Shown here piece after piece: positions 1 to 64,000 of a stretch of 64,000 nucleotides of DNA. Every line of letters starts with the position of its first letter. Position 1 is the stretch's first letter. The stretch comes from Saprospiraceae bacterium. Lineage in GTDB: Bacteria; Bacteroidota; Bacteroidia; Chitinophagales; Saprospiraceae. Both the position numbers and the translations under genes were made by a program. The stretch is from contig JAHBTU010000005.1 of the NCBI GenBank assembly GCA_019638455.1, positions 277,054 through 341,053 of the forward strand, written 5' to 3'. The notes under the pieces are model-generated. The model had not been told where the DNA came from. It was given only the letters and a program-made list of their open reading frames with translations, and searched no databases.

Positions 1-49
1 TTGGCCAATTGTCACATTCCCCCATCATCAAAACAACGCATTAAGAATG

Positions 50-1135
50 TCAAGTTATCCTTTGCCCTCCCGGGAAAGACCTTATCAGCAGTATGGCCGC
101 AAAAGACATCAAAGCCGTCAGGCCGACCACGATGGGGATGCCTGCTGCCGGATGCGTTTTCGTCTGCCAGTAACCCGACACCGACCACCAGTCCATCACC
201 AACACATGGACAAAGTAGATTCCAAAACTGGCGGCAGCCAATTGTTTTTCAACGTCGAGCAATGGCAACTTGTGCCACGACCATCGGGCCAACAAAAACC
301 AGCCGATGGCCGCCATGCCGACATTGGGCGACAGGTAATCGTAGAAAAAAGGATGGAAAATGCCACCTTGCGCCTTGCTTGCCCACCAAGTGCCGACTGC
401 GGTGATGGCTGTGCCCAACACAATGAGGCCAATGGCCAACGCCCTGATGCCCCGTTCGGATAACCGCCAAGGCATCGGCCCTTCGTCTTCTATCTCTGAC
501 CTTCCGCCCCCCGCCTCTTTGTTCCCCAAATAATACCCCAGCACAAAATAGCCGCAGTTGTTGGTGAAGAGCTCGAAGTAAATGCCGATGTGGATGCCGA
601 AAAACACCGATAGGACTTTGTAAACCCATGTGCCCAACACGACGCAGGCAAAAAAATACCAGTAGTCCCGCTCTTTGGCCGAGCGCGCCCAGGGGCGCAG
701 CACCGGATAGACCATGTAGAGACCGACGATGAGATAGATGAACCACAAGTGATAATGCACCGGGCGTTCCACAATGCCCTGAATGCCCTCCGCAATAGTC
801 GCAGGTATGCCTCTCGCCCGGTAATTGTAGTAACTGTATATGACCATCCAAAACAACGCGGGCACCACTACGCGACCAAATCTTTTTTTCAAAAAATTTC
901 CCAGTGGATAGTCTTTCCCCAACAACAAAAAACCACTCAACATCACGAACAGCGGCACCGAAGGCCGTGCCAAAGAAGCCCACAGATTGCCCGACCACCA
1001 AAAGAGGGAGTCACATTCGTGGTGTTCTTGAGCCACTGTGCCGGACGCATGAATAAGGATAACCAACAACGTGGCGAGGTTGCGCAAGCGGTCGGCCCAA
1101 TACAACGGCTGGCGATTGGCGAGCTCGGTACTCAT
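50..1135 (-). CDS. acyltransferase family 3 (OatA/NolL-like) integral membrane protein
   Basis: 361-aa ORF with many hydrophobic segments. The N-terminal LYWADRLRNLATLLVILIHA ... VPLFVMLSGFLL pattern matches what I recall of the acyltransferase_3 family. Confidence 0.75.
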   Translation of the reverse strand: MSTELANRQPLYWADRLRNLATLLVILIHASGTVAQEHHECDSLFWWSGNLWASLARPSVPLFVMLSGFLLLGKDYPLGNFLKKRFGRVVVPALFWMVIYSYYNYRARGIPATIAEGIQGIVERPVHYHLWFIYLIVGLYMVYPVLRPWARSAKERDYWYFFACVVLGTWVYKVLSVFFGIHIGIYFELFTNNCGYFVLGYYLGNKEAGGGRSEIEDEGPMPWRLSERGIRALAIGLIVLGTAITAVGTWWASKAQGGIFHPFFYDYLSPNVGMAAIGWFLLARWSWHKLPLLDVEKQLAAASFGIYFVHVLVMDWWSVSGYWQTKTHPAAGIPIVVGLTALMSFAAILLIRSFPGGQRIT

Positions 1136-1153
1136 CAGTTTGAAAGGTTAGTT

Positions 1154-1945
1154 TTAGTTCGCGGCAATTTTCCCTTCCATGTATAGGACGGCCTGCCCCG
1201 AAATCAACACACGGTCGCCAGCCAAGGTGCAAAGTAAGAAGCCGAGGCGCTCCGACACTTGGATGGCGCTGAGCGTGGTTTTACCCAAAATGCCCGCCCA
1301 ATAAGGAGTCAGGGTTGTGTGTGCCGAACCAGTCGCAGGGTCTTCGTCAATGCCGTAAGCAGGATAAAAGCACCGCGACACAAAATCGGACTGCTCGCCG
1401 GGGGCCGTGCAAATGAAACCTCTGGCTGGCACGGTTGACAGGGTGCGAAAATCAGGCTGGAGCGCCAACACTTCGGCCTGCGAATCGTAGATGCACAAAT
1501 AATCCTCCCGGCCAAGCAAAACCATGGTGGGCAGAATGTTGAATCCCTCGTGAAGCGCGGCGGGCATTTCAATGGGTTGCAACAGGTCGCTCGGAAAATC
1601 CAGGGTGAGCCAGTCATTATCGCGCTGCACATGGAGCCAACCGCTGCGACTTTGAAAGGAAATTTTTTCTGAAACGTTGGTTTTCAGAAGATTGAACACA
1701 ACATGGGCCGAAGCCAGCGTCGCATGGCCACAGAGTTGTACCTCTGTGGTTGGGGTGAACCACCGGATGTGATATGTGTCGGGCTTGTCTGACGGAACAA
1801 AAAAGGCCGTTTCCGATAGGTTGTTCTCGCGTGCGATGAGTTGCATCATTTCGTCGGTCAACCAACTTTCGAGCGGCACCACAGCCGCGGGGTTGCCCCC
1901 AAACAGTTCGGAGGTAAATGCGTCAACTTGAAAAATACGATACAT
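1154..1945 (-). CDS. PhzF family phenazine-biosynthesis-like isomerase
   Basis: ORF 1154..2047 trimmed to the Met at 1945 (cat at 1943-1945). MYRIFQVDAFTSELFGGNPAAVV is the typical PhzF/YddE N-terminus, with CGHATLASAH downstream. Confidence 0.85.
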   Translation of the reverse strand: MYRIFQVDAFTSELFGGNPAAVVPLESWLTDEMMQLIARENNLSETAFFVPSDKPDTYHIRWFTPTTEVQLCGHATLASAHVVFNLLKTNVSEKISFQSRSGWLHVQRDNDWLTLDFPSDLLQPIEMPAALHEGFNILPTMVLLGREDYLCIYDSQAEVLALQPDFRTLSTVPARGFICTAPGEQSDFVSRCFYPAYGIDEDPATGSAHTTLTPYWAGILGKTTLSAIQVSERLGFLLCTLAGDRVLISGQAVLYMEGKIAAN

Positions 1946-1979
1946 GAGGAGGTTGATTATAGGGCGACAAAAGTAGGTC

Positions 1980-2750
1980 TTACTGACCAAAGAACTCAAT
2001 TTCCAATCCATCGTGAGCCAATGCCACATTGTCGGGCAATTGGCCATTCATCTCGGCGGCCAGCCCCATTTGGTGGCTGACGTGGGTGAGCCAGGCCTGC
2101 TGTGGCGCAATGTCGGCCACAAAATCCAGCGCCTCAGAAAGGTTCATGTGCATAGGATGTTCGCGGTGGTGCAAGGCGCTTGTTATCAGGTATTTTGTCC
2201 CCGTGATTTTTGCTTTCTCATTTTCCGAAACCGCCTTCACGTCGGTCAGATAAGTCAAATCGCCAAAACGAAAGCCCAGAATCATCAAGTGCCCGTGTAT
2301 GATTTCGATGGGTTGCACCCGCACCGAGCCAATGTGAAAAGGGGTATCCTTGTCTATTTCGACCAATCGAATGCGCGGCACCCCCGGCACCGGGTCGCCA
2401 AACACATACTCAAACCGACGGCGCACCTGCTCGGCCACTCGTGGCAAGGCATACACCGTCATCGGGTGGCCAGAGCGGAAATTGAATGGGCGCACGTCGT
2501 CCAACCCGATGACGTGGTCGTTGTGTTCGTGTGTGAGGAGAACGCCGTCCAGATGATGCACGCTGGTGCGGAGCATTTGTTGCCGAAAATCCGGCCCGAC
2601 ATCAATGACGATGTTGGTGGCACCATCGGAAAGCCACGCCGAAGAGCGCAAACGATTGTCGCGAGGGTCGGTGGAAACGCACACCGCGCAGCTGCACCCG
2701 ATGACGGGGACGCCCTGCGAGGTGCCTGTGCCGAGGAGTGTAAGTTTCAA
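1980..2750 (-). CDS. MBL-fold metallo-hydrolase (PhnP-like)
   Basis: 256 aa. HEHNDHVIGLDD is the HxHxDH motif, and the N-terminal GTGTSQGVPVIGCSCAVC is PhnP-like. Confidence 0.85.
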   Translation of the reverse strand: MKLTLLGTGTSQGVPVIGCSCAVCVSTDPRDNRLRSSAWLSDGATNIVIDVGPDFRQQMLRTSVHHLDGVLLTHEHNDHVIGLDDVRPFNFRSGHPMTVYALPRVAEQVRRRFEYVFGDPVPGVPRIRLVEIDKDTPFHIGSVRVQPIEIIHGHLMILGFRFGDLTYLTDVKAVSENEKAKITGTKYLITSALHHREHPMHMNLSEALDFVADIAPQQAWLTHVSHQMGLAAEMNGQLPDNVALAHDGLEIEFFGQ

Positions 2751-2989
2751 GGTGTGAAGAAAAATAAAAGCGACGCAAACTTCTCAAAAAATAGTCCGAC
2801 GCGCCAAAAGTTTTCCCAAAAGGGGCAGAAAAAGCACCAAATACCCCGTTCGGGGCAATTTGTCGGATGAAAGACAAGACGTTATTCTGCTGCAAGAAAA
2901 ATTGTCTTTCGCAAAACAAAACATCTTCAAAATCACGTTCTTTCGCCATTCCACCATTTTGTTCATTAACCGATTTTATTCCCGCCGTT

Positions 2990-3268
2990 ATGATGAATTA
3001 CTTCAGACTCATCGAACCTTATCTCTTTGGCAAACTTTGCGCCGAGGAACAACTGGCCTTCGAACGTCAATTGGTGCGCAACCCCGCGCTCGCCAATGAA
3101 TTTACCATTCGTTTCTCACTCGTCCGGGTGTTGCTTGCCAACCCCGAGCACCCCTTCCGCAAGCTACAGCAAAAAAAAGACGCCCGCCGCAGTCCCTACC
3201 TCTGGATTTGGCTGGCTTGTGCTTTCTCGGCATTGGAAGGGCTGTTGTTGGGATTTGTCTTGTCTTAA
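2990..3268 (+). CDS. hypothetical small membrane-anchored protein
   Basis: ORF 2867..3268 trimmed to the Met-Met at 2990. It has a C-terminal hydrophobic helix (YLWIWLACAFSALEGLLLGFVL). I recognise no family. Confidence 0.4.
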   Translation: MMNYFRLIEPYLFGKLCAEEQLAFERQLVRNPALANEFTIRFSLVRVLLANPEHPFRKLQQKKDARRSPYLWIWLACAFSALEGLLLGFVLS

Positions 3269-3291
3269 AACAGAAGAGGAGCCTTGCAAGT

Positions 3292-3341
3292 CATCAAGGG
3301 TCACAAAGTGCCTTCGCAGGTCTTGTAGATGACCCTTGATG
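3292..3341. terminator. 12-bp-stem hairpin between convergent genes
   Basis: catcaagggtca (3292-3303) is the exact reverse complement of tgacccttgatg (3330-3341). It lies between the stops at 3268 (+) and 3346 (-). Confidence 0.4.
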
Positions 3342-3345
3342 TCTC

Positions 3346-4338
3346 TTAACGTCCCTTAACAATTCTGAAAAGCCACTTCAACGGCCTGTTGCCTGCTTTC
3401 CAAACCTGATGATACGGCGCGAGTTGCGCCCCAAACGCGCGAAACCCGCGCTCTATTTCGTGCTCCATGCTGCCTTCAAAATCGAGGCTCAGCCCCCTTT
3501 CCGAGCAAAATTCCATCGCTTTCCAAAACAACGCCCACGCGGCGCAGGAAGACTTGAACGTCGGGTTGGCACCGGTGAGCAGCACCGCGGCGCGGCGCTC
3601 GTCGAAGGCAAGACAGAGGCCAGCGTGGGGCGCTCCCAAGTGTGGCACACCTTCGAGGTGTGCCACACTTTTGTTTTTGTCGCGGGCGATGAAAACAGCC
3701 GATTGACGGCGCTCCGCCAAAGCCGAACAGAGACATTGGAAAGTTTCAAACGAGTAGGGCGGGCGGCGGTTTTTTCGGAAAAAAGACATTTCGTGAAGTC
3801 GGAAAAGCAACTCTGCCGCGTCGTTTTCTTGGAAAATCTCGATGGCTTGCGCTGCTTTTTTCAAATCGGTGCGCAAGGTGTTTTTGAAACCCGCCTTTAT
3901 TTTTTCCAAATCAGATAAATCGTTGATGAGGTAGGTGTAGCGCGTCGTTTGCCGAAAACCCGCCCAATGGAACGGCAGCCAGTTTTGCACGTCGGGGTGA
4001 AAATTTTGCTGAAAAAACGCCGCGCGCGGTAGTTGGCGAATCAAGTCGTCAAGGACTTTTTTTTCAAAATCGAGGCGTTTGTGAGGTTTCAAATTTTGGG
4101 GGTAATTCAGCCAAGGGCCCGCGTAAGAAGTCAAGGGCGGCTGCTGAATCACCGAAAGGCCGAATCGCCGCGTTTTGTAGAAAGGCATTGCGCCCAAAAT
4201 CTTCCCGCCGCCGTCGGTCGCCAGGCAAACATCCCACTCGCCGTCGGCGCACACGGCATCGAGCCACCACGGCTGCATGGGCATGGGGACGTAGTGATTT
4301 TGACAAAATACGGCGTATCGGGCTTTGCGCTCGGACAT
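3346..4338 (-). CDS. FemAB-like / GNAT-superfamily acyltransferase (putative)
   Basis: ORF trimmed to MSERKARYAVF at 4338. It is about 330 aa, and its overall pattern resembles the Bacteroidota proteins usually annotated as FemAB-like GNAT. This is from memory only. Confidence 0.55.
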   Translation of the reverse strand: MSERKARYAVFCQNHYVPMPMQPWWLDAVCADGEWDVCLATDGGGKILGAMPFYKTRRFGLSVIQQPPLTSYAGPWLNYPQNLKPHKRLDFEKKVLDDLIRQLPRAAFFQQNFHPDVQNWLPFHWAGFRQTTRYTYLINDLSDLEKIKAGFKNTLRTDLKKAAQAIEIFQENDAAELLFRLHEMSFFRKNRRPPYSFETFQCLCSALAERRQSAVFIARDKNKSVAHLEGVPHLGAPHAGLCLAFDERRAAVLLTGANPTFKSSCAAWALFWKAMEFCSERGLSLDFEGSMEHEIERGFRAFGAQLAPYHQVWKAGNRPLKWLFRIVKGR

Positions 4339-4411
4339 CGTTGGGTGGTTTGGAGGGCGAAGGTCGGGGAATAACTCAACGGGCAAGCGCGATTTGCGCG
4401 ACAAAAGCGAG

Positions 4412-5548
4412 TCAGCCTCCGATAAAGCTCTCAAAATTGTCTTGGTGCACTACTTCGAAGGTGCTGTTGGGGTAGGCGTTGGCGAAGGCGGTGGGGACAC
4501 GAGAGGCTTTGTCCTGCCATTTGAATTCGAAGGCATTCAACTGACCTTCGCATTCTTCCACATAGTCAATTTCGACCTGCTCGTGGGTGCGCCAAAAATA
4601 GCGGTTGGGCCGCCAGCCTAATGCTTGAAGTCGTTTGAGGCGTTCGGCCACAAGGAAGTTTTCCCACAATGCGCCTTTGTCGGTTCGCAAATCCATGGGC
4701 TGGTATTGCTGGATGATGCTGTTGCGGATACCTGTATCGTAGAAAAAAATCTTGTTTTTCTTGCCGATTTCGCTGCGCAGGTTGCGGCTGAACGGCGGCA
4801 GGCGGAACACGACGAAGGCTTTTTCCAGCAAATCAATGTATCGCTCCACTGTGGGGTTGCTGATTTTGAGGGCGTTGGCCAGTTCGTGATACGACACCAA
4901 CTGTCCCACTTGCAAAGCGAGGAGTTGCAGCAGGCGTAGCAACACATCGGCTCGTTTGAGGTTTTCAAATTCCAGCACGTCCTTGTAGAGGTAGCGGCTG
5001 CTGAGGTTGTCGAGCAATGTGCGAGCATCTTCTTCGGGGGCGAATGCGATATCGGGGTAAAGGCCATAGCGCAGCACAAAATCAAGGTGTGCTCGTCGTT
5101 CGGCGGTGTTGAAGACTTGCCCCAACTCGGTGTACGAGAGCGGATACAGCTCAAAAGTCAGGGCGCGGCCAGTGAGCGGCTCTGCGGAGCGATTGGCCAG
5201 TTCGAAGCTTGAGGAGCCGATGGCGATGATTTGAATGGTCGGAAAGGTGTCGGCCAGCAGTTTGAGCGTTTCGCCGATGCCCGGCACATATTGCGCTTCG
5301 TCGAGCACCACAAGTTTTTTGTTGCCCAAAAAACGTTGCAAAGCCAAAGGCTCGCGCACGGACAAGGCTGACTGCACCGATTGGATTTCGCAGTTCAGGT
5401 AGAGACCGTCGTCGCCGAACGGCTCCAGAATTGCCTTGGAAAGGGTGGTCTTGCCTACTTGCCGCGCACCGTACAGAATTAGGATTTTGCCTTTGAAAAG
5501 CCAGCGCTCCATCTGGGCCTGCAAGTGACGCTGAACGTTTTTTTGCAT
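4412..5548 (-). CDS. AAA+ ATPase with C-terminal DUF4143-like domain
   Basis: 378 aa. Walker A is GARQVGKTTL and Walker B is LVVLDEAQ. The C-terminal EIDYVEE...FEFKW block is typical of the AAA_14/DUF4143 family. Confidence 0.85.
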   Translation of the reverse strand: MQKNVQRHLQAQMERWLFKGKILILYGARQVGKTTLSKAILEPFGDDGLYLNCEIQSVQSALSVREPLALQRFLGNKKLVVLDEAQYVPGIGETLKLLADTFPTIQIIAIGSSSFELANRSAEPLTGRALTFELYPLSYTELGQVFNTAERRAHLDFVLRYGLYPDIAFAPEEDARTLLDNLSSRYLYKDVLEFENLKRADVLLRLLQLLALQVGQLVSYHELANALKISNPTVERYIDLLEKAFVVFRLPPFSRNLRSEIGKKNKIFFYDTGIRNSIIQQYQPMDLRTDKGALWENFLVAERLKRLQALGWRPNRYFWRTHEQVEIDYVEECEGQLNAFEFKWQDKASRVPTAFANAYPNSTFEVVHQDNFESFIGG

Positions 5549-5685
5549 TCAACTTTAAATTTTCGGTATAATTTTTAAAAGTTAAGTTGCAAAAATAGGA
5601 TGTTTTGGTGCATCTTGCTGTATTTGTCCCACAAAAACCTTGTCGGTATAGGCTGAGGAAGTGGAGAAAAACAGGCTCGCCGTTT

Positions 5686-5695
5686 GGGGGGGGGG
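5686..5695. repeat. G10 homopolymer tract inside a small hairpin
   Basis: Ten consecutive G (5686-5695), flanked by ctcgcc (5676-5681) and ggcgag (5694-5699). It lies 138 nt upstream of the ATPase start at 5548. Confidence 0.9.
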
Positions 5696-5736
5696 CGAGT
5701 CTGTTGTGGGTTTTGGAAAATAGGATTTTTGAGGGT

Positions 5737-5826
5737 GCATTTCAAATTGCCGCAAGTAAAACTGAACGCTGTAACGATAAATGCAGGAATAGCGTTCCGG
5801 CGTACAAAAGCGACAATTTGAAATGC
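5737..5826. repeat. 90-bp nested palindromic element
   Basis: The outer arms gcatttcaaattg (5737-5749) and caatttgaaatgc (5814-5826) are perfect 13-bp complements, extendable to 17 bp with one mismatch. The inner arms are gaacgct (5764-5770) and agcgttc (5791-5797). Confidence 0.8.
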
Positions 5827-5930
5827 CCCCATTTTTAACCGTCGTTGCTCTGATGTTTTAGCACCAAAAGATGTGCCTTCACACCCGATGAGAGGTTTTA
5901 AAACAGTTCCTTACCTTTCGCCGCGATTAT

Positions 5931-6109
5931 TATACCCAGATTAAAGAGGATTTGAACCTGCCCGTTGGCAAGGCAGGGATTTCCTTGATTGATTTGCATG
6001 ATTTCCAAAGGATTGCGAGCACCGTTCGTTCAAAACCACCTTGTCCGACCCTTTACTCAGGGCTTGCCCGGCCAAGTGAAGCGGACGGGGCTGATTTGCG
6101 TCGACTATA
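5931..6109 (+). mobile_element. Rep1 interspersed repeat, copy A (about 180 bp, no TIR, TATA-bounded)
   Basis: Near-identical to 20484-20663, 43383-43562 and the reverse complement of 47807-47987. It begins tatacccagattaaag and ends gcgtcgactata. It ends 11 nt before the ATG at 6121. Confidence 0.85.
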
Positions 6110-6120
6110 CTTGAAACGCC

Positions 6121-6627
6121 ATGACTTTAGGCCAATTTTTCGACTATCTCAATGCCAACCCAGCCGTCGTGCTGGCATTCTTCCTCTTTATTCCTTTCAC
6201 CGCGCTGCTGGCAGGCTTCATGGGCAAAGGCGAGGGGCATCTGTCTCCGTGGAAATACCTGTATTCCGCACTTGTCTATTTGGTGTGTGTACCGGGCATC
6301 TTTGCGGCGGCGCTGGCCGTTTACTTGTTTTTGTTTCAGCGAGGCGGCAACATCTTCAATGTCAATCTGCTCACGCAGGTTTTGCCCATTGCGAGCATGA
6401 TTGTCACGCTCGGCATCATCCGGCGCAACACGCCTTTCAACCACATACCCGGCTTTGGCAAATTATCAGGTCTGATGACGATGATTTTCACCGTGTTCGT
6501 GCTCATGTATTTTCTTGACCGCCTGCATTTGGTGGCGTGGGTGCATGTGCCAGTACAATACCTCTTGCTTATCGTTGGAGGGCTGTTGTTGCTGTTTCGA
6601 TTTGCCCTCAAAAGCTTTGTTTCGTAA
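6121..6627 (+). CDS. hypothetical polytopic membrane protein
   Basis: 168 aa with 4-5 hydrophobic helices. Its stop overlaps the next start (TAATG at 6625-6629), which suggests an operon with lptC. Confidence 0.6.
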   Translation: MTLGQFFDYLNANPAVVLAFFLFIPFTALLAGFMGKGEGHLSPWKYLYSALVYLVCVPGIFAAALAVYLFLFQRGGNIFNVNLLTQVLPIASMIVTLGIIRRNTPFNHIPGFGKLSGLMTMIFTVFVLMYFLDRLHLVAWVHVPVQYLLLIVGGLLLLFRFALKSFVS

Positions 6628-7220
6628 TGCAGATAAAAAAAAGATGTTGGCCGCCGCCTGTCCGTTCGCGCTGGGCTGGTGCTTGGGTGGGCGGAATCGT
6701 GGGTTGCTGGTTGCTTCTGCTTGCTTGCAACGACCTAAAAGTGGAAAAACGTCAGGTGTTTACGCAGGACGATGTGGCGATAGAAGTCGGTCGCGATGTG
6801 GAGATTTTGTATTCGGACAGCGCCATCGTGCGGGTGCGGGTGACGGGGCCGCTGCTGCACAACTACTCTGACCGCGAAAACCCGCGACAGGAATTTCCCG
6901 AAGGTGTCAAGATTGATTTTTTGGAACCCGACCTCTCTGTGCGCAGTGTGCTGACGGCCAAAACTGCCGTGCGTTATCAGGAAAAAGGTCAAATCATCGC
7001 TCGTGACAACGTAGTGCTCGTGTCGGCGGAGGGTGAGAAGCTGGAGACCGAGGAATTGATTTGGGATGAGAAAACGGCGAAGATCTATACCGAAAAATTT
7101 GTAAAAGTGACCAAGCCTGGCGAGGTCATATACGGGTACGGCCTCGAAGCCGAGCAGGATTTCTCCTATTGGAAAATCACGGTGCCAAAGGGTCGCATCA
7201 AGGTGGAACAGCTGGATTAG
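6627..7220 (+). CDS. lptC: LPS export system periplasmic protein LptC
   Basis: ORF 6537..7220 trimmed to MQIKKR at 6627. It has an N-terminal anchor followed by EELIWDEKTAKIYTEKFVKVTKPGEVIYGYGLEAEQDF, which is LptC-like. Confidence 0.7.
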   Translation: MQIKKRCWPPPVRSRWAGAWVGGIVGCWLLLLACNDLKVEKRQVFTQDDVAIEVGRDVEILYSDSAIVRVRVTGPLLHNYSDRENPRQEFPEGVKIDFLEPDLSVRSVLTAKTAVRYQEKGQIIARDNVVLVSAEGEKLETEELIWDEKTAKIYTEKFVKVTKPGEVIYGYGLEAEQDFSYWKITVPKGRIKVEQLD

Positions 7221-7253
7221 GTGCTGAAATGATTGCTTCCGGTTGGCATCACC

Positions 7254-7376
7254 CACACTACCGGACATTTTCAAATTTGCCACGAAGTCACAAAGGCGCA
7301 AAGCAAAATACTCATTGATTTGCCGCATTTTGTGCCTTTGTGTCTTTGCAGCACAAAAATAATGTCCAGTAGTGTG
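7254..7376 (+). mobile_element. Rep2 MITE, copy 1 (123 bp, about 16-bp TIR)
   Basis: The TIRs are cacactaccggacatt and aatgtccagtagtgtg (15/16 complementary). The interior matches 43222-43324 and the reverse complement of 57443-57557. It lies 33 nt after the lptC stop. Confidence 0.85.
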
Positions 7377-7488
7377 GTTTTTTGCTCATATTCCGTCCCG
7401 TTGGGGCAAAAGTTCGGGACGACTCATGTTACTTGCGACAATTTGAACTGCACCCGTTGAAGGGGTGATTGGTTGCTCCCCCATGTCA

Positions 7489-8934
7489 CTATATGTTCAA
7501 CTGAAAATCGCTCGCCCCTTTACTCGCTTCCAAGCCCATCTTCTTGCCTTCTTCGACCATGCGCCCAAACGCGGCCTCGAATTCGTTGGGGATTTCCCCA
7601 TCCAGAATCGCCTCTCGTACAGCGGTCTTGATGATGCCTACCTCTTTCGAGGGCGAGATGCCGAAAGTTTTCATGATGACCTCGCCCGTGATGGGTGGCT
7701 GCCAAAGACGCAGGCGGTCGGATTCGCTCACCAAGGCCATGCGCTCTTTTAGGTATTCGTAGCCTTCGAGGTATCGTGCCATCTTGCGCGGGTTCTTGGT
7801 GGTGATGTCCGATTCGCAAAGTTTCATCAGGTCGTCAATATCAGGCCCGGCATCGAAAAGCAGGCGGCGCACCGCGCTATCGGTCACCTGCTCTTTGGTC
7901 AAGGAAATAGGGCGTAGGTGAAGACGCACCATTTTTTGGACATATTCGAGTTCGGCTCCGAGCGGTAGGCGGAGATTTCGGAAGATTTTGGGCGCCATGT
8001 TCGCGCCTACCCACTCGTGGCCATGGAAGGTCCAGCCAGTTTCCTTGTCGAAGCGTTTGGTGGCGGGTTTGGCGATGTCGTGCAGCAAGGCTGCCCAGCG
8101 CAGCCAGAGATTGTTGCTGCGGCGGCAGAGATTGTCGAGCACTTCGAGGGTGTGGTAAAAATTGTCCTTGTGGGCGCGTCCGGCGCGGTCCTCCACCCCT
8201 TGCAGCGCAGCCACTTCTGGAAGGATTATTTTCAGCAAGCCGCTGTCGAACAACAGGTTGAAACCTATGGAGGGTTGTTGCGTGAGCAGGATTTTCTCCA
8301 ACTCGGCGGCGATGCGTTCTTTGGAAATGATATGAATGCGAGTGCGGTGCCTTGCGATGCCCTCGAAGGTGTTGGGTTCTATGACGAAGCCCAACTGGTT
8401 GGCAAACCGAATGGCGCGGAGCATTCGGAGGGGGTCGTCGGAAAAGGTTTTGCCGGGGTCGAGCGGGGTTTTGATGATTTTTTGCTCCAAGTGTTCCAAC
8501 CCGTTAAACGGGTCAATGATTTGCCCGAAGGTGTCGTCGTTGAGGCTGACCGCCAGCGCGTTGATGGTGAAGTCGCGGCGGTTTTGGTCGTCTTCGAGCG
8601 TGCCTTCTTCCACGTCGGGCTTGCGGCTATCTTCCCGGTAGCTTTCCCGTCGTGCGCCGACGAACTCTATTTCCATGCCTTCGTGCCGGAGCATGGCCGT
8701 TCCGAATCGGCTGTAAAAAGCCACCTTGGGACGAGGCGACAGCTTGGAGGCGACTTGCTCGGCAAGCCGGATGCCGCTGCCAACGCACACGATGTCAATG
8801 TCTTTCGTTGGGCGGCCCAACAATCGGTCGCGCACATAGCCCCCCACGACATAAGCAGGCGCACCGATTTCGCGAGCGCAGCGACCGACGAGTTCAAATA
8901 TTTTTCGTTCGTAGGGAAGGATGGAGAAAAGCAT
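7489..8934 (-). CDS. CCA-adding tRNA nucleotidyltransferase / poly(A) polymerase family with HD domain
   Basis: 481 aa. GGYVRDRLLGRPTKDIDIV is the nucleotidyltransferase motif, RRDFTINA is present, and HD is supported by LLHDIAKP. Confidence 0.85.
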   Translation of the reverse strand: MLFSILPYERKIFELVGRCAREIGAPAYVVGGYVRDRLLGRPTKDIDIVCVGSGIRLAEQVASKLSPRPKVAFYSRFGTAMLRHEGMEIEFVGARRESYREDSRKPDVEEGTLEDDQNRRDFTINALAVSLNDDTFGQIIDPFNGLEHLEQKIIKTPLDPGKTFSDDPLRMLRAIRFANQLGFVIEPNTFEGIARHRTRIHIISKERIAAELEKILLTQQPSIGFNLLFDSGLLKIILPEVAALQGVEDRAGRAHKDNFYHTLEVLDNLCRRSNNLWLRWAALLHDIAKPATKRFDKETGWTFHGHEWVGANMAPKIFRNLRLPLGAELEYVQKMVRLHLRPISLTKEQVTDSAVRRLLFDAGPDIDDLMKLCESDITTKNPRKMARYLEGYEYLKERMALVSESDRLRLWQPPITGEVIMKTFGISPSKEVGIIKTAVREAILDGEIPNEFEAAFGRMVEEGKKMGLEASKGASDFQLNI

Positions 8935-9035
8935 CGTTTCTGGTTGCTTGTCCGCCGAGTTTTATGGTTAAAGGCGGGTTGATTCGCAGGGGCAGTCAGA
9001 AATCATCTCAAACGAAAAAAATTGCCTCAATCAAA

Positions 9036-10352
9036 TTATTTCTTCAAAAGTTCCCCATAAAGGTCGTACTCCTCCGCGCCCGTGATTTGCACGTCGGCAA
9101 AATCGCCGAGCCGGACGTAATTGCCTTCTGCTGGCACCAACACCTCATTGTCCACTTCTGGCGAATCGGATTCGGTGCGCCCGACGTAGTATTTTCCTTC
9201 CTTGCGGTCGAAAAGGGTCTTGAGCACTTGCCCGATTTTAGCCTGATTTTTTTCAAAGGAAATTTCTTGCTGCACCTCCATCAGCCGATTGGCGCGTTCT
9301 TCCTTCACCGCTGGGGGCACATCGTCGGCCATTTCGTGGGCGCGGGTGTTTTCCTCATGCGAGTATTGAAAAACGCCGACACGCTCGAATCGTTGTGTCT
9401 GCACGAAATCCAGCAATTGCTCGAAATCGTCGGCTGTTTCGCCGGGATGCCCCACCAAAAAGGTGGTGCGCAGCGCCACGCCCGGCACCTTTGCCCTTAT
9501 TTTTTCCAGCAATTCCTCCGTCTCGGTGCGGGTGATTTGGCGGCGCATCAGGTTCAGCACGTTGTCGCTGGCGTGTTGGAGCGGTATGTCGAGGTAGTTG
9601 CAAATCTCCTTTCGCTCGGCCATCACGTCGAGTATTTCGAGGGGGAATTTCGAGGGGTAGGCATAGTGCAGGCGTATCCATTCGATGCCCTCCACGTCGG
9701 CGAGCGCGTGGAGCAGGCGTGGCAACTCGCGGGTTTTGTAAATGTCAAGGCCGTAATAGGTGAGTTCCTGCGCGATGAGCAGGAGCTCTTTCACGCCGCG
9801 CCGCGCCAGATTTTTTGCCTCAAAAACCAGTTCTTCCACAGGGCGGCTGATGTGTTTGCCGCGCATGAGCGGGATGGCACAGAAGGAACAGGTGCGATTG
9901 CAGCCCTCCGAAATTTTCAGGTAGGCGTAGTGGGGTAGGGTGGTGATTTGGCGCTCGCCGAGCAACTCGTATTTGTAATCGGCTTCAAGGCGGGCGAGCA
10001 GCGCAGGCATTTCGAGGGTGCCAAAAAAAGCGTCCACTTCTGGGATTTCTGTTTCGAGGTCGTCCTTGTAGCGTTGCGAGAGGCAGCCCGTGACGTAGAG
10101 CTTCTCGATGCCGCCCGATTTTTTGATGTCGGCATATTCCAAAATCGTGTCAATGCTCTCCTGCTTGGCCACGTCAATGAAGCCGCAAGTGTTCACAATC
10201 ACCACGTTGGCCTCCAATTCGGGCGCATCGTGCGTCACCTCGAAATCGTTGCCGCGCAATTGCGTGATGAGATTTTCGCTGTCCACCAAGTTTTTGGAGC
10301 AGCCGAGCGTGACGACGTTGATTTTATCTTTGCGAATGGTTTTCGTTTTCAT
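9036..10352 (-). CDS. rimO: ribosomal protein S12 methylthiotransferase RimO
   Basis: Trimmed to MKTKTIRKDKINVVTLGCSKN at 10352. The radical-SAM motif is CNRTCSFCAIP, and there is a C-terminal TRAM-like domain. Confidence 0.9.
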   Translation of the reverse strand: MKTKTIRKDKINVVTLGCSKNLVDSENLITQLRGNDFEVTHDAPELEANVVIVNTCGFIDVAKQESIDTILEYADIKKSGGIEKLYVTGCLSQRYKDDLETEIPEVDAFFGTLEMPALLARLEADYKYELLGERQITTLPHYAYLKISEGCNRTCSFCAIPLMRGKHISRPVEELVFEAKNLARRGVKELLLIAQELTYYGLDIYKTRELPRLLHALADVEGIEWIRLHYAYPSKFPLEILDVMAERKEICNYLDIPLQHASDNVLNLMRRQITRTETEELLEKIRAKVPGVALRTTFLVGHPGETADDFEQLLDFVQTQRFERVGVFQYSHEENTRAHEMADDVPPAVKEERANRLMEVQQEISFEKNQAKIGQVLKTLFDRKEGKYYVGRTESDSPEVDNEVLVPAEGNYVRLGDFADVQITGAEEYDLYGELLKK

Positions 10353-10499
10353 GCCTTGATGGAGCGATGCCCTTGACGACGAGTGTGCAATTTGATGAAT
10401 CAATGGCTGGGTGAATAGTGTGGGCGTGCGCTCGCTTTTGAGCGCAAAATTACGAGAACACACCCGCTTGCAAGCGCGAGAAATCAAGAACGTTCAAAA

Positions 10500-10985
10500 A
10501 TGTCGAAGCAGGAACCTATAAAAGTGCCCAGGTTCGAGGAAGCAGCCGGGTTTTACACCACCGCGAAACAGTCCGGGCTGATGCGGAAAATTCGCGCCGC
10601 CAACTCCAAAGTGGAGGTCGCCGTCCGCAAGGTGCTTTGGCACTTTGGGTATCGCTATCGGCTGCACTACAAAAAAGTGCCGGGCAAGCCCGACATCGTT
10701 TTTGTGCGGTGGAAAATCGCCATTTTCATTGATGGAGACTTTTGGCACGGTTACGGCTGGGAAGAAAACAAAGATAAAATCAAGAAGAATCGCGGCTTTT
10801 GGGTGCCTAAAATCGAGCGCAACATGCAACGCGACGGAGAGGTGGATGCAGCCTTGCAAGCAATGGGCTGGAAGGTGCTCCGAATTTGGGAGCACGAGGT
10901 GAAAAAGGAATTTGGTGCCACCATCGTCAGGATAATGCGTTTCATCGAATATCACACGGGTGAGCCAGATGCTTTTCGGCTGTGA
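10500..10985 (+). CDS. vsr: very short patch repair endonuclease
   Basis: 161 aa. The pattern RKIRAANSKVEVAVRKVLWHFGYRYRLH...GKPDIVF...IAIFIDGDFWHG is typical of Vsr. Confidence 0.85.
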   Translation: MSKQEPIKVPRFEEAAGFYTTAKQSGLMRKIRAANSKVEVAVRKVLWHFGYRYRLHYKKVPGKPDIVFVRWKIAIFIDGDFWHGYGWEENKDKIKKNRGFWVPKIERNMQRDGEVDAALQAMGWKVLRIWEHEVKKEFGATIVRIMRFIEYHTGEPDAFRL

Positions 10986-11189
10986 GGCATCCATGAAAAT
11001 CTCACCTCTAAAATTCCGATAGACGTTCTATTCTTGCTTATCGCCGTTTACCTTTGCCGCCTTTCTATACTCAACGCAAATTGGTTTCGAGAGCCGATAC
11101 TTGACGATCATTTGATTTTTCAATCGAATCAATCGGTTTAATCTTCAAAATCGAATTATTCGACTGTAACACAACTGCCACACGCCTTC

Positions 11190-11750
11190 ATGACACAGCA
11201 CCAACTCCTCGAACGACTCGATGCCGAATTGAAAAGGCTCATGGAAACAGTGCGTACCCAACTCGCACTCACCCCGCCCGAAGCATTGCAGGTGCGCCCA
11301 AGCCCTGAGAAATGGAACGCGCTGGAATGTTTCGCCCATCTCAACGCACAATTCGACTACTTCCTGCCACGCATCGAATTGGCCATTCACAAAGCCAAAG
11401 CCCGTTCGTGGTCGCCCGTGGAGGAGCGCAAGTCCAACGCGCTGGGGCGAAAAGCCATCCGTCGGGCCGACCCACTCAATATGGGCAAGATTCGCCGAAA
11501 AAGCCACAAACGCATCCATCCCAAGTATTTGGAAGTGCGGCAGCACGAAGTCAAAGCCTTCCTTATCAACTCTGAAATGTTGCTCCGCCTGCTCCAACAA
11601 GCCCGCGAGGTGGATTTGAACAAGGCGCGGGTCGTGCACTTCCGCTGGCCGCATTTCAAATTCTTGCTCGGCGACTTGCTCGAATACATGGTGCTGCACG
11701 CGCACCGACACACCTTGCAGGCACAGGCCGCCGCTCCCAAAATCGCTTGA
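11190..11750 (+). CDS. DinB-family (DinB_2-like) protein
   Basis: 186 aa. EKWNALECFAHL ... MVLHAHRH is the histidine-triad pattern of DinB-like four-helix bundles. Confidence 0.75.
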   Translation: MTQHQLLERLDAELKRLMETVRTQLALTPPEALQVRPSPEKWNALECFAHLNAQFDYFLPRIELAIHKAKARSWSPVEERKSNALGRKAIRRADPLNMGKIRRKSHKRIHPKYLEVRQHEVKAFLINSEMLLRLLQQAREVDLNKARVVHFRWPHFKFLLGDLLEYMVLHAHRHTLQAQAAAPKIA

Positions 11751-11839
11751 CGAAGGCATGGAATGACCGCTTTGGGCGCATGGGTAAAAAAAATCAACCC
11801 TACCATGCAGCCGCGCCACACCTCAACAGAGTACATTTG

Positions 11840-12015
11840 CCATCGCTACGGTGCCGATGTTCGAGTAACAGAGGATAATAGGGAACCCGGTGAGAATCCG
11901 GGGCAGTCCCCGCTGCTGTAAGCCTCACAGTTGTTTTTGGCATGAAGCCACTGCCGCGCTCAAAGCGAGGCGGGAAGGCGCCCAAAACGAGGCGAGCCAG
12001 AAGACCTGCCGTTGC
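11840..12015 (+). promoter_or_regulatory. cobalamin (B12) riboswitch
   Basis: It contains aatagggaacccggtgagaatccggggcagtccccgctgctgtaagc, gccactg, gggaaggcg and the B12 box agccagaagacctgcc. It lies directly upstream of a TonB-dependent receptor. Confidence 0.85.
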
Positions 12016-12128
12016 GACATACACATTCGGGCTTTCGGAGGAAAAGCCGGGTGATGATGCGATGTGCACAATGTGCCAATCGAAGGCGGGCATTCCACAC
12101 AAACGAATGCCCCCCGTCAAATTGGCGC

Positions 12129-14159
12129 ATGAAAGCTCCTCCCATTGCTGCCCGTCTTCTCCGTCGAAGACCCTCCATCTTAAAATCGGGCAGCGTGCAT
12201 CGGATATTCCACACCATCTCGCGTTTTTCAATTCGCAGCAAAACAGCCGCCGGCAATTTTTGCCTCCTCGCGCTCTGTGGGTTTGGGGCCAACCTCAACG
12301 GACTGCACGCGCAGGCCGATACCTTGCTCGCGCTGCCCTCCCCCGAAATCACCGCCCAGCACTTGCGCCGCCAACCCGCCGGAGCACAATCAACCACCCT
12401 CGATAGCACCTGCCTTGCCCTCCACCAAACTGAAAACGTGGCTGACGCGCTTTGGAAAAAAAGCGGGATGTATGTGAAAAGTTACGGCTTGGGCAGCTTG
12501 GCCACCACCTCTGCCCGGGGCGGCAGCGCGGGTCAAACTGCCATTGTTTGGAACGGTCTTCCGCTGCAAAGCCCCATGCTCGGCCAATTGGATTTTTCGC
12601 TATTGCCCCTTGTTTTCGTGGACGAAATGACCCTGCAATATGGCGGCAACAGCGCGGGTTGGGGCAGCGGAGCGATTGGTGGAGCCGTGCTGCTCGAAAA
12701 CAAATCACAGTTCATCACAGGCCTTTCCGCCCGCCTCAACGTGGCTGCGGGCAGTTTTGGTTGGCAGCACCACGCCACCACCCTTCGCTACGGCAATGGC
12801 CGCTGGGCTGGCTCCACGCGCATTTTTTTTGAAAAAGCCAACAACGATTTCACTTTTCAAATTCACCCCGACTTGCCGGAGACAAAACAAGAACACGCCG
12901 CTTTGCAGCAACAGGGCGTGTTGCAGGAATTTTTTTTGAAAACAAGGCCCAACGAAGAATTTGCCCTCCGGGTTTGGCTCCAAGACATTGCCCGCCAAAT
13001 CCCCCCGACCATCGTGCAAAACCGAAGCCAAGCCACACAAGCCGATGCCCTGCTCCGCACCACTTTGCACTGGAAAAAAACAAGCGGGCTGCTGACGTTG
13101 CAAACGCGGGCTGCCTTTTTCACCGAGACGCTGGACTACCGCGACCCGCTCATAGGACAAGCGTCGCTCAGCAAATTCCACACTTGGATGGGTGAAGCAG
13201 AGGCGACGCGATGGCTGGGGAGACAATCGAGGTTGCAAGGCTCCGTCATGCAGACCTACACCCGCGCTTCCACCCCCGCCTACGAAGCCTCGCCCCGCCA
13301 AACCCGCACCGCTGTCTTTCTCGCCATGCGGCGGGAAGGCCATCGTTGGCAAGCACAATTGGACGGGCGCATGGAATGGGTGGATGGCCGCTGGGTGCCC
13401 TTCACGCCCAGCGTGGGCGCAGAAGCCGAGGCGCTGCGTTTTTTAGAAATCAAGGGAAAAATCGCTCGCAACTACCGCTTGCCCACTTTCAACGACCTCT
13501 ACTGGCGCCCCGGCGGCAACCCCGAACTGCTGCCCGAAAGCGGTTGGAGCCAAGACGTGGGGTTGGTCTTCCACGGAAAAGCCAAGCAGTTGCGATGGTC
13601 TTATTCTGCCACAGGATTCCATCGCCGCATCCGCAACTGGCTCCTTTGGGCGCGTAAGGACGGTCAATTCTTTTTTTCGCCGCAAAACATCGCCGAAGTG
13701 TGGAGCCGAGGCATCGAGAGCCGCCTCGATGTGGCGAGCGCGTTTTCTTTTGGCGAAATAATCTTGACCGGGGGCCACGATTGGGTGCGCTCCACCAATG
13801 AATTGGCTGTGAGCAATCCGCGCATTGAGCAAGGGGCACAGTTGTTCTATGTGCCGACGCACCGTGTTTTTGCGGAGGTCTCCGTTCGGGTCAAACATTT
13901 CCAAATCACGGGTTTCCAACAATTTACTGAAAAAGTAACAGGCATCAACGAGGACGTGCCTAGTTTCAGCATTGGCAGCCTGCGCATACAGTACGCCCGC
14001 CCTTTTGGCGACTGGAACGGAGCCATTTTTCTGCACATAGAAAATTTGTGGGACGCGGATTACCAAGTCATCGAACGCCGCCCCATGCCGGGGCGACATT
14101 TCCGATTGGGCTTCAACGCGGGTTTCTCGACCCGCAAACACACCAATTCTTCATCATAA
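12129..14159 (+). CDS. TonB-dependent receptor, BtuB-like (B12-riboswitch controlled)
   Basis: The plug region is VADALWKKSGMYVKSYGLGSLATTSARGGSAGQTAIVWNGLPLQSP and the barrel ends in GFNAGF. The start is uncertain: the ORF opens at 12012 inside the riboswitch, so I used the ATG at 12129. Confidence 0.8.
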   Translation: MKAPPIAARLLRRRPSILKSGSVHRIFHTISRFSIRSKTAAGNFCLLALCGFGANLNGLHAQADTLLALPSPEITAQHLRRQPAGAQSTTLDSTCLALHQTENVADALWKKSGMYVKSYGLGSLATTSARGGSAGQTAIVWNGLPLQSPMLGQLDFSLLPLVFVDEMTLQYGGNSAGWGSGAIGGAVLLENKSQFITGLSARLNVAAGSFGWQHHATTLRYGNGRWAGSTRIFFEKANNDFTFQIHPDLPETKQEHAALQQQGVLQEFFLKTRPNEEFALRVWLQDIARQIPPTIVQNRSQATQADALLRTTLHWKKTSGLLTLQTRAAFFTETLDYRDPLIGQASLSKFHTWMGEAEATRWLGRQSRLQGSVMQTYTRASTPAYEASPRQTRTAVFLAMRREGHRWQAQLDGRMEWVDGRWVPFTPSVGAEAEALRFLEIKGKIARNYRLPTFNDLYWRPGGNPELLPESGWSQDVGLVFHGKAKQLRWSYSATGFHRRIRNWLLWARKDGQFFFSPQNIAEVWSRGIESRLDVASAFSFGEIILTGGHDWVRSTNELAVSNPRIEQGAQLFYVPTHRVFAEVSVRVKHFQITGFQQFTEKVTGINEDVPSFSIGSLRIQYARPFGDWNGAIFLHIENLWDADYQVIERRPMPGRHFRLGFNAGFSTRKHTNSSS

Positions 14160-14170
14160 AATTCAAACAA

Positions 14171-15142
14171 ATGCAACACCTTTTGACTTCTGTCGCACTA
14201 TTGCTGGCCTTCGGCGCACACGCGCAAACAGTGGCCAACTTTGAAAATTTCAACCTCCCGCCCAATACTTTTGTCAACAATGCCGGAGCGGCGGGCGCGT
14301 TCACCAGCGCCGATATCGAGTTGCCCAACAATTACAATGCGCAGTGGATGAGCTGGGACGGTTGGGCGATTTCCAACCGAACGGACGATACGACTCCGGG
14401 CTTTCTCAACGAATCGAGTGCCGCTGCGGGCAAAGGAGCCAACGGCTCTGCCACCTACGCGGTCAGCTATGTCTTCGGTGCCTCCATCATGCGGCTGACA
14501 GGCGCGACAGCAGGCGGGAAAGTGCTCGGCTTGTACGTCACGAACAACACCTACGCCTATTTCAGCATGAAGGACGGCGATGCTTTCGCCAAAAAATTCG
14601 GCGGTATCACGGGCAACGACCCCGATTTCTTCCTGCTCACGGTGAAAAAATACCTCAACGGCCAACTTGGCACCGACAGCGTCAATTTTTATCTGGCCGA
14701 CTACCGCTTCGCCAACAATGCGCAGGACTACATCGTGAAAGATTGGGCCTGGCTCGACCTCAGCAGTCTGGGCAACGCCGATAGCCTGCAATTCACGCTT
14801 ACATCCAGCGATGTGGGTGCCTTTGGCATGAACACGCCCGCCTACTTCTGCGTGGATGATGTGACGACGGAGGATGTGCTTTCGCAGGACGATGTTGTTT
14901 TGAATGCCCTGTCGTTCGATGTCTTTCCCAACCCGACCAGTGATTTTTTGAACGTCCGCTTGGCGGAAGATGCTGATAACGCCATTGTCCAAATCTTCGA
15001 TTTGCAAGGGAAATTAGTGTCTGAAAAAACGATTTCTGGCCCTCAGCCTCGTCTCGACACACGCCCGTTGCCAGCGGGTGCTTACTTCATTCGGGTAGGG
15101 CAAGGTGGCAAAATTGGCGTGGGGAAATTCATCAAGGAATGA
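14171..15142 (+). CDS. DUF4465-like protein with T9SS type A C-terminal sorting domain
   Basis: Trimmed to MQHLLTSVALLLAFGAHAQ, a signal peptide. FENFNL...WDGWAISNRTD...ATYAVSY...YVTNNTYAYFSMKDGDAFAKKF matches DUF4465 as I recall it. The C-terminus FDVFPNPTSDFLNV...YFIRV is a T9SS CTD. Confidence 0.7.
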   Translation: MQHLLTSVALLLAFGAHAQTVANFENFNLPPNTFVNNAGAAGAFTSADIELPNNYNAQWMSWDGWAISNRTDDTTPGFLNESSAAAGKGANGSATYAVSYVFGASIMRLTGATAGGKVLGLYVTNNTYAYFSMKDGDAFAKKFGGITGNDPDFFLLTVKKYLNGQLGTDSVNFYLADYRFANNAQDYIVKDWAWLDLSSLGNADSLQFTLTSSDVGAFGMNTPAYFCVDDVTTEDVLSQDDVVLNALSFDVFPNPTSDFLNVRLAEDADNAIVQIFDLQGKLVSEKTISGPQPRLDTRPLPAGAYFIRVGQGGKIGVGKFIKE

Positions 15143-15176
15143 TTAGGTGTGGCATGGCCGCTCATGCCACACCTAA
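15143..15176 (+). terminator. perfect 14-bp-stem hairpin after the B12 operon
   Basis: ttaggtgtggcatg - gccgct - catgccacacctaa, starting 1 nt after the stop at 15142. Confidence 0.6.
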
Positions 15177-15256
15177 TCAATGAGGTTTGGCGGGTTTCAG
15201 GTTTGCGTACATTTGCCCCGCGAACCCGTCAAACCGAAATCCGTCAGCCTCACAAC

Positions 15257-15556
15257 ATGTACACTCTCCTCCTTTCCATCATCATCGGCCTATTCGTGGC
15301 CATGTTGTTTCTGAACCTTTATTTCCGCGCCAAGGTGTTCAAGGTCTATGGTGTGCTGGTGCGCAACAAGGTTGAGTTCGGCGCGGCTCACATTTTCAAT
15401 CGGCAAAAATTGGAAGAGGAAATCCTGCCGAAATACCCGCAGTTCCGCAACGAAATCGAGTCGTTCATCCGGCATATAAAATACTCCATCAAAATGGCGA
15501 GCGTGCTGATTGCGCTGATTACGGCGTTTGGGGCGGTGTTGATGTATTACAGGTAG
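15257..15556 (+). CDS. hypothetical small membrane protein
   Basis: Trimmed to MYTLLLSIIIGLFVAMLFL. It has two hydrophobic helices and its own terminator immediately downstream. Confidence 0.45.
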   Translation: MYTLLLSIIIGLFVAMLFLNLYFRAKVFKVYGVLVRNKVEFGAAHIFNRQKLEEEILPKYPQFRNEIESFIRHIKYSIKMASVLIALITAFGAVLMYYR

Positions 15557-15557
15557 A

Positions 15558-15583
15558 GCGAACTTTCCGGTTCGCCTTTTTTT
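15558..15583 (+). terminator. Rho-independent terminator
   Basis: gcgaac - tttccg - gttcgc followed by cttttttt. Confidence 0.7.
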
Positions 15584-15707
15584 ATCGTTTTCTCTACATC
15601 TTATGCCCTGCTCAGTGTTTTCACCAAGCAGCTTCACACTCGGGTGCAAATGACTTCCCTTCCATACCTTTGCCACCCAACGAACAACCAATAACCAACA
15701 ACCAACC

Positions 15708-16688
15708 ATGCGAATAGCCCTCCTCGGCACCGGCCACCTCGGCAAAATCCACCTGAAATGTATCCTCGCCACCGAGTGCTGGGAGCTCGCCGGATTCTAC
15801 GACCCCGACGACAAGAACGCCGCATCCGCCATTGCCCAATATGGCGCGAAACGCTACAAATCTTTGGACAAACTTTTGGCCGACGTGGATGCGGTGGACA
15901 TCGTGACACCCACGCCCTCGCATTACAAACTCGCCGCCAAAGCCATGCGAGCGGGCAAGCACGTTTTTATCGAAAAACCCGTCACGGAGACCGTCGCCGA
16001 AGGTCGAAAATTGCTGCAACTTGCTGAACAGCAAGGCGTGAAAGTGCAAGTAGGCCACGTCGAGCGGTTCAATCCCGCCTATCTCGGCATCAAGGACATG
16101 GTGCTCAACCCGATGTTTATCGAGAGCCACCGACTGGCGGCATTCCAGCCGCGCGGCACGGAAGTATCGGTCATTCTCGACCTGATGATTCACGACCTCG
16201 ACCTCGTGCTGCATTTGGTCAAATCGCCCGTCGCGAGGGTCAGCGCCAGCGGCGTGGCAGTGCTGAGCCACACGCCCGACATCGCCAACGTGCGCCTCGA
16301 ATTCGCCAACGGCGCGGTGGCGAACCTCACGGCCAGCCGCATTTCCATGAAGCAAATGCGCAAAATGCGCCTCTTCCAGCCCGACCACTACCTGAGTCTC
16401 GATTTTTTGGAAAAAAATGCCCAAATCGTGCGCCTTTTTGCGCAAGATGCTTCCAACCTCCCGCCACAGGAACAACTCATGGAATTCGAGACCAATGCGG
16501 GCAAAAAATGGCTCCACCTCTCCATGCCCGAAACCCCGCCCGTGAACGCGATTCAGCGCGAGTTGGAAACCTTTCACGAGGCCATTGCCACCGACACCGA
16601 GCCTGTGGTGACGCTGCGCGACGGCTTCGAGGCATTGAGGGTGGCGCATCGAATTTTGAAAGAAATAAAGGCGCGGCAAGAAAGATAG
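15708..16688 (+). CDS. Gfo/Idh/MocA family oxidoreductase
   Basis: 326 aa. The N-terminal Rossmann motif is MRIALLGTGHLGKIH, followed by EKP (HVFIEKPV). Confidence 0.9.
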   Translation: MRIALLGTGHLGKIHLKCILATECWELAGFYDPDDKNAASAIAQYGAKRYKSLDKLLADVDAVDIVTPTPSHYKLAAKAMRAGKHVFIEKPVTETVAEGRKLLQLAEQQGVKVQVGHVERFNPAYLGIKDMVLNPMFIESHRLAAFQPRGTEVSVILDLMIHDLDLVLHLVKSPVARVSASGVAVLSHTPDIANVRLEFANGAVANLTASRISMKQMRKMRLFQPDHYLSLDFLEKNAQIVRLFAQDASNLPPQEQLMEFETNAGKKWLHLSMPETPPVNAIQRELETFHEAIATDTEPVVTLRDGFEALRVAHRILKEIKARQER

Positions 16689-16704
16689 GGGGCGGCATGC
16701 CATC

Positions 16705-19443
16705 TCACCGCACCACCGTCACGCTGCCCTCATACTGCAACTCCCTTTGGTCCACAAATCGCACGAGTGCGTACCAAGTGAACACCCCTGTCATTTTTTG
16801 GCCTTTGTAGGTGCCGTCCCAGCCGAGAATGGGTTCGTTGAGCGGGAAATCCCTGCGCTCAAACACAAGGCTGCCCCAGCGGTCGAAGACACGCAGCAGC
16901 GAAAGTTGCTCTGCTGCTGGGCCAGAGAAGCCGGTGAAATAGTCGTTGGGGTAGTTCTTGTCAGGCGCGAACACATTGGGGAAATAGACGGGGCGCTTGT
17001 TGTTGACGCGGATATTGACCGTGTCGTAGGCGACGCAGCCATCTTGGTCGGTTATTTTCACCACATAAATCTGGCTGCTGATAGCTGTGGCGCTTGGGTT
17101 GGGCGATGTGGGGTCGCTCAGTCCGAGCGGTGGTGTCCATTCAAAAACGACGGGTCGGAAGGGCGGTGCGGTCACGGTGTTGATATTGATGGTAAAGCCG
17201 AGGTCGAGCAATGTGTCGGATGGCTCGGCTGCGACGAGGAGTGCTGGCGGCTGGCCGACGGTGGCAAAAACGGAGTCAACACAGCCCGCCGAATCCTTCA
17301 CCTTCACCCAATAATTGCCCGCAGGCAAGTTGGTGAGCGGGCTGGCGGAGAAATAATTGATGCCGTCCGTGCTGTATGAATAGGCGGGGCGTCCGCCCAC
17401 GCCTGCCACATCTATTTGGCCAGTGGGCACACCGTTGCAGAGCAAATCCACCACCCTCAGCAAGTTGATACCCACATCGCCCGGCTCTTCTATGAACACG
17501 CCGCCCGTGATGGTGCAGCCGTTGCCGTCGGTGACGGTGACACCGTATTGCCCCGGCTCCAGCCCATCCACTTCTTGGTCTGTCCGGCTGTTCGACCATT
17601 GGTAAGTGTAGTTGCCCACACCTCCCGAAGGCTCCACGATGGCAGCGCCGTCGTCGGTGCCAAAGCAAGAAATGTTCATGGTGTCAATCACCAATTGAAG
17701 CGGCGGGTTGTCGGTCACTGTCACGTTGAAAACACCCTGACACAGCACGTCGTCCACCGCGGTGATGGTGTAAATGCCTGCGGCGTAGCCTCCTTGCGAA
17801 TTGTTGGGCACGTTGCCGCTGCCCCAATTGAAGAGAATGGGAGGCTTTCCATTCGTGATGTTGAGCGTAATCACGCCGTTGGCATCACCCGTGCAGAGCG
17901 GCTTGGTCACGATGGCATCGGCGGTCAGCACCCGTTCGCTCACGTCAATGCTGAAATCCGATTCGCAGTTGTTGGCATCGCGGATGCGCAACGTATAGGT
18001 GCCCACGCCGAGGTTGTCGAGGAAATTGCTGGAAGTGAAAGGCCCACTGTTCCAACTGTATTGGTAGGGTGGTGTGCCGCTGGTGATGTTGCTGATGGTA
18101 ACTCGCCCGTTGGTGGCACCGTTGCAGTCGGGCGCGGCGATGAGTTTGTCAATTTCCACATCTGGGAAAATGGTGGCGTTCAGGATTTTGGTCACTTTAC
18201 AGCCGAGGTTGGTTTCCAAGGTCAACACGATGGGATTTTGGCCGGGGTTGTTGAACGTCACGTTGTGTGGTCCCGGTCCAGAGGCGGTTTGGGGCGATGC
18301 GTTCGCGCCAAAGCTCCAGCTCCAGCTGGTGATGCTGCCGATGGGGAAAGAGGAAGCGTCAATGACTTGCACTGGCACACCGAGACAGACTGCCGACGGG
18401 ATGGTGTTGAAATCAGCGGTGGGGCCAAGAAATTGACCTGAACCGCCAAACTCGATGGAGAATCCGTTGCCTGTGGAGGTGAAATTGTTGACGACCAATG
18501 CGTATGTCTCTCCCACCTGCATTTGAAGGGGGGCGAGGAAATTGTCTTTTCCCGGCCCGCAGCTGGCGTTTTCCGCCAAATCGGTGGAGCCGGCTCGAAG
18601 GCCCGTTGGCCCCATGCAAGGGCTGGGATAGAAGAAGTCGCCCGCGGCCATACATCGCACCACTTGTTTGTTTTGGCAGTTGCCGATACCATTGGGCAAG
18701 CGATAGACCACAAAATCGAGGTCGTCGGTGATGTTGAGCGGGGTGAGGGTGAATTCCAAGGTGCCGGGTTGGGCACAAGTCCACACGAACCAAGTAGAGT
18801 TGGTTTCGTAGTTGCCCGGCCCACCGTTGGAGAAACAGGTTGCGTCGTTCAGCTCGGCGATATTCTGTCCGGCGCCCACCACGCTTTGTACCACGAAAGG
18901 CGATTTGTCGCATAAGATGGCGGCTTGTGGGCAGTCAGATTGGGGGTCAACAGGTGGGTTGTAGTTGTTGATGCAAATTTGGAAAGTGCCCGTTTGCCCA
19001 TTCGCCCCCTGAATCCGCACCAAATAAGTGGAACCCACGAACAAACCGCCTTGATAACCTTCCACTACGTTGACCCCGACAGGAGTGGTCTGACATTCAA
19101 GTTGATTGATGGTGCCGCCGCAATTGCCAAAATAGATGGCCAGTTGGGGCCGCTGCAAAGTGCCGCCGGGGGCTTGAGGGGTGGCGCCGCGCACCGTGAT
19201 GGTCACATCAGTTGCCAATGCCGTGAAGGCAAACCACACATCGTTTTGTGTGTTGCCGAAGCAGGTTGCAGGCCCATAAGCCGATGGCGTGGCCCCCACG
19301 TTGGTGTAAGCGCCCGCCGGGCTGCAATAATTAAGTACGTTGGGAATGATGATGGGGTTGGTACATTCGTCGTTGGCAGGCTGCGCCCATGCCAGCGTGG
19401 AAAAGGTCAGAGAAGTGATTATCGAAAGTGCAAGTTCTCTCAT
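16705..19443 (-). CDS. large secreted adhesin-like protein with SprB-type repeats, PKD-like domain and T9SS type B (CHU_C) sorting domain
   Basis: Trimmed to MRELALSIITSLTFSTLAWAQ. It has repeated C..NGxI motifs (SprB repeat-like). The C-terminus FPNVFAPDKNYPNDYF...FDRWGSLVFE...GWDGTYKGQ...GVFTWY is the gliding-motility C-terminal domain. Confidence 0.85.
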   Translation of the reverse strand: MRELALSIITSLTFSTLAWAQPANDECTNPIIIPNVLNYCSPAGAYTNVGATPSAYGPATCFGNTQNDVWFAFTALATDVTITVRGATPQAPGGTLQRPQLAIYFGNCGGTINQLECQTTPVGVNVVEGYQGGLFVGSTYLVRIQGANGQTGTFQICINNYNPPVDPQSDCPQAAILCDKSPFVVQSVVGAGQNIAELNDATCFSNGGPGNYETNSTWFVWTCAQPGTLEFTLTPLNITDDLDFVVYRLPNGIGNCQNKQVVRCMAAGDFFYPSPCMGPTGLRAGSTDLAENASCGPGKDNFLAPLQMQVGETYALVVNNFTSTGNGFSIEFGGSGQFLGPTADFNTIPSAVCLGVPVQVIDASSFPIGSITSWSWSFGANASPQTASGPGPHNVTFNNPGQNPIVLTLETNLGCKVTKILNATIFPDVEIDKLIAAPDCNGATNGRVTISNITSGTPPYQYSWNSGPFTSSNFLDNLGVGTYTLRIRDANNCESDFSIDVSERVLTADAIVTKPLCTGDANGVITLNITNGKPPILFNWGSGNVPNNSQGGYAAGIYTITAVDDVLCQGVFNVTVTDNPPLQLVIDTMNISCFGTDDGAAIVEPSGGVGNYTYQWSNSRTDQEVDGLEPGQYGVTVTDGNGCTITGGVFIEEPGDVGINLLRVVDLLCNGVPTGQIDVAGVGGRPAYSYSTDGINYFSASPLTNLPAGNYWVKVKDSAGCVDSVFATVGQPPALLVAAEPSDTLLDLGFTININTVTAPPFRPVVFEWTPPLGLSDPTSPNPSATAISSQIYVVKITDQDGCVAYDTVNIRVNNKRPVYFPNVFAPDKNYPNDYFTGFSGPAAEQLSLLRVFDRWGSLVFERRDFPLNEPILGWDGTYKGQKMTGVFTWYALVRFVDQRELQYEGSVTVVR

Positions 19444-19714
19444 GGTGTGTCGTGTGTTTACTCGGTGGACAACAATGGCCCGAGCAGAGCCTAAAAAAGA
19501 TGACATAAAAACGCTCGCAAGGCATCAATGCTTGCCCATGCGCGTGCGGTTCGTCTGCGCATAGACGCTTTGAATGTCTTTTTTGTTGGCTGGGAAATGT
19601 GTCAAAATTTTCTTAAAAAACTGTCAATCAGGCATTATCCCTTCCACAACGCCTAAATGAAACGCCAAAACGCCGCAAATTAGCAAAATACTGTTCCCGG
19701 CAAAAATTCTACTT

Positions 19715-20476
19715 TTGCCGCGCCACATCATGCAACACATTCCCAACCTCCTCACGCTTAGCAATTTGTTTTGCGGCTGTTGTGCGTTGATGTTCACGCT
19801 CAATCAAGAACCCGTCATCGCGGCTTGGTTCGTGTTGGGTTGCTTCATCTTCGACTATGCCGATGGCATGACGGCGCGTGCGCTGGGCATCACCTCGCCT
19901 TTGGGCAAGCAGCTCGACTCGCTGGCCGATGTGATTAGTTTTGGGGTAGTGCCGGGAGCTATGCTGCACCAATTGCTGGTAGCGGGCGGAGCTTGCAAAC
20001 TGATGGAGGATGTGCCGGATGGGTTCCTGCCAGCTGGGTGGTCGTACCATACTTGTTTGGCTGCTTTGCCAGCGTTCGTCTTGGCCATGTTTGCCGCCAT
20101 GCGTTTGGGCAGGTTCAACATTGACCCCCGTCAGACCAGGCATTTCGTCGGCCTCAGCACGCCCGCCTGCGCTGTTTTTGTGCTTGGGCTGGCACTGGCG
20201 GCTTATCATGACCGATTTGGCCTGCGAGAGATTATCCGAAACCAGTGGCTGATTTACGGCCTCATTGCCTTGCTTTCATGGCTGATGAATTCCAACATTC
20301 CCATGTTTGGCATGAAAATCAAGTCATTCGATATGCGAAGCAATGCCTTTTCCTTGGTCTTTCTGGCGGTGTTCCTGCTCCTTGTGTTTTTTCTAAAAGA
20401 ACTGGCGCTTTCTGCGGTCATCGTGTTTTATGTGCTGAGTTCCGTCGTGCTGAAAAACAAAGTTTTGTCCACATAA
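19715..20476 (+). CDS. pssA: CDP-diacylglycerol--serine O-phosphatidyltransferase
   Basis: The CDP-alcohol phosphatidyltransferase motif is DYADGMTARALGITSPLGKQLDSLADVISFG. An alternative start is MQHIPN at 19730. Confidence 0.85.
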   Translation: MPRHIMQHIPNLLTLSNLFCGCCALMFTLNQEPVIAAWFVLGCFIFDYADGMTARALGITSPLGKQLDSLADVISFGVVPGAMLHQLLVAGGACKLMEDVPDGFLPAGWSYHTCLAALPAFVLAMFAAMRLGRFNIDPRQTRHFVGLSTPACAVFVLGLALAAYHDRFGLREIIRNQWLIYGLIALLSWLMNSNIPMFGMKIKSFDMRSNAFSLVFLAVFLLLVFFLKELALSAVIVFYVLSSVVLKNKVLST

Positions 20477-20483
20477 AATGGGT

Positions 20484-20663
20484 TATACCCAGATTAAAGA
20501 GGATTTGAACCTGCCCGTTGGCAAGGGAGGGATGCTCTTGATTGATATGTATGATTTTCAAAGGATTGCGAGTGCCGTTCGTTCAAAACCATCTTGTCAG
20601 ACCCTGTATTCAGGGGCTTGCCCGGCCAAGTGAAGCGGACGGGGCTGATTTGCGTTGACCATA
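20484..20663 (+). mobile_element. Rep1 interspersed repeat, copy B (most diverged)
   Basis: Same about 180-bp element, starting 8 nt after the pssA stop. It differs from the other copies by substitutions only, including ggcagg to ggaggg in the 5' hairpin. Confidence 0.85.
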
Positions 20664-20667
20664 AAAT

Positions 20668-20805
20668 ATGGGTTGAAGGGAGGGCTGTTGTTGGTGCCCT
20701 TGCCAACAACCTGTGCGCGGGCTACCCAACGAAGGCCGATATTCTTCTTTGGGTGCCTACTCCGTTGCTTGTTATTACTGGGATGCCAACACCCCTTCAA
20801 CCCAT
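20668..20805. repeat. 138-bp element bounded by perfect 13-bp inverted repeats
   Basis: atgggttgaaggg (20668-20680) is the reverse complement of cccttcaacccat (20793-20805). It contains the inner hairpin gttgttgg-tgcccttg-ccaacaac (20687-20710) and ends 15 nt before the purS ATG. Confidence 0.75.
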
Positions 20806-20820
20806 TCAACTTTATTTACC

Positions 20821-21072
20821 ATGAAATTCATCGCCGAAATAGACATCATGCCACACAAAGAACTGCTGGACCCACAAGGCAAAGCAGTCGTGAACAACCT
20901 CAGCCACCTCGAGCTCACGGGTGTCGCCGACGTACGCATCGGTCGCCACGTCACCATGCTCCTCGATGCTGCTTCGGAAGAGCAAGCCCGTCAAACCGTG
21001 GAGACCGCCTGCCAAAAACTGTTGGCCAACCTCATTGTGGAGACTTATCACTACGAACTCAAGCCTGCTTAA
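20821..21072 (+). CDS. purS: phosphoribosylformylglycinamidine synthase subunit PurS
   Basis: 83 aa, beginning MKFIAEIDIMPHKELLDPQGKAVVNNL, with the typical PurS length and motif. Confidence 0.85.
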   Translation: MKFIAEIDIMPHKELLDPQGKAVVNNLSHLELTGVADVRIGRHVTMLLDAASEEQARQTVETACQKLLANLIVETYHYELKPA

Positions 21073-21091
21073 CCGTCGGCAAGCAACCGAT

Positions 21092-21757
21092 ATGCTCCAC
21101 GTCGTACCCACGCCCATCGGCAACCTCGAAGACATCACCCTGCGGGCATTGCGGGTGCTGAAAGAGGTGTCCGTCGTGTTGGCCGAGGATACGCGCACCA
21201 GCCGCCGCCTGCTCGACCATTTCGACATCAAAACACCGCTGCGTGCTTTTCACGCTTTCAACGAACACGCGGTGGTGGAGCGGGTGGTGGATGAATTGGC
21301 CTCCGGCGTGGACATGGCGCTCGTGTCGGATGCGGGCACGCCAGGCATTAGCGACCCGGGTTTTCTGTTGGTGCGTGCCTGCGTGCGTCGTGGGGTGAAA
21401 GTAGAGTGCCTGCCCGGCCCGACGGCTTTCGTACCCGCCTTGGTGGCGAGCGGACTGCCTTGCGACACGTTTCACTTCGAAGGTTTTTTGCCGCACAAAA
21501 AAGGGCGCCAGACACGATTGAAGTTTCTGGCCGACTTGCCTCACACCTTCGTGCTTTACGAGTCGCCGTTTCGCTTGCTGAAATGCCTCGACGAACTCAT
21601 TTCCGTGTGTGGGGCGGAGCGTCCGGCTTGCGTGGCGCGAGAGTTGAGCAAGATGCACGAAGAGGTAAAAACGGCTCCACTCGCGGAGTTGAAAGCGCAT
21701 TTTTCTCAAAAGGATGTGAAAGGAGAAATTGTCGTGGTGGTGGGAGGGAAAGGATAA
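21092..21757 (+). CDS. rsmI: 16S rRNA (cytidine1402-2'-O)-methyltransferase RsmI
   Basis: Trimmed to MLHVVPTPIGNLEDITLRALRVLKEVSVVLAEDTR, which is the canonical RsmI N-terminus. Confidence 0.9.
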   Translation: MLHVVPTPIGNLEDITLRALRVLKEVSVVLAEDTRTSRRLLDHFDIKTPLRAFHAFNEHAVVERVVDELASGVDMALVSDAGTPGISDPGFLLVRACVRRGVKVECLPGPTAFVPALVASGLPCDTFHFEGFLPHKKGRQTRLKFLADLPHTFVLYESPFRLLKCLDELISVCGAERPACVARELSKMHEEVKTAPLAELKAHFSQKDVKGEIVVVVGGKG

Positions 21758-21926
21758 ATTTGAACGCTATAATGTTGCTTTTTCACACTTCGCGTCATCA
21801 AGTTTTCAGCATGATTGAATTTGCAATCCATGAAACTACTTAGATATGGGCAGCGCACTGGAACATCTCTACCGGTGCTGCCCCTGGATTTTCAAAAGTT
21901 TTAGCTCCGAACTCACGTCCCATCTT

Positions 21927-22646
21927 ATGACTCGACTGAGCGTCAACATCAACAAAGTAGCCTTGCTGCGCAATGCACGCGGCGGCAATTTGCCCAATCT
22001 GGTACAAGTCGCTCAAGATTGCGAAGCCTTCGGCGCGGAGGGCATCACCGTGCATCCTCGCCCCGACCAGCGCCATATTCGCTACGACGATGTGCCTGCC
22101 TTGCGGGCAGTCGTGACAACGGAATTTAACATAGAGGGCAACCCCACCCCTGAGTTTCTCGACCTCGTGTTGGCTCACCCTCCCCATCAATGCACCCTCG
22201 TGCCAGACACAACCGGCCAACTGACTTCGGATGCTGGCTGGGACACAGTGGCCAACAAGTCTTTTTTGCGGGAAGTAATTGCCGAGTTTCACAAAAAAGA
22301 TATTCGCGTTTCGATTTTTGTGGACCCGGTGGCAAAAATGGTGGAGGGTGCCAAAGCCGTTGGCGCAGACCGCATTGAGTTTTATACCGGCCCTTTTGCG
22401 CATCATTTTCCCGAAAACCCGCAACAAGCGGTAGCGCCTTACACCGCCGCCGCAGCGGTGGCCAACGCAATTGGTATCGGCATCAACGCAGGGCATGACT
22501 TGAATCTGGACAACTTGAAGTTTTTCCGCGCTCACTGCCCCCAATTGCTGGAGGTCAGCATCGGTCACGCGCTTATTTCCGATGCCCTTTACTATGGCTT
22601 GGCGAACACGATTCGGATGTATTTGCGGCAGTTGAGCGCAAAGTGA
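21927..22646 (+). CDS. pdxJ: pyridoxine 5'-phosphate synthase
   Basis: Trimmed to MTRLSVNINKVALLRNARGGNLPN ... ITVHPRPDQRHI, which are PdxJ motifs. Confidence 0.9.
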   Translation: MTRLSVNINKVALLRNARGGNLPNLVQVAQDCEAFGAEGITVHPRPDQRHIRYDDVPALRAVVTTEFNIEGNPTPEFLDLVLAHPPHQCTLVPDTTGQLTSDAGWDTVANKSFLREVIAEFHKKDIRVSIFVDPVAKMVEGAKAVGADRIEFYTGPFAHHFPENPQQAVAPYTAAAAVANAIGIGINAGHDLNLDNLKFFRAHCPQLLEVSIGHALISDALYYGLANTIRMYLRQLSAK

Positions 22647-22690
22647 TAATGCGTTGGGGACTACCATGCCTGACGCTACCCACTCGGGCA

Positions 22691-23356
22691 CTACCAATCC
22701 TCTGGGGGGGCCACTTCCAAAGTCATCCATTCCCCCGTCTTTGGATGCTTGAACCGAAGACTGTGGGCGTGCAATTTGATTTCATGCTCCTTCCAAGGAT
22801 GCCCGCCATAGAGCGTATCGCCCACAATCGGGCAGCCGATATGCGCCAATTGTACCCGTATCTGATGGAAGCGCCCGGTGAGTGGCTTTATTTCCAACAG
22901 CCAGTGCTTGCCCTTCGCGTTCAGTATTTTATATTCCAATTCGCAATGTTGGCTATCGCGCGTTTGTTTTTCCTGAATGATGGCCTTGCGCCCTGCTTCG
23001 TCTCTTTTTAGCCAGTTCGACAAACGACCTGCTTCGACAGCAGGCTTGTTTTCCACGATGGCCCAGTAGATTTTCTCCACCGTCTTGTTTTCAAACTGTT
23101 CCATGAGTTGGGTGAGCGCGTTTTTTGTCTTGGCAAAAAGCAGCACGCCACTCGCAGCCCGGTCGAGCCGATGCGCCACGCGCAGGTAGGGCGTAGCTTT
23201 CAGGCGCTCGGAGCTCGATTTTTGCTGCAACTGTGCGGTGAAATAAAACAATGCCTCGCGTTCGGCGGAGGGGTGGCGCTCTCGGCCGCTTTCAGAAGAG
23301 AGGCCTGCGGGCTTGTTGATGGCAAGGAGGTAATAGTCCTCGAAAAGGATGTTCAT
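22691..23356 (-). CDS. RluA-family pseudouridine synthase
   Basis: Trimmed to MNILFEDYYLLAINKPAGL. HRLDRAASGVLLFAK holds the catalytic Asp motif. Confidence 0.85.
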   Translation of the reverse strand: MNILFEDYYLLAINKPAGLSSESGRERHPSAEREALFYFTAQLQQKSSSERLKATPYLRVAHRLDRAASGVLLFAKTKNALTQLMEQFENKTVEKIYWAIVENKPAVEAGRLSNWLKRDEAGRKAIIQEKQTRDSQHCELEYKILNAKGKHWLLEIKPLTGRFHQIRVQLAHIGCPIVGDTLYGGHPWKEHEIKLHAHSLRFKHPKTGEWMTLEVAPPEDW

Positions 23357-23450
23357 GCGGCAAAGGTAGGCGGCCGTGCGCGAAACGCAGACATTGCCCC
23401 CGATTTGAGGCAAGCCATTATTTTTACCCCGAAAAAAACGAGAATCAAAT

Positions 23451-25418
23451 ATGTTGCTCCGACGCTTATCTTTCCTCATCCCCTTCTTCATTTCTTTCGC
23501 CCTCTATGCCCAATCGCCATACTCCGTCGTCTCGCCCAATGGAGCCGTCATGGCAGTCGTGGAGACCTCGCCCAGCCTGAATTGGCAAATTTTCCTGCGC
23601 AATCGTCCCCTCACGACACTTGCGCCACTCTCCTTGTCGCTGGCCGAACACGGTATCTTGGGAGCCAACCCAGAGGTAAAAATGACGGATTGGGCCTCTA
23701 CCGACATTGTGCGCCGACCCGACGTGCGTCAGAAAAGCGCCACGGTAACCGACCAGTTCAATGAGCTGACCCTGACGTTCAAAGGCGATTGGGGGGTAGT
23801 GTTTCGGGCCTACAACGAAGGAGTGGCCTATCGTTTTTTCACCAATTTCAAAGGCAAAGCAACGGTGTTGGACGAAACGTTCGCTTTCCGCCCCATCCTT
23901 TGCAACACTATTTTTTTCCCGGAAGAAGAAAGCTTCTACTCTCACAACGAACGCATCGCCAAACGCCTTTCCCCTGCCGACTTGAATGAACACCACCTCG
24001 CCAGTTTGCCCGCCTTGGCGGAGCTGGACGGCGGCGTGAAAATACTGCTCACCGAAACCGACCTGCAACATTATCCCGGCCTGTGGGTGCTGGGCACCGC
24101 CAGCAAAAACGGCTCCCTACGCGGCACTTTCCCCCGGCTTCCCAAACACACGGTCGAATTGACTGACCGCGACATTCAGCCCACCGACCGAACACCTTTC
24201 CTGGCCATCACCGATGGCACCCGCCAATACCCCTGGCGCCTGATGCTCATTGCCGAAAAAGACCAACAACTGCTGACCAACCAACTACCGTGGCTGCTCG
24301 CCGCGCCCAGTCGGCTCAAAGATGCCTCTTGGATACGCCCCGGCAAAGTCGCGTGGGATTGGTGGAACAACCTGAACGTGCACGGCGTGGATTTCCGGGC
24401 TGGCGTGAACACCGCCACTTATTGCCATTTTGTGGATTTTGCAGCCGAAAACGACCTCGACTACATCATCCTCGACGAAGGGTGGTCGGAGCCGGGCGAC
24501 CTCCGCCGCATCAACCCGGCACTCGACATGGATGGTCTGGCCGCATATTCCAAGACCAAAAATGTCGGCCTCATCCTTTGGGTCACTTGGACTACGATTG
24601 ACCGCCAGTTCGACGAACTGTTGCCCAATTTGAAAAAATGGGACATCAAAGGGCTGAAAATTGACTTCATGCAGCGCGACGACCAACAGGCCGTCAATTT
24701 CTATTGGCGCATGGCTGAAAAATGCGCGGCCAACAAGCTCCTCGTGGATTTTCACGGGGCACACAAACCTGCGGGCCTGCAACGCACATGGCCCAACGTG
24801 CTCACCTTCGAGGGCGTGTATGGGCTGGAGCAGGCCAAATGGGACGACAAAAAGCAAATTGACCCAGAACACGACGTCACCCTCCCTTTCCTTCGGCAAG
24901 TGGCAGGCCCGATGGACTACACTCCCGGCGCGATGCTCAATTATCAGAAAAACGATTGGGCGCCTTCATGGAACCGCCCCGCCTCGCTCGGCACACGCTG
25001 CCACGAACTGGCGAAATACATCGTGTTTGAAAGCCCCTTGCAAATGCTTGCCGACAGCCCGACGAATTACCGGAAAGAACCAGAATGTCTGCGCTTCCTC
25101 TCCAAAGTACCGGTGGTGTGGGAAAAGACCGTCGCCTTGGACGGGAAAATAGGCGACTTCGTGGCGGTGGCCCGGCAAGCCGCCGATAGTCTTTGGTATA
25201 TCGGCGCGATGACCGACTGGAACACCCGCGAGCTGACACTCGAAACCGACTTCTTGCCGAAGGGCGACTATGAAATCGAAATCTATCAGGATGGCCCCAA
25301 TGCGGACCGATGTGCCCAAGACTACCTGCGTACCATCAGGCGTATGAAAAGTGGCGACAAACTCGGGGTGAAAATGGCGCCGGGCGGTGGTTTTGTGGCG
25401 GTGCTAAGGAAGATGTGA
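23451..25418 (+). CDS. glycoside hydrolase family 97 (SusB-like alpha-glucosidase)
   Basis: 655 aa with a signal peptide. The DYIILDEGW and GLKIDFMQRDDQ blocks are typical of GH97. Confidence 0.85.
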   Translation: MLLRRLSFLIPFFISFALYAQSPYSVVSPNGAVMAVVETSPSLNWQIFLRNRPLTTLAPLSLSLAEHGILGANPEVKMTDWASTDIVRRPDVRQKSATVTDQFNELTLTFKGDWGVVFRAYNEGVAYRFFTNFKGKATVLDETFAFRPILCNTIFFPEEESFYSHNERIAKRLSPADLNEHHLASLPALAELDGGVKILLTETDLQHYPGLWVLGTASKNGSLRGTFPRLPKHTVELTDRDIQPTDRTPFLAITDGTRQYPWRLMLIAEKDQQLLTNQLPWLLAAPSRLKDASWIRPGKVAWDWWNNLNVHGVDFRAGVNTATYCHFVDFAAENDLDYIILDEGWSEPGDLRRINPALDMDGLAAYSKTKNVGLILWVTWTTIDRQFDELLPNLKKWDIKGLKIDFMQRDDQQAVNFYWRMAEKCAANKLLVDFHGAHKPAGLQRTWPNVLTFEGVYGLEQAKWDDKKQIDPEHDVTLPFLRQVAGPMDYTPGAMLNYQKNDWAPSWNRPASLGTRCHELAKYIVFESPLQMLADSPTNYRKEPECLRFLSKVPVVWEKTVALDGKIGDFVAVARQAADSLWYIGAMTDWNTRELTLETDFLPKGDYEIEIYQDGPNADRCAQDYLRTIRRMKSGDKLGVKMAPGGGFVAVLRKM

Positions 25419-25479
25419 AGTAGGTTGAATTGGCAGGGCTAAATCAGGCATTAGCCTAAAGCTATTCCACATGATAAAA

Positions 25480-26385
25480 TTACTGCCGAGTCAACCCCAC
25501 CAAATCCAAATTGATAACCGCCCCCAATGTGATAGCCAACTGCGGCCCACTAAAACCGGGTATATCATCGTCCAATTTGAATTCCGTGAAAGTCGCCTTG
25601 CCATAAAATGGCCCCAATTCCATTTTAACTCCATATTCCCAACCGTTGAAAACATATTCTTCAGTACCAAGAAAAAATTGACGAATTTCCTTTGCTGAAT
25701 TTAGGGCATAGTTGCCTCCTAATCGGCGAGTGGTGAAACCTGTGAATGCCAAAAGTTGAAAACTGCTCCAAGAGGGAGATTCAATTATATAATCAAAGAC
25801 TTGTAATGTACCAACTGCACTAAAAGCATTAAGCAATACGTCTGTTGACTGGTTTTCTTTTACCCACACCTGATTAGAGGAGCGGAGCTCCATATAGAGA
25901 CCAAAATTGCGATAAAACCATTTTGCTGGCTTCCATTTAGGGCTGGGCAAAAATTGAAGAAATCCATTTGTGCCAAAGCTTAGCGATAGCTCACTTAGGC
26001 CGCTATTGCGGTTTTGTGCCAGTAATAGATTGTTATAGAAAAATGCTGTATCCGCAACATTTTGTGCCACTAACTCTCGATTATTGGCAAAAGCGGCGAT
26101 TGAAATGTCGCCGTAAAAGCGATCTGAGACAAATGCAATCCCTAATTTCCCATTACTGATATTGTTATCGCCTTCACCATTATTTGTCGCAGAACGACTA
26201 AGGTCAGAAACAATAGAAATCAATGCATCAGCTGTTTTTGCAGGGGTTTTGACCAGAGCCTTTAAAGCAGGGGAGTCGCGCTCTGACTCAAAGCGATAAG
26301 TGCGGCCAGACTGACTTTGGAGGTGTAACGGAAATAAAACAAGCAGGGTAAGGGTAGCTTGTAAGGAGAGCCAAAATGATTTCAT
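25480..26385 (-). CDS. hypothetical secreted / outer-membrane beta-barrel-like protein in a low-GC patch
   Basis: Trimmed to MKSFWLSLQATLTLLVLFPLHLQSQ, a signal peptide. It has an alternating aromatic/hydrophilic pattern and visibly lower GC than its neighbours. I recognise no family. Confidence 0.5.
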   Translation of the reverse strand: MKSFWLSLQATLTLLVLFPLHLQSQSGRTYRFESERDSPALKALVKTPAKTADALISIVSDLSRSATNNGEGDNNISNGKLGIAFVSDRFYGDISIAAFANNRELVAQNVADTAFFYNNLLLAQNRNSGLSELSLSFGTNGFLQFLPSPKWKPAKWFYRNFGLYMELRSSNQVWVKENQSTDVLLNAFSAVGTLQVFDYIIESPSWSSFQLLAFTGFTTRRLGGNYALNSAKEIRQFFLGTEEYVFNGWEYGVKMELGPFYGKATFTEFKLDDDIPGFSGPQLAITLGAVINLDLVGLTRQ

Positions 26386-26583
26386 TTTGAAAGGTTTAAA
26401 AGTGAGCAAGATTCTTTACAATTATTCAACAGCAATTGTACGACAGGAAGGCTACCTGTTTTCTATCACTTTCGGTAGAGTTAGTTTAGTTTAAAAAGAT
26501 TAAGGCGGCGTACTTTTTTGTATTCAACCCCTCATTCGCGCATTCAATAAGCCTATGTAAAACGGATTTATTTTCTTTGCCTC

Positions 26584-29511
26584 ATGGCCCACCAAATCGT
26601 ATTCAACCTATACCCCTTCAACGAGGCGCTATTCCTGCCTTCCGCTTATATCGTGGAGGCAGATACGGACGGTCAACTGAAATACGTCGTTCAACGTGCG
26701 ACGGCGGCCACCATAGCACCCTACGAATTTGAGATGACAGAAACGTTCGAGCGGCTGCTGGGGATTATCGAGACACTGGAGCCAAAAACACTGGAGGCGA
26801 AATACAAACCACCGAAAGCCAAAACCACTGTACCGCTCGCTCGGCTGTTGGCCGACACCGACACCAAACAAGTGGTCGAGCGATTCATTTTCAACCAGAT
26901 GGATGCTTTCTTCACCCAAGTCACCCAACACCAACTGCCGCTCACGCTCGACCTACAACGCAAATCGTGGGCGAAGGATGTGCAAATCGTCCTCGCTCGC
27001 GAGCCACTCGTCCCCCATCTTTTTTTCAAAAAAACAAGCGCAGGCATCGAATACCGCCTGCAACTCGGCACGGAGGAAAAAACTTGGAATCTCCGCGAGC
27101 ACAACGTGTTGCCACTCACCAATACTGACCCCGCTTGGCTGCTCATAGACTATGCCCTGTTTCGGGTGCCGGGCATCAATGGCAACATGGTGAGGCCTTT
27201 TCGGCAAAAAGACGCGGTGCAAATCCCGCCCGACAAAGAGCGGGCATATTTCAAGTTTATTGAAAAAAGCATCCGCCGCAGCCGCGTGGAAGCCGAGGGT
27301 TTTGAAATAAAAAAGACAGAAAATCTGCGTGTCACGCGCCTCGAAGCAGTAGAAAATGTATTGGAAAGTCGCTGGCTGCTGCGCCCCGTTTTTGAATACG
27401 GTGGCGCTGAGTTTGTCCATGGCGACCGCCGCGACCGCGTCACCTCGCTCGACATTCCGCAAGGAGAGCAAGGCGAAGTCGCGGTGCATCTTATTACCCG
27501 AAATGAAAAGGCCGAACGCGAGCAAATTGATTTTTTGAAAAAAACGGGGCTGAATGCGGAGGGTACCCTGTTTGCCACACCGGAGGCAGCCAAAGGCGGC
27601 CTCGCTTCCATATTGGATTTTCTGGTGCGTCACCGCCCGATGCTCGAAGCCGCTGGTTTTTCAATCAGCGCCCCGCAAACAGCGGGCAAAACGCTCGCCC
27701 TCGCCACCTCCGATATAAGTGTGCGCTCCGAAGCGGCGGGAGATTGGTTCGACGTGCAAGGCCGCGTCACGGTGGGCGACTACTCGTTTCCTTTCCAAAA
27801 ACTGCTGCCCAACCTGCGCCGAGCCGACCCCTATTTCCCCCTGCCCGACGGCACGTTTTTTCTCATCCCCGACGAATGGTTTGCCCGCTACGCCGACCTT
27901 GCCGGAGCGGTGCAGGAGCAGAGCGAACAGCTGCGTTTGCCAAAGGCGCTCTATACCGTCCTGCAAGAAAGCCTGCCCGAAACGGACGGGGTGCAACTGC
28001 CCGATATTGACCCTGAAAAAATTGACTACCAACCTTCAGACAGCCTTAAAGCAGATTTGCGCCCCTATCAAATGGCGGGCGTGAAATGGCTCATCGGACA
28101 CTATCAACATGGTTTTGGCGCTTGTCTCGCCGACGACATGGGGCTGGGCAAAACCTTGCAGACGCTCGCCATGCTGGTGTACGCGAAGGAAAACATCCCC
28201 GGCGACGATAGCCACAAACAGGAAGCAATCGCTCCTCAATTGGACCTCTTTTCCGCACACCGCCAAGCCCTCAGCCCGCTCAATGCCCTCGTCGTATTGC
28301 CCGCCTCCCTGGTGTTCAACTGGCAGCGCGAACTGGCAAAATTCGCCCCCGACCTCTACAAAATGACCTACATCCACACCGGACCAAAACGGCTGAAAGA
28401 TGCTCGCGCACTCGCGATGCACGACGTGGTGCTCACCACCTACCATACGGCCCGACAGGACTTGGCCCTATTAGGAAAAATAGAGTGGCAGTTCATCATT
28501 CTGGACGAAAGCCAGCAAATCAAAAACAGAGAATCGGAAGTCTCCAAAGTGGTGCGCAGCCTGCGCGGTCGCCACAAAATATCGCTGTCCGGCACGCCCA
28601 TCGAGAATTCGTTAGCCGATTTATGGACGCAGATGGAGTTCATCAACCCCGACACGTTGGGCAGCTACAAGGTATTCCGGGAGCAGTTCCAAACGCCCAT
28701 CGAAAAACAAAACGACGAACAGGCAAAGGCGCGGTTGTTCAGCCGGGTGAAGCCATTTTTTTTGAGAAGAACCAAAGAAGAGGTCGCGCCAGACTTGCCC
28801 GAACTGACGCAGCAGATTTTTTTCTCCGAAATGCCCGATGCACAGCGCAAACTGTACGAACAGGTGAAATCCGCCGTGCGCAACGAAATCCTCTCTTTGT
28901 TCGACGACCCGAAAACCCGGCTCATGGCCTTGCAGGCCCTCACCCGGCTGCGCCAATTGGCCAATCACCCCCTGCTCACCGATGCGGACTATGCTGGCCC
29001 CAGCGGCAAAATGGACGACGTGCTGGCCCAATGGGATGTGGTTCGCAGGGCTGGCCACAAGGTGTTGTTCTTCAGTTCCTTTGAGCAACATTTGTCCATA
29101 TTCAGGAAAAAGATGGAGGCCGACAAGCAGCCGCTGGCTTGGCTCACGGGCGCAGTGCCGGTGCCAGAGCGCGCCCATGAGGTGGAGCGTTTTCAGACCG
29201 ACACTTCGGTGCAAGCCTTCTTGATGACACTCGGCGCTGGTGGCGTTGGCCTCAATCTCACGGCAGCCGATTATGTCTTTATGCTCGACCCCTGGTGGAA
29301 CCCCGCCAAAGAAGACCAAGCCATCGCCCGCGCCCACCGCATAGGCCGCAAGCATCCGGTGACGGCGATACGATTCATCGCCCGCGACACCATAGAGGAG
29401 AAAATCGTGCAGATGCAGGAACGCAAGCGGGCGCTTGGCACCGATTTGTTTGCGGCGGGAGCCGAGTATCCTTCCTTAGACCGAGAGGATGTGGTCATGC
29501 TGTTGGATTGA
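26584..29511 (+). CDS. SNF2-family helicase (N-terminal bacterial SNF2-associated region + DEXH + HELICc)
   Basis: 975 aa with LRPYQMAGVKWL, LADDMGLGKT, FIILDESQQIKN, and the C-terminal LMTLGAGGVGLNLTAADYVFMLDPWWNP and QAIARAHRIG. Confidence 0.9.
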   Translation: MAHQIVFNLYPFNEALFLPSAYIVEADTDGQLKYVVQRATAATIAPYEFEMTETFERLLGIIETLEPKTLEAKYKPPKAKTTVPLARLLADTDTKQVVERFIFNQMDAFFTQVTQHQLPLTLDLQRKSWAKDVQIVLAREPLVPHLFFKKTSAGIEYRLQLGTEEKTWNLREHNVLPLTNTDPAWLLIDYALFRVPGINGNMVRPFRQKDAVQIPPDKERAYFKFIEKSIRRSRVEAEGFEIKKTENLRVTRLEAVENVLESRWLLRPVFEYGGAEFVHGDRRDRVTSLDIPQGEQGEVAVHLITRNEKAEREQIDFLKKTGLNAEGTLFATPEAAKGGLASILDFLVRHRPMLEAAGFSISAPQTAGKTLALATSDISVRSEAAGDWFDVQGRVTVGDYSFPFQKLLPNLRRADPYFPLPDGTFFLIPDEWFARYADLAGAVQEQSEQLRLPKALYTVLQESLPETDGVQLPDIDPEKIDYQPSDSLKADLRPYQMAGVKWLIGHYQHGFGACLADDMGLGKTLQTLAMLVYAKENIPGDDSHKQEAIAPQLDLFSAHRQALSPLNALVVLPASLVFNWQRELAKFAPDLYKMTYIHTGPKRLKDARALAMHDVVLTTYHTARQDLALLGKIEWQFIILDESQQIKNRESEVSKVVRSLRGRHKISLSGTPIENSLADLWTQMEFINPDTLGSYKVFREQFQTPIEKQNDEQAKARLFSRVKPFFLRRTKEEVAPDLPELTQQIFFSEMPDAQRKLYEQVKSAVRNEILSLFDDPKTRLMALQALTRLRQLANHPLLTDADYAGPSGKMDDVLAQWDVVRRAGHKVLFFSSFEQHLSIFRKKMEADKQPLAWLTGAVPVPERAHEVERFQTDTSVQAFLMTLGAGGVGLNLTAADYVFMLDPWWNPAKEDQAIARAHRIGRKHPVTAIRFIARDTIEEKIVQMQERKRALGTDLFAAGAEYPSLDREDVVMLLD

Positions 29512-29570
29512 GGCGAATATCGGAGTCTCTTTAAGCCCCTCCATTGCCACAAACTCCGTAGTTTGCACCC

Positions 29571-31667
29571 ATGAAAAAATGGTTTTGGAAAAACGCCTTC
29601 CTCGCAGTGCTTTTCGCGCTGCCTGCTGGTTTTTTCGCCCAAAACCCCGTGGCGGACTCGCTTGCCCGACTATTGGAAAAAGCCAAACAGGACACCCACC
29701 GCGTCAACCTCCTGATTGATTTGGCTTGGGAAATCAATGAGACACACACCGACGAGGCCGCCAACAAGCTGAACGAGGCGATTGCGCTGGCGCAACGATT
29801 GAAGTTCCCGAAAGGGGAAGCCACCGCGTGGAACGGACTCGGTGTGGTGGAAGAGTTTCGCAGCGACTATGCGCAAGCAGAAATTTGCTATCGCAAGGCG
29901 CTTGACATTCGCCGCCGTTTGGGCGACAAACGCGACATCGGCTCATCCTACAACAATCTGGGGGTACTGTATGAATACATGGGTCGGTTCGACTCGGCAT
30001 TGGCGTTCCACAACCGGAATCTTGACATTCAGAAGACGCTTCAAGACACCGCCAAAATTGCGCGGGCGTTTGTCAATATCGCAGGCGTCTACATAGAGAC
30101 TGGCTCTTACCCAGAGGCGCAAAGCCAAATTCTAGATGCCCTCTTTTATTTGGAGCGGCTCAACGACCAAGATGGCATCGCCAAGGCTTTCACGCAATTG
30201 GGGCACATCCAGCTTGAATTGGACCGCTACGCCGAAGCACTCCCGTGGTACGAAAAGGCGCTCAAACTGCGAGAACAGCTCAACGACGAAGGCCGTTTGG
30301 CTGAGGCCCTCACCGACTACGCCAACGCGCTCGACGAACTGAAAAACAAGGATTCGTCAAGCGCAGCCATTCCCTACTATATGCGGGCCTTGGATATTTG
30401 GAAAAAAATGGACAACCAATCGGGCATCGCACAAGTTTACACCAATTTGGCAGATGCCCACAAGAAACTCGGCAACCACCAGACAAGCCTTGATTACCTG
30501 CGAGAGGCCGAAAAGATATGTCTTGAATCGGGCGACACGCAAGCTTTGATGGAGGTGTACAACGTGTTCGGCGACACTTATGGCCGCATGAAGCAATTCG
30601 ACAAGGCACTGAAATACACACAAACCTATCACGACATAGCAAAGAAGAGCGGCGATTTGAAATACTTGCAAAGAGCGTTCAAAGACTTTTCGGAAGTGTA
30701 TTCGGGCATGGGTGATTTTGCAACTGCCTACAAATGGAGAGTGCGCTATGACAGCTTGCGCTATACGCTCCTCAACGAAAAACTCACGGGAGACTATGCC
30801 CGAAAAGAGGCGTTTTTTACCGATAGAAAAAAACAAGAGCAAATAGAGAAACAAGAACAGGCATTGCGTGTGCAGGAAGCCGAGATCGCCACCGCCCGCA
30901 TTCGCCAATACGCCCTTTTGGGTGGTGCCGTCGCACTTATGCTACTCGCTGGTCTGCTCTTCAACCGCAACCGCATCCGTGCCCGCGCCAACCGCGAGCT
31001 AGCTGCCAAAAACGCCGCCATTCAGCGCGAGCGCGAGCGCGCCGATGGTTTGCTCAAAAACATCTTGCCTGAAAAAACAGCGGAGGAGTTGAAATTGCAC
31101 AACGCCGTGCAGCCCGTGCGCTACGAGTCCGTCACCGTGATGTTCACCGATTTCAAAGGCTTCACCAAAATAGCGGAGCAAGTGTCGCCGGAGTCGCTCA
31201 TCGCGCTGCTCGACGACTGTTTTCGCCTTTTCGATGCCATTGTGGTCAAATATGGTTTGGAAAAAATCAAGACCATCGGCGATGCCTATATGTGCGCGGG
31301 CGGCCTGCCTACTCCCAACGACACACACCCGGTGGATACCGTGAAAGCCGCCCTCGAAATGCTGCATGGCCTCAATACGCTCATGCAAAAAAACGCTGCC
31401 GCTGGCAAGCCCGTCTTTGAGATGCGGGTCGGCATACATACTGGCCCGGTGGTGGCGGGCGTGGTGGGCAGCCACAAATTTGCCTACGACATCTGGGGCG
31501 ACACGGTGAACACCGCGGCACGGCTGGAGCAAAACAGCGAACCGGGCAAAATCAACATCTCGGAAACGACGCATCGGCAGGTGAAGCACCTGTTCGACTG
31601 CACGTTTCGGGGAAAATTGGCCGCAAAAAACAAAGGGGAAATAGCGATGTATTTCGTCAATGGCTAA
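29571..31667 (+). CDS. TPR-repeat sensor with transmembrane helix and class III adenylate/guanylate cyclase domain
   Basis: 698 aa. The order is a signal/anchor, a run of TPR-like repeats (YNNLGVLY, FTQLGHIQ and others), the TM helix YALLGGAVALMLLAGLLF, then VTVMFTDFKGFT ... KTIGDAYMCAGG ... RVGIHTGPVVAGVVG. Confidence 0.85.
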   Translation: MKKWFWKNAFLAVLFALPAGFFAQNPVADSLARLLEKAKQDTHRVNLLIDLAWEINETHTDEAANKLNEAIALAQRLKFPKGEATAWNGLGVVEEFRSDYAQAEICYRKALDIRRRLGDKRDIGSSYNNLGVLYEYMGRFDSALAFHNRNLDIQKTLQDTAKIARAFVNIAGVYIETGSYPEAQSQILDALFYLERLNDQDGIAKAFTQLGHIQLELDRYAEALPWYEKALKLREQLNDEGRLAEALTDYANALDELKNKDSSSAAIPYYMRALDIWKKMDNQSGIAQVYTNLADAHKKLGNHQTSLDYLREAEKICLESGDTQALMEVYNVFGDTYGRMKQFDKALKYTQTYHDIAKKSGDLKYLQRAFKDFSEVYSGMGDFATAYKWRVRYDSLRYTLLNEKLTGDYARKEAFFTDRKKQEQIEKQEQALRVQEAEIATARIRQYALLGGAVALMLLAGLLFNRNRIRARANRELAAKNAAIQRERERADGLLKNILPEKTAEELKLHNAVQPVRYESVTVMFTDFKGFTKIAEQVSPESLIALLDDCFRLFDAIVVKYGLEKIKTIGDAYMCAGGLPTPNDTHPVDTVKAALEMLHGLNTLMQKNAAAGKPVFEMRVGIHTGPVVAGVVGSHKFAYDIWGDTVNTAARLEQNSEPGKINISETTHRQVKHLFDCTFRGKLAAKNKGEIAMYFVNG

Positions 31668-31672
31668 GCACC

Positions 31673-32296
31673 TCAATAGTGCTGGAGCGGGTTGCCAAAA
31701 TCGTAGTCGAGCAGCGCATCGTCGAGCAGCGGCTCCTCGCCAAGTTTGTAAGGCTTTTTCAGGTCGTAGCCATACAGCTTGCCCATCGTGTTCCAGTAAG
31801 TTGCCGTCGTGCCGCCGCGTGTTTCTTTGATGATGTCGAAGAAGGGTTTTTCCAGCTCTCGCTCTATCATTTTTATCAGCACCTTGCCTTCCGTCTTGGA
31901 GAGGTTTTTCATTTGCTCTTTAAAATCCTCCTTCAGTTCCTTGTGCTCGCGGCGAATGTGCCTGCGACGCTTGCCCTTGTTCATGTCCTGCGTTTCTTCC
32001 TGAATCTGTTCGTACAACTCAATGGCTTGCAGCGCGTAAGGGTAAACTTTCCGACAAGCGCGGAGGTAGCGATAGTATTGGCGCTGCTCGTCGAGGTCTT
32101 TGAAATTGCGCTTGGCCGCGACACGCACGGGCCACAGCGACATGACAAAAGTGGTGTCGCCATTTTCCACCTCCATGCGCGCCCAAGCGCCGCCGCTCTG
32201 GGAGAGGGTGTCGTCGGTGCGAGGAATGGAGGATTGCGCCGACAAGGGCACAGCGAGCAGGAGCGCGATAAAGGGAAGGAAATGGTGGGTGTTCAT
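31673..32296 (-). CDS. DUF4294-like secreted protein
   Basis: 207 aa with a signal peptide. The KVYPYA...GKVLIKMIERE...TTATYWNTMGKLYGYDLK pattern is as I recall for DUF4294. Confidence 0.55.
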   Translation of the reverse strand: MNTHHFLPFIALLLAVPLSAQSSIPRTDDTLSQSGGAWARMEVENGDTTFVMSLWPVRVAAKRNFKDLDEQRQYYRYLRACRKVYPYALQAIELYEQIQEETQDMNKGKRRRHIRREHKELKEDFKEQMKNLSKTEGKVLIKMIERELEKPFFDIIKETRGGTTATYWNTMGKLYGYDLKKPYKLGEEPLLDDALLDYDFGNPLQHY

Positions 32297-32544
32297 GTTA
32301 AGATTTGGGCTTGTGTGCCTTCTTCGCCGCTATAAACGTTTGGGAAGGCATTTCATCATTTCGTCGCCGCTGTTTTTTATCAAACACGTTGCGATAAATG
32401 CGCGGTAGAGACGTATCGCCGCCCCAAATGTAACGACAACCAGCAGTTCAAAAAAATCGCGGTTTGTCGTTCGATATGCACAAATGGGCGTGTTTCCCAG
32501 TTGCACATGGATTTACCTTTATCCGTTTTTAAACCATATCTACT

Positions 32545-34323
32545 ATGAGAAACTTCCTTCGTTACCTGCCATTGGTTTTATTTTTTCTCTCCAGCCATCT
32601 CTCGGCCACTTCGGTCATTCCCTTCAAACATCTGGGCGAAGCGGCCCAAAGCAGCGAGGCGGTGGTGTTGGCAACGGTGGAAAGCGACTTCACGACCACT
32701 GCTGGCCCCCTTGTTTTTTTCGACTTCCGACTGCGGGTGGAAGAGGCCGCGAAAGGCTCGTTGCGCCCGGACGAGACTTTCACGCTGCGCCAGCACTCTC
32801 ACCGAATGGGGGATTATTTCGTGGATATTGCGGGCGATTTTGTGCCGGAAGTGGGCAGCACTTATTTGCTGTTCTTGCACCGTGTGGGCGATACTTGGCG
32901 CCCTATCACTTTTTCCTACTATGTTTTTGAGAAAAAAATCATGGGCGACCAAGAGTTGTTGACACCATTGGCGGAAGGCCTGAGCATCGCGCTCGTGTCG
33001 CGCCCTGATGGCGTGCAGCCCGAGCCAGTTGGCGTGTATCGCGTTCAAGAGCTCATGCAATTGCTACGGGAATATGCAAGCGGTGTCGCGCTCCCTTGGA
33101 ACGCTTCCTCGGCGCTTACCGGATTTTCACTCAGCGACTTCCCACAATCACGCGCCCTCCCCACCGGCTGCGATTTTATCCTGCCCGGAAGCGGAAGTCT
33201 TTGCCGTTGGCAAAACCAGAGCGTCGAGGTCTATTACGAGCAAACCGACGCGCCCGCCGGGTTCAATGCCACGCTGAGCACGGTGCTGGGCACGATGGTT
33301 GCCAACTATCCCGGCATAGACCCCAGCAACGCCGGAGAAACCTCCTTTTCCCCCAACTGCGCGGATGGCACCGTGACGGGTGCCGACTTCGTGAGTTTTT
33401 TGAACGGGCTGAATGGCTTCCAAACCACTTTGATATTTCTGAATGACCCTTGCAACCAGATTGCCAACCTGAACAATTGCGCGGGCGTGTTGGCCATCGG
33501 GGGGAGCTACCTTTCCTCTGCCACACACCAATATAAAGGAGATACTTGGAACAATGCCCTGTTGGGGTTCGTGGTGGTGAACAATGGCACCTTCGAGTGC
33601 CTGTCGGCAGGCGATTATGAGCTCATGCTCATCCACGAGATGACGCACACTTACCGAATGGACCACCTCGACCCCGCCGCTTATCCCAACCAAAACATGA
33701 ACCCTGCTTGCTGCAACCCCATCGGTGTCAAGGACATGGAGTGCATGAACTATGTGTACGAATCCGCCGCCCCAGTGACGTTGACCATGTTCGACGTGCA
33801 GCCCTATCTGCAACGGCAAGTGCTGGTGACTTGGGAGACCGCCAACGAAAAAGACAACGACTACTTCATGGTGGAGCGTTCGGCAGATGGCAAACGCTTT
33901 GAAATGGTGCAAAAAGTGTCGGGTCGCCAATTCTCCACCGACATCACTCGCTATGAATGGCTCGACCTGCGGCCCTACCCCGGCCTCAACTACTACCGCT
34001 TGAGCCAAGTGGATTTCGACGGGCAAACGACCAACTTCGGCGTGAAGGCCGTGAAGGTGGGGGAGGCGAGTGGCGCTTTCCAGCTCTTCCCCAACCCAGT
34101 GAGCCATTCCACCTTGTCATTGATGGCGGAATTGTCAGCACCTTTCAATGGGTTCATGGACATCATTGACCAGAACGGGCGGGTGCTTGGCACACAGACG
34201 CTTGTCTGGGACAAAGGGCGCAACCGATTGGAAGAGCCTGTGGAACACCTCGCGCCGGGCATTTACTGGCTTCGCCTGCGGGAGGCCGACCAAGTGCAGG
34301 TGTTGAAGTTTTTCAAAAAATAA
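32545..34323 (+). CDS. secreted metzincin-like zinc protease candidate with T9SS type A sorting domain
   Basis: 592 aa with a signal peptide. HEMTHTYRMDH has HExxHxxxxxH spacing. The C-terminus FQLFPNPVSHSTLSL...GIYWLRL is a T9SS CTD. Confidence 0.65.
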   Translation: MRNFLRYLPLVLFFLSSHLSATSVIPFKHLGEAAQSSEAVVLATVESDFTTTAGPLVFFDFRLRVEEAAKGSLRPDETFTLRQHSHRMGDYFVDIAGDFVPEVGSTYLLFLHRVGDTWRPITFSYYVFEKKIMGDQELLTPLAEGLSIALVSRPDGVQPEPVGVYRVQELMQLLREYASGVALPWNASSALTGFSLSDFPQSRALPTGCDFILPGSGSLCRWQNQSVEVYYEQTDAPAGFNATLSTVLGTMVANYPGIDPSNAGETSFSPNCADGTVTGADFVSFLNGLNGFQTTLIFLNDPCNQIANLNNCAGVLAIGGSYLSSATHQYKGDTWNNALLGFVVVNNGTFECLSAGDYELMLIHEMTHTYRMDHLDPAAYPNQNMNPACCNPIGVKDMECMNYVYESAAPVTLTMFDVQPYLQRQVLVTWETANEKDNDYFMVERSADGKRFEMVQKVSGRQFSTDITRYEWLDLRPYPGLNYYRLSQVDFDGQTTNFGVKAVKVGEASGAFQLFPNPVSHSTLSLMAELSAPFNGFMDIIDQNGRVLGTQTLVWDKGRNRLEEPVEHLAPGIYWLRLREADQVQVLKFFKK

Positions 34324-34390
34324 AATCACTGAAACTACCCGGGCGGGGGGAGTGCCACCGTCTGGGTAGCTGCGGTGAATCAAGAAAGAA

Positions 34391-34437
34391 AAAGCCTCGC
34401 AATTGCTCGAAACAGGCAGTTGTGGGGCTTTTTGTTT
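34391..34437 (+). terminator. putative terminator hairpin with T-run
   Basis: aaagcctcgcaa (34391-34402) pairs with ttgtggggcttt (34420-34431), giving 12 bp that include 2 G-U pairs. It is followed by ttgttt. Confidence 0.45.
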
Positions 34438-34516
34438 AAATTAAGTCTATCAAATTACGGTATGTGGGGGAACTTCCCGAAAGTTGCACCGCCAAATCAT
34501 CCCGGCCTCCCCTCCC

Positions 34517-35581
34517 ATGTACGCCATTATTTTGGGTTTCATAACTGCCTTCACGCTCACGTTCTCGATTATCCCGGTCATCATCCGGGTAGCGCGAGAG
34601 CGCCGCATCTACGACCGGCCCAACGAGCGCAGCTCCCATGAGGAGCCGACACCATCCTTGGGAGGCATCGGGATATTTGCGGGCACGATTTGCGCCGTGG
34701 TGTTGTGGACGCCTTTGGATTCGTTTAGCGTGTTGCAATACATTCTCGCTGCATTTGTGTTGATTTTTCTCATCGGCGCCCTCGATGATTTGCTTCCGCT
34801 CTCACCTTACAAAAAATTTTCCGCGCAGCTATTGGTGGCCGTTATTCTCGCCTACAAGGCAGATGTGCGCATCAGCAGTCTCTACGGGGTGTTTGGGGTG
34901 TATGACCTTCCCGAGCTGACAAGTTTTGTGCTTTCCGTGCTCGTCATCATCGCAATTATCAATTCTTTCAACCTGATTGACGGCATCAACGGTTTGGCTG
35001 GCTCCATCGGCTTGTTAGCCTGCGTGAGTTTGGGAATGTGGTTCTGGGCGATTCATTCGCCCGCCTTGGCGGTGGTGGCGTTCTCTTTGGCAGGAGCGAT
35101 TACCGCGTTTTTGAAATATAATTTCACGCCCGCTCAGATATTCATGGGCGACACGGGGTCGCTGCTCATCGGCACTGTTTGCGCCATCTTGTCTATCCAT
35201 TTCATCGAGATGAACCATCTTGCCTCGGTGCAATCTGCCCGTACTTTCCATTCTTCCCCCGCCATCGCCGTCAGCATCCTGATTTTGCCCCTCTACGACA
35301 CCGTGCGGGTGTTCGTGCAGCGCATTCTCCAGGGGCGCTCGCCCTTTTCGCCGGACAAAACTCATATCCACCACATCATGCTCGATTTGGGATGCAGCCA
35401 CACACAAGCAACGGCCATTTTACTGGCCATCAATATTTTGTTCGTGGTATTCACCATTATGCTCGACTGGCTGGGGACACCTACCCTGCTGGCGCTTGAT
35501 ATCGTGTTGATGTTCCTGCTCATGTTCGCACTTCAGCAATTTTCCAGAAAACGCAAAACCAACGAGCCGCCTCTTCTCTGA
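34517..35581 (+). CDS. GT4 family (MraY/WecA-like) undecaprenyl-phosphate sugar-1-phosphate transferase
   Basis: Trimmed to MYAIILGFITAF. RSSHEEPTPSLGGIGIF, DDLLPLSP, NSFNLIDGINGLAG and MGDTGSL are the family motifs. Confidence 0.85.
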   Translation: MYAIILGFITAFTLTFSIIPVIIRVARERRIYDRPNERSSHEEPTPSLGGIGIFAGTICAVVLWTPLDSFSVLQYILAAFVLIFLIGALDDLLPLSPYKKFSAQLLVAVILAYKADVRISSLYGVFGVYDLPELTSFVLSVLVIIAIINSFNLIDGINGLAGSIGLLACVSLGMWFWAIHSPALAVVAFSLAGAITAFLKYNFTPAQIFMGDTGSLLIGTVCAILSIHFIEMNHLASVQSARTFHSSPAIAVSILILPLYDTVRVFVQRILQGRSPFSPDKTHIHHIMLDLGCSHTQATAILLAINILFVVFTIMLDWLGTPTLLALDIVLMFLLMFALQQFSRKRKTNEPPLL

Positions 35582-35590
35582 GGCAATTCG

Positions 35591-36238
35591 TCACGGCTGC
35601 TTGTTCCCGTAAGCCAAATCGCCTGCATCGCCCAAGCCCGGGACGATGTATGACTTGGCGGTCAATTCCTCATCTATGGCGCCTGCCCAAATAGTGGCTC
35701 TGGGATAGCGCCGGCGAACGGCATCGAGACCCGCCGTGCTGGCAATGACAGTGGCAACGTGGATGATGGCGGGTGTGCCAAAGCGCAGGAGCTCCTGCAA
35801 AGCCACGTTCACGGAAGCCCCCGTAGCCAACATGGGGTCGCTGAGGATGAGCACACAGTCGGTGAGGTCGGGGGTGGTCACATAGTCGAGTTGGATATCG
35901 AATGAGCCGTCTTTGTGAAGCCTTCGAAAGGCTGAAATGAAAGCGTTGTCCGCCGAGTCGAAATAGTTCAACATCCCTTGGTGCATGGGCAGACCAGCAC
36001 GCAATACCGTGCCCAGCACGATGCGCTGCGCAGGCAGCATGACTGGCGACACGCCGAGGGGAGTTTCCACTTCGTACAATTCATATTGCAGCGTTTGAGA
36101 AATTTCGTAGGCCAGCACTTCGCCCACGCGCTCCAAGTTGCGGCGAAAACGCTGCCGGTCTTTTTGAATTTCCACGTTCCGCAATTCGGCGATGAACTGG
36201 TTGGCAATAGAGTTTTTTTCGGAAAGATTGAAAACCAT
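35591..36238 (-). CDS. upp: uracil phosphoribosyltransferase
   Basis: Trimmed to MVFNLSEKNS. LILSDPMLATGAS is the PRPP-binding motif, and YIVPGLGDAGDLAYG is the canonical Upp C-terminus. Confidence 0.9.
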   Translation of the reverse strand: MVFNLSEKNSIANQFIAELRNVEIQKDRQRFRRNLERVGEVLAYEISQTLQYELYEVETPLGVSPVMLPAQRIVLGTVLRAGLPMHQGMLNYFDSADNAFISAFRRLHKDGSFDIQLDYVTTPDLTDCVLILSDPMLATGASVNVALQELLRFGTPAIIHVATVIASTAGLDAVRRRYPRATIWAGAIDEELTAKSYIVPGLGDAGDLAYGNKQP

Positions 36239-36500
36239 GACGAGGGCGATTGTTGGTTGAGCAAAACTTTCGACACGTCCCATTCAGAAAGGGGCCTCGG
36301 TGAAAGCACTTTTTTTGAAGGGTGAAAGGTAGGTTGTTCGAGAGAAAAACAGGACTTGCCGCATTGGATATTGGCGGCCTCCCCCTCGCACACCAACGTT
36401 GGCATAGCGATGCCTCTTGCCTTTTTTGCTCAAATTTATTCGTCGGCAAAGGCAACGGATTCCCTTTCTTTGCTCGACGTATCAAACACATCTTTCTTGC

Positions 36501-37553
36501 ATGAAAACGATAAAAGGTCCTGCTATTTTCTTGGCTCAGTTCATGGGCGACAAATCACCGTTCAACGCGCTCGAACCCATTTGCAAATGGGCCGCCTCGC
36601 TTGGCTACGTCGGCGTGCAGATACCCACTTGGGAAGGCCGACTGATTGACCTCGAAAAGGCCGCCGAATCCAAGACGTACTGCGACGACCTCAAAGGTCG
36701 CGTCGAAGCGTGCGGCGTGCAAATCACCGAGCTCTCCACCCACCTACAAGGCCAGCTCGTGGCGGTGCATCCCGCCTACGACCTCATGTTCGATGCCTTT
36801 GCGCCGCCGCACCTGCACGGCCACCCGAAAGCCCGCACCGAGTGGGCTATCCAAACCTTGAAAAACGCCGCTCGCGCCAGCCGCAATCTTGGGCTGAACG
36901 CCCACGTCACTTTTTCGGGCGCGTTGATATGGCACACCGTCTATCCTTGGCCGCAACGCCCCGCAGGCTTGGTGGAGGCCGCCTTCAAGGAATTGGCCAA
37001 CCGCTGGAGACCCATCCTCGACGTGTTCGATGAATGTGGCGTTGACCTTTGCTACGAAATCCACCCCGGCGAAGACCTCCACGACGGGGTCACGTTCGAG
37101 CGATTCTTGGAGGCCACTGGCAATCACCCGCGCTGCCATATTCTCTACGACCCTTCACACTTTGTGCTGCAACAACTTGACTATTTGCAATATATTGATT
37201 TCTATCACGAGCGCATCAAGATGTTCCACGTCAAGGATGCAGAGTTCAACCCAACGGGCAAAAGCGGCGTGTATGGCGGCTATCAGGGCTGGGTGGACCG
37301 CCCCGGGCGCTTTCGCTCGCTCGGCGACGGGCAAGTGGATTTTGCCTCTATTTTCTCCAAGCTTGCCCAATACGACTACGACGGTTGGGCAGTGTTGGAG
37401 TGGGAATGTTGCATCAAGGACTCGGAGCAAGGCGCCCGCGAAGGTGCCCCATTCATCGCCGACCACATCATCAAAGTCACCGAGCGAGCTTTCGACGACT
37501 TCGCCGGCGCGGCGGTGGATGAGGCGCTGTTGAGGAAGATTATTGGCCTGTGA
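36501..37553 (+). CDS. sugar phosphate isomerase/epimerase (xylose isomerase-like TIM barrel)
   Basis: Trimmed to MKTIKGPAIFLAQFMG. The length and CYEIHPGEDLHD / FHVKDAEF blocks are typical of this family. Confidence 0.8.
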   Translation: MKTIKGPAIFLAQFMGDKSPFNALEPICKWAASLGYVGVQIPTWEGRLIDLEKAAESKTYCDDLKGRVEACGVQITELSTHLQGQLVAVHPAYDLMFDAFAPPHLHGHPKARTEWAIQTLKNAARASRNLGLNAHVTFSGALIWHTVYPWPQRPAGLVEAAFKELANRWRPILDVFDECGVDLCYEIHPGEDLHDGVTFERFLEATGNHPRCHILYDPSHFVLQQLDYLQYIDFYHERIKMFHVKDAEFNPTGKSGVYGGYQGWVDRPGRFRSLGDGQVDFASIFSKLAQYDYDGWAVLEWECCIKDSEQGAREGAPFIADHIIKVTERAFDDFAGAAVDEALLRKIIGL

Positions 37554-37574
37554 TTGTCAAGACATCATTGAGCC

Positions 37575-39635
37575 ATGCGCCACAACGCTCGACGCAACCA
37601 TCGGCGCTTCGTGTGCGTCATAGCGGGCGATATGATGCGAACTTGGTCATTTTGTAAAAATCCGTCCACGCTGCGAAGGCGCAAGCGGGTGACAACTCAC
37701 CGTGGCGCGGATGGATTTTTACAAAAAGGCAAAAAAAATCGAATAAGAACCGCATTTCTATCCCTCTCTTTTTTGCTTTGCCCCCTTTGTTTTCTTCTTT
37801 CCCAAACCACGCTCAGCCTGCATATTGCCGCTACCGAGCAGGCCGTTTTTTCTGAAAAAATAAAAAATTTTCGTCTCAAACCAGTGGGAGACTTGCCGGG
37901 TGTCGCGGTGTTTGAACTGCCCGACGATTCGGTTTCCGTTGTGCCGCTTTGCCGCGACTTGCTCCAGCATTTTCGGCAACAATCCTTCCTCGCCGCTTCC
38001 ATTGATGCCTTGCGCCAATCCTCTGGCGACGACACCGCTCGTCTTTTTGTGGCGACGCTGCACCTTGGCCCCGAAATGCGCTGGCTGACGCTTCGGCCTG
38101 TTGTGTTTGACAACAAGGAATGGCTTCGCGCCGCAGGCTTTCGAGAAAAATCCTTCGAGGGAAAGCCCTTGCGCCACGACGCGGTGCTGCGACTACAGGA
38201 AGACATTTTGAAACAGGCCGAAAACAATGGCTACCCATTCGCCCGCGTCTGGCTCGATAGCATCGAGATAGCACCCGACGGCAGCGTATCGGCGGTGTTG
38301 CAAATCGAGCGCGGGCGCTTTTTTGTTTTTAAACAAATCAACATCAACGGCGACGTGAAATTGCCAGCCGCCTACTTGCCCAATTATTTGGGCTTGAAAC
38401 CCGGCAGCCCTTACAGCCGCGCCCAAGTGTTGCGCCTCCGCGAACAAATGCGCACCCTCTTGTTTTTGGAAACGACGGGCAATCCTACCGTGACTTTTTC
38501 GGGCAAGCCCACCACCTCTACTGGCACGGCCGGCCCATCGGAAGTAGGAGAGGCAACCGTGAATCTCTTCTTGCAGAAAAAAAAAGCCAGCCGCTTCGAC
38601 TTCATCATAGGCTTGCTGCCTCAACCCGACGCGACGGACGGCAGGCTTTTGCTCACAGGCTCGCTCAATGCTGCCTTTCAAAACGCGCTCAACTTCGGCG
38701 AACGATTTGCCGCAGAGTTCGAACGGCTGCGGCCAGAGACCCAAGAGCTCGACGTGCAAGCGGGCGTGCCCTATTTGCTCGGTTCGCCATTTGGCGTGGA
38801 TGGGCGGCTCAATATCTTTCGCCGCGACAGCACTTGGGTGGACGCGCAAGGAGAGCTGGGCGTGTCCTATCTGTTCGTCGGGGGCGACTATGTGAAGTTG
38901 CTTTGGGAAAACAAAAGCTCTTCGCTCCAAAAAGTGGACACAAGCGCGGTGTTGCGCAGCCGCCTGCTTCCCCCCAATCTCGACTTTCGGCAGAATGGCT
39001 ATGGTTTTGAGGTCGGGTTGACTCGTCTGGACTACCGATTCAACCCGCGACAAGGGTGGGCGGTGCAAGTGCGTTCGTTGGCAGGCTTCAATACCGTGCG
39101 CCGCAACAGCCAAATCGAGAATTTGCGCGACCCCGACGACCCTGTATTTAGCTTCGCAAGTCTTTACGACACGGTGGCCGTCAGGCAGGCACGGTACCGC
39201 GTGGAAGGGCGAGCGGAGGCTTATGTCCCGTTTTTTCAACGCACCACCTTGAAACTGGCCGTGCGCGGCGGCGGCATCTTTTCAAAAAGACCAGTGTTCA
39301 ACAATGAACAATATCGGCTTGGCGGGAACAAATTGCTGCGTGGCTTCGACGAGGAGAGCATTTTCGCTTCGCGCTTTGTGGTGACTACGGCGGAACTGCG
39401 CTTGCTGCTTGGCCTCAACTCGTACCTCGCCGCATTTGGAGATTATGGCTATGTGGAAAACGTGACCAGCAGCACCCGCGTGTTCCTGCGCCCATTGGGC
39501 ATGGGCGGAGGGCTGACGTTCGAGACACAGGCCGGCATCTTCGGAATCAGCCTCGCCGTAGGCAAAAGAGACAACGCCGACCCACTGGATTTTCGGGCAG
39601 TGAAATTTCACATTGGGTATGTCAGCCTATTTTAA
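37575..39635 (+). CDS. Omp85-superfamily (BamA/TamA or ShlB/FhaC-like) outer membrane protein
   Basis: It has POTRA-like regions and a C-terminal barrel ending in KFHIGYVSLF (terminal Phe). The start codon is uncertain because there is no Met near the signal-like FLSLSFLLCPLCFLLSQ. Confidence 0.6.
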   Translation: MRHNARRNHRRFVCVIAGDMMRTWSFCKNPSTLRRRKRVTTHRGADGFLQKGKKNRIRTAFLSLSFLLCPLCFLLSQTTLSLHIAATEQAVFSEKIKNFRLKPVGDLPGVAVFELPDDSVSVVPLCRDLLQHFRQQSFLAASIDALRQSSGDDTARLFVATLHLGPEMRWLTLRPVVFDNKEWLRAAGFREKSFEGKPLRHDAVLRLQEDILKQAENNGYPFARVWLDSIEIAPDGSVSAVLQIERGRFFVFKQININGDVKLPAAYLPNYLGLKPGSPYSRAQVLRLREQMRTLLFLETTGNPTVTFSGKPTTSTGTAGPSEVGEATVNLFLQKKKASRFDFIIGLLPQPDATDGRLLLTGSLNAAFQNALNFGERFAAEFERLRPETQELDVQAGVPYLLGSPFGVDGRLNIFRRDSTWVDAQGELGVSYLFVGGDYVKLLWENKSSSLQKVDTSAVLRSRLLPPNLDFRQNGYGFEVGLTRLDYRFNPRQGWAVQVRSLAGFNTVRRNSQIENLRDPDDPVFSFASLYDTVAVRQARYRVEGRAEAYVPFFQRTTLKLAVRGGGIFSKRPVFNNEQYRLGGNKLLRGFDEESIFASRFVVTTAELRLLLGLNSYLAAFGDYGYVENVTSSTRVFLRPLGMGGGLTFETQAGIFGISLAVGKRDNADPLDFRAVKFHIGYVSLF

Positions 39636-39914
39636 GAAGGTTGACCTAACTTCGCCAGTGAAGCAAGTTCATGCAGGCAAACGCCGTTAAATCTCGGTTA
39701 AACACTTGTTTAAAAAGTAACCGCCGACACCCAATTTTGTCTGAAAGCAAAGTTTTTAACAATTGCCTTTTGCGGTTCGGTGGGTTTAAGCGAACTTTAA
39801 CGGCCTAAAGTCGTTCACTTTAAATCGGTTTTAACCAAAAAAAGTACGCAAACCCTCTAATTTTGACCCTGCAAATCATTGCGCAACAGAACGCGCACAA
39901 AAAATTTTCACACC

Positions 39915-41252
39915 ATGAAAGGAAATAAAAAGTCATTGATTTGGATGTTCGTCGCGCTGTTCGCGCTGGCACTCTCCACGCCGGCCCAAGCACAAGACGA
40001 CCTCTATTACGACCCGTCAACCGACGCAAGGCGTTCGACTACGACGTACAGGGAGACTTACGAAGAGCCAAACAACGTCACTCGCCGCTACAATGGCGAC
40101 GACTCTTACTATGAAGAAGACGATTATGCGTACGAGTACTCGTCGCGTATCCGCCGATTCCATCGCCCGGTGCGTGCCATTGACTACTACGACCCTTTCT
40201 TCGTTGACCTTTACTATTACGACCCGTTCTTTTTGCCGGGTGCTTCCATCTACACTTTTGGCTACAACGACTATTGGAGATGGCGCCGCTGGCAACGCTG
40301 GAACGCTTGGAACGCTTGGAATCCGTGGAACCCCTGGGGCGGTTTCGGCTTTGGCTGGAATAGCTGGACGGGCTGGAACGCAGGCTGGGGCTGGGGCGGC
40401 TACAATGCGTGGAACAACCCGTTCGTGTGGAACAACTATTTCTACGACCCTTACTGGACGTGGAATGGTTGCAACCCCTACTACGGCAACGTATGGGTCA
40501 ACAACAATTACTACTACAACAATAACAACAACTGGAACAACAATGGCTACCGCCCGCAGACCTACACAGGCCCGCGTCGCGGAGGCACGGGGGTCAACTC
40601 GTCGGGCTTTGCCCGCCTAGCCAGCAACACCGGCTCCAACGGACGCTTGGCTACTGCCGAGAAAGATGTTCCGGTAGTGGAGATGCGGCCACGAACCAAT
40701 GGCCGCGAATCGGTGAGAACGCCTGCCGACCAGCAAGTAGAGCGTGTGTCACCATCCGCCACGGAACGCAGACCCGCTTCTGACGCGGTGAGCAGAAACC
40801 CTGCCTCCACCAGTGGGCGTGAAGGCGTGCAGCAAGGCAGAAACGACCGTCCGAGCCGTGAAGGAGTTTCTGGCAACGAGGCGCCAACCCGTCGTCCGGC
40901 GCAAGAGACGCGCCCGTCGCGCGAGCCTTCGCAAGAGACGCGCCCGTCGCGTCAGCAGCCATCACAACAAGAAACCCGGCCCTCACGCCCAAGTGGTTCC
41001 GATGCCCGCCCAAGCCGTCCTTCCACGCAAGACCGCCCATCGGTGCAAGAGCGCCCGTCGCGCCCCAGCGGTGGCGGTTCTGATGCTCGGCCCAGCCGCA
41101 GCAGCGGTGGCTCTGATGGTGGTGGCCGTTCGTTCAGCCCGAGCTCTTCAGGCGGCAGCCGGGGCAGTAGTGGTGGCTCGAGCGGTGGCAGTTCCGGCGG
41201 TGGCAGCCGAGGTGGCGGCGGTGGTGGTAGCCGAGGCGGTGGCCGCAACTGA
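39915..41252 (+). CDS. secreted low-complexity protein (acidic/Tyr N-region, Trp/Asn/Tyr/Gly core, RPS/SGG tail)
   Basis: Trimmed to MKGNKKSLIWMFVALFALALSTPAQAQ, a signal peptide. By my count, 18 Trp fall in a 91-residue stretch (RWRRWQRWNAWNAWNPWNPWGG...NNNNNWNNNGY). It then has ETRPSR-type repeats and a GGSSGG/RGG tail, with its own terminator downstream. Confidence 0.6.
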   Translation: MKGNKKSLIWMFVALFALALSTPAQAQDDLYYDPSTDARRSTTTYRETYEEPNNVTRRYNGDDSYYEEDDYAYEYSSRIRRFHRPVRAIDYYDPFFVDLYYYDPFFLPGASIYTFGYNDYWRWRRWQRWNAWNAWNPWNPWGGFGFGWNSWTGWNAGWGWGGYNAWNNPFVWNNYFYDPYWTWNGCNPYYGNVWVNNNYYYNNNNNWNNNGYRPQTYTGPRRGGTGVNSSGFARLASNTGSNGRLATAEKDVPVVEMRPRTNGRESVRTPADQQVERVSPSATERRPASDAVSRNPASTSGREGVQQGRNDRPSREGVSGNEAPTRRPAQETRPSREPSQETRPSRQQPSQQETRPSRPSGSDARPSRPSTQDRPSVQERPSRPSGGGSDARPSRSSGGSDGGGRSFSPSSSGGSRGSSGGSSGGSSGGGSRGGGGGGSRGGGRN

Positions 41253-41280
41253 TACTCCTTTCGCCAACATTTTTTTTGTG

Positions 41281-41327
41281 AATGGGTGGAAATTGGTACC
41301 AACACCTTCTTCCACCCATTTTCTTTG
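41281..41327 (+). terminator. terminator hairpin (11-bp stem) with T-rich tail
   Basis: aatgggtggaa (41281-41291) pairs with ttccacccatt (41310-41320) and is followed by ttctttg. Confidence 0.55.
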
Positions 41328-41443
41328 CCTTTCAAAAAGGTCGAAGCGGGTGCTCTCGAAAAAAAACATATTGCATTGATGCGTTTCCTTGAACAACTTC
41401 CCCTTTCAACCTATTTCAACCAATACTGCTAAATCAACGAACT

Positions 41444-42925
41444 ATGAAAAGGCACCTAATGCCGACACTCCTTTTGTTGATGTCGGCCACACTGTTGGCG
41501 CAAACAGCCAGCGATGTTCTCAAATACTCTTTCCTGCAACCCAGCGGAACGGCCCGATACGCGGGCGTAGGTGGCGCTATGGGTGCTTTGGGCGCTGATT
41601 TCGGCACGATAAGTGGCAACCCTGCTGGGTTGGCCCTTTTCCGCGCCAATGAATTCACCGCGACACCCAGCCTTCGTTTTGCCAACACCGATGCCCGTTT
41701 GCCGGGCAATCCGGTGGTGGACGAAAGCAGGAGCGCCTTTGGCTTCGACAATTTGGGCTTGGTGTTCAACACCACTCCTCGCACGGGGCGTTGGAAGACC
41801 TTCAATGTAGGCATTGGCTTCAACCGAATGAACAACTACAATCAAGCGATTTACTACTTTGGCGATGCGCCGGGCACCATTATGAAAGGTTTCTTCGACG
41901 ACGCACAAGCAGTGTTCAACAACGGAGGCACCGACGACGACCTAAACCCCTTTGGCTCGCAACTTGCCTGGGACGCGCAAGCCTTGTATTTTCAGGACGG
42001 CAGATTCACCTATGATTTTGAAGGGTACGAGAATGCGACGATTGAGCATTCGCAGACCGTCACCACCTTCGGCAGCATGAACGAGATGGCGCTTTCTTTT
42101 GCCGGAAACTACGATGAAAGACTCATGGTGGGCGTGACGGTGGGCGTGCCGTTTGTGAACTACCGCCTCGAAAGCGAGTACGTTGAAAGAGACCCTGGTG
42201 GCGATGTGGAGGGCAATGTCCCTTATTTTGGTCGGTTGGTTTACACCGATTATCTGCGGACGGAAGGCATCGGCATCAATCTCAAGATGGGCATGATTTA
42301 TCGCGTGAATCAAATGATGCGGCTTGGCGTTGCCTTTCACACCCCCACCGCATTGGGCTTGACTGACAACTATAGCAACACGTTTGCCTACGACTATGGC
42401 GATGGAAGCGGCTCTTACAAAGGGCAAACACTTCTTTCGCCGGATGGGGTTTTTGACTACAAATTGCGCACGCCGTGGAGATTCATAGGCAGCACTGCTT
42501 TTGTCTTCAAAAAATACGGCTTCATCAGCGCCGATGTGGAGTGGGTGGATTACACCGCAAACCGCTACAATTTTACTTCCAATGTGTCCAACAACGAGAA
42601 CAAAACGCTTGAGCGGCAACTGAACAACGAAATCCGGCGCAACTACCAATCGGCTGCCAACATCCGTTTGGGAGGCGAGCTGGCGCTCGAACAGTTTCGT
42701 TTTCGCGCAGGCCTGAATCTGTTGGGCAATCCCGAAAAAGGAGAGTCTGGCTTCACCACGGCCTTTTCGCTGGGGGCGGGCATCAGGGCGCAATCGTTTT
42801 TCATAGACGTGGCATATCGCCGATTCACGGGCGACGGCATCGTGAACCCGGGCATAGGTGCCCCCACCGTGCTGACCGACAACGCCTTCAATGATGTGGC
42901 TTTGACCTTGGGGTTCAGGTTTTAG
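41444..42925 (+). CDS. FadL/OmpP1-like outer membrane beta-barrel protein (putative)
   Basis: 493 aa with a signal peptide. ARYAGVGGAMGALGADFGTISGNPAGLALF is the N-terminal hatch-like motif, and the protein ends in a terminal Phe (LTLGFRF). Confidence 0.55.
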   Translation: MKRHLMPTLLLLMSATLLAQTASDVLKYSFLQPSGTARYAGVGGAMGALGADFGTISGNPAGLALFRANEFTATPSLRFANTDARLPGNPVVDESRSAFGFDNLGLVFNTTPRTGRWKTFNVGIGFNRMNNYNQAIYYFGDAPGTIMKGFFDDAQAVFNNGGTDDDLNPFGSQLAWDAQALYFQDGRFTYDFEGYENATIEHSQTVTTFGSMNEMALSFAGNYDERLMVGVTVGVPFVNYRLESEYVERDPGGDVEGNVPYFGRLVYTDYLRTEGIGINLKMGMIYRVNQMMRLGVAFHTPTALGLTDNYSNTFAYDYGDGSGSYKGQTLLSPDGVFDYKLRTPWRFIGSTAFVFKKYGFISADVEWVDYTANRYNFTSNVSNNENKTLERQLNNEIRRNYQSAANIRLGGELALEQFRFRAGLNLLGNPEKGESGFTTAFSLGAGIRAQSFFIDVAYRRFTGDGIVNPGIGAPTVLTDNAFNDVALTLGFRF

Positions 42926-43221
42926 GGGAGATTGAACGGTTGGGGATTTGAGGATTTGTTTATCTGAGGAATCGGGAGGCAGTCGGTGGCAAGTGCAATG
43001 TGAATGTTCGGAAAAGTATGTCAAGGCTTCCGTAATGTTTCAATGCGAATTAGTGGTTTGAATTTTTTAGCGTCTGGTGCTCAAGTCTTTTATTCAGGCG
43101 GTGACTTGAAATCGCCGCCTGAATAGCGCACGTTTTCAGCATTTTGCCTAAATCCCTAATTCGCGTTTTTTTATTGCCTTCAACGGGCTGACACAGTTTT
43201 TTGAGCAGGCTACCCAAATCC

Positions 43222-43324
43222 CACTTTTCAAATTTGCCACGAAGTCACAAAGACGCAAAGCAATATACTCTTGATTTGCCGCATTTTGTGTCTTTGCGGC
43301 ACGAAAATAATGTCCAGTAGTGTG
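43222..43324 (+). mobile_element. Rep2 MITE, copy 2 (left TIR partly deleted) with 9-bp target-site duplication
   Basis: The interior and right TIR match copy 1. It is flanked by identical cccaaatcc at 43213-43221 and 43325-43333. Confidence 0.8.
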
Positions 43325-43382
43325 CCCAAATCCTCCAATAAGCAAATCCCCAATCCCTCCCTTCCATTCTTTTGTTTCCGGC

Positions 43383-43562
43383 TATACCCAGATTAAAGAT
43401 GATTTGAACCTGCCCGTTGGCAAGGCAGGGATTTCCTTGATTGATTTGCATGATCTCCAAAGGATTGCGAGCACCGTTCGTTCAAAACCACCTTGTCAGA
43501 CCCTGTACTCAGGGGCTTGCCCAGCCAAGTGAAGCGGACGGGGCTGATTTGCGTTGACTATA
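43383..43562 (+). mobile_element. Rep1 interspersed repeat, copy C
   Basis: Full-length copy. Its last base abuts the hutH stop codon (43563-43565 on the minus strand). Confidence 0.85.
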
Positions 43563-45056
43563 TCAAGCGTGTGCATCCAGCATCGCGTTTCGCAAAAACA
43601 CCACCGTAGCCTCTATGTCGTCGTGCAAAACGCGGTCGTTCCCCAGACGAGGCACCACCGTTCGATAGCGGGCGTGCATTGACTCAATGGCTGGCGACGA
43701 GCGCGACGGTCGCCGATACTCCAGCGCCTGCATGGCCACCATAAACTCGATGGCTAAAAGCCTTTCCAAGTTAAGCACAATGCGCCGAGCCTTCGTGGCA
43801 GCATTCGCCGCCATGCTAACATGGTCTTCTTGACCATTGCAACTTATGATGCTATCCACCGAGGCGGGTGTGCAAAGCCCCTTGTTTTGGTTGACAATGG
43901 AAGCCGCCGTGTATTGTGCAATCATCATCCCGGAATGTAGGCCGGGGTCGTCGGTCAAGAATGGGGGGAGACCGCGCTGACCGCCTATCAATTGATAGAC
44001 GCGGCGCTCGGAGATGCTTCCCAATTCAGCCAATGCGATGCCCAGATAATCGAGCGGCAACGCAAGCGGCTGTGCGTGAAAGTTTCCACCAGAAAGAATC
44101 AAATCATCATCGGGGAAGATATTGGGGTTGTCCGTCACGGCATTGATTTCCGTGAGGAGCATTTGTTCGATATGCGCCAGCGCGTCGAGGCTGGCACCAT
44201 GCACCTGGGGCACACATCGGAAAGCGTAGGGGTCTTGTACGCTCGTTTTTTCCGTCGAAGCTATTTGGCTGCCTTCAAGCCATTGCAATACGTTCCGTGC
44301 CGCCTCCAACTGCCCTTTGTGCGGGCGAATTTGATGGATGTGTGCGTCGAGTGGCGACAAACGACAGTTGAACGCATCGTAGCCAATGGCCGCGTTCATG
44401 TGGGCTATTTGGGTCAGTCGGCGACTTTCCAGCAGACACCACGCCATGTAGGCGGCTGAGAACTGTGTGCCGTTGAGCAAGGCCAATGCTTCTTTGGCCT
44501 TGAACACCAACGGGGGCCAACCCCGCAATTGCAACACCACATCCGCTCGTTGCCTGCGCCCTTCGTGCCATACTTCGCCAAGACCAATGAGCGGCAAACT
44601 CAAATGCGCCAGCGGGGCCAAGTCGCCCGAAGCGCCCAGCGAGCCTAACTCAAACACAACAGGCAAGATGTCGGCATTGTAAAAATCGAGCAGGCGTCGC
44701 ACCACCTTTTCCCGCACCCCGGAGTAGCCGTAGGAGAGGCTCTGAATTTTGAGCAGCAACATGAGGCGCACCACTTCGGGTGGCACCAAGTCACCTGTAC
44801 CACAAGCATGGCTCACCACCAGATTGTGCTGCAACTGCTCTATGTCTTCCTCTGAGATTCGGATGTCGCAAAGGGAGCCGAATCCCGTATTGATGCCGTA
44901 GAAGAGTTCGTTCGCTTGGACGAGTTTGTGGTCGAGATATTCCCGACAGCGATGAATGCGGCGGGCAGATGCTTCTGACAAGGCCAACGGGTGCCTTTCG
45001 ACTACAATTTGGCGAATGGTTTCAAGGGAAAAGTGGTCAGGACTGATTTCGTGCAC
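43563..45056 (-). CDS. hutH: histidine ammonia-lyase
   Basis: 497 aa. [11 protein letters not shown] holds the MIO-forming Ala-Ser-Gly. The selectivity position reads VVSHACG (Ser-His), as in HAL rather than PAL/TAL. Confidence 0.85.
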
Positions 45057-45158
45057 TTTGTTTGTTGCTTAGTTCGGGCGGCAAAATTAAGGCATTTCTC
45101 TACCTTAGCGCCCAATTTCGCAACACAGTACTCACCACTCTTAACTTACCATTCAAAA

Positions 45159-46424
45159 ATGCAAGGTTCTACCATCACCATCAAAAAAGGCAAACTGAAA
45201 GTCCCCAACGACCCCATCATCCCATTCATCGAGGGCGACGGCACGGGGCCTGATATTTGGGCAGCCTCTGTGCGCGTGCTCGACGCGGCTGTGGAGAAAG
45301 CTTACAACGGCAAAAAGAAAATCGTGTGGAAAGAAGTGCTCGCGGGTGAAAAAGCCTTCAACAAAACAGGCAACTGGCTCCCCGATGAGACCTTGAAAAT
45401 CATTGACGAATATAAAGTCGCCATAAAAGGCCCGCTCACCACCCCTGTGGGCGGCGGTATTCGCTCGCTGAACGTGGCGCTTCGCCAACAACTTGACCTC
45501 TACGCCTGTGTGCGCCCGGTGCGTTGGTTCAAAGGCGTGCCCTCGCCCGTGAAAGAACCCGGCCTCGTGGACATGGTCATTTTCCGTGAAAATACCGAAG
45601 ACATCTACGCGGGCATCGAGTATCTCACTGGCACTCCCGAAGCCGACAAAGTGCTGGCGTTTCTTCAAAATGAAATGGGGGTCAAAAAAATACGCTTCCC
45701 CAAAACCTCCTCCATCGGCATCAAACCCGTCTCCATCGAAGGCACGGAGCGCCTCGTGCGCGCGGCATTGGAATACGCCTTCAAGTACAAGCGCAAATCG
45801 CTGACGCTCGTACACAAAGGCAACATCATGAAATTCACCGAGGGCAAGTTCAAGGACTGGGGCTACGCATTGGCCGAACGCGAATACGGCGACCGCGTGT
45901 TCACATGGGCTGAATACGACCGCATCAAGGAATCGAAAGGCGAGGATGCCGCCAACAAAGCCCAAACCGAAGCCCTTGCCGCAGGCAAAATGCTTGTGAA
46001 GGACAGCATTGCCGACGCTTTCCTCCAACAAATCCTGCTCCGTCCGGCAGAATATGATGTGGTAGCCACCCTCAATCTCAACGGCGACTACCTATCCGAC
46101 GCTTTGGCCGCGCAGGTTGGTGGCATCGGCATCGCGCCGGGCGCCAATATCAACTACCTCACCGGTCACGCCATCTTCGAGGCCACGCACGGCACGGCTC
46201 CCAAATACGCAGGCAAAGACATGGTGAACCCTTCCTCGGTCATCCTTTCCGGTGTGATGATGTTCGAATACCTCGGCTGGGACAAAGCCGCCAAACTAAT
46301 CGTCAAAGGTTTGGAGCGGAGCATTCGCAAAAAACGCGTCACTTACGACTTTGAACGCCTGATGAAAGGCGCTACCAAACTGAAGTGCTCTGAATTCGGC
46401 TCCGAAATCATCGCCAATATGTAA
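45159..46424 (+). CDS. icd: NADP-dependent isocitrate dehydrogenase
   Basis: Trimmed to [46 protein letters not shown] and [10 protein letters not shown] are canonical Icd blocks. Confidence 0.9.
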
Positions 46425-46435
46425 GGTCAATTCCA

Positions 46436-46559
46436 AGAGGTTGCTTAATCTCATATCTCGCGCTGCCAAGTTTTGGGCATGGCTGCAATCGCAATCTGCT
46501 CAAAATCATGACCATCTGACAAATCCTAGCGAATCAAGGTATAAGTTTAAGCAACCTCT
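46436..46559. repeat. 124-bp element bounded by perfect 13-bp inverted repeats
   Basis: agaggttgcttaa (46436-46448) is the reverse complement of ttaagcaacctct (46547-46559). It fills the convergent icd/monooxygenase spacer and touches the stop codon at 46559. Confidence 0.75.
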
Positions 46560-47707
46560 CAAAAATCCACTTTCAACAAGGCTTTCAATTGCTGCTCGTT
46601 CACGCGCTCCGGCACCAACCGGAATAGCGCGTTGCGCAGAGTGACCAGCCACGGCTGGCTCAGTTGGGCGATTTTCCCCAGCCGCCATGAGTTGTTCACG
46701 ATGAAATGCGTGCGTGCCAGCCTGCGCTTTTCAAATGCTGCAAACGCAGCGGCAGGGTCGGCGTTTTTCCCCAACTCGTCAGCCAAAATCACGGCATCCT
46801 CAATGGCCTGACACGCGCCCTGCCCCATGTTTGGGGTGGTGGCGTGCGCCGCGTCGCCGATGAGTACGATGTGCTCGAAAGCAAATTTTCTGATTGGCTT
46901 GAGGTCAATGATATCGTTCCAAATCAGGTCGGCATCACGGGTGTTTTCCAAAATGGTCTTCACGGATGGATGGAATTTTTGGAAAAAACGCTGTAAATCG
47001 GCGACTTTGGCCCCGCGCATACTTGGGTCGTTCTGTGGGGCATTCACGCAGGCAAACCAGTAGATTTTCCCGCCTGCCAACGGCACGATGCCAAAACGCC
47101 CGTTCGTGCCCCAAGTCTCCGATGCCTCGGAAAGGCCAGCCAAGGCGGTCGGCGCTTCGATGACCGCCCGCCAGCAAGTGTAGCCCGCATAGCGCGGTTC
47201 CGAATCGGGGAGCAACTGGCGGCGAACCGCCGAGTGAATCCCTTCTGCCACCACCAGATAATCCGTCCGGTGTGTGGAGCCATCGGCGAAATGAATCACG
47301 ATGCTATCGTCAGGTTGTTTTTCGACGCGCACGGCGCGTTTACCGGTCTGCACCTGATGGGGTGTCAACTCAGCCAGTAGTGCGTCGTGCAAATCAGCGC
47401 GGTGAATGGCGAAATTGTGCAGGCCGTATTGCCGCCCGATTTTTGCGGCATCGGCAGTAGTGATGACGCGGCCTCGCTGGTCGAGGATGCTGAACGTGGG
47501 CAGGGCAAGACCCCGTGCCACGATTTTTTCGGCGATGCCGAGGCATTCATAACCTTTTACTGCGTTGGCGGCCAGCAGCAGCCCCGCGCCGAGCGGCTTG
47601 ATGTCGGCTGCGGCCTCAAAAACCGCAGGGCGTATGCCTTTTTGATTCAAGGCAATGGCGGCGGTCAGTCCAGCGATGCCGCCGCCAAGTATGGTGTATT
47701 GCTTCAT
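46559..47707 (-). CDS. FAD-dependent monooxygenase (UbiH/salicylate hydroxylase-like)
   Basis: 382 aa. ILGGGIAGLTAA is the GxGxxG motif, and LIGDAAHATTPNMGQGACQAIEDA is the FAD fingerprint. Confidence 0.85.
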   Translation of the reverse strand: MKQYTILGGGIAGLTAAIALNQKGIRPAVFEAAADIKPLGAGLLLAANAVKGYECLGIAEKIVARGLALPTFSILDQRGRVITTADAAKIGRQYGLHNFAIHRADLHDALLAELTPHQVQTGKRAVRVEKQPDDSIVIHFADGSTHRTDYLVVAEGIHSAVRRQLLPDSEPRYAGYTCWRAVIEAPTALAGLSEASETWGTNGRFGIVPLAGGKIYWFACVNAPQNDPSMRGAKVADLQRFFQKFHPSVKTILENTRDADLIWNDIIDLKPIRKFAFEHIVLIGDAAHATTPNMGQGACQAIEDAVILADELGKNADPAAAFAAFEKRRLARTHFIVNNSWRLGKIAQLSQPWLVTLRNALFRLVPERVNEQQLKALLKVDF

Positions 47708-47806
47708 AACTTGTTCGTTGAGACAAAGGTCTTAATGCTCGCCTCTTTGACTTGACGTATTTTGCGTCAAAAAAGTGGCAAGTTGCGCCATGAAAATCGA
47801 ATGGTG

Positions 47807-47987
47807 TATAGTCAACGCAAATCAGCCCCGTCCGCTTCCATTTGGCCGGGCAAGCCCCTGAGTACAGGGTCTGACAAGGTGGTTTTGAACGAACGGTGCT
47901 CGCAATCCTTTGGAAATCATGCAAATCAATCAAGGAAATCCCTGCCTTGCCAACCGGCAGGTTCAAATCCTCTTTAATCTGGGTATA
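47807..47987 (-). mobile_element. Rep1 interspersed repeat, copy D (inverted)
   Basis: Reverse complement of the about 180-bp element. It lies 99 nt upstream of the monooxygenase start, in the same orientation as that gene. Confidence 0.85.
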
Positions 47988-48082
47988 ACATAACAGATGG
48001 GGGAAGGGTGGCAAATGTGGGCTTTGTTGTCAACTTTTCGTTATTGCGACGTCCCTTCTATCACCTGCTACAACATCCAATT

Positions 48083-48488
48083 CACCGCCTTCAAACTCCG
48101 CACGTCGTCCTGCGCATCAATCGTCTTTGCTTTGCAGCAACACCAAAAATTCGTCAGAAGCAAGCAGATTCAAAGGGGTGAAAGGCGTTCGTTTCAAAAC
48201 ACGGAAGTCAGCGTGGTCGGAAACAACGTAAGAGGCAGTAACGCCAACCTTCCGGTTGGCCGCCAACTGAAAGTTGGCGTTACTGCACCGCCTTCAAACT
48301 CCGCATGTCGTCCTGCGCATCAATCGTCTTTGCTTTGCAGCAACACCAAAAATTCGTCAGAAGCAAGCAGATTCAAAGGGGTGAAAGGCGTTCGTTTCAA
48401 AACACGGAAGTCAGCGTGGTCGGAAACAACGTAAGAGGCAGTAACGCCAACCTTCCGGTTGGCCGCCAACTGAAAGTTGGCGTTACTG
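48083..48488. repeat. tandem direct repeat, 2 x 203 bp, containing the mfd terminator hairpin
   Basis: Units 48083-48285 and 48286-48488 differ at one base by my reading (cacgtcg vs catgtcg). Each unit holds gcagtaacgccaac...gttggcgttactgc (14-bp stem) and a segment of about 35 nt homologous to mfd codons QDEVRSLKAV. Confidence 0.9.
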
Positions 48489-50885
48489 CACCGCCGAAAT
48501 CACCTGCTCCAGCACCCCCTTCACCGCCTTCAAACTCCGCACCTCGTCCTGCACGAAGATGAGTTCCTTGTTCGTCTGCTTGAGTGAAATGCCCATGATG
48601 CGACCTTTGGCACCCACGAACTGCACGATTTTGTTGAAAGTCTCCGTCTCGAAAAACGACGATTGCGGGTCGCCGAGGAAGTAGCAGCGTAGTTTGCCGC
48701 CTTTCAGAATCAACCTTTCAAAACCTAATTTTTTGCAAAGCCACTGGAGACGCAGACCGTCGAAGAGCGCGTTCACCTGATGCGGTAATTTGCCGAAACG
48801 GTCCTCCAATCGCTTGGCGAAAGCGGCGATGCCTTCCTCGTTTTCGATGGTGTTGAGTTCTGTGTAAAGGCTCAGGCGTTCTTGCGTGTTCGAGACGTAT
48901 TCGTCGGGAATGAGCATTTCCACGTCGGTTTCGATGGTCACGTCGCGGACATAGGAGCCTTTTTGCGCGATTTCTTCCTTGAAAACATCTTTGAAATCCG
49001 TCTCTTTCAACTCCTGAATGGCCTCGTCGAGAATTTTCTGGTAAGTCTCGAAACCGATGTCGGCGATGAAGCCTGACTGCTCGCCGCCGAGCAAATTGCC
49101 CGCGCCCCGGATGTCGAGGTCGCGCATGGCGACCTGAAAGCCGGAGCCGAGTTCGCTGAATTCCTCGATGGTGCGCAGGCGCTTGCGGGCTTCCTGCGTG
49201 AGCACGCTCATGGGCGGCGCGAACAGGTAGCAATAGGCTTTTTGGTTGCTGCGGCCCACGCGTCCGCGCAGTTGGTGCAAGTCGCTGAGGCCGAACATAT
49301 CGGCGCGGTTGATGATAATCGTGTTCGCGTTTGGGATGTCGAGGCCGGTTTCGATGATGTTGGTGCAGGCCAACACGTCGAATTTCCGGTCAATGAAATC
49401 CACCAGAACTTTTTCCAGATGTTCGGCATCCATCTGGCCGTGCGCCATCGCCACTTCGGTGTCGGGGCAAAGGCGTTTGAGCGTTTCGACGATTTTGGGC
49501 AAATCGTTCACCCGGTTGTGGACAAAAAACACCTGCCCGCCGCGATTGACTTCGGTGTGAATGACTTCTTTGATTAAATCTTCGTCGAACACACGAATCT
49601 CTGTGTGAATCGGCTGGCGGTTGGGTGGCGGCGTGCGAATCACCGAGAGGTCGCGGGCGGCCATGAGCGAGAATTGGAGGGTGCGCGGGATGGGCGTAGC
49701 GGTTAGCGTGAGCGTGTCCACGTTGACTTTCAGGGTGCGGAGTTTTTCTTTCGAGGCGACGCCGAATTTTTGTTCCTCGTCCACCACGAGCAAGCCTAAA
49801 TCCTTGAATCCCACTTCTTTGCCAAGTAGCGCATGGGTGCCGATGACGATGTCAATCTCGCCTTTTTTGAGTTTTTCCAGAATCTCTTTTTTCTCCTTCG
49901 CGCTGCGGAAACGGTTGAGATAATCCACTGTGACAGGAAAATCGGCGAGACGTTCGGAGAAAGTTTTCCAGTGCTGCAAGGCCAGAATCGTCGTAGGCAC
50001 GAGCACGGCGACTTGCTTGCCGTCGGTGACGGCTTTGAATGCCGCACGAATGGCGACTTCCGTTTTGCCGAAACCCACGTCGCCACAAATCAGGCGGTCC
50101 ATCGGGTATTCTTTCTCCATGTCGGCCTTCACGTCCTGCGTGGATTTGTACTGGTCGGGCGTGTCTTCGTAGATAAAACTGGCTTCGAGTTCGGTTTGCA
50201 GCACGTCGTCGGGCGGGAAAGCGTGGCCTTTGGCAGCGCGGCGGGCGGCGTAGAGTTTGATGAGTTCCGCCGCGATGTCCTTGATTTTGCGCTTGGTGCG
50301 GGCTTTGAGTTGTTTCCAAGCGTCGGAGCCGATTTTGGAGAGTTGCGGCGGCTCGCCTTCGCGCCCGATGTACTTCGAGATTTTGTGCAGCGAGTGGATG
50401 CTGACGTAGAGGATGTCGTTGTTTTTGTAATTGAGCCGCACGGCTTCCTGCATCTGGCCGCCGATTTCGATTTTTTGCAGGCCCGCGAATTTACCGATGC
50501 CGTGGTCAATGTGTGTCACATAGTCACCCGGCGCGAGTTCGCGCAACACGCGGTAGTTCAGCGATTGGTCTCTGGAAAATCCCTGCCGGATTTTGTAGGC
50601 GTGGTAACGCTGGAAAATCTGGTGGTCGGTGAGCACCTCGATTTTTAAATCTTCGTCAATAAACCCCTCGTGAATCGGGATTTCGACGGGCAAAAACGCC
50701 ACGTTGGCCTTCAATTCTTTAAAAATCGCTGCCAGTCGGTCGAACTGTTTGGGGTTTTCCGAACAAATATAGGTTTCGTAGCCCGCCGCTTTCATCTCGT
50801 GCAGGTGGCGGATGAGCAGGTCGAAGTTTTTGTTGAAAGAGGGTTGGGGCTTGGAGTGGAAGGGGATGGTGGTGGTAGATTTCAT
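48483..50885 (-). CDS. mfd: transcription-repair coupling factor Mfd, lacking the N-terminal UvrB-homology module
   Basis: 800 aa. The RNAP-interacting/CarD-like region is GDYVTHIDHGIGKFAGL at about residue 115. It also has GDVGFGKTEVA, VVDEEQKFG, QLHQLRGRVGRS and a C-terminal D7-like region. An in-frame TGA lies three codons upstream of the ATG. Full-length Mfd proteins are about 1100-1150 aa. Confidence 0.85.
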   Translation of the reverse strand: MKSTTTIPFHSKPQPSFNKNFDLLIRHLHEMKAAGYETYICSENPKQFDRLAAIFKELKANVAFLPVEIPIHEGFIDEDLKIEVLTDHQIFQRYHAYKIRQGFSRDQSLNYRVLRELAPGDYVTHIDHGIGKFAGLQKIEIGGQMQEAVRLNYKNNDILYVSIHSLHKISKYIGREGEPPQLSKIGSDAWKQLKARTKRKIKDIAAELIKLYAARRAAKGHAFPPDDVLQTELEASFIYEDTPDQYKSTQDVKADMEKEYPMDRLICGDVGFGKTEVAIRAAFKAVTDGKQVAVLVPTTILALQHWKTFSERLADFPVTVDYLNRFRSAKEKKEILEKLKKGEIDIVIGTHALLGKEVGFKDLGLLVVDEEQKFGVASKEKLRTLKVNVDTLTLTATPIPRTLQFSLMAARDLSVIRTPPPNRQPIHTEIRVFDEDLIKEVIHTEVNRGGQVFFVHNRVNDLPKIVETLKRLCPDTEVAMAHGQMDAEHLEKVLVDFIDRKFDVLACTNIIETGLDIPNANTIIINRADMFGLSDLHQLRGRVGRSNQKAYCYLFAPPMSVLTQEARKRLRTIEEFSELGSGFQVAMRDLDIRGAGNLLGGEQSGFIADIGFETYQKILDEAIQELKETDFKDVFKEEIAQKGSYVRDVTIETDVEMLIPDEYVSNTQERLSLYTELNTIENEEGIAAFAKRLEDRFGKLPHQVNALFDGLRLQWLCKKLGFERLILKGGKLRCYFLGDPQSSFFETETFNKIVQFVGAKGRIMGISLKQTNKELIFVQDEVRSLKAVKGVLEQVISAVQ

Positions 50886-50899
50886 GGCGGTCTTTCAGT

Positions 50900-52006
50900 T
50901 TACTTGACTACAAAAATGATGTCTGCCAACGGAGTAAATGTCTGTGGCTTCCCTTTGTAACCGAAAGTTACTTTCAAGTCCTCGGTTTTCTTGTTGCCAA
51001 AATTGTCGAGGTATTTTTGAATTGTCGGTTTCAACAAATCCAGATTTCGTTTTAACTTCCAAGAGTTGTTGAAATCCTCTGTGTCCACCAAAACGAGAAA
51101 AAGCCTGTTTTCAGAACCAAAACGCATTTCGCCTTGGTTTTTATAAAGCCATTTTGACAAGATTTTTGGGTTTGATTGGGCTTCCTGCAAAATCTGGAGG
51201 TTTTCTCGCCGGAGTTGGTTCAGTGTTTTTGAGCAAAAAGCATCGCTCCTGTCTTTCATCTTTTCTACAATTTCGCATTGAATATCACTTGGCTTTGCTG
51301 TTTTGTCAAAGACAATCTTTGCCTTCACTGCTTGCTGCTTCAAAAAGGTCAGTTCTGCCGGGAATCCTTTCTGCTTCCGTTTTTCTTTGATGAATTCAGC
51401 GAGCAAATAAGTCACTTTGAGGTCGAAAGGAATGTCGTTGATGAAAAAATCCACGCTTTTGATTTGCCCGACCGTAGGCAAGACAGCGGGGTGGGATTTG
51501 AAAATGTGCTCAATCAGGATGCTCGACCAATGGTTGTACCAACTGTTGAGCACATATCCTTGCACCGCGCGGCTGATTTCGGTGTCGAATTTAGAGAGAA
51601 GCGTTTCGTAGGATTGGAGCGCTTTCACATAGCGGCTGACCAAGTATTTGTCCAAAGAGTTTTGGTAGTCGCCACCCCAGTCAAAACTTTTGAGTTTGTA
51701 AAGTTCAGAGACGAGTTGCGCGGTGTCTATGTTGCTTGCTTGCGTTTTATTGATTTTTTGGATAAAGGCATTGAGCGGTTGATGCGATTCGGAGACATCT
51801 TTTGACAAAATTTCGTAGAGTTCTTCAAACTGTTTGGAGAGCGCGGATTGGGTAAGTTTTAGATTGGTTTCTTTTGCAAATGCAGCGAGCAACTCTTTTC
51901 GCACGACCGATTTGATTTTCAACCAAAGCAACCCTGCTTTGTCAGAGCTGAACTCCTCCAATTTGTCGCTGTCGTGCAGTTTTTTCCAATGGTCAAAGTT
52001 CTTCAT
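50900..52006 (-). CDS. putative Type II restriction endonuclease (PD-(D/E)XK-like), family not recognised
   Basis: 368 aa and low GC. It overlaps the methyltransferase gene by 14 nt. The candidate catalytic pattern is ILIEHIF ... SVDFFINDIPFDLKVTY (E...D...DxK). Confidence 0.5.
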   Translation of the reverse strand: MKNFDHWKKLHDSDKLEEFSSDKAGLLWLKIKSVVRKELLAAFAKETNLKLTQSALSKQFEELYEILSKDVSESHQPLNAFIQKINKTQASNIDTAQLVSELYKLKSFDWGGDYQNSLDKYLVSRYVKALQSYETLLSKFDTEISRAVQGYVLNSWYNHWSSILIEHIFKSHPAVLPTVGQIKSVDFFINDIPFDLKVTYLLAEFIKEKRKQKGFPAELTFLKQQAVKAKIVFDKTAKPSDIQCEIVEKMKDRSDAFCSKTLNQLRRENLQILQEAQSNPKILSKWLYKNQGEMRFGSENRLFLVLVDTEDFNNSWKLKRNLDLLKPTIQKYLDNFGNKKTEDLKVTFGYKGKPQTFTPLADIIFVVK

Positions 52007-53105
52007 TCAGGATTATTTCTGCCCTTGAAGTCAGATTTACAAAATGCTTAGGCTTGGGTTTGCAGACAAACAAAATTTCCCGGCTCCCTGCGATGCTTCC
52101 TTTGCCGCCCCGCCCGTTCTGATAGGTTTTGGCTTCGATTTCAACGTTTCGATATTTTGAAATCATGTTGGTCAGTTCCTCGACGCTTGGGTAGCTGCGG
52201 TCATTGTAACTGATGAGCCAATGGGGTATTTCCTGAGCCTGTTCAAAGAGCTTTTCAAATGACCGAGCAACGTCTTTCTTTTTGTCAAAGCCGCTGAACC
52301 GTTGCGGTTCATATCTTTTGATGCCGTTGATAAATTGCTTGTCCTGCCAATACTCCGTGTAAGTTTCCAGCAAGTGGTAAAAACTCTGGTAATCAGGATG
52401 GCTGTCGCAGTATGGAGGGTCAAAGTATATTAAATCAACCTTCTCCATAGTGGGCAGCAAATCCAGTATGTTTTGGTTAAAGCTGCGGTTGTTTTTCTTG
52501 TTTGAAAATACGGCACTGTTGTAGGCAGGGACGAGTTCGAGAAATATTTCTTTCAATGGTCGCACCAAACTTCTGTTTCGCCTTATACGCGCTGGGTCGT
52601 TTGCATATCGCAAGGCTTGAGTGTGTCCAAAATGCCCCATCGTCACCTTTCGGGTCATGCTCCGATTGATGATGGCAAATGCAAGCGCCTTTTTATATGG
52701 ATTTTCAAAAAATTCGAGATTTGCCCTGAAATTGTCTAAAAATTCCGCTTCTTCTTTTTCAAAAAACACATCGGTGTAAACCTGCTCAATTAGCCGAAAT
52801 TGCTCCTTCTTAGGTGATATCGATAAAAGAAAATTTAGGTCGGCTTGAGTCAGTTTCTGCTCTCCGTTTTCAATAAGCGCCAATCCGATTTGGTGGTTAA
52901 AACTCAAGAAATCGTTTGTAATTACCTGAAAACCTAGCTGTTTCAGTAAAAAAGCAACTGTCTGTGAACCCGCAAAAGCATCAACCGCCGTGACCACACT
53001 GCGTGGAATAAATTTATTCATCCAAGCCAAATGAGTGTGCTTCGCGCCCAGATATTGCGGCTCCGGGAATTGATAGTCAAAATACTTGAACTCTTCAAAA
53101 AGCAT
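51993..53105 (-). CDS. D12-class (alpha) N6-adenine DNA methyltransferase
   Basis: ORF 51993..53354 trimmed to MLFEEFKYF at 53105. YLGAKHTHL, motif I VDAFAGSQTV and motif IV LIYFDPPYCDS occur in the alpha order. GC is low. Confidence 0.85.
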   Translation of the reverse strand: MLFEEFKYFDYQFPEPQYLGAKHTHLAWMNKFIPRSVVTAVDAFAGSQTVAFLLKQLGFQVITNDFLSFNHQIGLALIENGEQKLTQADLNFLLSISPKKEQFRLIEQVYTDVFFEKEEAEFLDNFRANLEFFENPYKKALAFAIINRSMTRKVTMGHFGHTQALRYANDPARIRRNRSLVRPLKEIFLELVPAYNSAVFSNKKNNRSFNQNILDLLPTMEKVDLIYFDPPYCDSHPDYQSFYHLLETYTEYWQDKQFINGIKRYEPQRFSGFDKKKDVARSFEKLFEQAQEIPHWLISYNDRSYPSVEELTNMISKYRNVEIEAKTYQNGRGGKGSIAGSREILFVCKPKPKHFVNLTSRAEIILNEEL

Positions 53106-53201
53106 GAAAACGATTCTCGATAGGAAGTTGTTTGAGAGTGCAAAGTAACGAAGAATCAAACGCCTCCCCCATTTTTTCACCCCGCTCACTACCTTTGCCA
53201 C

Positions 53202-53693
53202 ATGGAAAACAGCTCGCACCACGAGGCCCCCATTCCGTCTCACCGCTTCCTGCTGGAGGAGATACAAGCTTTGCAAATCTTTGAAAAACAAGTGCTTGAA
53301 GGGGTCAATTACTACATCTGGCACAATCAATCCGAGGCGGGTACCATGCCCCATCGCTTTTTATACGCGGTCGAGCTCCTGTTCGATGGAGGGGAGCCGC
53401 TTCTCCTTTCTTCGGGAGATGATTCGGAAGCCATTCGACTGCTCACAGCGGAGGCGCTGACGGAGACAGCCCGCAGGCTACAACGGATGCACGGCAAGCC
53501 AGTCATGCAGCGCGCCGTGGCAGGCATCCAACCGCTTTGGCGCGAAGTGGTGGGCAAAACGCTGGAACATATCCGCCTCTCGCGCGACGAAGAAGGTCTC
53601 TATCTCAACGACTCGATATTGCTCGACTTTGGCGAGCACCGTGTGCTGGTGTATCTGAGCGAGCGCGAGGGACTGTTAGCGGCTACTTATTAG
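53202..53693 (+). CDS. hypothetical protein
   Basis: 163-aa ORF of host-like GC. I recognise no family. An alternative start is the Met at 53346. Confidence 0.4.
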   Translation: MENSSHHEAPIPSHRFLLEEIQALQIFEKQVLEGVNYYIWHNQSEAGTMPHRFLYAVELLFDGGEPLLLSSGDDSEAIRLLTAEALTETARRLQRMHGKPVMQRAVAGIQPLWREVVGKTLEHIRLSRDEEGLYLNDSILLDFGEHRVLVYLSEREGLLAATY

Positions 53694-53738
53694 ACACGCC
53701 CATTCCATTTCACACATTCCCGCCGCATCTTTGCGCCT

Positions 53739-54452
53739 ATGGCCCGCATCCTGCTTATCGAGACCGCTACCGAAGTTTGCTCCGCCGCCATCGCCGTCAA
53801 CGGCGAAGTGACAGCCATCGTCGAAGAGCCACATTCACTCCATCACGCGGCACTGCTCACCCTACAGGTTCGAGCGTGTTCCGAGCGTTCCGGCATCCCG
53901 TTGGAGGCGTTGGATGCCGTGGCGGTTAGCCAAGGCCCTGGGTCCTACACCTCCCTGCGTGTGGGCGCTTCCGTGGCAAAAGGCATCTGTTTCGCGCTCG
54001 ACAAACCACTCATTGCCATCAACACGCTCCTGTCGCTCGCATGGGCAAGTCGCCAATATATCGCCGACGTGCCCAACCCTGTTTTCATCCCTATGCTCGA
54101 TGCCCGGCGTCAAGAGGTTTGGTTGGCTGCCTACGATGCCAACCTGCGGGAAATAGTGCCCGAACAACCGCTCATTTTGGAAAACGATTTGTTTGAAAAG
54201 TATTTGGCTGACTATTTTCCTTCGCTTGACGGCGTTGTACTTGTGGCAGGAGGGAACGGTAGTCAAAAACTCAAAAATGTGCCGATGCCTGAGAATACGG
54301 TTTTTTCCCCTGTGAAAAATTGTTCGGCACGGCATTTGTCCGAGCTTGCGGAGCGGTTGTTCCAAAATGCTGAATTTCAAAACGCAGCGTATTTCGAGCC
54401 ATTTTATATGAAAGCGCCCAACATCACGACCTCCTCCAAGGCGCTGTTTTAG
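53739..54452 (+). CDS. tsaB: tRNA t6A37 biosynthesis protein TsaB
   Basis: MARILLIETATEVCSAAIA ... GPGSYTSLRVG is the canonical TsaB/YeaZ pattern. Confidence 0.9.
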   Translation: MARILLIETATEVCSAAIAVNGEVTAIVEEPHSLHHAALLTLQVRACSERSGIPLEALDAVAVSQGPGSYTSLRVGASVAKGICFALDKPLIAINTLLSLAWASRQYIADVPNPVFIPMLDARRQEVWLAAYDANLREIVPEQPLILENDLFEKYLADYFPSLDGVVLVAGGNGSQKLKNVPMPENTVFSPVKNCSARHLSELAERLFQNAEFQNAAYFEPFYMKAPNITTSSKALF

Positions 54453-54630
54453 CAAAAAATACACTCCGGTTTCAATTTGTTAAATCTGGCGATTGTTTTC
54501 GTCAGGCTATCAAAGGTTTTATGTTTTAGGGTAAATTTGTATGTCAGTTTTTAAGAAGGAGAACTGGCACAATTTTGGAAAGCAGTAACCCATCAAAATC
54601 CGAGTTTATTATCCTTTCAAAACATTTAGT

Positions 54631-54966
54631 ATGAGAAAAGCAAACGCCGAAACGGTCGCGTTGAAAAATGGGAGCAACGTTCCCCTCGATTACATGGAGC
54701 TGCGCAAGGCCGCTCTTGTGCTTCGTGCAGTAAATCACAAACTGCGCCAACGCATCATTGACCTGCTCGAAGAGAACAAAACTCTGACGGTGACGGATAT
54801 CTATGTGAAACTTCGACTCGAACAAAGCGTGGCCAGTCAACACTTGGCTATCCTGCGGCGCGCGGGCGTGGTTCGCACCGACCGGCAAGGCAAGTTTATC
54901 TTCTATTCGTTGGACAAAGAGCGCCTCAGTCAGATTTCCTCCTTGGTGGAAGAACTCGCTGCTTAA
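54631..54966 (+). CDS. ArsR/SmtB-family winged-helix transcriptional regulator
   Basis: 111 aa. ALVLRAVNHKLRQRIIDLLEENKTLTVTDIYVKLRLEQSVASQHLAILRRAGVV is a typical ArsR HTH. Confidence 0.85.
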   Translation: MRKANAETVALKNGSNVPLDYMELRKAALVLRAVNHKLRQRIIDLLEENKTLTVTDIYVKLRLEQSVASQHLAILRRAGVVRTDRQGKFIFYSLDKERLSQISSLVEELAA

Positions 54967-54996
54967 GAGCCATTTAGCAGATTTCCAACTCGATAG

Positions 54997-55043
54997 ATGC
55001 CGTACATTGTCCCGCACAGCGGGACGGTGTGCGGCATTTTTTT
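54997..55043 (+). terminator. Rho-independent terminator
   Basis: atgccgtacattgtcccgc - aca - gcgggacggtgtgcggcat, followed by ttttttt. Confidence 0.7.
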
Positions 55044-55178
55044 GGGGATTTGAAAAAATTATTTCCTCCGGGCACTTGCACACTCGGAGTTTTTATTTGA
55101 ATCTTTGCATCACTGTACCGATACAACATTGCAACTTTGATGCCCCCTAATGACCCCCTAATGACTTAAAATCACATC

Positions 55179-56792
55179 ATGAACATCCTCCTCCTCGACA
55201 ACCTCGATTCATTCACTTACAACCTCGCGGACTTTTTCCGCCAGCTCGGTTGCAAGGTCACGGTCTTTCGCAACACCGCCGACCCAGAGACCATCGCGCA
55301 GACACCATTCGACCTCCTCGTGCTTTCCCCCGGCCCCTCCGTACCCCGCAAGGCGGGTAATTTGCTCAAAATCATCGGCCGGTTTTACCGCGAAAAACCC
55401 ATCCTCGGCGTGTGCCTCGGCCATCAGGCGCTCATTGAGTTTTTTGGCGGCACCTTAGCCAACATTGCCCCCGTGCACGGCAAATCAGCTCCCATTCAGC
55501 ACGACGGACGGGGCATCTTCACCGGGCTGGAGCAGGACTGCCGAGTGGCCAGGTACCACTCATGGGCAGCCGATATCGTGCCGTCCGAATTCGAAGTCAG
55601 CGCCCGCGCCCACGACGGCACAGTGATGGCAGTGCGCCACAAACGCCTGCCCATCGAGGGCATACAATTCCACCCAGAATCGGTGCTAAGCATGAAAAAC
55701 CAAGTCGGAATGCGAATGCTCCGCAACGTGGTGGCAGGCAGGCTCTCCGCCGGCAACCGCATCTATCACACGCTCTCTGAAAAACTGCAAACAGGGACAT
55801 CGCTCGAAACAAACACGCTTCGCGCCTTCCTCCAAGCCGTCGAGGAAGGTCAACTCTCCGACGACCAAAAACAAATCCTGCTCGTCTCCCTCAGCCACAG
55901 GTTGCGCAATGCCAACGAGTTATGCGCCTTCATCGAAGCCATCATGGCCTTAAAATCCCCAAATCCCCACATTCCCAAATCCTCATTGACAGACATCTGC
56001 GGCACAGGCGGCTCCGGCCTCCCGCGCATCAACACCTCCACGCTGGCGAGCCTGTTGCTGGCACATTGCGGCCTCCACATCGCCAAACATGGCAATCGCG
56101 CAGCGGCAGGACGTTTCGGCAGTTTCAACCTGCTGGAACGCCTCGGCGTGCCTGTCCACTTCGCTCCCGAACAGGCTTCACGGACGTTGGAGGCCACCAA
56201 CCTCGCCTTTGTGTTTGCGCCCGATGTGCATCCCATTTTCCGGCACTTTGCGCCCGTTCGGGCAAAAATCGGCGTGCCAACCGTGTTCAACGTGCTGGGG
56301 CCATTGGTCAATCCCTATCTGCCGGAACGACAATTCATCGGGACCGCCTTCGCCGACTTGATGGAGGTGATTTTTAAAACAGCCATCCAAATGGGCAAAC
56401 GCCACGTCATCGTCGTGCGCGGGCAGGATGGCTTGGACGAAATATCCGTGAGTGCCCCGACCCGCGTGTTGGAATATCGCGACGGCGAAAAACGCGACTA
56501 TGAAATTTCGCCACGAGATTTTGGGCTACCGCCCCTGCCATTCGAGGCCGTGAGCGCCGCCAACCCCGAAGAATGTCTGCAAATCGCCCAAGCCATGCTC
56601 GCGGGCGTTCCGACGACGGAACACTACAAATTGGTGGCGGCGAATGCGGCATTCGTTTACACCAAATTTGTGGAAACCATCCCATTGCCAGAAGCCTACG
56701 ATAAGATGGAGCGTCTGATTATTGAAGGCGCGATGGGTGAGATCTTGGAAAAATACCTGGAATGCACGGAAGCAGTGCCAGAACCCGTTTGA
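55179..56792 (+). CDS. trpGD: fused anthranilate synthase component II / anthranilate phosphoribosyltransferase
   Basis: The N-terminal half is a GATase (ILGVCLGHQAL, IQFHPES). The C-terminal half is TrpD-like (CGTGGSG, AKHGNRAAAG, VFNVLGPLVNP). Confidence 0.85.
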   Translation: MNILLLDNLDSFTYNLADFFRQLGCKVTVFRNTADPETIAQTPFDLLVLSPGPSVPRKAGNLLKIIGRFYREKPILGVCLGHQALIEFFGGTLANIAPVHGKSAPIQHDGRGIFTGLEQDCRVARYHSWAADIVPSEFEVSARAHDGTVMAVRHKRLPIEGIQFHPESVLSMKNQVGMRMLRNVVAGRLSAGNRIYHTLSEKLQTGTSLETNTLRAFLQAVEEGQLSDDQKQILLVSLSHRLRNANELCAFIEAIMALKSPNPHIPKSSLTDICGTGGSGLPRINTSTLASLLLAHCGLHIAKHGNRAAAGRFGSFNLLERLGVPVHFAPEQASRTLEATNLAFVFAPDVHPIFRHFAPVRAKIGVPTVFNVLGPLVNPYLPERQFIGTAFADLMEVIFKTAIQMGKRHVIVVRGQDGLDEISVSAPTRVLEYRDGEKRDYEISPRDFGLPPLPFEAVSAANPEECLQIAQAMLAGVPTTEHYKLVAANAAFVYTKFVETIPLPEAYDKMERLIIEGAMGEILEKYLECTEAVPEPV

Positions 56793-56797
56793 ACGGC

Positions 56798-57499
56798 ATG
56801 AACGATGACCTGACTGCCTACTACGACCGACGCGCCACCGAGTACGAGGCTATCTACGCCAAACCCGAGCGGCAGGCCGATTTGCTGGCCGCGACGCAAG
56901 CGCTGCAAGCCATTTTTAAAGAAAAAGAAGTCTTGGAAATCGCCTGTGGAACAGGATATTGGACAGAAAAAATCGCCCAGACCGCTCGCTCCATCAAGGC
57001 AACGGACATCAACGAGAGCGTCTTGGAGATTGCCCGACACAAGCGGTATCCAAACCAAAATGTCGCCTTTGAGGTCGCCGACCTCTATCAACTAAACCCG
57101 CTCAGACCCTCGGAAGCCCTGTTTGGAGGGTTTTTGTGGTCGCACATTCCGTTGCAAGCGTTGCCCAAGTTCATTCAAAAAACAAACGAATTGGTTGCGG
57201 CAGGCGGCACGGTCGTGATGATGGACAACCGCTACGTCGAAGGCAGCAGCACCCCCATTTTCAGCCGCGACGAAATGGGGAACACCTGCCAGCGACGACA
57301 ATTGCAAAATGGCGAGACCTACCTTGTTTTGAAAAATTTCCCCAATCAAACCGATCTTGAAAACGCCCTTCAAGGGAAATGCTCGACACTGCAATACATT
57401 CAATTTCAGTATTTTTGGATAGCGGTCTGGCAAACAAACACCCACACTACTGGACCTTGTTTTTGTGCTGCAAAGACACAAAATGCGGCAAATCAATGA
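56798..57499 (+). CDS. class I SAM-dependent methyltransferase (C-terminal about 18 codons and stop supplied by a MITE)
   Basis: Trimmed to MNDDLTAYYDRRATEYE. VLEIACGTGYWT is motif I. The reading frame runs into Rep2 copy 3 at 57443 and stops inside it. Confidence 0.8.
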   Translation: MNDDLTAYYDRRATEYEAIYAKPERQADLLAATQALQAIFKEKEVLEIACGTGYWTEKIAQTARSIKATDINESVLEIARHKRYPNQNVAFEVADLYQLNPLRPSEALFGGFLWSHIPLQALPKFIQKTNELVAAGGTVVMMDNRYVEGSSTPIFSRDEMGNTCQRRQLQNGETYLVLKNFPNQTDLENALQGKCSTLQYIQFQYFWIAVWQTNTHTTGPCFCAAKTQNAANQ

Positions 57500-57557
57500 G
57501 TATTTTGCTTTGCGTCTTTGTGACTTCGTGGCAAATTTGAAAATGTCCAGCAGTGTG
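57443..57557 (-). mobile_element. Rep2 MITE, copy 3 (inverted)
   Basis: cacactactggacctt ... aaatgtccagcagtgtg. The interior is the reverse complement of copy 1. It lies between the methyltransferase and trpCF, 20 nt before the trpCF ATG. Confidence 0.85.
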
Positions 57558-57577
57558 ACCAACACCCCCATCGTGAC

Positions 57578-59056
57578 ATGAGTATTTTAGAACAAATAGT
57601 CGAGTCCAAAAAGCGCGAAATCGAGCGGTTGCACGCGCAGCACGACATGCGCGAGCTGCAAGAGCGGGTGGCTCAAAATCATCCGAACGCTCCGCCGCGT
57701 TTCTACCAAGCCTTCGCCGAAACCCGCGCACGGGGCGAGCATTTTTTCATCGCCGAATTCAAGCGCAAAAGCCCCTCCGAAGGCTGGCTCGACCACGACG
57801 CGAACTTGCCCCTCCAAGTGCGTGCCTACGCCCAAGCAGGCGCGAGCGCCATTTCTATCCTGACCGATGAGCCGTTTTTTGGCGGCTCCTACGCCGATTT
57901 GACATTAGCCGCCCAAACCCTCCACCTTCTACCTTCTTCCACCCTCCATCCTCCACCTTTATTGTTGCAAAAAGACTTTATCCTCAGCCCCATCCAAATC
58001 TATCTGGCCAAGCTGCACGGAGCGGACATCATCCTGCTCATCGCGGCCATTTTGGAGCCGGAACGATTGGATTTTTTGAAAAAAACAGCCGAATTACTGG
58101 GTATGGGTGTGCTGGTAGAGGTACACGACGAGGCAGAACTGGCAAAAATCCAGCACCTTGATTTTCCGGTCTTGGGGGTGAACAACCGCGATTTAAAAAC
58201 CTTTCGCACGGCACTCAACCGGGTCAATGTGTTGAAAAAACAGGCGGGCGGAAGATTCGTCGTCGCCGAATCCGGCATCCGCGACTACCGCGATTTTCAG
58301 GCCGTTCGCCACGCCGATGGCTTTTTAATTGGGACGGGACTGATGCGAGCAGAAAAATTGCCGACTCGATTTGAAGCTCATTTCCAAGGCCGAGGGAAGT
58401 TTCTTTTCAAAGCCTGTGGCATCCGAACGCCGGAAATGCTGACTGCTCTTAGTGACGGGTTGACCTCGAGTCAACCCGTCACTAAAAACTCCCCCGACTT
58501 CATCGGCCTCAATTTTTCCCCCGTAAGCCGCCGCCGGGTGGACGCCGAAACCTGTGAGGTTTTGAAAACCTCACAGGTTTCCAACGCGGTGGCTGTTTTT
58601 TACAAAAACACCGAAACCGACATCCGCAAGACACACGAAAAATACCCCTTCCATGCCGTCCAGTTGTATGCCCACGAGGTGTCGCCGGAGTTCGTGCGCA
58701 GCCTGAAACAGCGAGTCATGCTCGCCATGTCAGTACGCGAAACGGCTGATATGCAGCAACTTGAACCTTTCGCCGCCGACGTTGATTTTTTTATCCTCGA
58801 CGGTGCCACGCCGGGCAGCGGGCAGCGCGTTGGCGCAGCGATTCCAGCTGATTTTCCTTATCCGTTTTTACTGGCAGGCGGCCTCAACGAGGAAAATCTG
58901 GAAGTCATTTTGGACTATGAAAATTGCATCGGCGCGGACATCGCATCGGGCATTGAAACAGATGGGCAGGTGGATGTGGGGAAAATACACAGAATTGCGG
59001 AGCGGCTGGCAGATTTGAAAGAAATTGTTGAAAAAAAATTTTATTTGGCAAAATAG
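57578..59056 (+). CDS. trpCF: fused indole-3-glycerol-phosphate synthase / phosphoribosylanthranilate isomerase
   Basis: The TrpC half has [17 protein letters not shown] and VEVHDEAE. The TrpF half has [15 protein letters not shown] and [10 protein letters not shown]. Confidence 0.9.
58451..58483. repeat. perfect 14-bp-arm palindrome, in frame within trpF
   Basis: agtgacgggttgac - ctcga - gtcaacccgtcact. It is 33 nt, exactly 11 codons ([11 protein letters not shown]), and starts on a codon boundary. Confidence 0.95.
58547..58581. repeat. perfect 17-bp-arm palindrome, in frame within trpF
   Basis: gaaacctgtgaggtttt - g - aaaacctcacaggtttc. It is 35 nt, starts on a codon boundary, and encodes [12 protein letters not shown]. 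Confidence 0.95.
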
Positions 59057-59192
59057 CACCTACCTTTGCCCCAACATTTACCAAACCCGGTACTTGTCCG
59101 CCCTGGACAACAAGTCTTTTCCACAAAGACTTCACCCCATGAAGGCTCGCCTAAGGCTGGCCACCGCGTACGATTCCGGTCAACTTTATTTC

Positions 59193-61004
59193 ATGTTATT
59201 CAAAGATTTATCGCTCATTGAGCCGCTTCTTCGCGCGCTCGAAACCGAGGGCTACGAACGCCCCACGCCTATTCAGGAACAAGCCATTCCCCCCGTCCTT
59301 CAGCGCCACGACCTACTTGGCTGCGCCCAAACAGGGACGGGCAAAACCGCCGCTTTCGCCCTGCCGATTCTTCAGATTCTGCACGCTGAACGTACTGCCG
59401 CAGGCCAACGCGAAGGCAAACGCCCCATCCGTACCCTCATCCTTACACCCACCCGCGAACTCGCCATTCAAATCGGCGAAAGCTTCACCGCTTATGGCCG
59501 CAACGCTGGGGTGCGCAACCTCGTCATTTTCGGAGGCGTGGGCCAAACGCCCCAAACCGACGCGCTCAAACGCGGCACCGATGTCCTCATCGCCACACCG
59601 GGCCGTCTGCTCGACCTGATGAACCAAGGCTACGTCTCCCTGCGCGACATCGGCATTTTTGTGCTTGACGAGGCCGACCGAATGCTCGATATGGGTTTCA
59701 TCCACGACGTGAAAAAGGTCATCGCCAAACTGCCGACCGAACGCCAGACGCTTTTCTTCTCCGCCACCATGCCGCCCGAAATCGCGCATCTGGCTGATTC
59801 GATTCTGAAAAATCCGGTGAAAGTAGCAGTCACCCCCATTGCCTCCACCGCCGAAAAGGTAGCGCAGAAGATATTTTTTGTGGACAAAAAAGACAAAAAA
59901 TCGCTGCTTATCCACCTGCTAAAAGACAAAACCATCACCTCCGCGCTCGTCTTTTCGCGCACCAAACACGGCGCGAACAAAATCGCGGGTGACCTCACCA
60001 AAGCGGGCATCCGCGCCGAAGCCATTCACGGCAACAAGTCGCAGAACGCCCGTCAAGCCGCGTTGGGCAATTTCAAATCAGGCCGACTACGCGTATTGGT
60101 CGCCACCGACATTGCCGCACGCGGCATTGACATCGAGGAACTTTCGCACGTCATCAATTTTGATTTGCCCAACATCCCAGAGACCTACGTCCACCGCATC
60201 GGTCGCACGGGCCGTGCGGGTGCGAGTGGCATTGCACTCTCTTTTTGCGACGCTGAGGAAGTGGCATACCTGAAAGATATTCAAAAACTGACGGGCCAGC
60301 TCGTACCGGTGGAACGTGACCATCCTTTTGCCGCCGACCTCGCCGCGCCGGGCTTGCCAGAGCCGCGAGGCGGGAAAGATGCTGTTGGCAGGGATGCCAA
60401 CAACGGCAAGAAGAGCGGCAGAAGGCAGCCCGCTCAAGTCACCAAGACACCCGTGCCACAACGTCCCGGTACGATACCCTTGCCCGAACGCAAACCAGAC
60501 ACCCAACGCCAAGAGCGAACCGGACGCCCCGCGCAAGGAGTTGTTGGCAGGGATGCCAACAACGGCAGGGACGGCAGGGATGCCAACAATGGCAGGCAAG
60601 GCAGGGATGCCGATAACAGCAGGGCAGAAGGTGTTGTTGGCAGGGATAACAACAGAAACAGGAACGATAACGGCAGGAGCGCCAACAACGGCAGAAACAA
60701 TGACCGCCGCGACGACAATAGGCGCAATGAACAACGCCGCGAACAATCTCAAGGCTCGCGCCGCGACGACCGCCCTGCTCGCCGCGACGACCGCGACCGC
60801 TCGCAACAGAAACCAGCCGCCAAAGAAGTGGCAAGCGTCATGCGCAATCGTTTTGCTTCCATACTGGAAGTCGCAAGCATCGAAAAACAGGCCCGACCGC
60901 CCAAGCCGAAGCCAAACTATCGGGACCGCGACGACCGCAATCAGGACAACAAAACGGGTGACAACCGCCCACCCTTCAAAGGCGACAAGAAGAAGCGTTG
61001 GTAA
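59193..61004 (+). CDS. DEAD-box ATP-dependent RNA helicase (RhlE-like) with long Arg/Asp/Asn-rich C-terminal tail
   Basis: Trimmed to [16 protein letters not shown]. It has [29 protein letters not shown] and [10 protein letters not shown]. The tail is built of GRDANNG-type repeats. Confidence 0.9.
60379..60660 (+). repeat. palindrome-containing short repeats inside the helicase tail
   Basis: tgttggca-ggga-tgccaaca (60382-60401), gttgttggca-ggga-tgccaacaac (60540-60563, 10-bp perfect stem), and gttgtt...aacaac near 60633-60653. The ggcagggatgccaacaa units are repeated. Confidence 0.85.
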
Positions 61005-61025
61005 GGGCGGCAACTTGCACAAAAA

Positions 61026-61059
61026 AAGAGAGCGACGGGCAACCGCCGCTCTTTTTTTG
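61026..61059 (+). terminator. Rho-independent terminator of the helicase gene
   Basis: A-run, then agagcgacgg - gcaa - ccgccgctct, then ttttttt. Confidence 0.75.
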
Positions 61060-61118
61060 TGGAGAAAAAGCATTTTTCTCAGTTACAACCGAGCGTTCTA
61101 CTTCGAGTGTTTTATGGC

Positions 61119-61331
61119 CATTCCTATTTCTGGCGCACCGTCAGGCAAGAAGAGGTTGACTATCTTGAAGAATAGGACGGTCGCTTGCATGCTTACGAGT
61201 TCAAGTGGAACCCTGCCAAAGGCGCTTCTCTCCCCTCGGTGTTTTCAGAAGCATATCCCGATACGCAGTTCAAAGTGATACACCCAGAAAACCACCTCGA
61301 GTTTTTGGCACCGGATGCAAAAATCATCTAA
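61119..61331 (+). pseudogene. 3' remnant of a DUF4143-type AAA+ ATPase gene, with an internal stop
   Basis: It translates to HSYFWRTVRQEEVDYLEE*DGRLHAYEFKWNPAKGASLPSVFSEAYPDTQFKVIHPENHLEF. This aligns with the C-terminus of the intact gene at 4412-5548 (RYFWRTHEQVEIDYVEECEGQLNAFEFKWQDKASRVPTAFANAYPNSTFEVVHQDNFESF). Confidence 0.75.
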
Positions 61332-61431
61332 GGCCACACCAACGTCATCTACTCGATTGACCCGCGTCATTTCCCAACCTACCGCGCAGCCCGACTTTTG
61401 TGACATCATTAAACAAAAATCACCGCACGAT

Positions 61432-61617
61432 ATGAAATTCGAATTCAACCTCTCCATGACCGAAATCATCGTCTCCTACCTGTTGATGATGCTCATCATT
61501 TTCATCGGCCTTTTTTCTGGCATGACATGGCTTTGCTTCTTGGCACTTCCCATGTTTTTGCGTGGCTTGATGGGGTGGTGCCCGCTAAAAACATGGCTGA
61601 GGCAGACAGCACATTGA
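61432..61617 (+). CDS. DUF2892 (YgaP-like) small membrane protein
   Basis: 61 aa with two TM helices. The C-terminal GWCPL motif is typical of DUF2892. Confidence 0.65.
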   Translation: MKFEFNLSMTEIIVSYLLMMLIIFIGLFSGMTWLCFLALPMFLRGLMGWCPLKTWLRQTAH

Positions 61618-61737
61618 GCAATACTTGTTTTTGAATTGAAAGCGGAAAAGTGCAGCGGCTGCCCCTCGCAAGGGGGGCGGCAGTTTTTCCTCCACAACAA
61701 AACAAGTTGGGGCCGTTTACCGCACCGATGACGGATT

Positions 61738-62172
61738 TTGTCAAAAGTCGCAACCAAGCCTTCCAAACCAATCCCTATCTTTGCCACGTCCGTGAAGCAG
61801 TTTTTCTCATTCTTACTGGTATGCAGCATATTTGGCCAAGCCTCTGTCCGCACGGCTTGGACACTGCATTATCAGTGGAATCGGGCTGTGTACCTGAAAA
61901 ACTGCGAAAATCGCGACAAACCCGAAATGCAATGCGACGGCAAGTGCTATTTGAAAAAGCAAATGGCCGTCAGCGAGCAAAGCGGCCCCAAAGAGCCGCA
62001 GCTCCCCGAAGGCTTCCAACAAATTCGGGATATTCAACTTTTCTTCGAGTCTGCGGCGCTTTTCCCCCGATTCTGTGTTTCGAATTTATTGGCCGAATCG
62101 CGTCCCGCCTATTTGGATCGGCGCTTGCCAGACGCGCCACACGCGGTCATTTTCAAGCCGCCCGCCGCCTGA
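61738..62172 (+). CDS. hypothetical membrane-anchored Cys-containing protein
   Basis: 144 aa with an N-terminal hydrophobic helix and the pattern CENRDKPEMQCDGKC. I recognise no family, and the start is uncertain. Confidence 0.45.
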   Translation: MSKVATKPSKPIPIFATSVKQFFSFLLVCSIFGQASVRTAWTLHYQWNRAVYLKNCENRDKPEMQCDGKCYLKKQMAVSEQSGPKEPQLPEGFQQIRDIQLFFESAALFPRFCVSNLLAESRPAYLDRRLPDAPHAVIFKPPAA

Positions 62173-62220
62173 GAAATCCACAGATTGACATCAGGTTTTT
62201 CACCAAACATTTCTTTTTTT

Positions 62221-63135
62221 ATGCGAACACTGTTCATCGCGGTGGCGCTGCTGGTCATGTTGCCAGTTGCGTCGGCTTGTGATGTTTGCGGTTGTTCCAT
62301 CGGTGGCAATTATTTCGGCATCCTGCCGCAATTCCATCGGCACTTTGTGGGGCTGCGTTGGTCGGAACAGTCGTTCCAATCGGCGCACAGCCGTAATGCC
62401 GCAGAGGCTGGGCATTTCGACTCCGACGAGTCGTTTCGCACGGTGGATTTGCTGGGGCGTTTCTATCCGTTTCGTCGGGTACAGATGCTCGTGTTGATGC
62501 CGTATCATGATTTTCGCCGCTTGGAAGGGGGCCAAACCACGCATACGCAGGGTCTTGGCGACGCATCCATCATGGCGGGTTACATCTTGCTCGACACGGG
62601 CGATAGCCTCGGCAGAAAATGGCAGCACACGTTGACACTGAATGGCGGAGTGAAGCTCCCTACTGGCGACCATAACCGCACCAGCCCGGAAGGCAAACTG
62701 CTGCATCCAAACCTTCAGTCTGGTTCCGGCACCACCGACTTCATGCTGGCTGCCACCTACACCTTGCGACGCGGCGCGTGGGGGTTCACCGCTGATGCAT
62801 TGGGCCGACTGAACACCACCAACCGCCAACATGACTATCGCTTCGGCAACCGCATCAGCGGCTCCGCCAAAGCTTTTTACTGGAAAAACATGGGGCGTTT
62901 CACATTCCTGCCCAACGCGGGTGTCTTTGCCGACGCGGCGCAAACCAACACGGGCGACCGCGATTTCATGGAAGGCACGGGCGGTGCCATTGCACTTGCG
63001 ACTGCCGGGCTGGACGTGTACATGGGCCGTTTTTCCGCGGGGTTCACTTTCCAACAGCCTTTTTGGCAGCACCTCGGCGATGGCAAGGTGCATAGCCGCA
63101 ACCGTTGGATGGCGACCCTCAACTACATTTTTTGA
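62221..63135 (+). CDS. outer-membrane beta-barrel 'transporter' family protein (MetA-pathway/PF13557-like) with N-terminal CxxCxC
   Basis: Trimmed to MRTLFIAVALLVMLPVASA. The mature N-terminus is CDVCGCSIGGNYFG. It has an alternating barrel-like pattern and a terminal Phe. Confidence 0.55.
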   Translation: MRTLFIAVALLVMLPVASACDVCGCSIGGNYFGILPQFHRHFVGLRWSEQSFQSAHSRNAAEAGHFDSDESFRTVDLLGRFYPFRRVQMLVLMPYHDFRRLEGGQTTHTQGLGDASIMAGYILLDTGDSLGRKWQHTLTLNGGVKLPTGDHNRTSPEGKLLHPNLQSGSGTTDFMLAATYTLRRGAWGFTADALGRLNTTNRQHDYRFGNRISGSAKAFYWKNMGRFTFLPNAGVFADAAQTNTGDRDFMEGTGGAIALATAGLDVYMGRFSAGFTFQQPFWQHLGDGKVHSRNRWMATLNYIF

Positions 63136-63173
63136 ACACTCTAACCTTCGTTTTTTTAGACACATTTTTCAAC

Positions 63174-63995
63174 ATGAAAAAGCAACATTTTCTGCTAACA
63201 TTCGCGCTGTTGTTCGGCGCTTTCATCTTCGATGCCTGCAAAAAAGACCATGACCACGACGACGACCTCACAGGGGTGGGCGATGTGGAAATAGAGTTCG
63301 ACCACAGAGCAGGCACCGACGCGCTGGTGTTTGGTTCTGAATATACCAACGCGGCGGGCGAAAAGTTGAAGTTCACCACGTTCAACTATTTCGTCAGCAA
63401 CATTGTGCTCATCAAAGGGGACGGTACTGAATTCGTGGTGCCGCGCAACGATTCCTACTTCCTCGTCAAGCACGATGAGCCGAGCACTCGCGCAATCAAA
63501 CTGAGCAATGTGCCAGCGGGCGATTATTCGAAGTTGCGGTTCACGATAGGCGTGGACAGTCTCAAAAGCGTGAGCGACATCAGCGAGCGGCAAGGCGTGC
63601 TCGACCCTGCGGGGGCAGCCAACGGTATGTACTGGAGCTGGAACTCCGGCTATATTTTCGTGAAAGTGGAAGGCACTTCGCCAGCCGCACCCATCGAGCC
63701 GGGTTCGGGCGAGCGCATTTTCCAGTACCACACGGGACTCTACGGCGGCTTCACCACGCCTACGCTCAACAACCTGAAAACGGTGACGCTCGACATCCCA
63801 CATGGCGACGTGGCAAAGGTGCGCAAGGGACATCACTCGCCGCACTTCCACCTCTTTGTGGACATTTTGGAGATGTTCAAAAACCCGACGAACATCAGCG
63901 TGGCGAGCAATCCGACCTCGCACGGTGGGCCATTCTCCAAAACGGTCGCTGACAACTACGCGGATATGTTCTCGATTGACCACGTTCACAACTAA
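63174..63995 (+). CDS. MbnP-family (copper-associated) periplasmic/lipoprotein
   Basis: Trimmed to MKKQHFLLTFALLFGAFIFDAC, which carries a lipobox. FNYFVSNIVLIKGDGTEF ... LRFTIGVD ... GMYWSWNSGYIFVKVEG matches my recollection of MbnP. Confidence 0.65.
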   Translation: MKKQHFLLTFALLFGAFIFDACKKDHDHDDDLTGVGDVEIEFDHRAGTDALVFGSEYTNAAGEKLKFTTFNYFVSNIVLIKGDGTEFVVPRNDSYFLVKHDEPSTRAIKLSNVPAGDYSKLRFTIGVDSLKSVSDISERQGVLDPAGAANGMYWSWNSGYIFVKVEGTSPAAPIEPGSGERIFQYHTGLYGGFTTPTLNNLKTVTLDIPHGDVAKVRKGHHSPHFHLFVDILEMFKNPTNISVASNPTSHGGPFSKTVADNYADMFSIDHVHN

Positions 63996-64000
63996 TTTGT

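What the first reader, a model, noticed from the sequence alone, without database searches (positions are those of the whole stretch)
5931..6109. Rep1: a 180-bp interspersed element in four copies with no terminal inverted repeats, always bounded by TATA...TATA
The copies are at 5931-6109 (+), 20484-20663 (+), 43383-43562 (+) and 47807-47987 (-). They are near-identical and differ by substitutions only, with no indels that I can see.

Every copy starts tatacccagattaaag and ends g(c/t)(c/t)gac(t/c)ata. The flanks are unrelated. This fits a TA or TATA target, but the ends are not inverted repeats, so it is not a classical MITE.

The internal features are a 6-bp hairpin cctgcc-cgttggcaa-ggcagg, a second hairpin ccctg-tact-caggg, and a possible 7-bp long-range pairing tttgaac/gttcaaa.

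All copies are intergenic and hug gene ends: 11 nt before an ATG (6121), 8 nt after a stop (20476), abutting a stop (43563), and 99 nt before an ATG (47707). Three of the four point toward the downstream gene. No recombinase is encoded in the window.

The element could be a non-autonomous element of a TIR-less family (IS200/IS605-, IS110- or IS91-like ends), or a dispersed ncRNA or promoter module.
Basis: seen in the sequence. Interest (0 to 1): 0.65.

Follow-up and report, generated by a model that had tools for sequence, protein, structure and literature searches.

The report
TA-inserting mini-transposon with hidden inverted ends
The four 180-base repeats are copies of a small non-coding jumping element, very abundant and recently active in an uncultured activated-sludge bacterium (Saprospiraceae); it is a new family of a familiar kind of selfish DNA, unusual in that its common form lacks matching inverted ends.

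Summary
There are four copies, 91-98% alike, with sharp common boundaries TATACCC...GAC(T/C)ATA and unrelated flanks.

The element is mobile. All four copies are missing from the same sites in a relative that is about 95% identical. At copy 1 the relative's contig skips exactly 177 nt and keeps one TA, so the element inserts at TA and TA ends up on both sides.

Sludge metagenomes hold roughly 100-300 copy-equivalents, and variation is confined to the interior. There is no Rfam match, no significant fold, and no protein relative in two of the six reading frames; 1-nt indels break the frames, so it is non-coding.

The 180-nt form has no detectable terminal inverted repeat (TIR). A 124-nt variant does: it lacks a 56-nt two-hairpin module that sits 11 nt from the right end, and it carries a 27-bp imperfect TIR (18/27 matches). 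I therefore read the family as a TA-specific MITE (miniature inverted-repeat element) of the IS630/Tc1-mariner type, as are Correia and RUP. In its dominant form the right repeat is split by the module.

An IS607-like serine-transposase mechanism is the main rival. It would also give no TIR and a shared 2-nt exchange site, and would use the one-stranded GATT motif array.

The parts
5931..6109 (+). Rep1 copy 1 (179 nt including TA at both ends). It lies 11 nt before the ATG at 6121.
   Evidence: A relative's contig in runs X1 and X7 joins 5930 to 6108, skipping 177 nt. The skipped ends are TA..TA and 2 letters fit both sides, so this is an empty site with a single TA.
20484..20663 (+). Rep1 copy 2 (180 nt). 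It belongs to the majority subfamily and ends GACCATA. It lies 8 nt after a stop codon. Uniquely, it is flanked by a 12-14-nt direct repeat, CATAAAAT(AT)GGGT.
   Evidence: The relative's 28.7-kb contig goes from 20484 to 20805 with 35 other letters between. Copy 2 and the adjacent 138-bp inverted-repeat unit are therefore both absent there.
43383..43562 (+). Rep1 copy 3 (180 nt). It abuts the stop codon of the histidine ammonia-lyase gene (43563-45056, minus strand).
   Evidence: It is absent from relative GCA_026129545.1 (L001), where the flanks are contiguous as ...CCCAGCA|TCAAGCG. Contigs of three runs break sharply at 43383 and 43562.
47807..47987 (-). Rep1 copy 4 (181 nt, reverse orientation). 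It lies 99 nt upstream of the monooxygenase gene (46559-47707, minus strand).
   Evidence: It is absent from the relative, which has TA followed by 29 unrelated nt at this site.
43383..43424 (+). Conserved left end (42 nt) of copy 3. It holds the flanking TA, the terminal TACCCAGATTAAAG and the GGATTTGAACC motif.
   Evidence: No variant reaching a 5% share was seen in this stretch among about 150 contigs of run X1, and summed depth is highest here.
43391..43466 (+). Array of GATT motifs, all on the element's + strand, at element positions 9, 19, 48, 57, 61, (70), 81. One more lies at position 164 near the right end.
   Evidence: GATT occurs 8 times on the element's + strand (copies 1 and 4; 6-7 in copies 2 and 3) and never on the other; about 0.9 per 180 nt is expected. 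Only 1 of 2000 shuffles has any 4-mer at 8 or more. Phasing at 10.5 nt is weak (Rayleigh p about 0.02-0.05).
43496..43551 (+). 56-nt two-hairpin module (TCAGACCCTGTACTCAGGGG...CGGACGGGGCTGATTTG). It separates the terminal 11 nt of the right end from its inner part and is absent from the 124-nt form.
   Evidence: Contigs in X1 (5) and X5 (2) run from 43495 straight into CGTTGACTATA plus a flank, and one in X10 from 43496 into GTTGACTATA. Protein P0127 from another copy reads across the same joint. The module has its own 8-nt inverted ends (TCAGACCC/GGGGCTGA) and TTG on both sides (sequence).
43531..43562 (+). Conserved right end (32 nt), GAAGCGGACGGGGCTGATTTGCGTTGACTATA, including the flanking TA.
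   Evidence: It is invariant at the 5% level in run X1. It is identical or 1 mismatch away in all window copies.

Best explanation
Rep1 is a non-coding, non-autonomous DNA transposon (a MITE-type element) of an uncultured Saprospiraceae bacterium from activated sludge.

**What is shown.**
- It inserts at a TA dinucleotide, and TA then stands on both sides of a roughly 175-nt body.
- It has multiplied to the order of 100-300 copies.
- It has moved since this genome diverged from a relative that is about 95% identical. All four window copies are absent from that relative, which has copies elsewhere.

**What is inferred.**
- The family's basic architecture is the 124-nt form, which carries 27-bp imperfect terminal inverted repeats (TIRs).
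- The 180-nt form seen in the window is that element plus a 56-nt two-hairpin module lodged 11 nt from the right terminus. The module splits the right repeat, so the element looks TIR-less.
- Movement is by a transposase supplied in trans. Most likely this is a TA-duplicating DDE enzyme of the IS630/Tc1-mariner type, as proposed for Correia and RUP elements. It would read the conserved terminal 42 and 32 nt.
- The GATT motif array may be part of its binding platform.
- Any effects on neighbouring genes are by-products, not the element's purpose.
For: **Mobility and target.**
- There is a clean empty site with a single TA at copy 1, seen in two runs.
- Copies 2, 3 and 4 are also absent at orthologous sites.
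- The relative carries its own copy at another locus (L007:10085-10263, 91.6% identical).

**Abundance.**
- Summed contig depth is 7,000-20,000 against about 62 for single-copy flanks. Between 147 and 203 contigs were laid, each at about 60x.
- The window itself holds 4 copies in 64 kb.
- Four more copies in the likely own assembly were called as hypothetical proteins.

**Ends under constraint.**
- All variants at 5% share or more fall between element positions 43 and 148. The left 42 nt and right 32 nt are invariant.

**Non-coding, and no evidence that it is an RNA.**
- Rfam gives 0 hits at E<=10, and fold z-scores are -0.97 and 0.06.
- 1-nt indels break every reading frame in 3 of 5 copies.
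- phmmer against 1.84 billion proteins finds only element-derived ORFs.

**Hidden TIR.**
- The 124-nt form gives 18 of 27 end-anchored matches, or 14 of 23 beyond TATA (binomial p = 3e-4).
- Only one deletion register (10 of 2109 modelled deletions) gives this, and it is the register observed.
- This form recurs in X1, X5, a diverged host (X10) and the likely own assembly.
Against: - No autonomous copy or transposase was found, so the enzyme class is inferred only from the TA target and the weak TIR.
- The dominant and evidently active 180-nt form has no significant TIR (8/23, p = 0.2). A symmetric DDE transpososome should disfavour this.
- The TIR of the short form was noticed after the fact. 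It rests largely on one 7-nt inverted match that falls in register.
- In the diverged X10 relative, the left motif changes (GATTTGAGC) without a visible compensating change in its inverted partner.
- Copy 2 is flanked by a 12-14-nt direct repeat, not just TA.
- The copy-3 empty site is one base shorter than a TA-duplication model predicts.
- Several copies end TATC rather than TATA.
- The GATT motifs are all on one strand, including the one at the right end. That is not what inverted-end recognition predicts.
Confidence: 0.55

Rival explanations
1. Rep1 is a non-autonomous derivative of an IS607-like element and is moved by a serine transposase. The enzyme would coat a one-sided array of short subterminal motifs (the GATT repeats in the left 85 nt). 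It would then exchange strands across a 2-nt sequence shared by the element termini and the target, here TA instead of GG. No inverted ends are needed, and the two TAs are not a true duplication.
For: - The 180-nt form has no TIR.
- The same dinucleotide sits at both junctions, and once in the empty site.
- GATT occurs up to 8 times on one strand and never on the other, mostly within 9-84 nt of the left end and roughly 10-nt phased.
- The short form keeps the whole left end but only 11 nt of the right end.
- In IS1535, TnpA binds four helically phased direct motifs 20-60 bp from the left end, and the right end is a poor binder. IS607-family elements lack TIRs and duplications and exchange at a shared GG (PMC6188088).
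Against: - Most IS607-family elements terminate in GG, not TA.
- No serine transposase or longer element was seen.
- The helical phasing is only weakly significant.
- The in-register TIR of the 124-nt form is unexplained by this model.
- I did not find any report of a high-copy non-autonomous IS607 derivative.
Confidence: 0.2
2. Rep1 is moved as single-stranded DNA by an HUH (Y1/Y2) transposase of the IS200/IS605 or IS91 kind. The enzyme would recognise same-strand hairpins or motifs at both ends.
For: - The ends are asymmetric and the motifs lie on one strand.
- A hairpin lies 26 nt inside the left end, and another lies 20 nt inside the right end.
- All five DNA copies that have a co-directional neighbour gene point the same way as that gene.
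Against: - The left flanks share no 4-5-nt target.
- The empty sites do not fit a model of insertion next to TATA without duplication. Copy 1 is 2 nt off and copy 3 is 3 nt off.
- The right-end hairpins are absent from the multi-copy 124-nt form.
- The left hairpin is not kept in the diverged X10 variant.
- Copy 4 is inverted within one 64-kb stretch. This argues against replication-strand-directed insertion.
Confidence: 0.07
3. Rep1 is mainly a functional module, either a small RNA gene or a portable promoter or terminator. It would be kept by selection next to genes, with mobility secondary.
For: - All copies are intergenic and close to gene ends.
- Their orientation follows the neighbouring genes in 4 of 4 informative cases.
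- Element-containing contigs occur in a metatranscriptome of the same sample.
Against: - There is no Rfam hit at E<=10 and no fold beyond shuffles.
- The scan found no sigma-70-type promoter and only one weak terminator-like hit. That scan does not cover Bacteroidota promoter types.
- Stems vary without compensation.
- The same genes do without the element in a 95%-identical relative.
- RNA contigs carry no strand or end information and may contain DNA.
Confidence: 0.05

Closest known systems
Correia elements (NEMIS) of Neisseria and RUP of Streptococcus pneumoniae: TA-duplicating MITEs attributed to IS630/Tc1-mariner-type transposases
   Same: - Length of 100-180 bp, non-coding and intergenic.
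- Dozens to hundreds of copies, polymorphic between close strains.
- TA at both junctions and a single TA at empty sites.
- Length variants within the family.
- No autonomous partner evident for Correia (from my own knowledge).
   Different: - Those elements have clear TIRs of about 26 bp. Here the abundant form has none, and only the 124-nt form shows an imperfect 27-bp repeat (18/27).
- There is no sequence similarity beyond short motifs that I recalled from memory (TATAG..GATTAA..AAATCAG). That resemblance was not tested.
- The host phylum is different (Bacteroidota).
IS607 family (IS607, IS1535, ISC1926; serine transposase TnpA), PMC6188088
   Same: - No terminal inverted repeats.
- The same dinucleotide at both termini and in the unoccupied target.
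- Short direct motifs in a roughly helical phase within about 80 nt of one end, with a weaker other end.
   Different: - Rep1 is 180 nt and has no genes.
- The dinucleotide is TA, not GG.
- It has a very high copy number.
- No cognate serine transposase has been identified.
Other MITE families of Saprospiraceae and Porphyromonas noted earlier in this scan (hairpin or palindromic, IS5-type)
   Same: - The same host family and habitat.
- High density of small intergenic mobile repeats, with pile-ups of different families at the same spacers. Rep1 sits next to Rep2 in the window, in L007 and in X7 contigs.
   Different: - Those elements are long palindromes with clear TIRs and 3-9-bp duplications.
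- Rep1 is not palindromic and uses TA.

Membership tests
MITE (generic: short, non-coding, multi-copy, target duplication, TIRs) | Short, non-coding and multi-copy, with insertion polymorphism | tested here: met
   - The element is 124-181 nt long.
- Frames are broken by 1-nt indels.
- No protein relatives were found.
- Depth indicates about 100-300 copy-equivalents.
- All four sites are empty in a relative.
MITE (generic) | Terminal inverted repeats | tested here: inconclusive
   - 180-nt form: 8/23 matches beyond TATA, p = 0.2.
- 124-nt form: 14/23 matches, p = 3e-4, and in the only register that gives this result.
IS630/Tc1-mariner-derived MITEs (Correia, RUP) | Insertion at TA with TA duplication | tested here: met
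   - The copy-1 empty site keeps one TA, and the skipped 177 nt is bounded TA..TA.
- All five DNA copies start TA-TACCC.
- The copy-3 site is off by 1 nt.
- Some copies end TATC.
IS630/Tc1-mariner-derived MITEs (Correia, RUP) | Ends matching those of an IS630-family insertion sequence in the same or a related genome | not testable with these tools
- The genome contigs and metagenome-contig scans found nothing.
- No longer form was seen among the contigs of run X1.
IS607 family (serine transposase) | No TIR; the same dinucleotide (usually GG) at the termini and the target; no duplication | tested here: inconclusive
   The geometry fits, but the dinucleotide is TA, not GG. Sequence alone cannot tell a 2-nt exchange site from a 2-nt duplication.
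IS607 family (serine transposase) | Multiple short subterminal motifs that bind TnpA | tested here: inconclusive
   GATT is enriched on one strand (up to 8 versus 0; 1 of 2000 shuffles), with weak 10.5-nt phasing (p about 0.02-0.05). Protein binding was not tested.
IS607 family (serine transposase) | Cognate tnpA (MerR-type HTH plus serine recombinase domain) | not testable with these tools
IS200/IS605-derived elements (PATE) and REP/REPIN | Insertion 3' of a fixed 4-5-nt site without duplication | tested here: not met
   - The left flanks share nothing beyond TA.
- A TATA-target model mispredicts both usable empty sites.
IS200/IS605-derived elements (PATE) and REP/REPIN | Similar subterminal hairpins at both ends | tested here: not met
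   - The multi-copy 124-nt form lacks the right-end hairpins.
- End folds are not or only weakly better than shuffles (z -0.5 and -2.0).
IS110/IS1111 (bridge-RNA recombinases) | Insertion into one specific target sequence of about 10-14 nt | tested here: not met
   Flanks are unrelated in the five DNA copies, and flank consensus agreement across dozens of contigs is only 0.4-0.6.
Known RNA families (Rfam 15) | A covariance-model match | tested here: not met
   No hit at gathering score in the window except a cobalamin riboswitch elsewhere. No hit at E<=10 on copy 3.

The most novel reading that the evidence does not exclude
The abundant 180-nt form is truly mobilised without inverted ends. Two routes are possible. 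In the first, an IS607-like serine transposase exchanges at TA, which would make Rep1 the first high-copy non-autonomous element of that class. In the second, the enzyme needs one complete end plus only about 11 nt of the other. In either case the one-stranded GATT array would serve as the platform on which the enzyme assembles.
Probability: 0.2. Interest if true: 0.6.

Novelty: new variant of a known kind. Interest (0 to 1): 0.4.

Why it matters
- **Genome plasticity.** The element makes up roughly 1% of this genome, and every copy in the window differs in presence between strains that are 95% identical. It is therefore a major and currently active source of change in an abundant wastewater bacterium. 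It is also a practical cause of assembly breaks in these MAGs (metagenome-assembled genomes).
- **Mechanism.** An evidently successful element whose right inverted repeat is interrupted, or absent, asks how much of an end a TA-specific transposase really needs. It also raises the question of whether a serine transposase can drive MITE-like bursts.
- **Gene effects.** Insertions land 0-11 nt from start and stop codons, so they may alter expression of neighbouring genes. This was not shown here.

Tried and rejected
No whole-genome copy count or master-copy search was possible.

**Searches that returned nothing**
- Exact-pattern scans of genome contigs, metagenome contigs and viral contigs gave 0 loci.
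- blastn against plasmids and phages gave no match.
- Look-ups of the window's own proteins, and of the four hypothetical proteins with KF734_ locus tags that are translated from other Rep1 copies (P0124-P0127; three looked up), failed in the look-up of encoding contigs. The host assembly could therefore not be walked.
- Earlier findings of this scan hold no look-alike of Rep1.
- Literature searches found no description of this element, and none of IS607-derived MITEs.

**Hypotheses rejected**
- tRNA-like origin of GGATTTGAACC: ARAGORN found no tRNA, and the T-arm pairing fails.
- Coding remnant of a transposase:
  - phmmer of the open frame +0 found only element ORFs.
  - A padded search with the internal ATG ORF (MIFKGLRAPF...) found nothing.
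- Structured RNA: Rfam in E-value mode and folding of both strands were negative.
- Terminal direct repeat: not significant in this host's version. It is 12/14 in the diverged X10 version, known only from loose-end strings.

**Searches for a master copy or new insertions**
- Internal break-points in run X1 contigs showed only the 124-nt variant, a few truncated or diverged copies and singletons.
- I looked for relative-specific Rep1 insertions across window positions 7.6-43.2 kb and 48.6-64 kb, hoping to catch an empty site in the window itself. None was found.

Full report
**1. Observation**

They are 179-181 nt long. Copies 1, 3 and 4 are 97-98% alike, and copy 2 is about 91% identical to them.
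- Probes of 32 nt from either end hit only these four sites at up to 3 mismatches, and never in 100 shuffles.
- The flanks are unrelated.
- One detail is wrong: there are 1-nt indels. Copy 1 lacks a G and copy 4 has an extra G.

**2. Host and data limits**

Neighbouring proteins place the window in an uncultured Saprospiraceae bacterium (Bacteroidota) from activated sludge.
- Pattern scans of the genome, metagenome and viral collections returned nothing.
- The window's own genes are not on record for contig look-up.

Evidence from elsewhere therefore comes from three sources:
- Logan contigs of sludge runs, laid on the window.
- A relative that is about 95% identical, GCA_026129545.1, and similar Logan contigs (loci L001-L010).
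- Four hypothetical proteins with KF734_ locus tags from an NCBI Saprospiraceae MAG, probably the window's own assembly. They are translations of other Rep1 copies.

**3. It is mobile, and the target is TA**

In runs X1 and X7 a relative's contig (about 5% diverged in the flanks) joins 5930 directly to 6108. It skips 177 nt with ends TA..TA, and two letters fit both sides. This is a clean empty site...GATTAT-TA-CTTG..., so one of the two TAs bounding copy 1 belongs to the target.

The other three copies are also missing from the relative:
- Copy 3: the flanks are contiguous (...CCCAGCA|TCAAGCG), one base shorter than a TA model predicts.
- Copy 4: the relative has TA followed by 29 unrelated nt.
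- Copy 2: it is missing together with the adjacent 138-bp inverted-repeat unit, and 35 other nt stand in their place.

The relative is not free of the element. It has a 91.6%-identical copy at another locus (L007:10085-10263). Contigs at its depth (about 60x) end in Rep1 by the dozen.

**4. Abundance and constraint**

- In X1, single-copy flanks have depth about 62-66. The element sums to 7,000-8,000 in its middle and about 20,000 in its most conserved 25 nt, with 147-203 contigs laid.
- If one organism carries them all, that is about 100-300 copies. This agrees with 4 copies per 64 kb in the window.
- Contig boundaries are sharp at the T of TATACCC and the last A of GACTATA in three runs.
- All variants at 5% share or more lie between element positions 43 and 148. 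The left 42 nt and right 32 nt are invariant. That pattern is expected when only copies with intact ends propagate.

**5. Not an RNA family, not coding**

- Rfam gives nothing for the element at gathering scores or at E<=10 on copy 3.
- Neither strand folds better than shuffles.
- The named hairpins vary without compensation. The first hairpin is not kept in a diverged relative (run X10).
- One frame is open for 49-60 codons, but 1-nt indels shift it in 3 of 5 copies.
- phmmer against 1.84 billion representative proteins finds only ORFs called on other copies.
- A search with the internal ATG-started ORF found nothing.

**6. Anatomy**

- **No TIR in the 180-nt form.** There are 8/23 end-anchored matches beyond TATA, p = 0.2.
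- **A 124-nt form exists.**
  - It consists of positions 1-113 joined to CGTTGACTATA.
  - It recurs with different flanks in X1 (5 contigs), X5 (2) and the diverged host in X10.
  - It also recurs in one of the translated copies, P0127 (KF734_12395).
- **The 124-nt form has a TIR.**
  - The left end and the reverse-complemented right end align without gaps at 18 of 27 positions: TATAnnCAnnnnAAnGnGGnTTTGAAC.
  - That is 14/23 beyond TATA, p = 3e-4.
  - Of 2109 modelled deletions, only 10 reach this score. All 10 share one register, and it is the observed one.
- **The 56-nt module.**
  - The 180-nt form therefore equals the 124-nt form plus a 56-nt module (43496-43551 in copy 3) lodged 11 nt from the right terminus.
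  - The module holds both right-hand hairpins and has its own 8-nt inverted ends (TCAGACCC/GGGGCTGA), with TTG on each side.
  - It could be a nested insertion. Alternatively, the short form could be a microhomology deletion. I favour the first because of the register argument and the cross-host spread, but this is inference.
- **The GATT motifs.**
  - GATT occurs up to 8 times on the element's + strand (in copies 1 and 4) and never on the other. The window-wide rate is 0.87 per 180 nt, and 1 of 2000 shuffles has any 4-mer at 8 or more.
  - The sites are at 9, 19, 48, 57, 61, 70, 81 and 164, with weak 10.5-nt phasing (Rayleigh p about 0.02-0.05).

**7. Mechanism**

Shown: insertion at TA with TA on both sides, recent activity, conserved ends, and no coding capacity.

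Inferred: mobilisation in trans by a TA-duplicating DDE transposase of the IS630/Tc1-mariner type, as proposed for Correia and RUP elements. The grounds are the TA target and the short form's inverted ends.

The weak points are these:
- The abundant form has a split or absent right repeat.
- No partner element was seen.
- Copy 2 has a 12-14-nt flanking direct repeat.
- Some copies end TATC.

The main rival is an IS607-like serine transposase. That family has no TIRs. It exchanges across a dinucleotide shared by the termini and the target (GG). It also binds helically phased direct motifs 20-60 bp inside one end, while the other end is weak (PMC6188088). This fits the 180-nt form and the GATT array well. 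Against it stand the TA in place of GG, the unexplained in-register TIR, and the lack of any identified enzyme.

Other models fare worse:
- HUH single-strand models fail on the empty sites and on the dispensable right-end hairpins.
- IS110 fails on target specificity.
- A purely functional RNA or promoter module has no positive support, although copies do follow the orientation of co-directional neighbour genes in 4 of 4 cases.

**8. Verdict**

Rep1 is a real, abundant, recently active non-autonomous element. It is a new family of a well-known kind, TA-inserting MITEs. Its unusual feature is a dominant form with asymmetric ends, whose mobilising enzyme remains unknown. Interest is moderate.

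Noticed in passing
window 5725-5830: A second small repeat lies 100 nt upstream of copy 1. It is about 106 nt long with 13-nt perfect inverted ends (GCATTTCAAATTG / CAATTTGAAATGC). The same relative contig also skips it (5724 to 5831, 6 letters fitting both sides). Its depth is 10-30 times that of the flanks in sludge runs, so it looks like a classical TIR MITE.
   Followed up: partly
window 7254-7384, 43222-43324, 57435-57557; L007:10263-10340: The Rep2 family (TIR MITE) repeatedly sits directly beside Rep1. It lies 58 nt upstream of copy 3. It abuts the 3' end of the relative's copy (GACTAT|CAATGAGAATTTTGCTTTGCG) and does the same in three X7 contigs. It also follows the short copy translated in P0127. 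Either the two families share safe-haven spacers or one targets the other.
   Followed up: partly
window 20470-20483 and 20660-20676: Copy 2 alone is bracketed by a 12-14-nt direct repeat, CATAAAAT(AT)GGGT. The repeat spans the upstream gene's stop codon and the first bases of the neighbouring 138-bp inverted-repeat unit (20667-20804). In the relative, that unit is replaced by a 35-nt version. A 2-nt TA model does not explain this.
   Followed up: partly
L007:19492-19577 (minus strand): An 86-nt spacer between two genes of the relative starts TATACACAGATTAAAGAC and also carries CGTTGGC. It therefore shares the first 17 nt of Rep1 but little else. It may be an old relic or a sister family with the same left terminus.
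   Followed up: no
window 29518-29536, 61093-61102, 50935-53056, 25416-26752: There are further strain differences against the X1 relative. It has 1628 extra nt between the SNF2 helicase gene and the next gene, and 981 extra nt at 61093-61102. The low-GC restriction-modification islet (50935-53056) is replaced by 63 nt. The stretch 25416-26752 is replaced by 187 nt. The contents of the inserts were not seen.
   Followed up: no
window 11832-12027: A cobalamin riboswitch (RF00174, 112.9 bits) lies upstream of a 715-aa ORF. It is an ordinary feature.
   Followed up: no
window 48083-48488: A perfect 2 x 203-nt tandem duplication lies at the 3' end of the short mfd gene, just beyond copy 4. Other first-stage notes already flagged it.
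   Followed up: no
run X10 (organism B), laid on window 43416-43515: A diverged Rep1 relative occurs in another organism. Its left end is ACCTGGATTAAAGCGGATTTGAGCCAAC and its right end is TTGATTTGAGCTAACTATA. In that version, a 14-nt stretch near the two ends matches at 12/14 in direct orientation. A medium-length form, with the first right-hand hairpin only, also exists there.
   Followed up: partly

Follow-up and report, generated by a model that had tools for sequence, protein, structure and literature searches.

A low-GC islet in a Saprospiraceae bacterium holds a probable Type II restriction-modification cassette with a putative nuclease of an undescribed family

The low-GC islet at positions 50886-53160 of the window (the whole 64,000-nt stretch of Saprospiraceae DNA analysed here) is best read as a two-gene Type II restriction-modification cassette, composed of a D12-class methyltransferase (M) and a putative PD-(D/E)XK endonuclease (R) (Table 1). 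We give this reading a probability of about three in four. For R, we infer the nuclease fold, the cleavage of DNA, a specificity common to M and R and a role in defence. According to the proposed mechanism, M would mark the host copies of a short target sequence by N6-adenine methylation. R, which would be made only after M and in step with it because of the 14-nt overlap of the two genes, would cut unmethylated copies of the M target on incoming DNA. It would act as a Mg2+-dependent endonuclease in which an N-terminal helical domain is joined to a PD-(D/E)XK-type catalytic core, E166, D186 and D195 binding the metal and K197 activating water.

The islet has a GC content of 0.427, against a mean of 0.541 (sd 0.018, minimum 0.470) for the other 2,275-nt segments (z = -6.2), and is the lowest-GC 2-kb stretch within the 64 kb. 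In 300-nt segments, GC is 0.40-0.47 inside the islet and 0.55-0.61 in the flanks. The abrupt drop claimed by an earlier note on this DNA is thus borne out by a sliding-window calculation, while the 33-40% GC given there describes local minima and not the islet mean (42.7%). GC at third codon positions follows the same trend, with 0.49 for M and 0.53 for R as compared with 0.61-0.72 for the neighbouring genes. The GC edges and the gene boundaries are no more than about 100 nt apart; on the 3' side the change is less sharp, since the first ~400 nt of the adjoining mfd gene reach only 0.48-0.51 GC. By composition, the cassette is foreign.

Two ORFs occupy the islet, both on the minus strand (51993..53354 and 50900..52006), and the ORF coordinates and the sequence agree on their co-orientation and 14-nt overlap, as noted previously. 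The geometry of this overlap is identical in the cassette copies L001, L002, L085, L087, L088, L091 and L094. It implies co-transcription and makes coupled translation probable, with M first. The ORF of M is listed with 453 aa, but we took the ATG at 53105 as its start (370 aa, MLFEEF...). This choice is almost certainly correct, because homologues are 368-370 aa long and it is here that the DNA becomes homologous to that of relatives; homology with other cassette copies stops some 20 nt before the M start codon, as seen in the alignment with L030. In agreement with the earlier note, no controller-protein gene was found at the islet (ORF list, Pfam), nor any integrase, transposase or flanking direct repeat at its edges; inverted repeats were not found there either. 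In L088, a split tyrosine-integrase gene adjoins the cassette.

Table 1. Features of the islet and of its immediate surroundings (positions in the window)
Feature	Position	Strand	Basis or remark
M, 370-aa D12-class (alpha) N6-adenine DNA methyltransferase	51993..53105	-	Pfam, PADLOC, motif order
M AdoMet motif VDAFAGSQT, residues 41-49	52959-52985	-	sequence
M catalytic DPPY, residues 229-232	52410-52421	-	sequence
M/R overlap, 14 nt (ATGAAGAACTTTGA)	51993..52006	-	M end / R start; sequence
Divergent intergenic region, 96 nt, presumed cassette promoter region	53106..53201	.	between M and plus-strand ORF 53202-53693
R, 368-aa putative PD-(D/E)XK restriction endonuclease, undescribed family	50900..52006	-	conserved residues, AlphaFold, methyltransferase linkage
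R candidate catalytic E166	51509-51511	-	invariant in family
R candidate catalytic D186	51449-51451	-	invariant in family
R candidate catalytic D195	51422-51424	-	invariant in family
R candidate catalytic K197	51416-51418	-	nearly invariant in family
Spacer, R stop codon to mfd start codon, 14 nt	50886..50899	-	sequence
mfd, 800-aa Mfd (transcription-repair coupling factor), N-terminally truncated	48483..50885	-	Pfam domains

M aligns with Pfam PF02086 over profile positions 1-252 of 253 (E 2.8e-15, 57.2 bits for a cut-off of 22) and with the full length of the PADLOC model MTase_II PDLC03385 (336 positions, E 5.4e-58). Its motif I, VDAFAGSQT, lies N-terminal to DPPY, which is the alpha order, and these data together uphold the previous assignment as an alpha/D12 m6A methyltransferase. 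M also matches the second half of a two-domain PADLOC Type II methyltransferase model, PDLC03261 (643 positions, E 3e-40). Judging from their lengths, both PADLOC models would correspond to the NlaIII/FokI-type alpha methyltransferases, whose known partners are proteins unrelated to R. With the Dam model TIGR00571, M scores 19.5 bits, far below the cut-off of 114.85, which places it outside the Dam subfamily.

R belongs to a large family of 3,475 clusters at 90% identity (510 representatives at 50%), mostly from Bacteroidota of environmental metagenomes, whose members are all named 'hypothetical protein' in the source databases. The earlier note could assign the 368-aa protein to no family it could name, and we likewise obtained no match for R in Pfam, NCBIfam or PADLOC, nor among PDB sequences by phmmer and profile search. 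Searching Pfam with 34 family members gave no recurring match and none to a nuclease family, and tblastn against plasmid and phage collections gave no significant match. Lack of detectable profile similarity to the clan is common among restriction enzymes and does not by itself exclude a PD-(D/E)XK fold. The earlier note had also named a confident match to a non-nuclease family as the result that would count against its nuclease proposal; the profile, sequence and Foldseek searches returned none.

R is found directly downstream of a DNA methyltransferase in 13 of the 13 distinct contexts examined, this enzyme being of the D12 type in 12 of them and an unrelated N6_N4 enzyme (PF01555) in the remaining one, and one family representative is a single M-R fusion of 729 aa. 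Together with the identity of M and the conserved E/D/DxK residues of R, this linkage largely supports the Type II restriction-modification candidate that had been predicted. Moreover, three cassette contexts are defence islands: the neighbours are Shedu SduA_C and AAA_13 genes in L001, genes for an Eco57I-like enzyme, SIR2-HerA and ThsB TIR in L091/L092, and SIR2-HerA in L098.

The E...D...DxK string noticed previously in R is indeed present and conserved. In an alignment of 34 family members with 22-59% identity, E166, D186, F187, P193, D195, Y288, Q291 and R301 are invariant, whereas K197 is nearly so (at least 90% of the members), being invariant in a core alignment of 30 sequences. In the AlphaFold models (pLDDT 93.2 and 93.3), helix 133-170 ends with E166, strand 185-189 contains D186 and strand 192-200 contains both D195 and K197, followed by helix 203-212 and by strands 301-307 and 360-367. 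The predicted arrangement of the E/D/DxK residues on a helix-strand-strand-strand-helix order fits that typical of PD-(D/E)XK nucleases. It recalls Type II systems with an alpha methyltransferase such as EcoRV, which also comprise two genes and a D12/alpha methyltransferase: the catalytic residues of EcoRV are E45, D74, D90 and K92, and R would similarly carry an upstream glutamate on a helix and D...DxK on consecutive strands. On the other hand, R displays no detectable sequence similarity and no significant structural similarity to EcoRV or to any solved restriction enzyme. It exceeds EcoRV by about 120 residues, and the models show a helical part of ~130 residues at its N-terminus and a helical insertion of about 90 residues between core strands.

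Foldseek found no significant structural neighbour in the PDB, for full R or its core, or in BFVD. The top two PDB matches of the core were to ThaI (3ndh), a small PD-(D/E)XK restriction enzyme, but neither match reaches significance (E 0.6-0.9, probability 0.18, 63-65 aligned columns, TM 0.12-0.15). Since no significant neighbour is found despite confident models, the nuclease fold of R is proposed on the basis of motif and topology.

If R restricts a defined sequence, its hosts may avoid that sequence. GATC is avoided about 25-fold in the window (8 observed for 200 expected), which, together with the D12 Pfam family of M, recalls the Dam, DpnII and MboI systems. However, this avoidance does not track the cassette: observed/expected ratios are 0.87 and 0.69 in the carriers L002 and L030, and 0.03-0.16 in L055, L052, L061 and L005, where the locus examined has no cassette. 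M also fails the Dam model, and GATC avoidance was discarded as evidence on the target of this cassette. R has no match to the DpnII or MboI Pfam families. CATG, suggested by the lengths of the PADLOC models, was rejected as well: its ratio is 0.70-0.77 in cassette hosts and 0.82 in controls, so that it is not notably avoided.

Pooling k-mers over 11 cassette hosts (~254 kb) gave weak leads, CATATG (5 observed for 28.4 expected; ratio in controls 0.61), GAGCCC/GGGCTC (4.5 for 31.6; 0.76 in controls) and TTCGAA, none of which survives multiple testing convincingly. GAGCCC would in addition suit a single m6A enzyme poorly, because its lower strand has no adenine, and a literature search on CATATG methylomes found only unrelated papers. 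No word is thus clearly and consistently avoided across cassette hosts, so that the genomes give no separate indication of restriction pressure due to the cassette.

This absence of clear site avoidance would agree with a different role for R. The partner of M might be something other than a classical sequence-specific restriction enzyme, either a non-specific or abortive-infection-type effector that methylation restrains, or a protein that recognises the methylation and binds DNA or acts as a regulator. Such a role would also suit a protein that matches no known restriction-enzyme model, has no significant structural neighbour and carries a long N-terminal helical part to which no role is assigned. 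It would equally suit the conservation of R, whose members are at least 70% identical between different Bacteroidota orders; this is unusually high for restriction enzymes, but would be accounted for if a single specificity had spread horizontally. We nevertheless consider this alternative unlikely. The invariant E...D-x8-D-x-K on a helix and three-strand scaffold is what a PD-(D/E)XK nuclease requires, whereas a mere reader of methylation would need no acidic triad. Furthermore, the gene order, the overlap, the occasional fusion to M and the exchange of the D12 enzyme for an N6_N4 one are typical of restriction-modification pairs.

One could also imagine that the cassette is in decay or no longer active, an orphan methyltransferase being left beside a dead partner gene. 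Many genomic restriction-modification systems are inactive, and the cassette has resided for long in these bacteria, with dS of 0.5-1.4 between lineages. Yet R evolves under purifying selection, with a dN/dS of 0.076 against L085 and 0.093 against L087, and the values for both genes lie within 0.07-0.10. Both ORFs are intact and of the standard length for their families, and the catalytic motifs of both proteins are preserved, which makes a dead cassette highly improbable.

The gene that follows the cassette is mfd. In the window, ~344 residues are missing from the N-terminus of Mfd, the UvrB-interaction domain among them: Pfam detects RID, DEAD, Helicase_C and TRCF but not UvrB_inter, which lies at residues 171-257 in the long Mfd of L019. 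R and mfd are separated by 14 nt in the window, 2 nt in L030 and 13 nt in L085. As a 14-nt spacer has no room for a terminator or a promoter, mfd is probably co-transcribed with the cassette by read-through, or else expressed from a promoter inside R.

Between the window and L085, homology extends exactly over positions 53105-48490, that is, the M-R-mfd block (89.6% identity), while both flanks are unrelated. In L087, a 5' fragment of mfd is kept directly after R. In four Saprospiraceae lineages, the cassette lies right against the start of an mfd gene shortened at its N-terminal end, and two separate clades of mfd show this association. Consequently, the cassette is not a recent arrival. Its divergence from L085, the closest copy, is about that of mfd, and from L087 it exceeds that of mfd. 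The earlier note had left the arrival of the cassette unexplained; this stands as far as mobility genes and repeats are concerned, but the question is partly answered by the occurrence of the same truncated-mfd junction in several related lineages.

These observations might be taken to mean that M and R belong together with the truncated Mfd in a single functional module of three genes, in which a translocase deprived of its UvrA-recruiting, autoinhibitory N-terminus would aid R, or in which mfd would depend on the cassette for its expression. The short spacers, the conserved block between unrelated flanks, the fragment in L087 and the recurrence in two clades all point in this direction. However, most short-mfd relatives have no cassette upstream, mfd is absent beside the cassette in all nine contexts outside Saprospiraceae, and the short mfd occupies the same locus as the full-length gene, to which it is orthologous. 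Because cassette and mfd are so often separate and the short gene is an orthologue in place, historical linkage suffices without functional cooperation, and a common module appears very unlikely.

Another scenario, speculative and quite unlikely in our view, is that in a group of Saprospiraceae the insertion of the cassette itself severed mfd from its UvrA-recruiting N-terminal module. The resulting M-R-mfd(deltaN) operon would make a factor of repair and transcription depend on, or cooperate with, a restriction system. Related lineages would then have acquired the truncated allele, in which the cut is always at the same residue, as it spread, and the cassette would later have been lost from most of them. 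Upstream of the short mfd genes that have no cassette, no traces of either the cassette or the missing mfd N-terminus were found at E up to 1.

M-R is most likely an ordinary kind of bacterial defence unit, an adenine methylase with a putative cutting enzyme, and the findings on the islet leave the general picture of restriction-modification biology unchanged. In evolutionary terms they do add a minor point: a selfish cassette is found precisely where mfd lacks its N-terminal third, and is probably transcribed with the remainder of the gene. The M-R-mfd setting is thereby a testable case of a restriction-modification insertion reshaping a core repair gene. The family of R is large and well conserved, and described in none of the curated databases searched (Pfam, NCBIfam, PADLOC). 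Should R prove active as an endonuclease, it would be the founding member of a large family of restriction enzymes, with thousands of clusters, new to curated libraries and with a confidently predicted structure that has no solved relative. A new or useful specificity could follow, and annotation pipelines could then put a name to several thousand 'hypothetical proteins'.

We consider that the low-GC islet holds a restriction-modification pair, with a probability of about three in four judged from sequence, in which the 370-aa D12-class methyltransferase (M) would be accompanied by a 368-aa putative endonuclease (R). This candidate uncharacterised Type II system, already proposed in the earlier note, is supported mainly by a nuclease-type motif conserved throughout the R family and by the invariable linkage of this family to DNA methyltransferases.

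This linkage was surveyed in 13 distinct genomic contexts of the R family (L numbers designate loci from other genomes). In 12 of them, the gene directly preceding R encodes a D12 methyltransferase of 350-370 aa, usually with an overlap of 4-14 nt. In the thirteenth, L108, the R-family member (37% identical) is preceded, with a 4-nt overlap, by a 518-aa methyltransferase of PF01555 (N6_N4, beta-class). By retaining an adjacent methyltransferase while changing its class, the R family behaves as restriction endonucleases do. One metagenomic protein of 729 aa (P0122) is 63% identical to M in its first half and 55% to R in its second half, and could be a true M-R fusion or result from a frameshift in the 14-nt overlap. 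Three of the 13 contexts are defence islands, carrying Shedu SduA_C and AAA_13 genes (L001), Eco57I-like enzyme, SIR2-HerA and ThsB-TIR genes (L091/L092) or SIR2-HerA (L098). Compared with two relatives, M and R display dN/dS of 0.07-0.10, indicating purifying selection on both. In L085, the closest cassette copy, and in L086, two small ORFs missing from the window stand just upstream of M.

R matched nothing in Pfam, NCBIfam, PADLOC, PDB sequences or PDB profiles, in agreement with the previous statement that the partner fits no nameable family. Pfam scans of 34 diverse family members, each taken singly, likewise gave no recurrent or nuclease-family match, and tblastn of R against plasmid and phage collections also gave no match. 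The family is nevertheless large, numbering 3,475 clusters with a 90% identity threshold and 510 representatives with one of 50%, all labelled hypothetical in every source database, including an entry 100% identical to R. The best 120 matches are all at least 70% identical, nearly all of exactly 368-369 aa, and come from Saprospiraceae, Runella, Flavobacteriales, Ginsengibacter and other Bacteroidota MAGs, and a gammaproteobacterial MAG holds a cluster 45% identical to R.

In the alignment of these 34 members (22-59% identity to the window protein), E166, D186, F187, P193, D195, Y288, Q291 and R301 are invariant and K197, W156 and Y157 nearly so. The E...D...DxK string pointed out earlier in the partner coincides with E166, D186, D195 and K197 and thus represents the family's conserved heart. 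In the AlphaFold models (pLDDT 93.2 for full R, 93.3 for residues 131-368), E166 lies C-terminally in a long helix (133-170). Of three consecutive strands, the second (185-189) contains D186 and the third (192-200) D195-x-K197; after them the chain continues with a helix (203-212), some 90 residues of helical insertion and strands 301-307 and 360-367. This predicted order would resemble that of the PD-(D/E)XK core, an established fold. Structure searches with the models do not confirm this fold: Foldseek with full R gave best E values of 0.96 in PDB and 0.2 in BFVD, and with the core model the two best PDB matches, chains of the ThaI restriction enzyme (3ndh), are not significant (E 0.6-0.9, probability 0.18).

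The assignment of M to the D12/alpha class is borne out by a match to PF02086 well over threshold and by the position of motif I (VDAFAGSQT, residues 41-49) N-terminal to DPPY (229-232). M also matches the whole of one PADLOC model for Type II methyltransferases (E 5e-58) and the second half of a PADLOC two-domain model (E 3e-40). A sequence search for solved structures detected no relative. M is no Dam orthologue, scoring 19.5 bits with TIGR00571 for a cut-off of 114.85.

The GC break at the islet is real. Its GC content is 42.7%, against a mean of 54.1% (sd 1.8, minimum 47.0) for all other 2,275-nt windows (z = -6.2), and it is the 2-kb stretch with the lowest GC across the 64 kb. Windows of 300 nt have a GC of 0.40-0.47 within the islet and 0.55-0.61 immediately outside it, the edges of the break lying at most about 100 nt from the gene ends. 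The 33-40% initially reported are local minima and not the islet mean. Third-position GC is 0.49 for M and 0.53 for R, and 0.61-0.72 in neighbouring genes. As described before, the islet is filled by two minus-strand ORFs overlapping by 14 nt (ATGAAGAACTTTGA), and ORF, profile and repeat checks again found neither an integrase or transposase nor a controller gene or bracketing repeat. Although the M ORF extends nominally to 53354 (453 aa), translation almost certainly starts from the ATG at 53105, since homologues are 368-370 aa long and DNA homology with other copies begins there.

Coordinates of features in the window and at compared loci
Locus	Feature	Position (strand)	Remark
Window	Islet	50886-53160	
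Window	M	51993-53105 (-)	370 aa
Window	R	50900-52006 (-)	368 aa
Window	mfd (transcription-repair coupling factor)	48483-50885 (-)	800 aa
Window	ORF divergent from M	53202-53693 (+)	163 aa; host-like GC (0.56); no match in Pfam or NCBIfam
Window	Second-lowest GC stretch	25001-27000	GC 0.467
Window	ORF in this stretch	25480-26409 (-)	309 aa; no match in Pfam
Window	SNF2/RapA-like helicase gene, adjoining the 309-aa ORF	26584-29511	975 aa
Window	GATC sites	7082, 11106, 26121, 30884, 43452, 56741, 57353, 62116	
L085	Two small ORFs upstream of M	6410-6930	79-89 aa and 84 aa; second with weak HNH match, overlapping M start
L086	Two small ORFs upstream of M	3076-3566	as in L085
L087	ORF after R	9133-9420	95 aa; duplicate of first ~120 mfd codons
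L087	Complete short mfd	12707-15106	
L108	PF01555 methyltransferase and R-family member	3448-6101	

The gene following R encodes a short Mfd. Its RID domain starts at residue 117, instead of 461 in a full-length relative (L019; 1,143 aa, UvrB-interaction domain 171-257), so about 344 N-terminal residues are missing, including the UvrB-interaction domain, and were not found elsewhere in the window. Such an Mfd should still displace RNA polymerase but would be unable to recruit UvrA. Comparison of the window with L005-L040 revealed that the short form is common to many close relatives, with the same starting residue (...FHxKPQPSFNKNF); the closest by mfd are all Saprospiraceae/Lewinellaceae MAGs. 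In a neighbour-joining tree the lineages with the short form make up three groups of related Saprospiraceae, interleaved with long-form lineages. The cassette (M and R) directly precedes short mfd, with a gap of 14 nt in the window, 2 nt in L030 and 13 nt in L085/L086. In L087, an mfd 5′ fragment directly follows R, and then come 3.3 kb of inserted DNA with a Por_Secre_tail protein and the complete gene.

Homology between the window and L085 runs exactly from M start to mfd end (53105-48490, 89.6%), both flanks being unrelated, and synonymous divergence is similar for M (0.48), R (0.69) and mfd (0.38). The R protein tree unites the copies of the window, L085 and L087 in a single clade and places the L030 branch below the entire set of sequences at least 70% identical. 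The cassette of L030 is missing from its sister L031, which is 96% identical, and no remnant of the cassette or of the mfd N-terminus was detected upstream of cassette-free short mfd genes. In our reading of these sequences, the cassette would be resident, vertically inherited with mfd at least in the window/L085/L087 clade, and repeatedly lost. Cassette GC is 30-34% in low-GC hosts and 39-43% here; that low GC persists after such divergence suggests slow amelioration.

Under-representation of short palindromes, proposed as a genome-wide check in the earlier note, is evident in the window: GATC is observed 8 times for about 200 expected and CTAG 5 for 66, and CACGTG (0/12.8), CTGCAG (0/14.5), CTCGAG (4/30) and AGCGCT (2/21) are near-absent. 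GATC was rejected as cassette target, its avoidance being weak in the carriers L002 and L030 (O/E 0.87 and 0.69) and strong (0.03-0.16) in L055, L052, L061 and L005, where no cassette was seen at the fetched locus. Among related Saprospiraceae GATC O/E spans 0.03 to 1.2; as it does not track the cassette, the avoidance is a host trait with another cause, and the avoided words of the window suggest that the genome encodes other restriction systems elsewhere. Pooling 11 carrier loci (window, L001, L002, L030, L085, L087, L088, L091, L094, L098 and L103; about 254 kb) gave three weak leads: CATATG (5 observed, 28.4 expected; control O/E 0.61), the asymmetric GAGCCC/GGGCTC, rare in all carriers (4.5 for 31.6; control loci 0.76), and TTCGAA. 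The second fits a lone m6A methyltransferase poorly because one strand has no adenine.

As a kind of system the cassette is ordinary. Its R family, by contrast, is undescribed in the libraries searched (Pfam, NCBIfam, PADLOC, PDB), which makes R a candidate member of an endonuclease family new to them.

Follow-up and report, generated by a model that had tools for sequence, protein, structure and literature searches.

The window, by which is meant the whole 64-kb stretch of DNA that was analysed, contains on its forward strand a 492-aa ORF in which Pfam recognizes IGPS at residues 4-261 and PRAI at residues 301-475. Because both matches are found in one ORF, the gene is a trpC-trpF fusion (trpCF), and the AlphaFold model of TrpCF (mean pLDDT 87.9) has two (beta/alpha)8 barrels. 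The host is an activated-sludge Saprospiraceae bacterium. Two perfect palindromes, P1 and P2, lie in the TrpF part, and a probable relic of another lies in the TrpC part, as follows.

57578..59056, + strand: trpC-trpF fusion gene, which hosts both palindromes (492-aa ORF, Pfam, AlphaFold model)
57659..57691, + strand: site A near the TrpC N-terminus, probably a decayed relic of a P1-type 33-nt palindrome (alignment with the orthologue L087)
58449..58485, + strand: P1, perfect palindrome with a 5-nt loop; arms 58449-58464 and 58470-58485 (16 nt)
58547..58581, + strand: P2, perfect palindrome with a 1-nt centre; arms 58547-58563 and 58565-58581 (17 nt)

Palindromes and their place in the protein

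P1 reads ttagtgacgggttgac-ctcga-gtcaacccgtcactaa, and its core at 58451-58483 comprises 33 nt, or 11 codons, in a 15+3+15 register. P2 reads gaaacctgtgaggtttt-g-aaaacctcacaggtttc; its first base is on a codon boundary, it encodes 11 residues (plus S), and it has the form of a doublet, with AAACCT-GTG-AGGTTT and AAACCT-CAC-AGGTTT as its 15-nt mini-hairpin units. A sequence-only reading of this DNA had described both palindromes with P1 arms of 14 bp and a distance of 64 nt from the P1 core to P2; the arms are in fact 16 nt long, and 63 nt separate the end of the core (58483) from P2. The predicted RNA hairpins are stable, with -27.8 kcal/mol (z-score -8.9) for P1 and -25.2 kcal/mol (z-score -8.3) for P2. 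On the coding strand, the frame in use is the only stop-free frame for both P1 and P2, and in the case of P1 it is the only open frame across both strands.

Such palindromes are rare by chance, as had been estimated: the window has four perfect palindromes with arms of at least 12 nt and loops of at most 6 nt, three of them with arms of at least 16 nt, whereas sixty first-order Markov simulations of the 64-kb window gave none. Four independent metagenome runs on activated sludge or bioreactors (X1, X2, X3 and X5) gave contigs, 95-99% alike, that span both P1 and P2 with no indels, and the palindromes are therefore not assembly artefacts. An origin from fold-back chimeras or polishing errors has in its favour only the general tendency of fold-back to create palindromes, and no specific support for it was found; against it stand the four assemblies, which come from different studies and differ by strain-level substitutions, the palindromes at the same sites in over a dozen orthologues that other assemblies contain, and the intact reading frame. 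For practical purposes this explanation is refuted, and the two in-frame palindromes are confirmed as real.

The two palindromes differ in what they do to the protein. Between helix alpha1 and strand beta2, TrpF of the window has 10-13 residues more than the outgroup orthologues and T. maritima TrpF; P1 has no counterpart in the outgroups, and the model places it in a low-confidence loop (pLDDT <50 at residues 296-299). P1 is a true in-frame insertion of 10-13 codons in the alpha1-beta2 surface loop of TrpF. P2, on the other hand, causes no net length change, and it codes for residues 323-331, which form barrel helix alpha2 of TrpF in the model. The earlier proposal of a lineage-specific loop insertion is thus upheld for P1, and that of an added loop is contradicted for P2. 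The P2 peptide resembles the native helix motif of the outgroups, xETLxxLKxxPVF; with no length added, a simple insertion fails to explain P2, for which replacement, conversion or formation on the spot from a quasi-palindrome are possible origins.

Site A in the window consists of 11 codons, caa gag cgg gtg gct caa aat cat ccg aac gct, which align codon for codon with agtgaccgggtgact-caa-agtcacccggtcact, the palindrome that L087 has in perfect form at this site. By hand count, only 7 of the 15 pairs are still intact in the window, and the segment is probably a decayed P1-type palindrome. Across lineages, site A harbours three different palindrome families, including a SESCKLSES type, and the palindromes there stand in for sequence of native length with nothing added. 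Throughout the orthologues, palindromes occur at five sites of trpCF, at about 17 times the density of the flanking DNA.

Paired changes and decay among orthologues

DNA of close orthologues was taken from contigs found to encode related TrpCF; a scan of genome contigs gave no relative above 62% identity, and the close relative L090 was among the matches listed in a scan of metagenome contigs. Orthologues with as little as about 60% protein identity still have both hairpins, each at its own site, and the arms change in pairs. In P1, 93% of cells are paired, 7 of 15 pairs have changed on both sides and none on one side only, with a covariation score of 0.319 versus 0.087 for shuffled alignments (0 of 500 shuffles as high). 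In P2, 8 of 17 pairs have changed on both sides (score 0.288 versus 0.118; 0 of 500). The covariation of P2 is strongest in the three central pairs, which only the long hairpin forms, and this excludes two independent small hairpins. Double transversions, such as G-C to T-A, are seen in the arms. Relatives also differ by reverse-complemented spacers, with TCG/CGA and CCA/TGG for P1 and with C/G and T/A for the centre base of P2.

At the strain level, both compensation and decay are visible. X3 and X5 have G58460 opposite A58474, a G.A mismatch, at a pair that is T-A in the window, X1 and X2 and G-C in relatives; this is a captured compensatory step. P2 in X1, X2, X3 and X5 carries one to three pair-breaking changes, and comparison with the closest orthologues, L081-L083, shows these to be derived. 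Among close strains, the substitution density within the palindromes is not below that of the surrounding 451 nt. Decay is seen at P2 in L173, at P1 in L088 and, probably, at site A in the window, and several lineages have lost or degraded one or the other hairpin with the gene intact. Mismatches counted on the sense strand as A.C versus G.U number 8 versus 9 in P2 and 6 versus 1 in P1; despite strong covariation, the strand-specific tolerance of G.U expected of RNA structure in general is not found, nor are wobble intermediates at the pairs of P1.

Dispersed 33-nt repeats and known systems

P2 belongs to a family of dispersed repeats with the consensus A[AG]ACCT-NNN-AGGTTTT-N-AAAACCT-N'N'N'-AGGT[CT]T, found at 43 places in the DNA fetched, with sharp 33-nt boundaries and unrelated flanks. 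Seven copies are on a 10.9-kb phage contig (L210). Several of these separate the genes for portal, protease, decoration and capsid proteins, and another is in frame with the portal gene, at the C-terminus of its product; six further copies are in L195 and three in L036. The trpF copy of the orthologue L001 is identical at 33 of 33 positions to a phage-contig copy (L208:7621), and that of L089 at 31 of 33 to copies in L193 and L200. The subfamilies CCG/CGG, GCG/CGC and GTG/CAC are common to trpF and phage-contig copies. P1-type 33-nt palindromes, which start with AGTGA or ATTSA, also occur elsewhere, at site A of L087 (inside trpC), on the viral contigs L181, L183 and L185, at L170:18324 and at L008:12101.

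A candidate mobilizing gene is found in L036, a Flavobacteriaceae MAG, at the trp operon. The three P2-type copies and several half-units lie there on both sides of a 183-aa gene that matches Pfam Y1_Tnp (PF01797) at 38.1 bits (cut-off 23), and that among NCBIfam models matches REP_Tyr_transpos best (E = 7e-18), its 64.9 bits being below the curated cut-off of 80. Homologues of this gene carry the JGI name 'REP element-mobilizing transposase RayT', and from these matches it is a candidate RAYT (REP-associated tyrosine transposase) partner of the P2-type repeats. The window's 64 kb has one copy each of P1 and P2; searches of the window and of Saprospiraceae flanks totalling about 420 kb gave no further copy, and neither tblastn nor an HMM built here detected a RAYT in the window or any Saprospiraceae locus. 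The GenBank phage and plasmid collections gave no 28-nt exact match to the P2-type 33-mer, and the scans of viral contigs gave no match to the third coding palindrome of the window (3638-3670 type) or to the SESCKLSES type of site A. None of the papers in the library searched has P1- or P2-type sequences, and the 33-nt palindromic repeat family of Bacteroidota and their phages appears to be undescribed.

The closest likeness is to REPs and REPINs with their RAYT transposases (TnpA-REP, Y1 HUH). These are also short (20-40 nt) palindromic dispersed repeats, as are P1 (33-37 nt) and P2 (33-35 nt), and inverted paired units make a longer hairpin in the same manner as the doublet of 15-16-nt mini-hairpins in P2. 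The copies around the Y1_Tnp/RAYT-like gene in L036 recall a REPtron, a cognate RAYT gene flanked by the repeats, and copies also lie between phage genes in L210. In both kinds of repeat, a copy now and then falls inside an ORF and contributes 11 to about 30 additional amino acids. Di Nocera et al. (2013; PMC3733652) report such intragenic REPs from several species. The repeats cannot be placed in the GTAG/CGTC REP super-families (PMC3733652), however, because none of the 43 aligned P2-type copies has a conserved tag beside it, their ends being A[AG]ACC and GGT[CT]T. Their stems are perfect rather than imperfect, and the unit is only 15-16 nt with a doublet of exactly 33 nt. Moreover, the lineage of the window has neither a RAYT nor further copies in the DNA examined (the 64-kb window and about 420 kb of flanks), and the trpF copies are old, orthologous and co-evolving, with P2 coding for a core helix instead of an extra loop.

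Rickettsia palindromic elements (RPEs) are about 100-150 bp long and add 30-50 residues. Ogata et al. are said to have located RPE-encoded segments in surface loops, and, to our knowledge, RPEs are known from Rickettsia only and no transposase has been linked to them. The passage of PMC3733652 that cites Ogata et al. describes them as in-frame insertions into ORFs that are likely still functional. The earlier comparison with RPEs holds insofar as both trpF palindromes resemble in-frame dispersed palindromic repeats in still-functional genes, as well as intragenic REPs, and P1 lies in a surface loop. Membership among the RPEs is excluded by the length of 33 nt and by the Saprospiraceae lineage, in-frame surface tolerance being the sole likeness; the elements here are in Bacteroidota, and one of them lies over native secondary structure.

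Template switching maintains perfect inverted repeats at orthologous sites beyond expectation (Lavi et al., 2018; PMC5941160), also in yeast coding sequence (PMC8604942). As presumed for P1 and P2, imperfect arms are corrected there, and homogenization and spacer inversion produce multinucleotide changes, in coding DNA too; those repeats are, however, single-copy and from Proteobacteria and yeast, whereas the palindromes here belong to dispersed families in which template switching is the presumed process. In mitochondrial genes of Nematomorpha, perfect inverted repeats of up to 284 bp occur in functional coding genes (Mikhailov et al., 2019; PMC6649704). Both of their arms encode protein, a compromise between protein and hairpin as for P2 and helix alpha2, although they are mitochondrial and have neither a dispersed-repeat family nor a link to a transposase. 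The cyanobacterial small dispersed repeats (SDR) and HIP1 described by Elhai et al. in 2008 are reportedly palindromic dispersed units of about 21-27 nt that also occur inside genes; they differ in phylum, sequence and length.

Origin of the trpCF palindromes

Collectively, P1 and P2 are most likely translated palindromic repeats and not signals specific to trpF, and the reading that we hold to be rather probable is that they are copies of two families of 33-nt (11-codon) perfect repeats of the REP or mini-REPIN kind in the frame of trpCF. They would have entered the frame in an ancestor of one Saprospiraceae subclade and passed from it to the present members by descent. Single-stranded DNA of such an element would fold into a hairpin, the form on which transposases of the HUH/RAYT type act, and this probably accounts for the spread of the family and may account, in this lineage, for the origin of the elements. 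Their tolerance might be due to the stop-free frame in use, to the small, hydrophilic and Ser/Thr-rich peptides, and to solvent-exposed locations in the alpha1-beta2 loop (P1) and the outer helix alpha2 (P2). After fixation, the arms would evolve in concert, a change in one arm being either transferred to its partner or lost, with an occasional flip of the spacer, so that the palindrome stays perfect while its sequence drifts. The homogenizing process is most likely replication template switching within the hairpin, or alternatively conversion from other copies of the family. A regulatory role specific to trpF is not needed in the REP-like reading.

It is unlikely that the hairpins are instead maintained by selection as nucleic-acid structures, in the trpCF transcript or in the gene itself, and that their paired changes reflect purifying selection on, for instance, a ribosome or RNA-polymerase pause for two-domain folding, an RNase processing or stability element, or a factor binding site. 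Retention at the same sites to about 60% protein identity with strong covariation would be expected of such structures, and so would the high stability of the hairpins (-25 to -33 kcal/mol, z-scores -7 to -11), the five-site concentration in trpCF over the clade and the one compensatory transversion inside a population that is 96-97% alike. An intrinsic terminator is excluded, since P1 is followed by aaaaactcc and P2 by ccaacgcgg with no U-tract, and a terminator scan calls neither; Rfam gives only sub-threshold look-alikes of miRNA hairpins and no family at threshold. In the metatranscriptome run X13, from a sample in which the organism is present, no contig covers trpCF. The pause or processing hairpin suggested earlier for trpF is disfavoured by the lack of a sense-strand preference for G.U over A.C, by the absence of any P1 pair that varies via a wobble state, by the derived pair-breaking changes of P2 and the unreduced substitution density in close strains, by the loss or degradation of one or the other hairpin in several lineages with the gene intact, and by the presence of identical elements in phage contigs and other genes. 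The lack of G.U bias, the pair-breaking strains and the decay in lineages are thus better explained by a tolerated REP-like element homogenized at the DNA level, presumably close to neutral, than by a selected mRNA hairpin.

Formation of the palindromes on the spot with no mobile element is quite unlikely. Native quasi-palindromic coding sequence, for example GAAACC...GGTTTC imposed by the helix motif E-T-x-x-V-L-K-T-x-x-V-S, would then have been perfected by template switching, and the dispersed look-alikes would be unrelated or even derived from genic sequences of this kind. The replacement of native-length sequence by P2 and the site-A palindromes is in line with this, as are the ETLxxLK-like motif common to the outgroups, the documented role of template switching in making short inverted repeats perfect and keeping them so (PMC5941160, PMC8604942), and the known coding palindromes in which both arms encode conserved protein (PMC6649704). 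The 33/33 and 31/33 identities between trpF and phage contigs, whose copies also agree in their sharp 33-nt limits and in subfamily, are nevertheless unexpected from convergence. P1 is a net gain of 10-13 codons, the same P1-type 33-mer occurs at two trpCF sites in different lineages, and outgroup DNA at the P2 site has a mini-palindrome of 5 bp at most.

Some observations sit less easily with the REP-like reading. The five-site hotspot is not predicted by a purely neutral model, and selection could also be the reason why the arms stay perfect in orthologues of about 60% protein identity. Neither the window nor the roughly 420 kb of flanks has a further copy or a RAYT, and the RAYT link is seen in the Flavobacteriaceae MAG only, with an NCBIfam score under the cut-off. 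A more speculative and rather doubtful idea is that trpCF of this Saprospiraceae clade is a fixed-site 'cassette' hotspot, in which 33-nt units of different families swap in place. The P1-type, P2-type and SESCKLSES-type units may also displace native helix-coding sequence, the frame and the gene length being kept. If so, the hotspot would point to hairpin-targeted replacement, by RAYT-like activity or template-switch conversion from dispersed copies, and such a process would alter coding DNA where it stands and add diversity to exposed parts of the protein.

An explanation of the trpCF hairpins by translated REP-like repeats guards against over-reading them as a regulatory device of tryptophan synthesis. 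In annotation, xTSEVxKTSEV or SDxVTxSHPVT peptides in Bacteroidota proteins should be recognized as repeat-derived. The gene offers a natural case in which a hairpin that also encodes a barrel helix has stayed perfect, through paired changes, in relatives with as little as about 60% protein identity, and it is useful for telling DNA-level homogenization of arms from selection on RNA structure. It also indicates that (beta/alpha)8 enzymes are able to absorb such elements, which appear to represent a new 33-nt palindromic family, with a candidate RAYT as partner, of Bacteroidota and their phages.

Palindromes in the trpC-trpF fusion gene and its orthologues

Two long perfect palindromes, P1 and P2, lie in frame within the trpF half of a trpC-trpF fusion gene (trpCF), as a sequence-only reading had stated, although the arms of P1 are 16 nt, two longer than the 14 bp given there. 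The positions in the window are as follows:

57578-59056, + strand: trpC-trpF fusion ORF, 492 aa; Pfam IGPS at residues 4-261, PRAI at 301-475
58449-58485, + strand: P1, ttagtgacgggttgac-ctcga-gtcaacccgtcactaa, 16-nt arms
58547-58581, + strand: P2, gaaacctgtgaggtttt-g-aaaacctcacaggtttc, 17-nt arms

The named homologues of this ORF belong to Saprospiraceae/Lewinellaceae (Bacteroidota). Perfect palindromes with arms of at least 12 nt and short loops occur four times in the window versus none across 60 Markov simulations. An assembly artefact is ruled out, because both palindromes are present without indels in contigs of four independent activated-sludge/bioreactor metagenome runs (95-99% alike).

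Many of 14 orthologous loci from the subclade (60-80% protein identity, including L001 and L090) have perfect or near-perfect palindromes at the same two sites, with differing sequences.

Palindromes at the P1 and P2 sites of orthologous loci
P1 site, L083: tagtgatggggtgact-cga-...
P1 site, L086: tagtcaggcggtgact-caa-...
P1 site, L173: agtgggggtgcgactt-t-...
P1 site, L001: gtggtcagacgact-tgg-...
P2 site, L089: aaacctgcgaggtttt-t-...
P2 site, L001: agacctccgaggtttt-a-...
P2 site, L170: tgggcagacctcggaggtttt-t-... (21-nt arms)
P2 site, L085: aaacctgtgcggt...
P2 site, L087 and L171: aaaccttacag...

At P1, 93% of cells are paired, both sides have changed in 7 of 15 pairs and one side alone in none, and covariation is 0.319 versus 0.087 in shuffles (0/500 as high). 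At P2, both sides have changed in 8 of 17 pairs (0.288 versus 0.118 in shuffles; 0/500 as high), and covariation is concentrated in three central pairs formed only by the long hairpin; P2 scored as two small hairpins gives a much lower value. Neither palindrome is present in the outgroups (L002, L003, L005, L014 and others). Within a 71-member clade of a tree of 110 homologues, the P1 and P2 features co-occur in two subclades out of three, and degraded versions are seen in many of its members.

RNA hairpin or DNA-level process

The sequence-only reading also proposed that the palindromes act as intragenic RNA hairpins for pausing or processing. This idea is unsupported, and several features argue against a selected mRNA hairpin. 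Neither palindrome has a U-tract or is called as a terminator, and an Rfam search of the hairpins gives no family match. Sense-strand mismatches are A.C about as often as G.U (8 versus 9 in P2; 6 versus 1 in P1), and P1 folds better as the antisense strand. The spacers are reverse-complemented between relatives: TCG versus CGA at P1, CCA versus TGG in two L001 copies, and a centre base swapped to its complement at P2 (C/G between L081 and L082; T/A between L089 and L090). Inversion of the spacer with homogenisation of the arms is the published signature of template switching between the arms of inverted repeats (PMC8604942), to which the conservation of perfect inverted repeats has been attributed (PMC5941160).

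Strain-level variation likewise speaks against selection for a hairpin. P2 is perfect in the window only; metagenome runs X1, X2, X3 and X5 have one to three pair-breaking changes (58559, 58561, 58569, 58579) that are derived when compared with L081-L083, the closest orthologues, and substitution density in the palindromes is not below that of their surroundings. The P1 pair 58460/58474 shows a compensatory transversion under way: relatives have G-C, X3 and X5 have G.A, and the window, X1 and X2 have T-A. P1 is longer still (18+3+18) in X1 and X2 via T at 58448 and 58465. One element has also decayed in each of several lineages: P2 in L173, P1 in L088, and, probably, in the window (57659-57691), the copy at site A, a position near the TrpC N-terminus that holds a 33-nt palindrome in some orthologues.

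Dispersed 33-nt families and neighbouring repeats

P1 and P2 are members of dispersed repeat families, in which most palindromes are exactly 33 nt (15+3+15 or 16+1+16). In a scan of a viral-contig collection the P2 apex matched 43 loci, and extension of the matches delimits an element of 33 nt with sharp ends, A[AG]ACCT-NNN-AGGTTTT-N-AAAACCT-N'N'N'-AGGT[CT]T, in unrelated flanks. The window P2 is a doublet of this family (AAACCT...AGGTTT subfamily) with GTG/CAC triplets; the P2 site has GCG/CGC in L089, CCG/CGG in L001 and CGG/CCG in L170, and CCG/CGG and GCG/CGC recur in the viral copies. The L001 trpF copy is identical to L208:7621 and others (33/33), and that of L089 matches L193 and L200 at 31/33. 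Seven copies lie on the 10.9-kb phage contig L210, which has genes for a portal, an S49-type protease, a decoration protein and a major capsid protein; several of the copies are intergenic, and one falls in frame at the C-terminus of the portal. For P1, the trpC of L087 contains a 33-mer of this type at a second site (agtgaccgggtgact-caa-agtcacccggtcact); others are on viral contigs L181, L183 and L185, and copies with related cores are found at L170:18324 and L008:12101.

The trp operon of a Flavobacteriaceae MAG (L036, TamC13-05) has three P2-type copies of CAC/GTG form plus half-units, flanking a 183-aa gene. Its order (11436-13562) is trpF, palindrome with half-units, the RAYT-like Y1 transposase gene, palindrome, trpB, palindrome and trpA. 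In Pfam the 183-aa gene scores above threshold for Y1_Tnp, and in NCBIfam its top match is REP_Tyr_transpos (64.9 bits, under the curated cut-off of 80). Its homologues, mostly from Flavobacteriaceae, are labelled RayT by JGI. This layout appears REPtron-like, the putative link to REP-associated tyrosine transposases (RAYTs) resting on this one locus. Neither the window nor ~420 kb of flanking Saprospiraceae DNA yields another P2-type copy or a RAYT.

The closest known systems are REP/REPIN with RAYT, including intragenic REPs (PMC3733652), Rickettsia palindromic elements, perfect inverted repeats whose conservation is ascribed to template switching (PMC5941160) and Nematomorpha mitochondrial coding palindromes (PMC6649704). 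The P1/P2 elements appear to behave like REPs, but lack the terminal tag, a defining feature of the described GTAG/CGTC super-families; a text search for the sequences turned up no paper on them. Viral contig L193 carries a GTAG-tagged REP-type palindrome (10944-10971, gtagagacgcgatt|aatcgcgtctctac, read as SRDAINRVS) alongside P2-type copies, and therefore tagged and untagged types share one contig.

Other palindromes were also observed. A third perfect 33-nt palindrome in the window (3638-3670, aagtgtggcacacct-tcg-aggtgtgccacactt, arranged as 15+3+15) has no stop codon in any of the six frames. A minus-strand ORF of 362 aa, with an Acetyltransf_6 (GNAT) domain, reads through this palindrome in frame (KSVAHLEGVPHLG); a scan of viral contigs gave no copy. 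Its GTGTGGCA core is shared by a perfect palindrome at 15140-15179 (17-nt arms, tgattaggtgtggcatg-gccgct-catgccacacctaatca; no T-run), which begins on the TGA stop of ORF 14048-15142. Very long perfect palindromes (aatgaatttgttagcgggt.ctgaaataaa...) with 36- and 38-nt arms in L087 (2534-2608) and L171 (2622-2699) lie just upstream of trpG/trpGD, with a divergent LysE gene on their other side; the two loci share them with paired differences, and they could serve the operon as a regulatory or terminator structure.

Short repeats are present as well. Window 57917-57959 (TrpC residues ~114-127) is a hypervariable in-frame insert of 7-nt repeats (CTCCACC / TTCTACC / CTCCATC ...); orthologous arrays are longer, as in L087 (CCACCGT/CCACCCT/CTACCCT)n, and in L088 heptamers build a hairpin, (GGTGGAC)n...(GTCCACC)n. 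Homologous proteins P0007 and P0011 have a heptamer-encoded GGRWTVDG-type peptide at another trpC site. Between the methyltransferase gene and trpCF, ~115 nt (57442-57557) show 140-350x summed depth versus 3-6x in the flanks in two sludge metagenomes, and one X8 contig skips 57433-57558 and so shows the site empty; the stretch is a MITE-like mobile element in high copy number. The low-complexity C-terminal tail (~60400-60800) of a DEAD-box helicase ORF (59025-61004), with repeated GRDANNG-like units and AGMPTTAG repeats on the opposite strand, looks like another translated short-repeat array.

Possible replacement in trpCF and tolerance in the protein

Across orthologues, trpCF has five palindrome sites (aa ~26, ~256, ~291, ~324 and ~399). 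It contains 20 of the 42 perfect palindromes with arms of at least 11 nt in 448 kb, ~17x the flank density, counting orthologous copies that are not independent. Three different 33-nt families occupy site A in different lineages with gene length unchanged, and P2 likewise overlays native sequence, which suggests replacement or conversion rather than plain insertion. Because of these family swaps and overlays without length change, trpCF might be regarded as a fixed-site cassette hotspot in which 33-nt palindromic units replace one another, a bolder reading that is considered rather improbable.

In an AlphaFold model built on 34 homologues (mean pLDDT 87.9), the P1 peptide (residues 291-301) forms the end of TrpF helix alpha1 (285-292) and the coil after it, with pLDDT <50 at 296-299 and strand beta2 next at 308-312. 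This region is 10-13 residues longer than in T. maritima TrpF and outgroup orthologues, which marks P1 as a genuine surface-loop insertion. The P2 peptide (324-335) makes helix alpha2 (323-331) and the turn ahead of beta3; since outgroups and T. maritima TrpF have the same net length at P2, and outgroups have a loosely similar helix motif (xETLxxLKxxPVF), P2 is not an added loop. The earlier insertion idea holds for P1, and in spirit for P2.

On the coding strand, the frame in use is the sole stop-free frame for both P1 and P2, and for P1 it is the sole open frame on either strand; every genic P1-type copy accordingly reads S-[DEQ]-x-x-T...T. The single stop-free frame on the coding strand, together with peptides that are small, polar and on the protein surface in the model, would explain how P1 and P2 are tolerated within trpCF.
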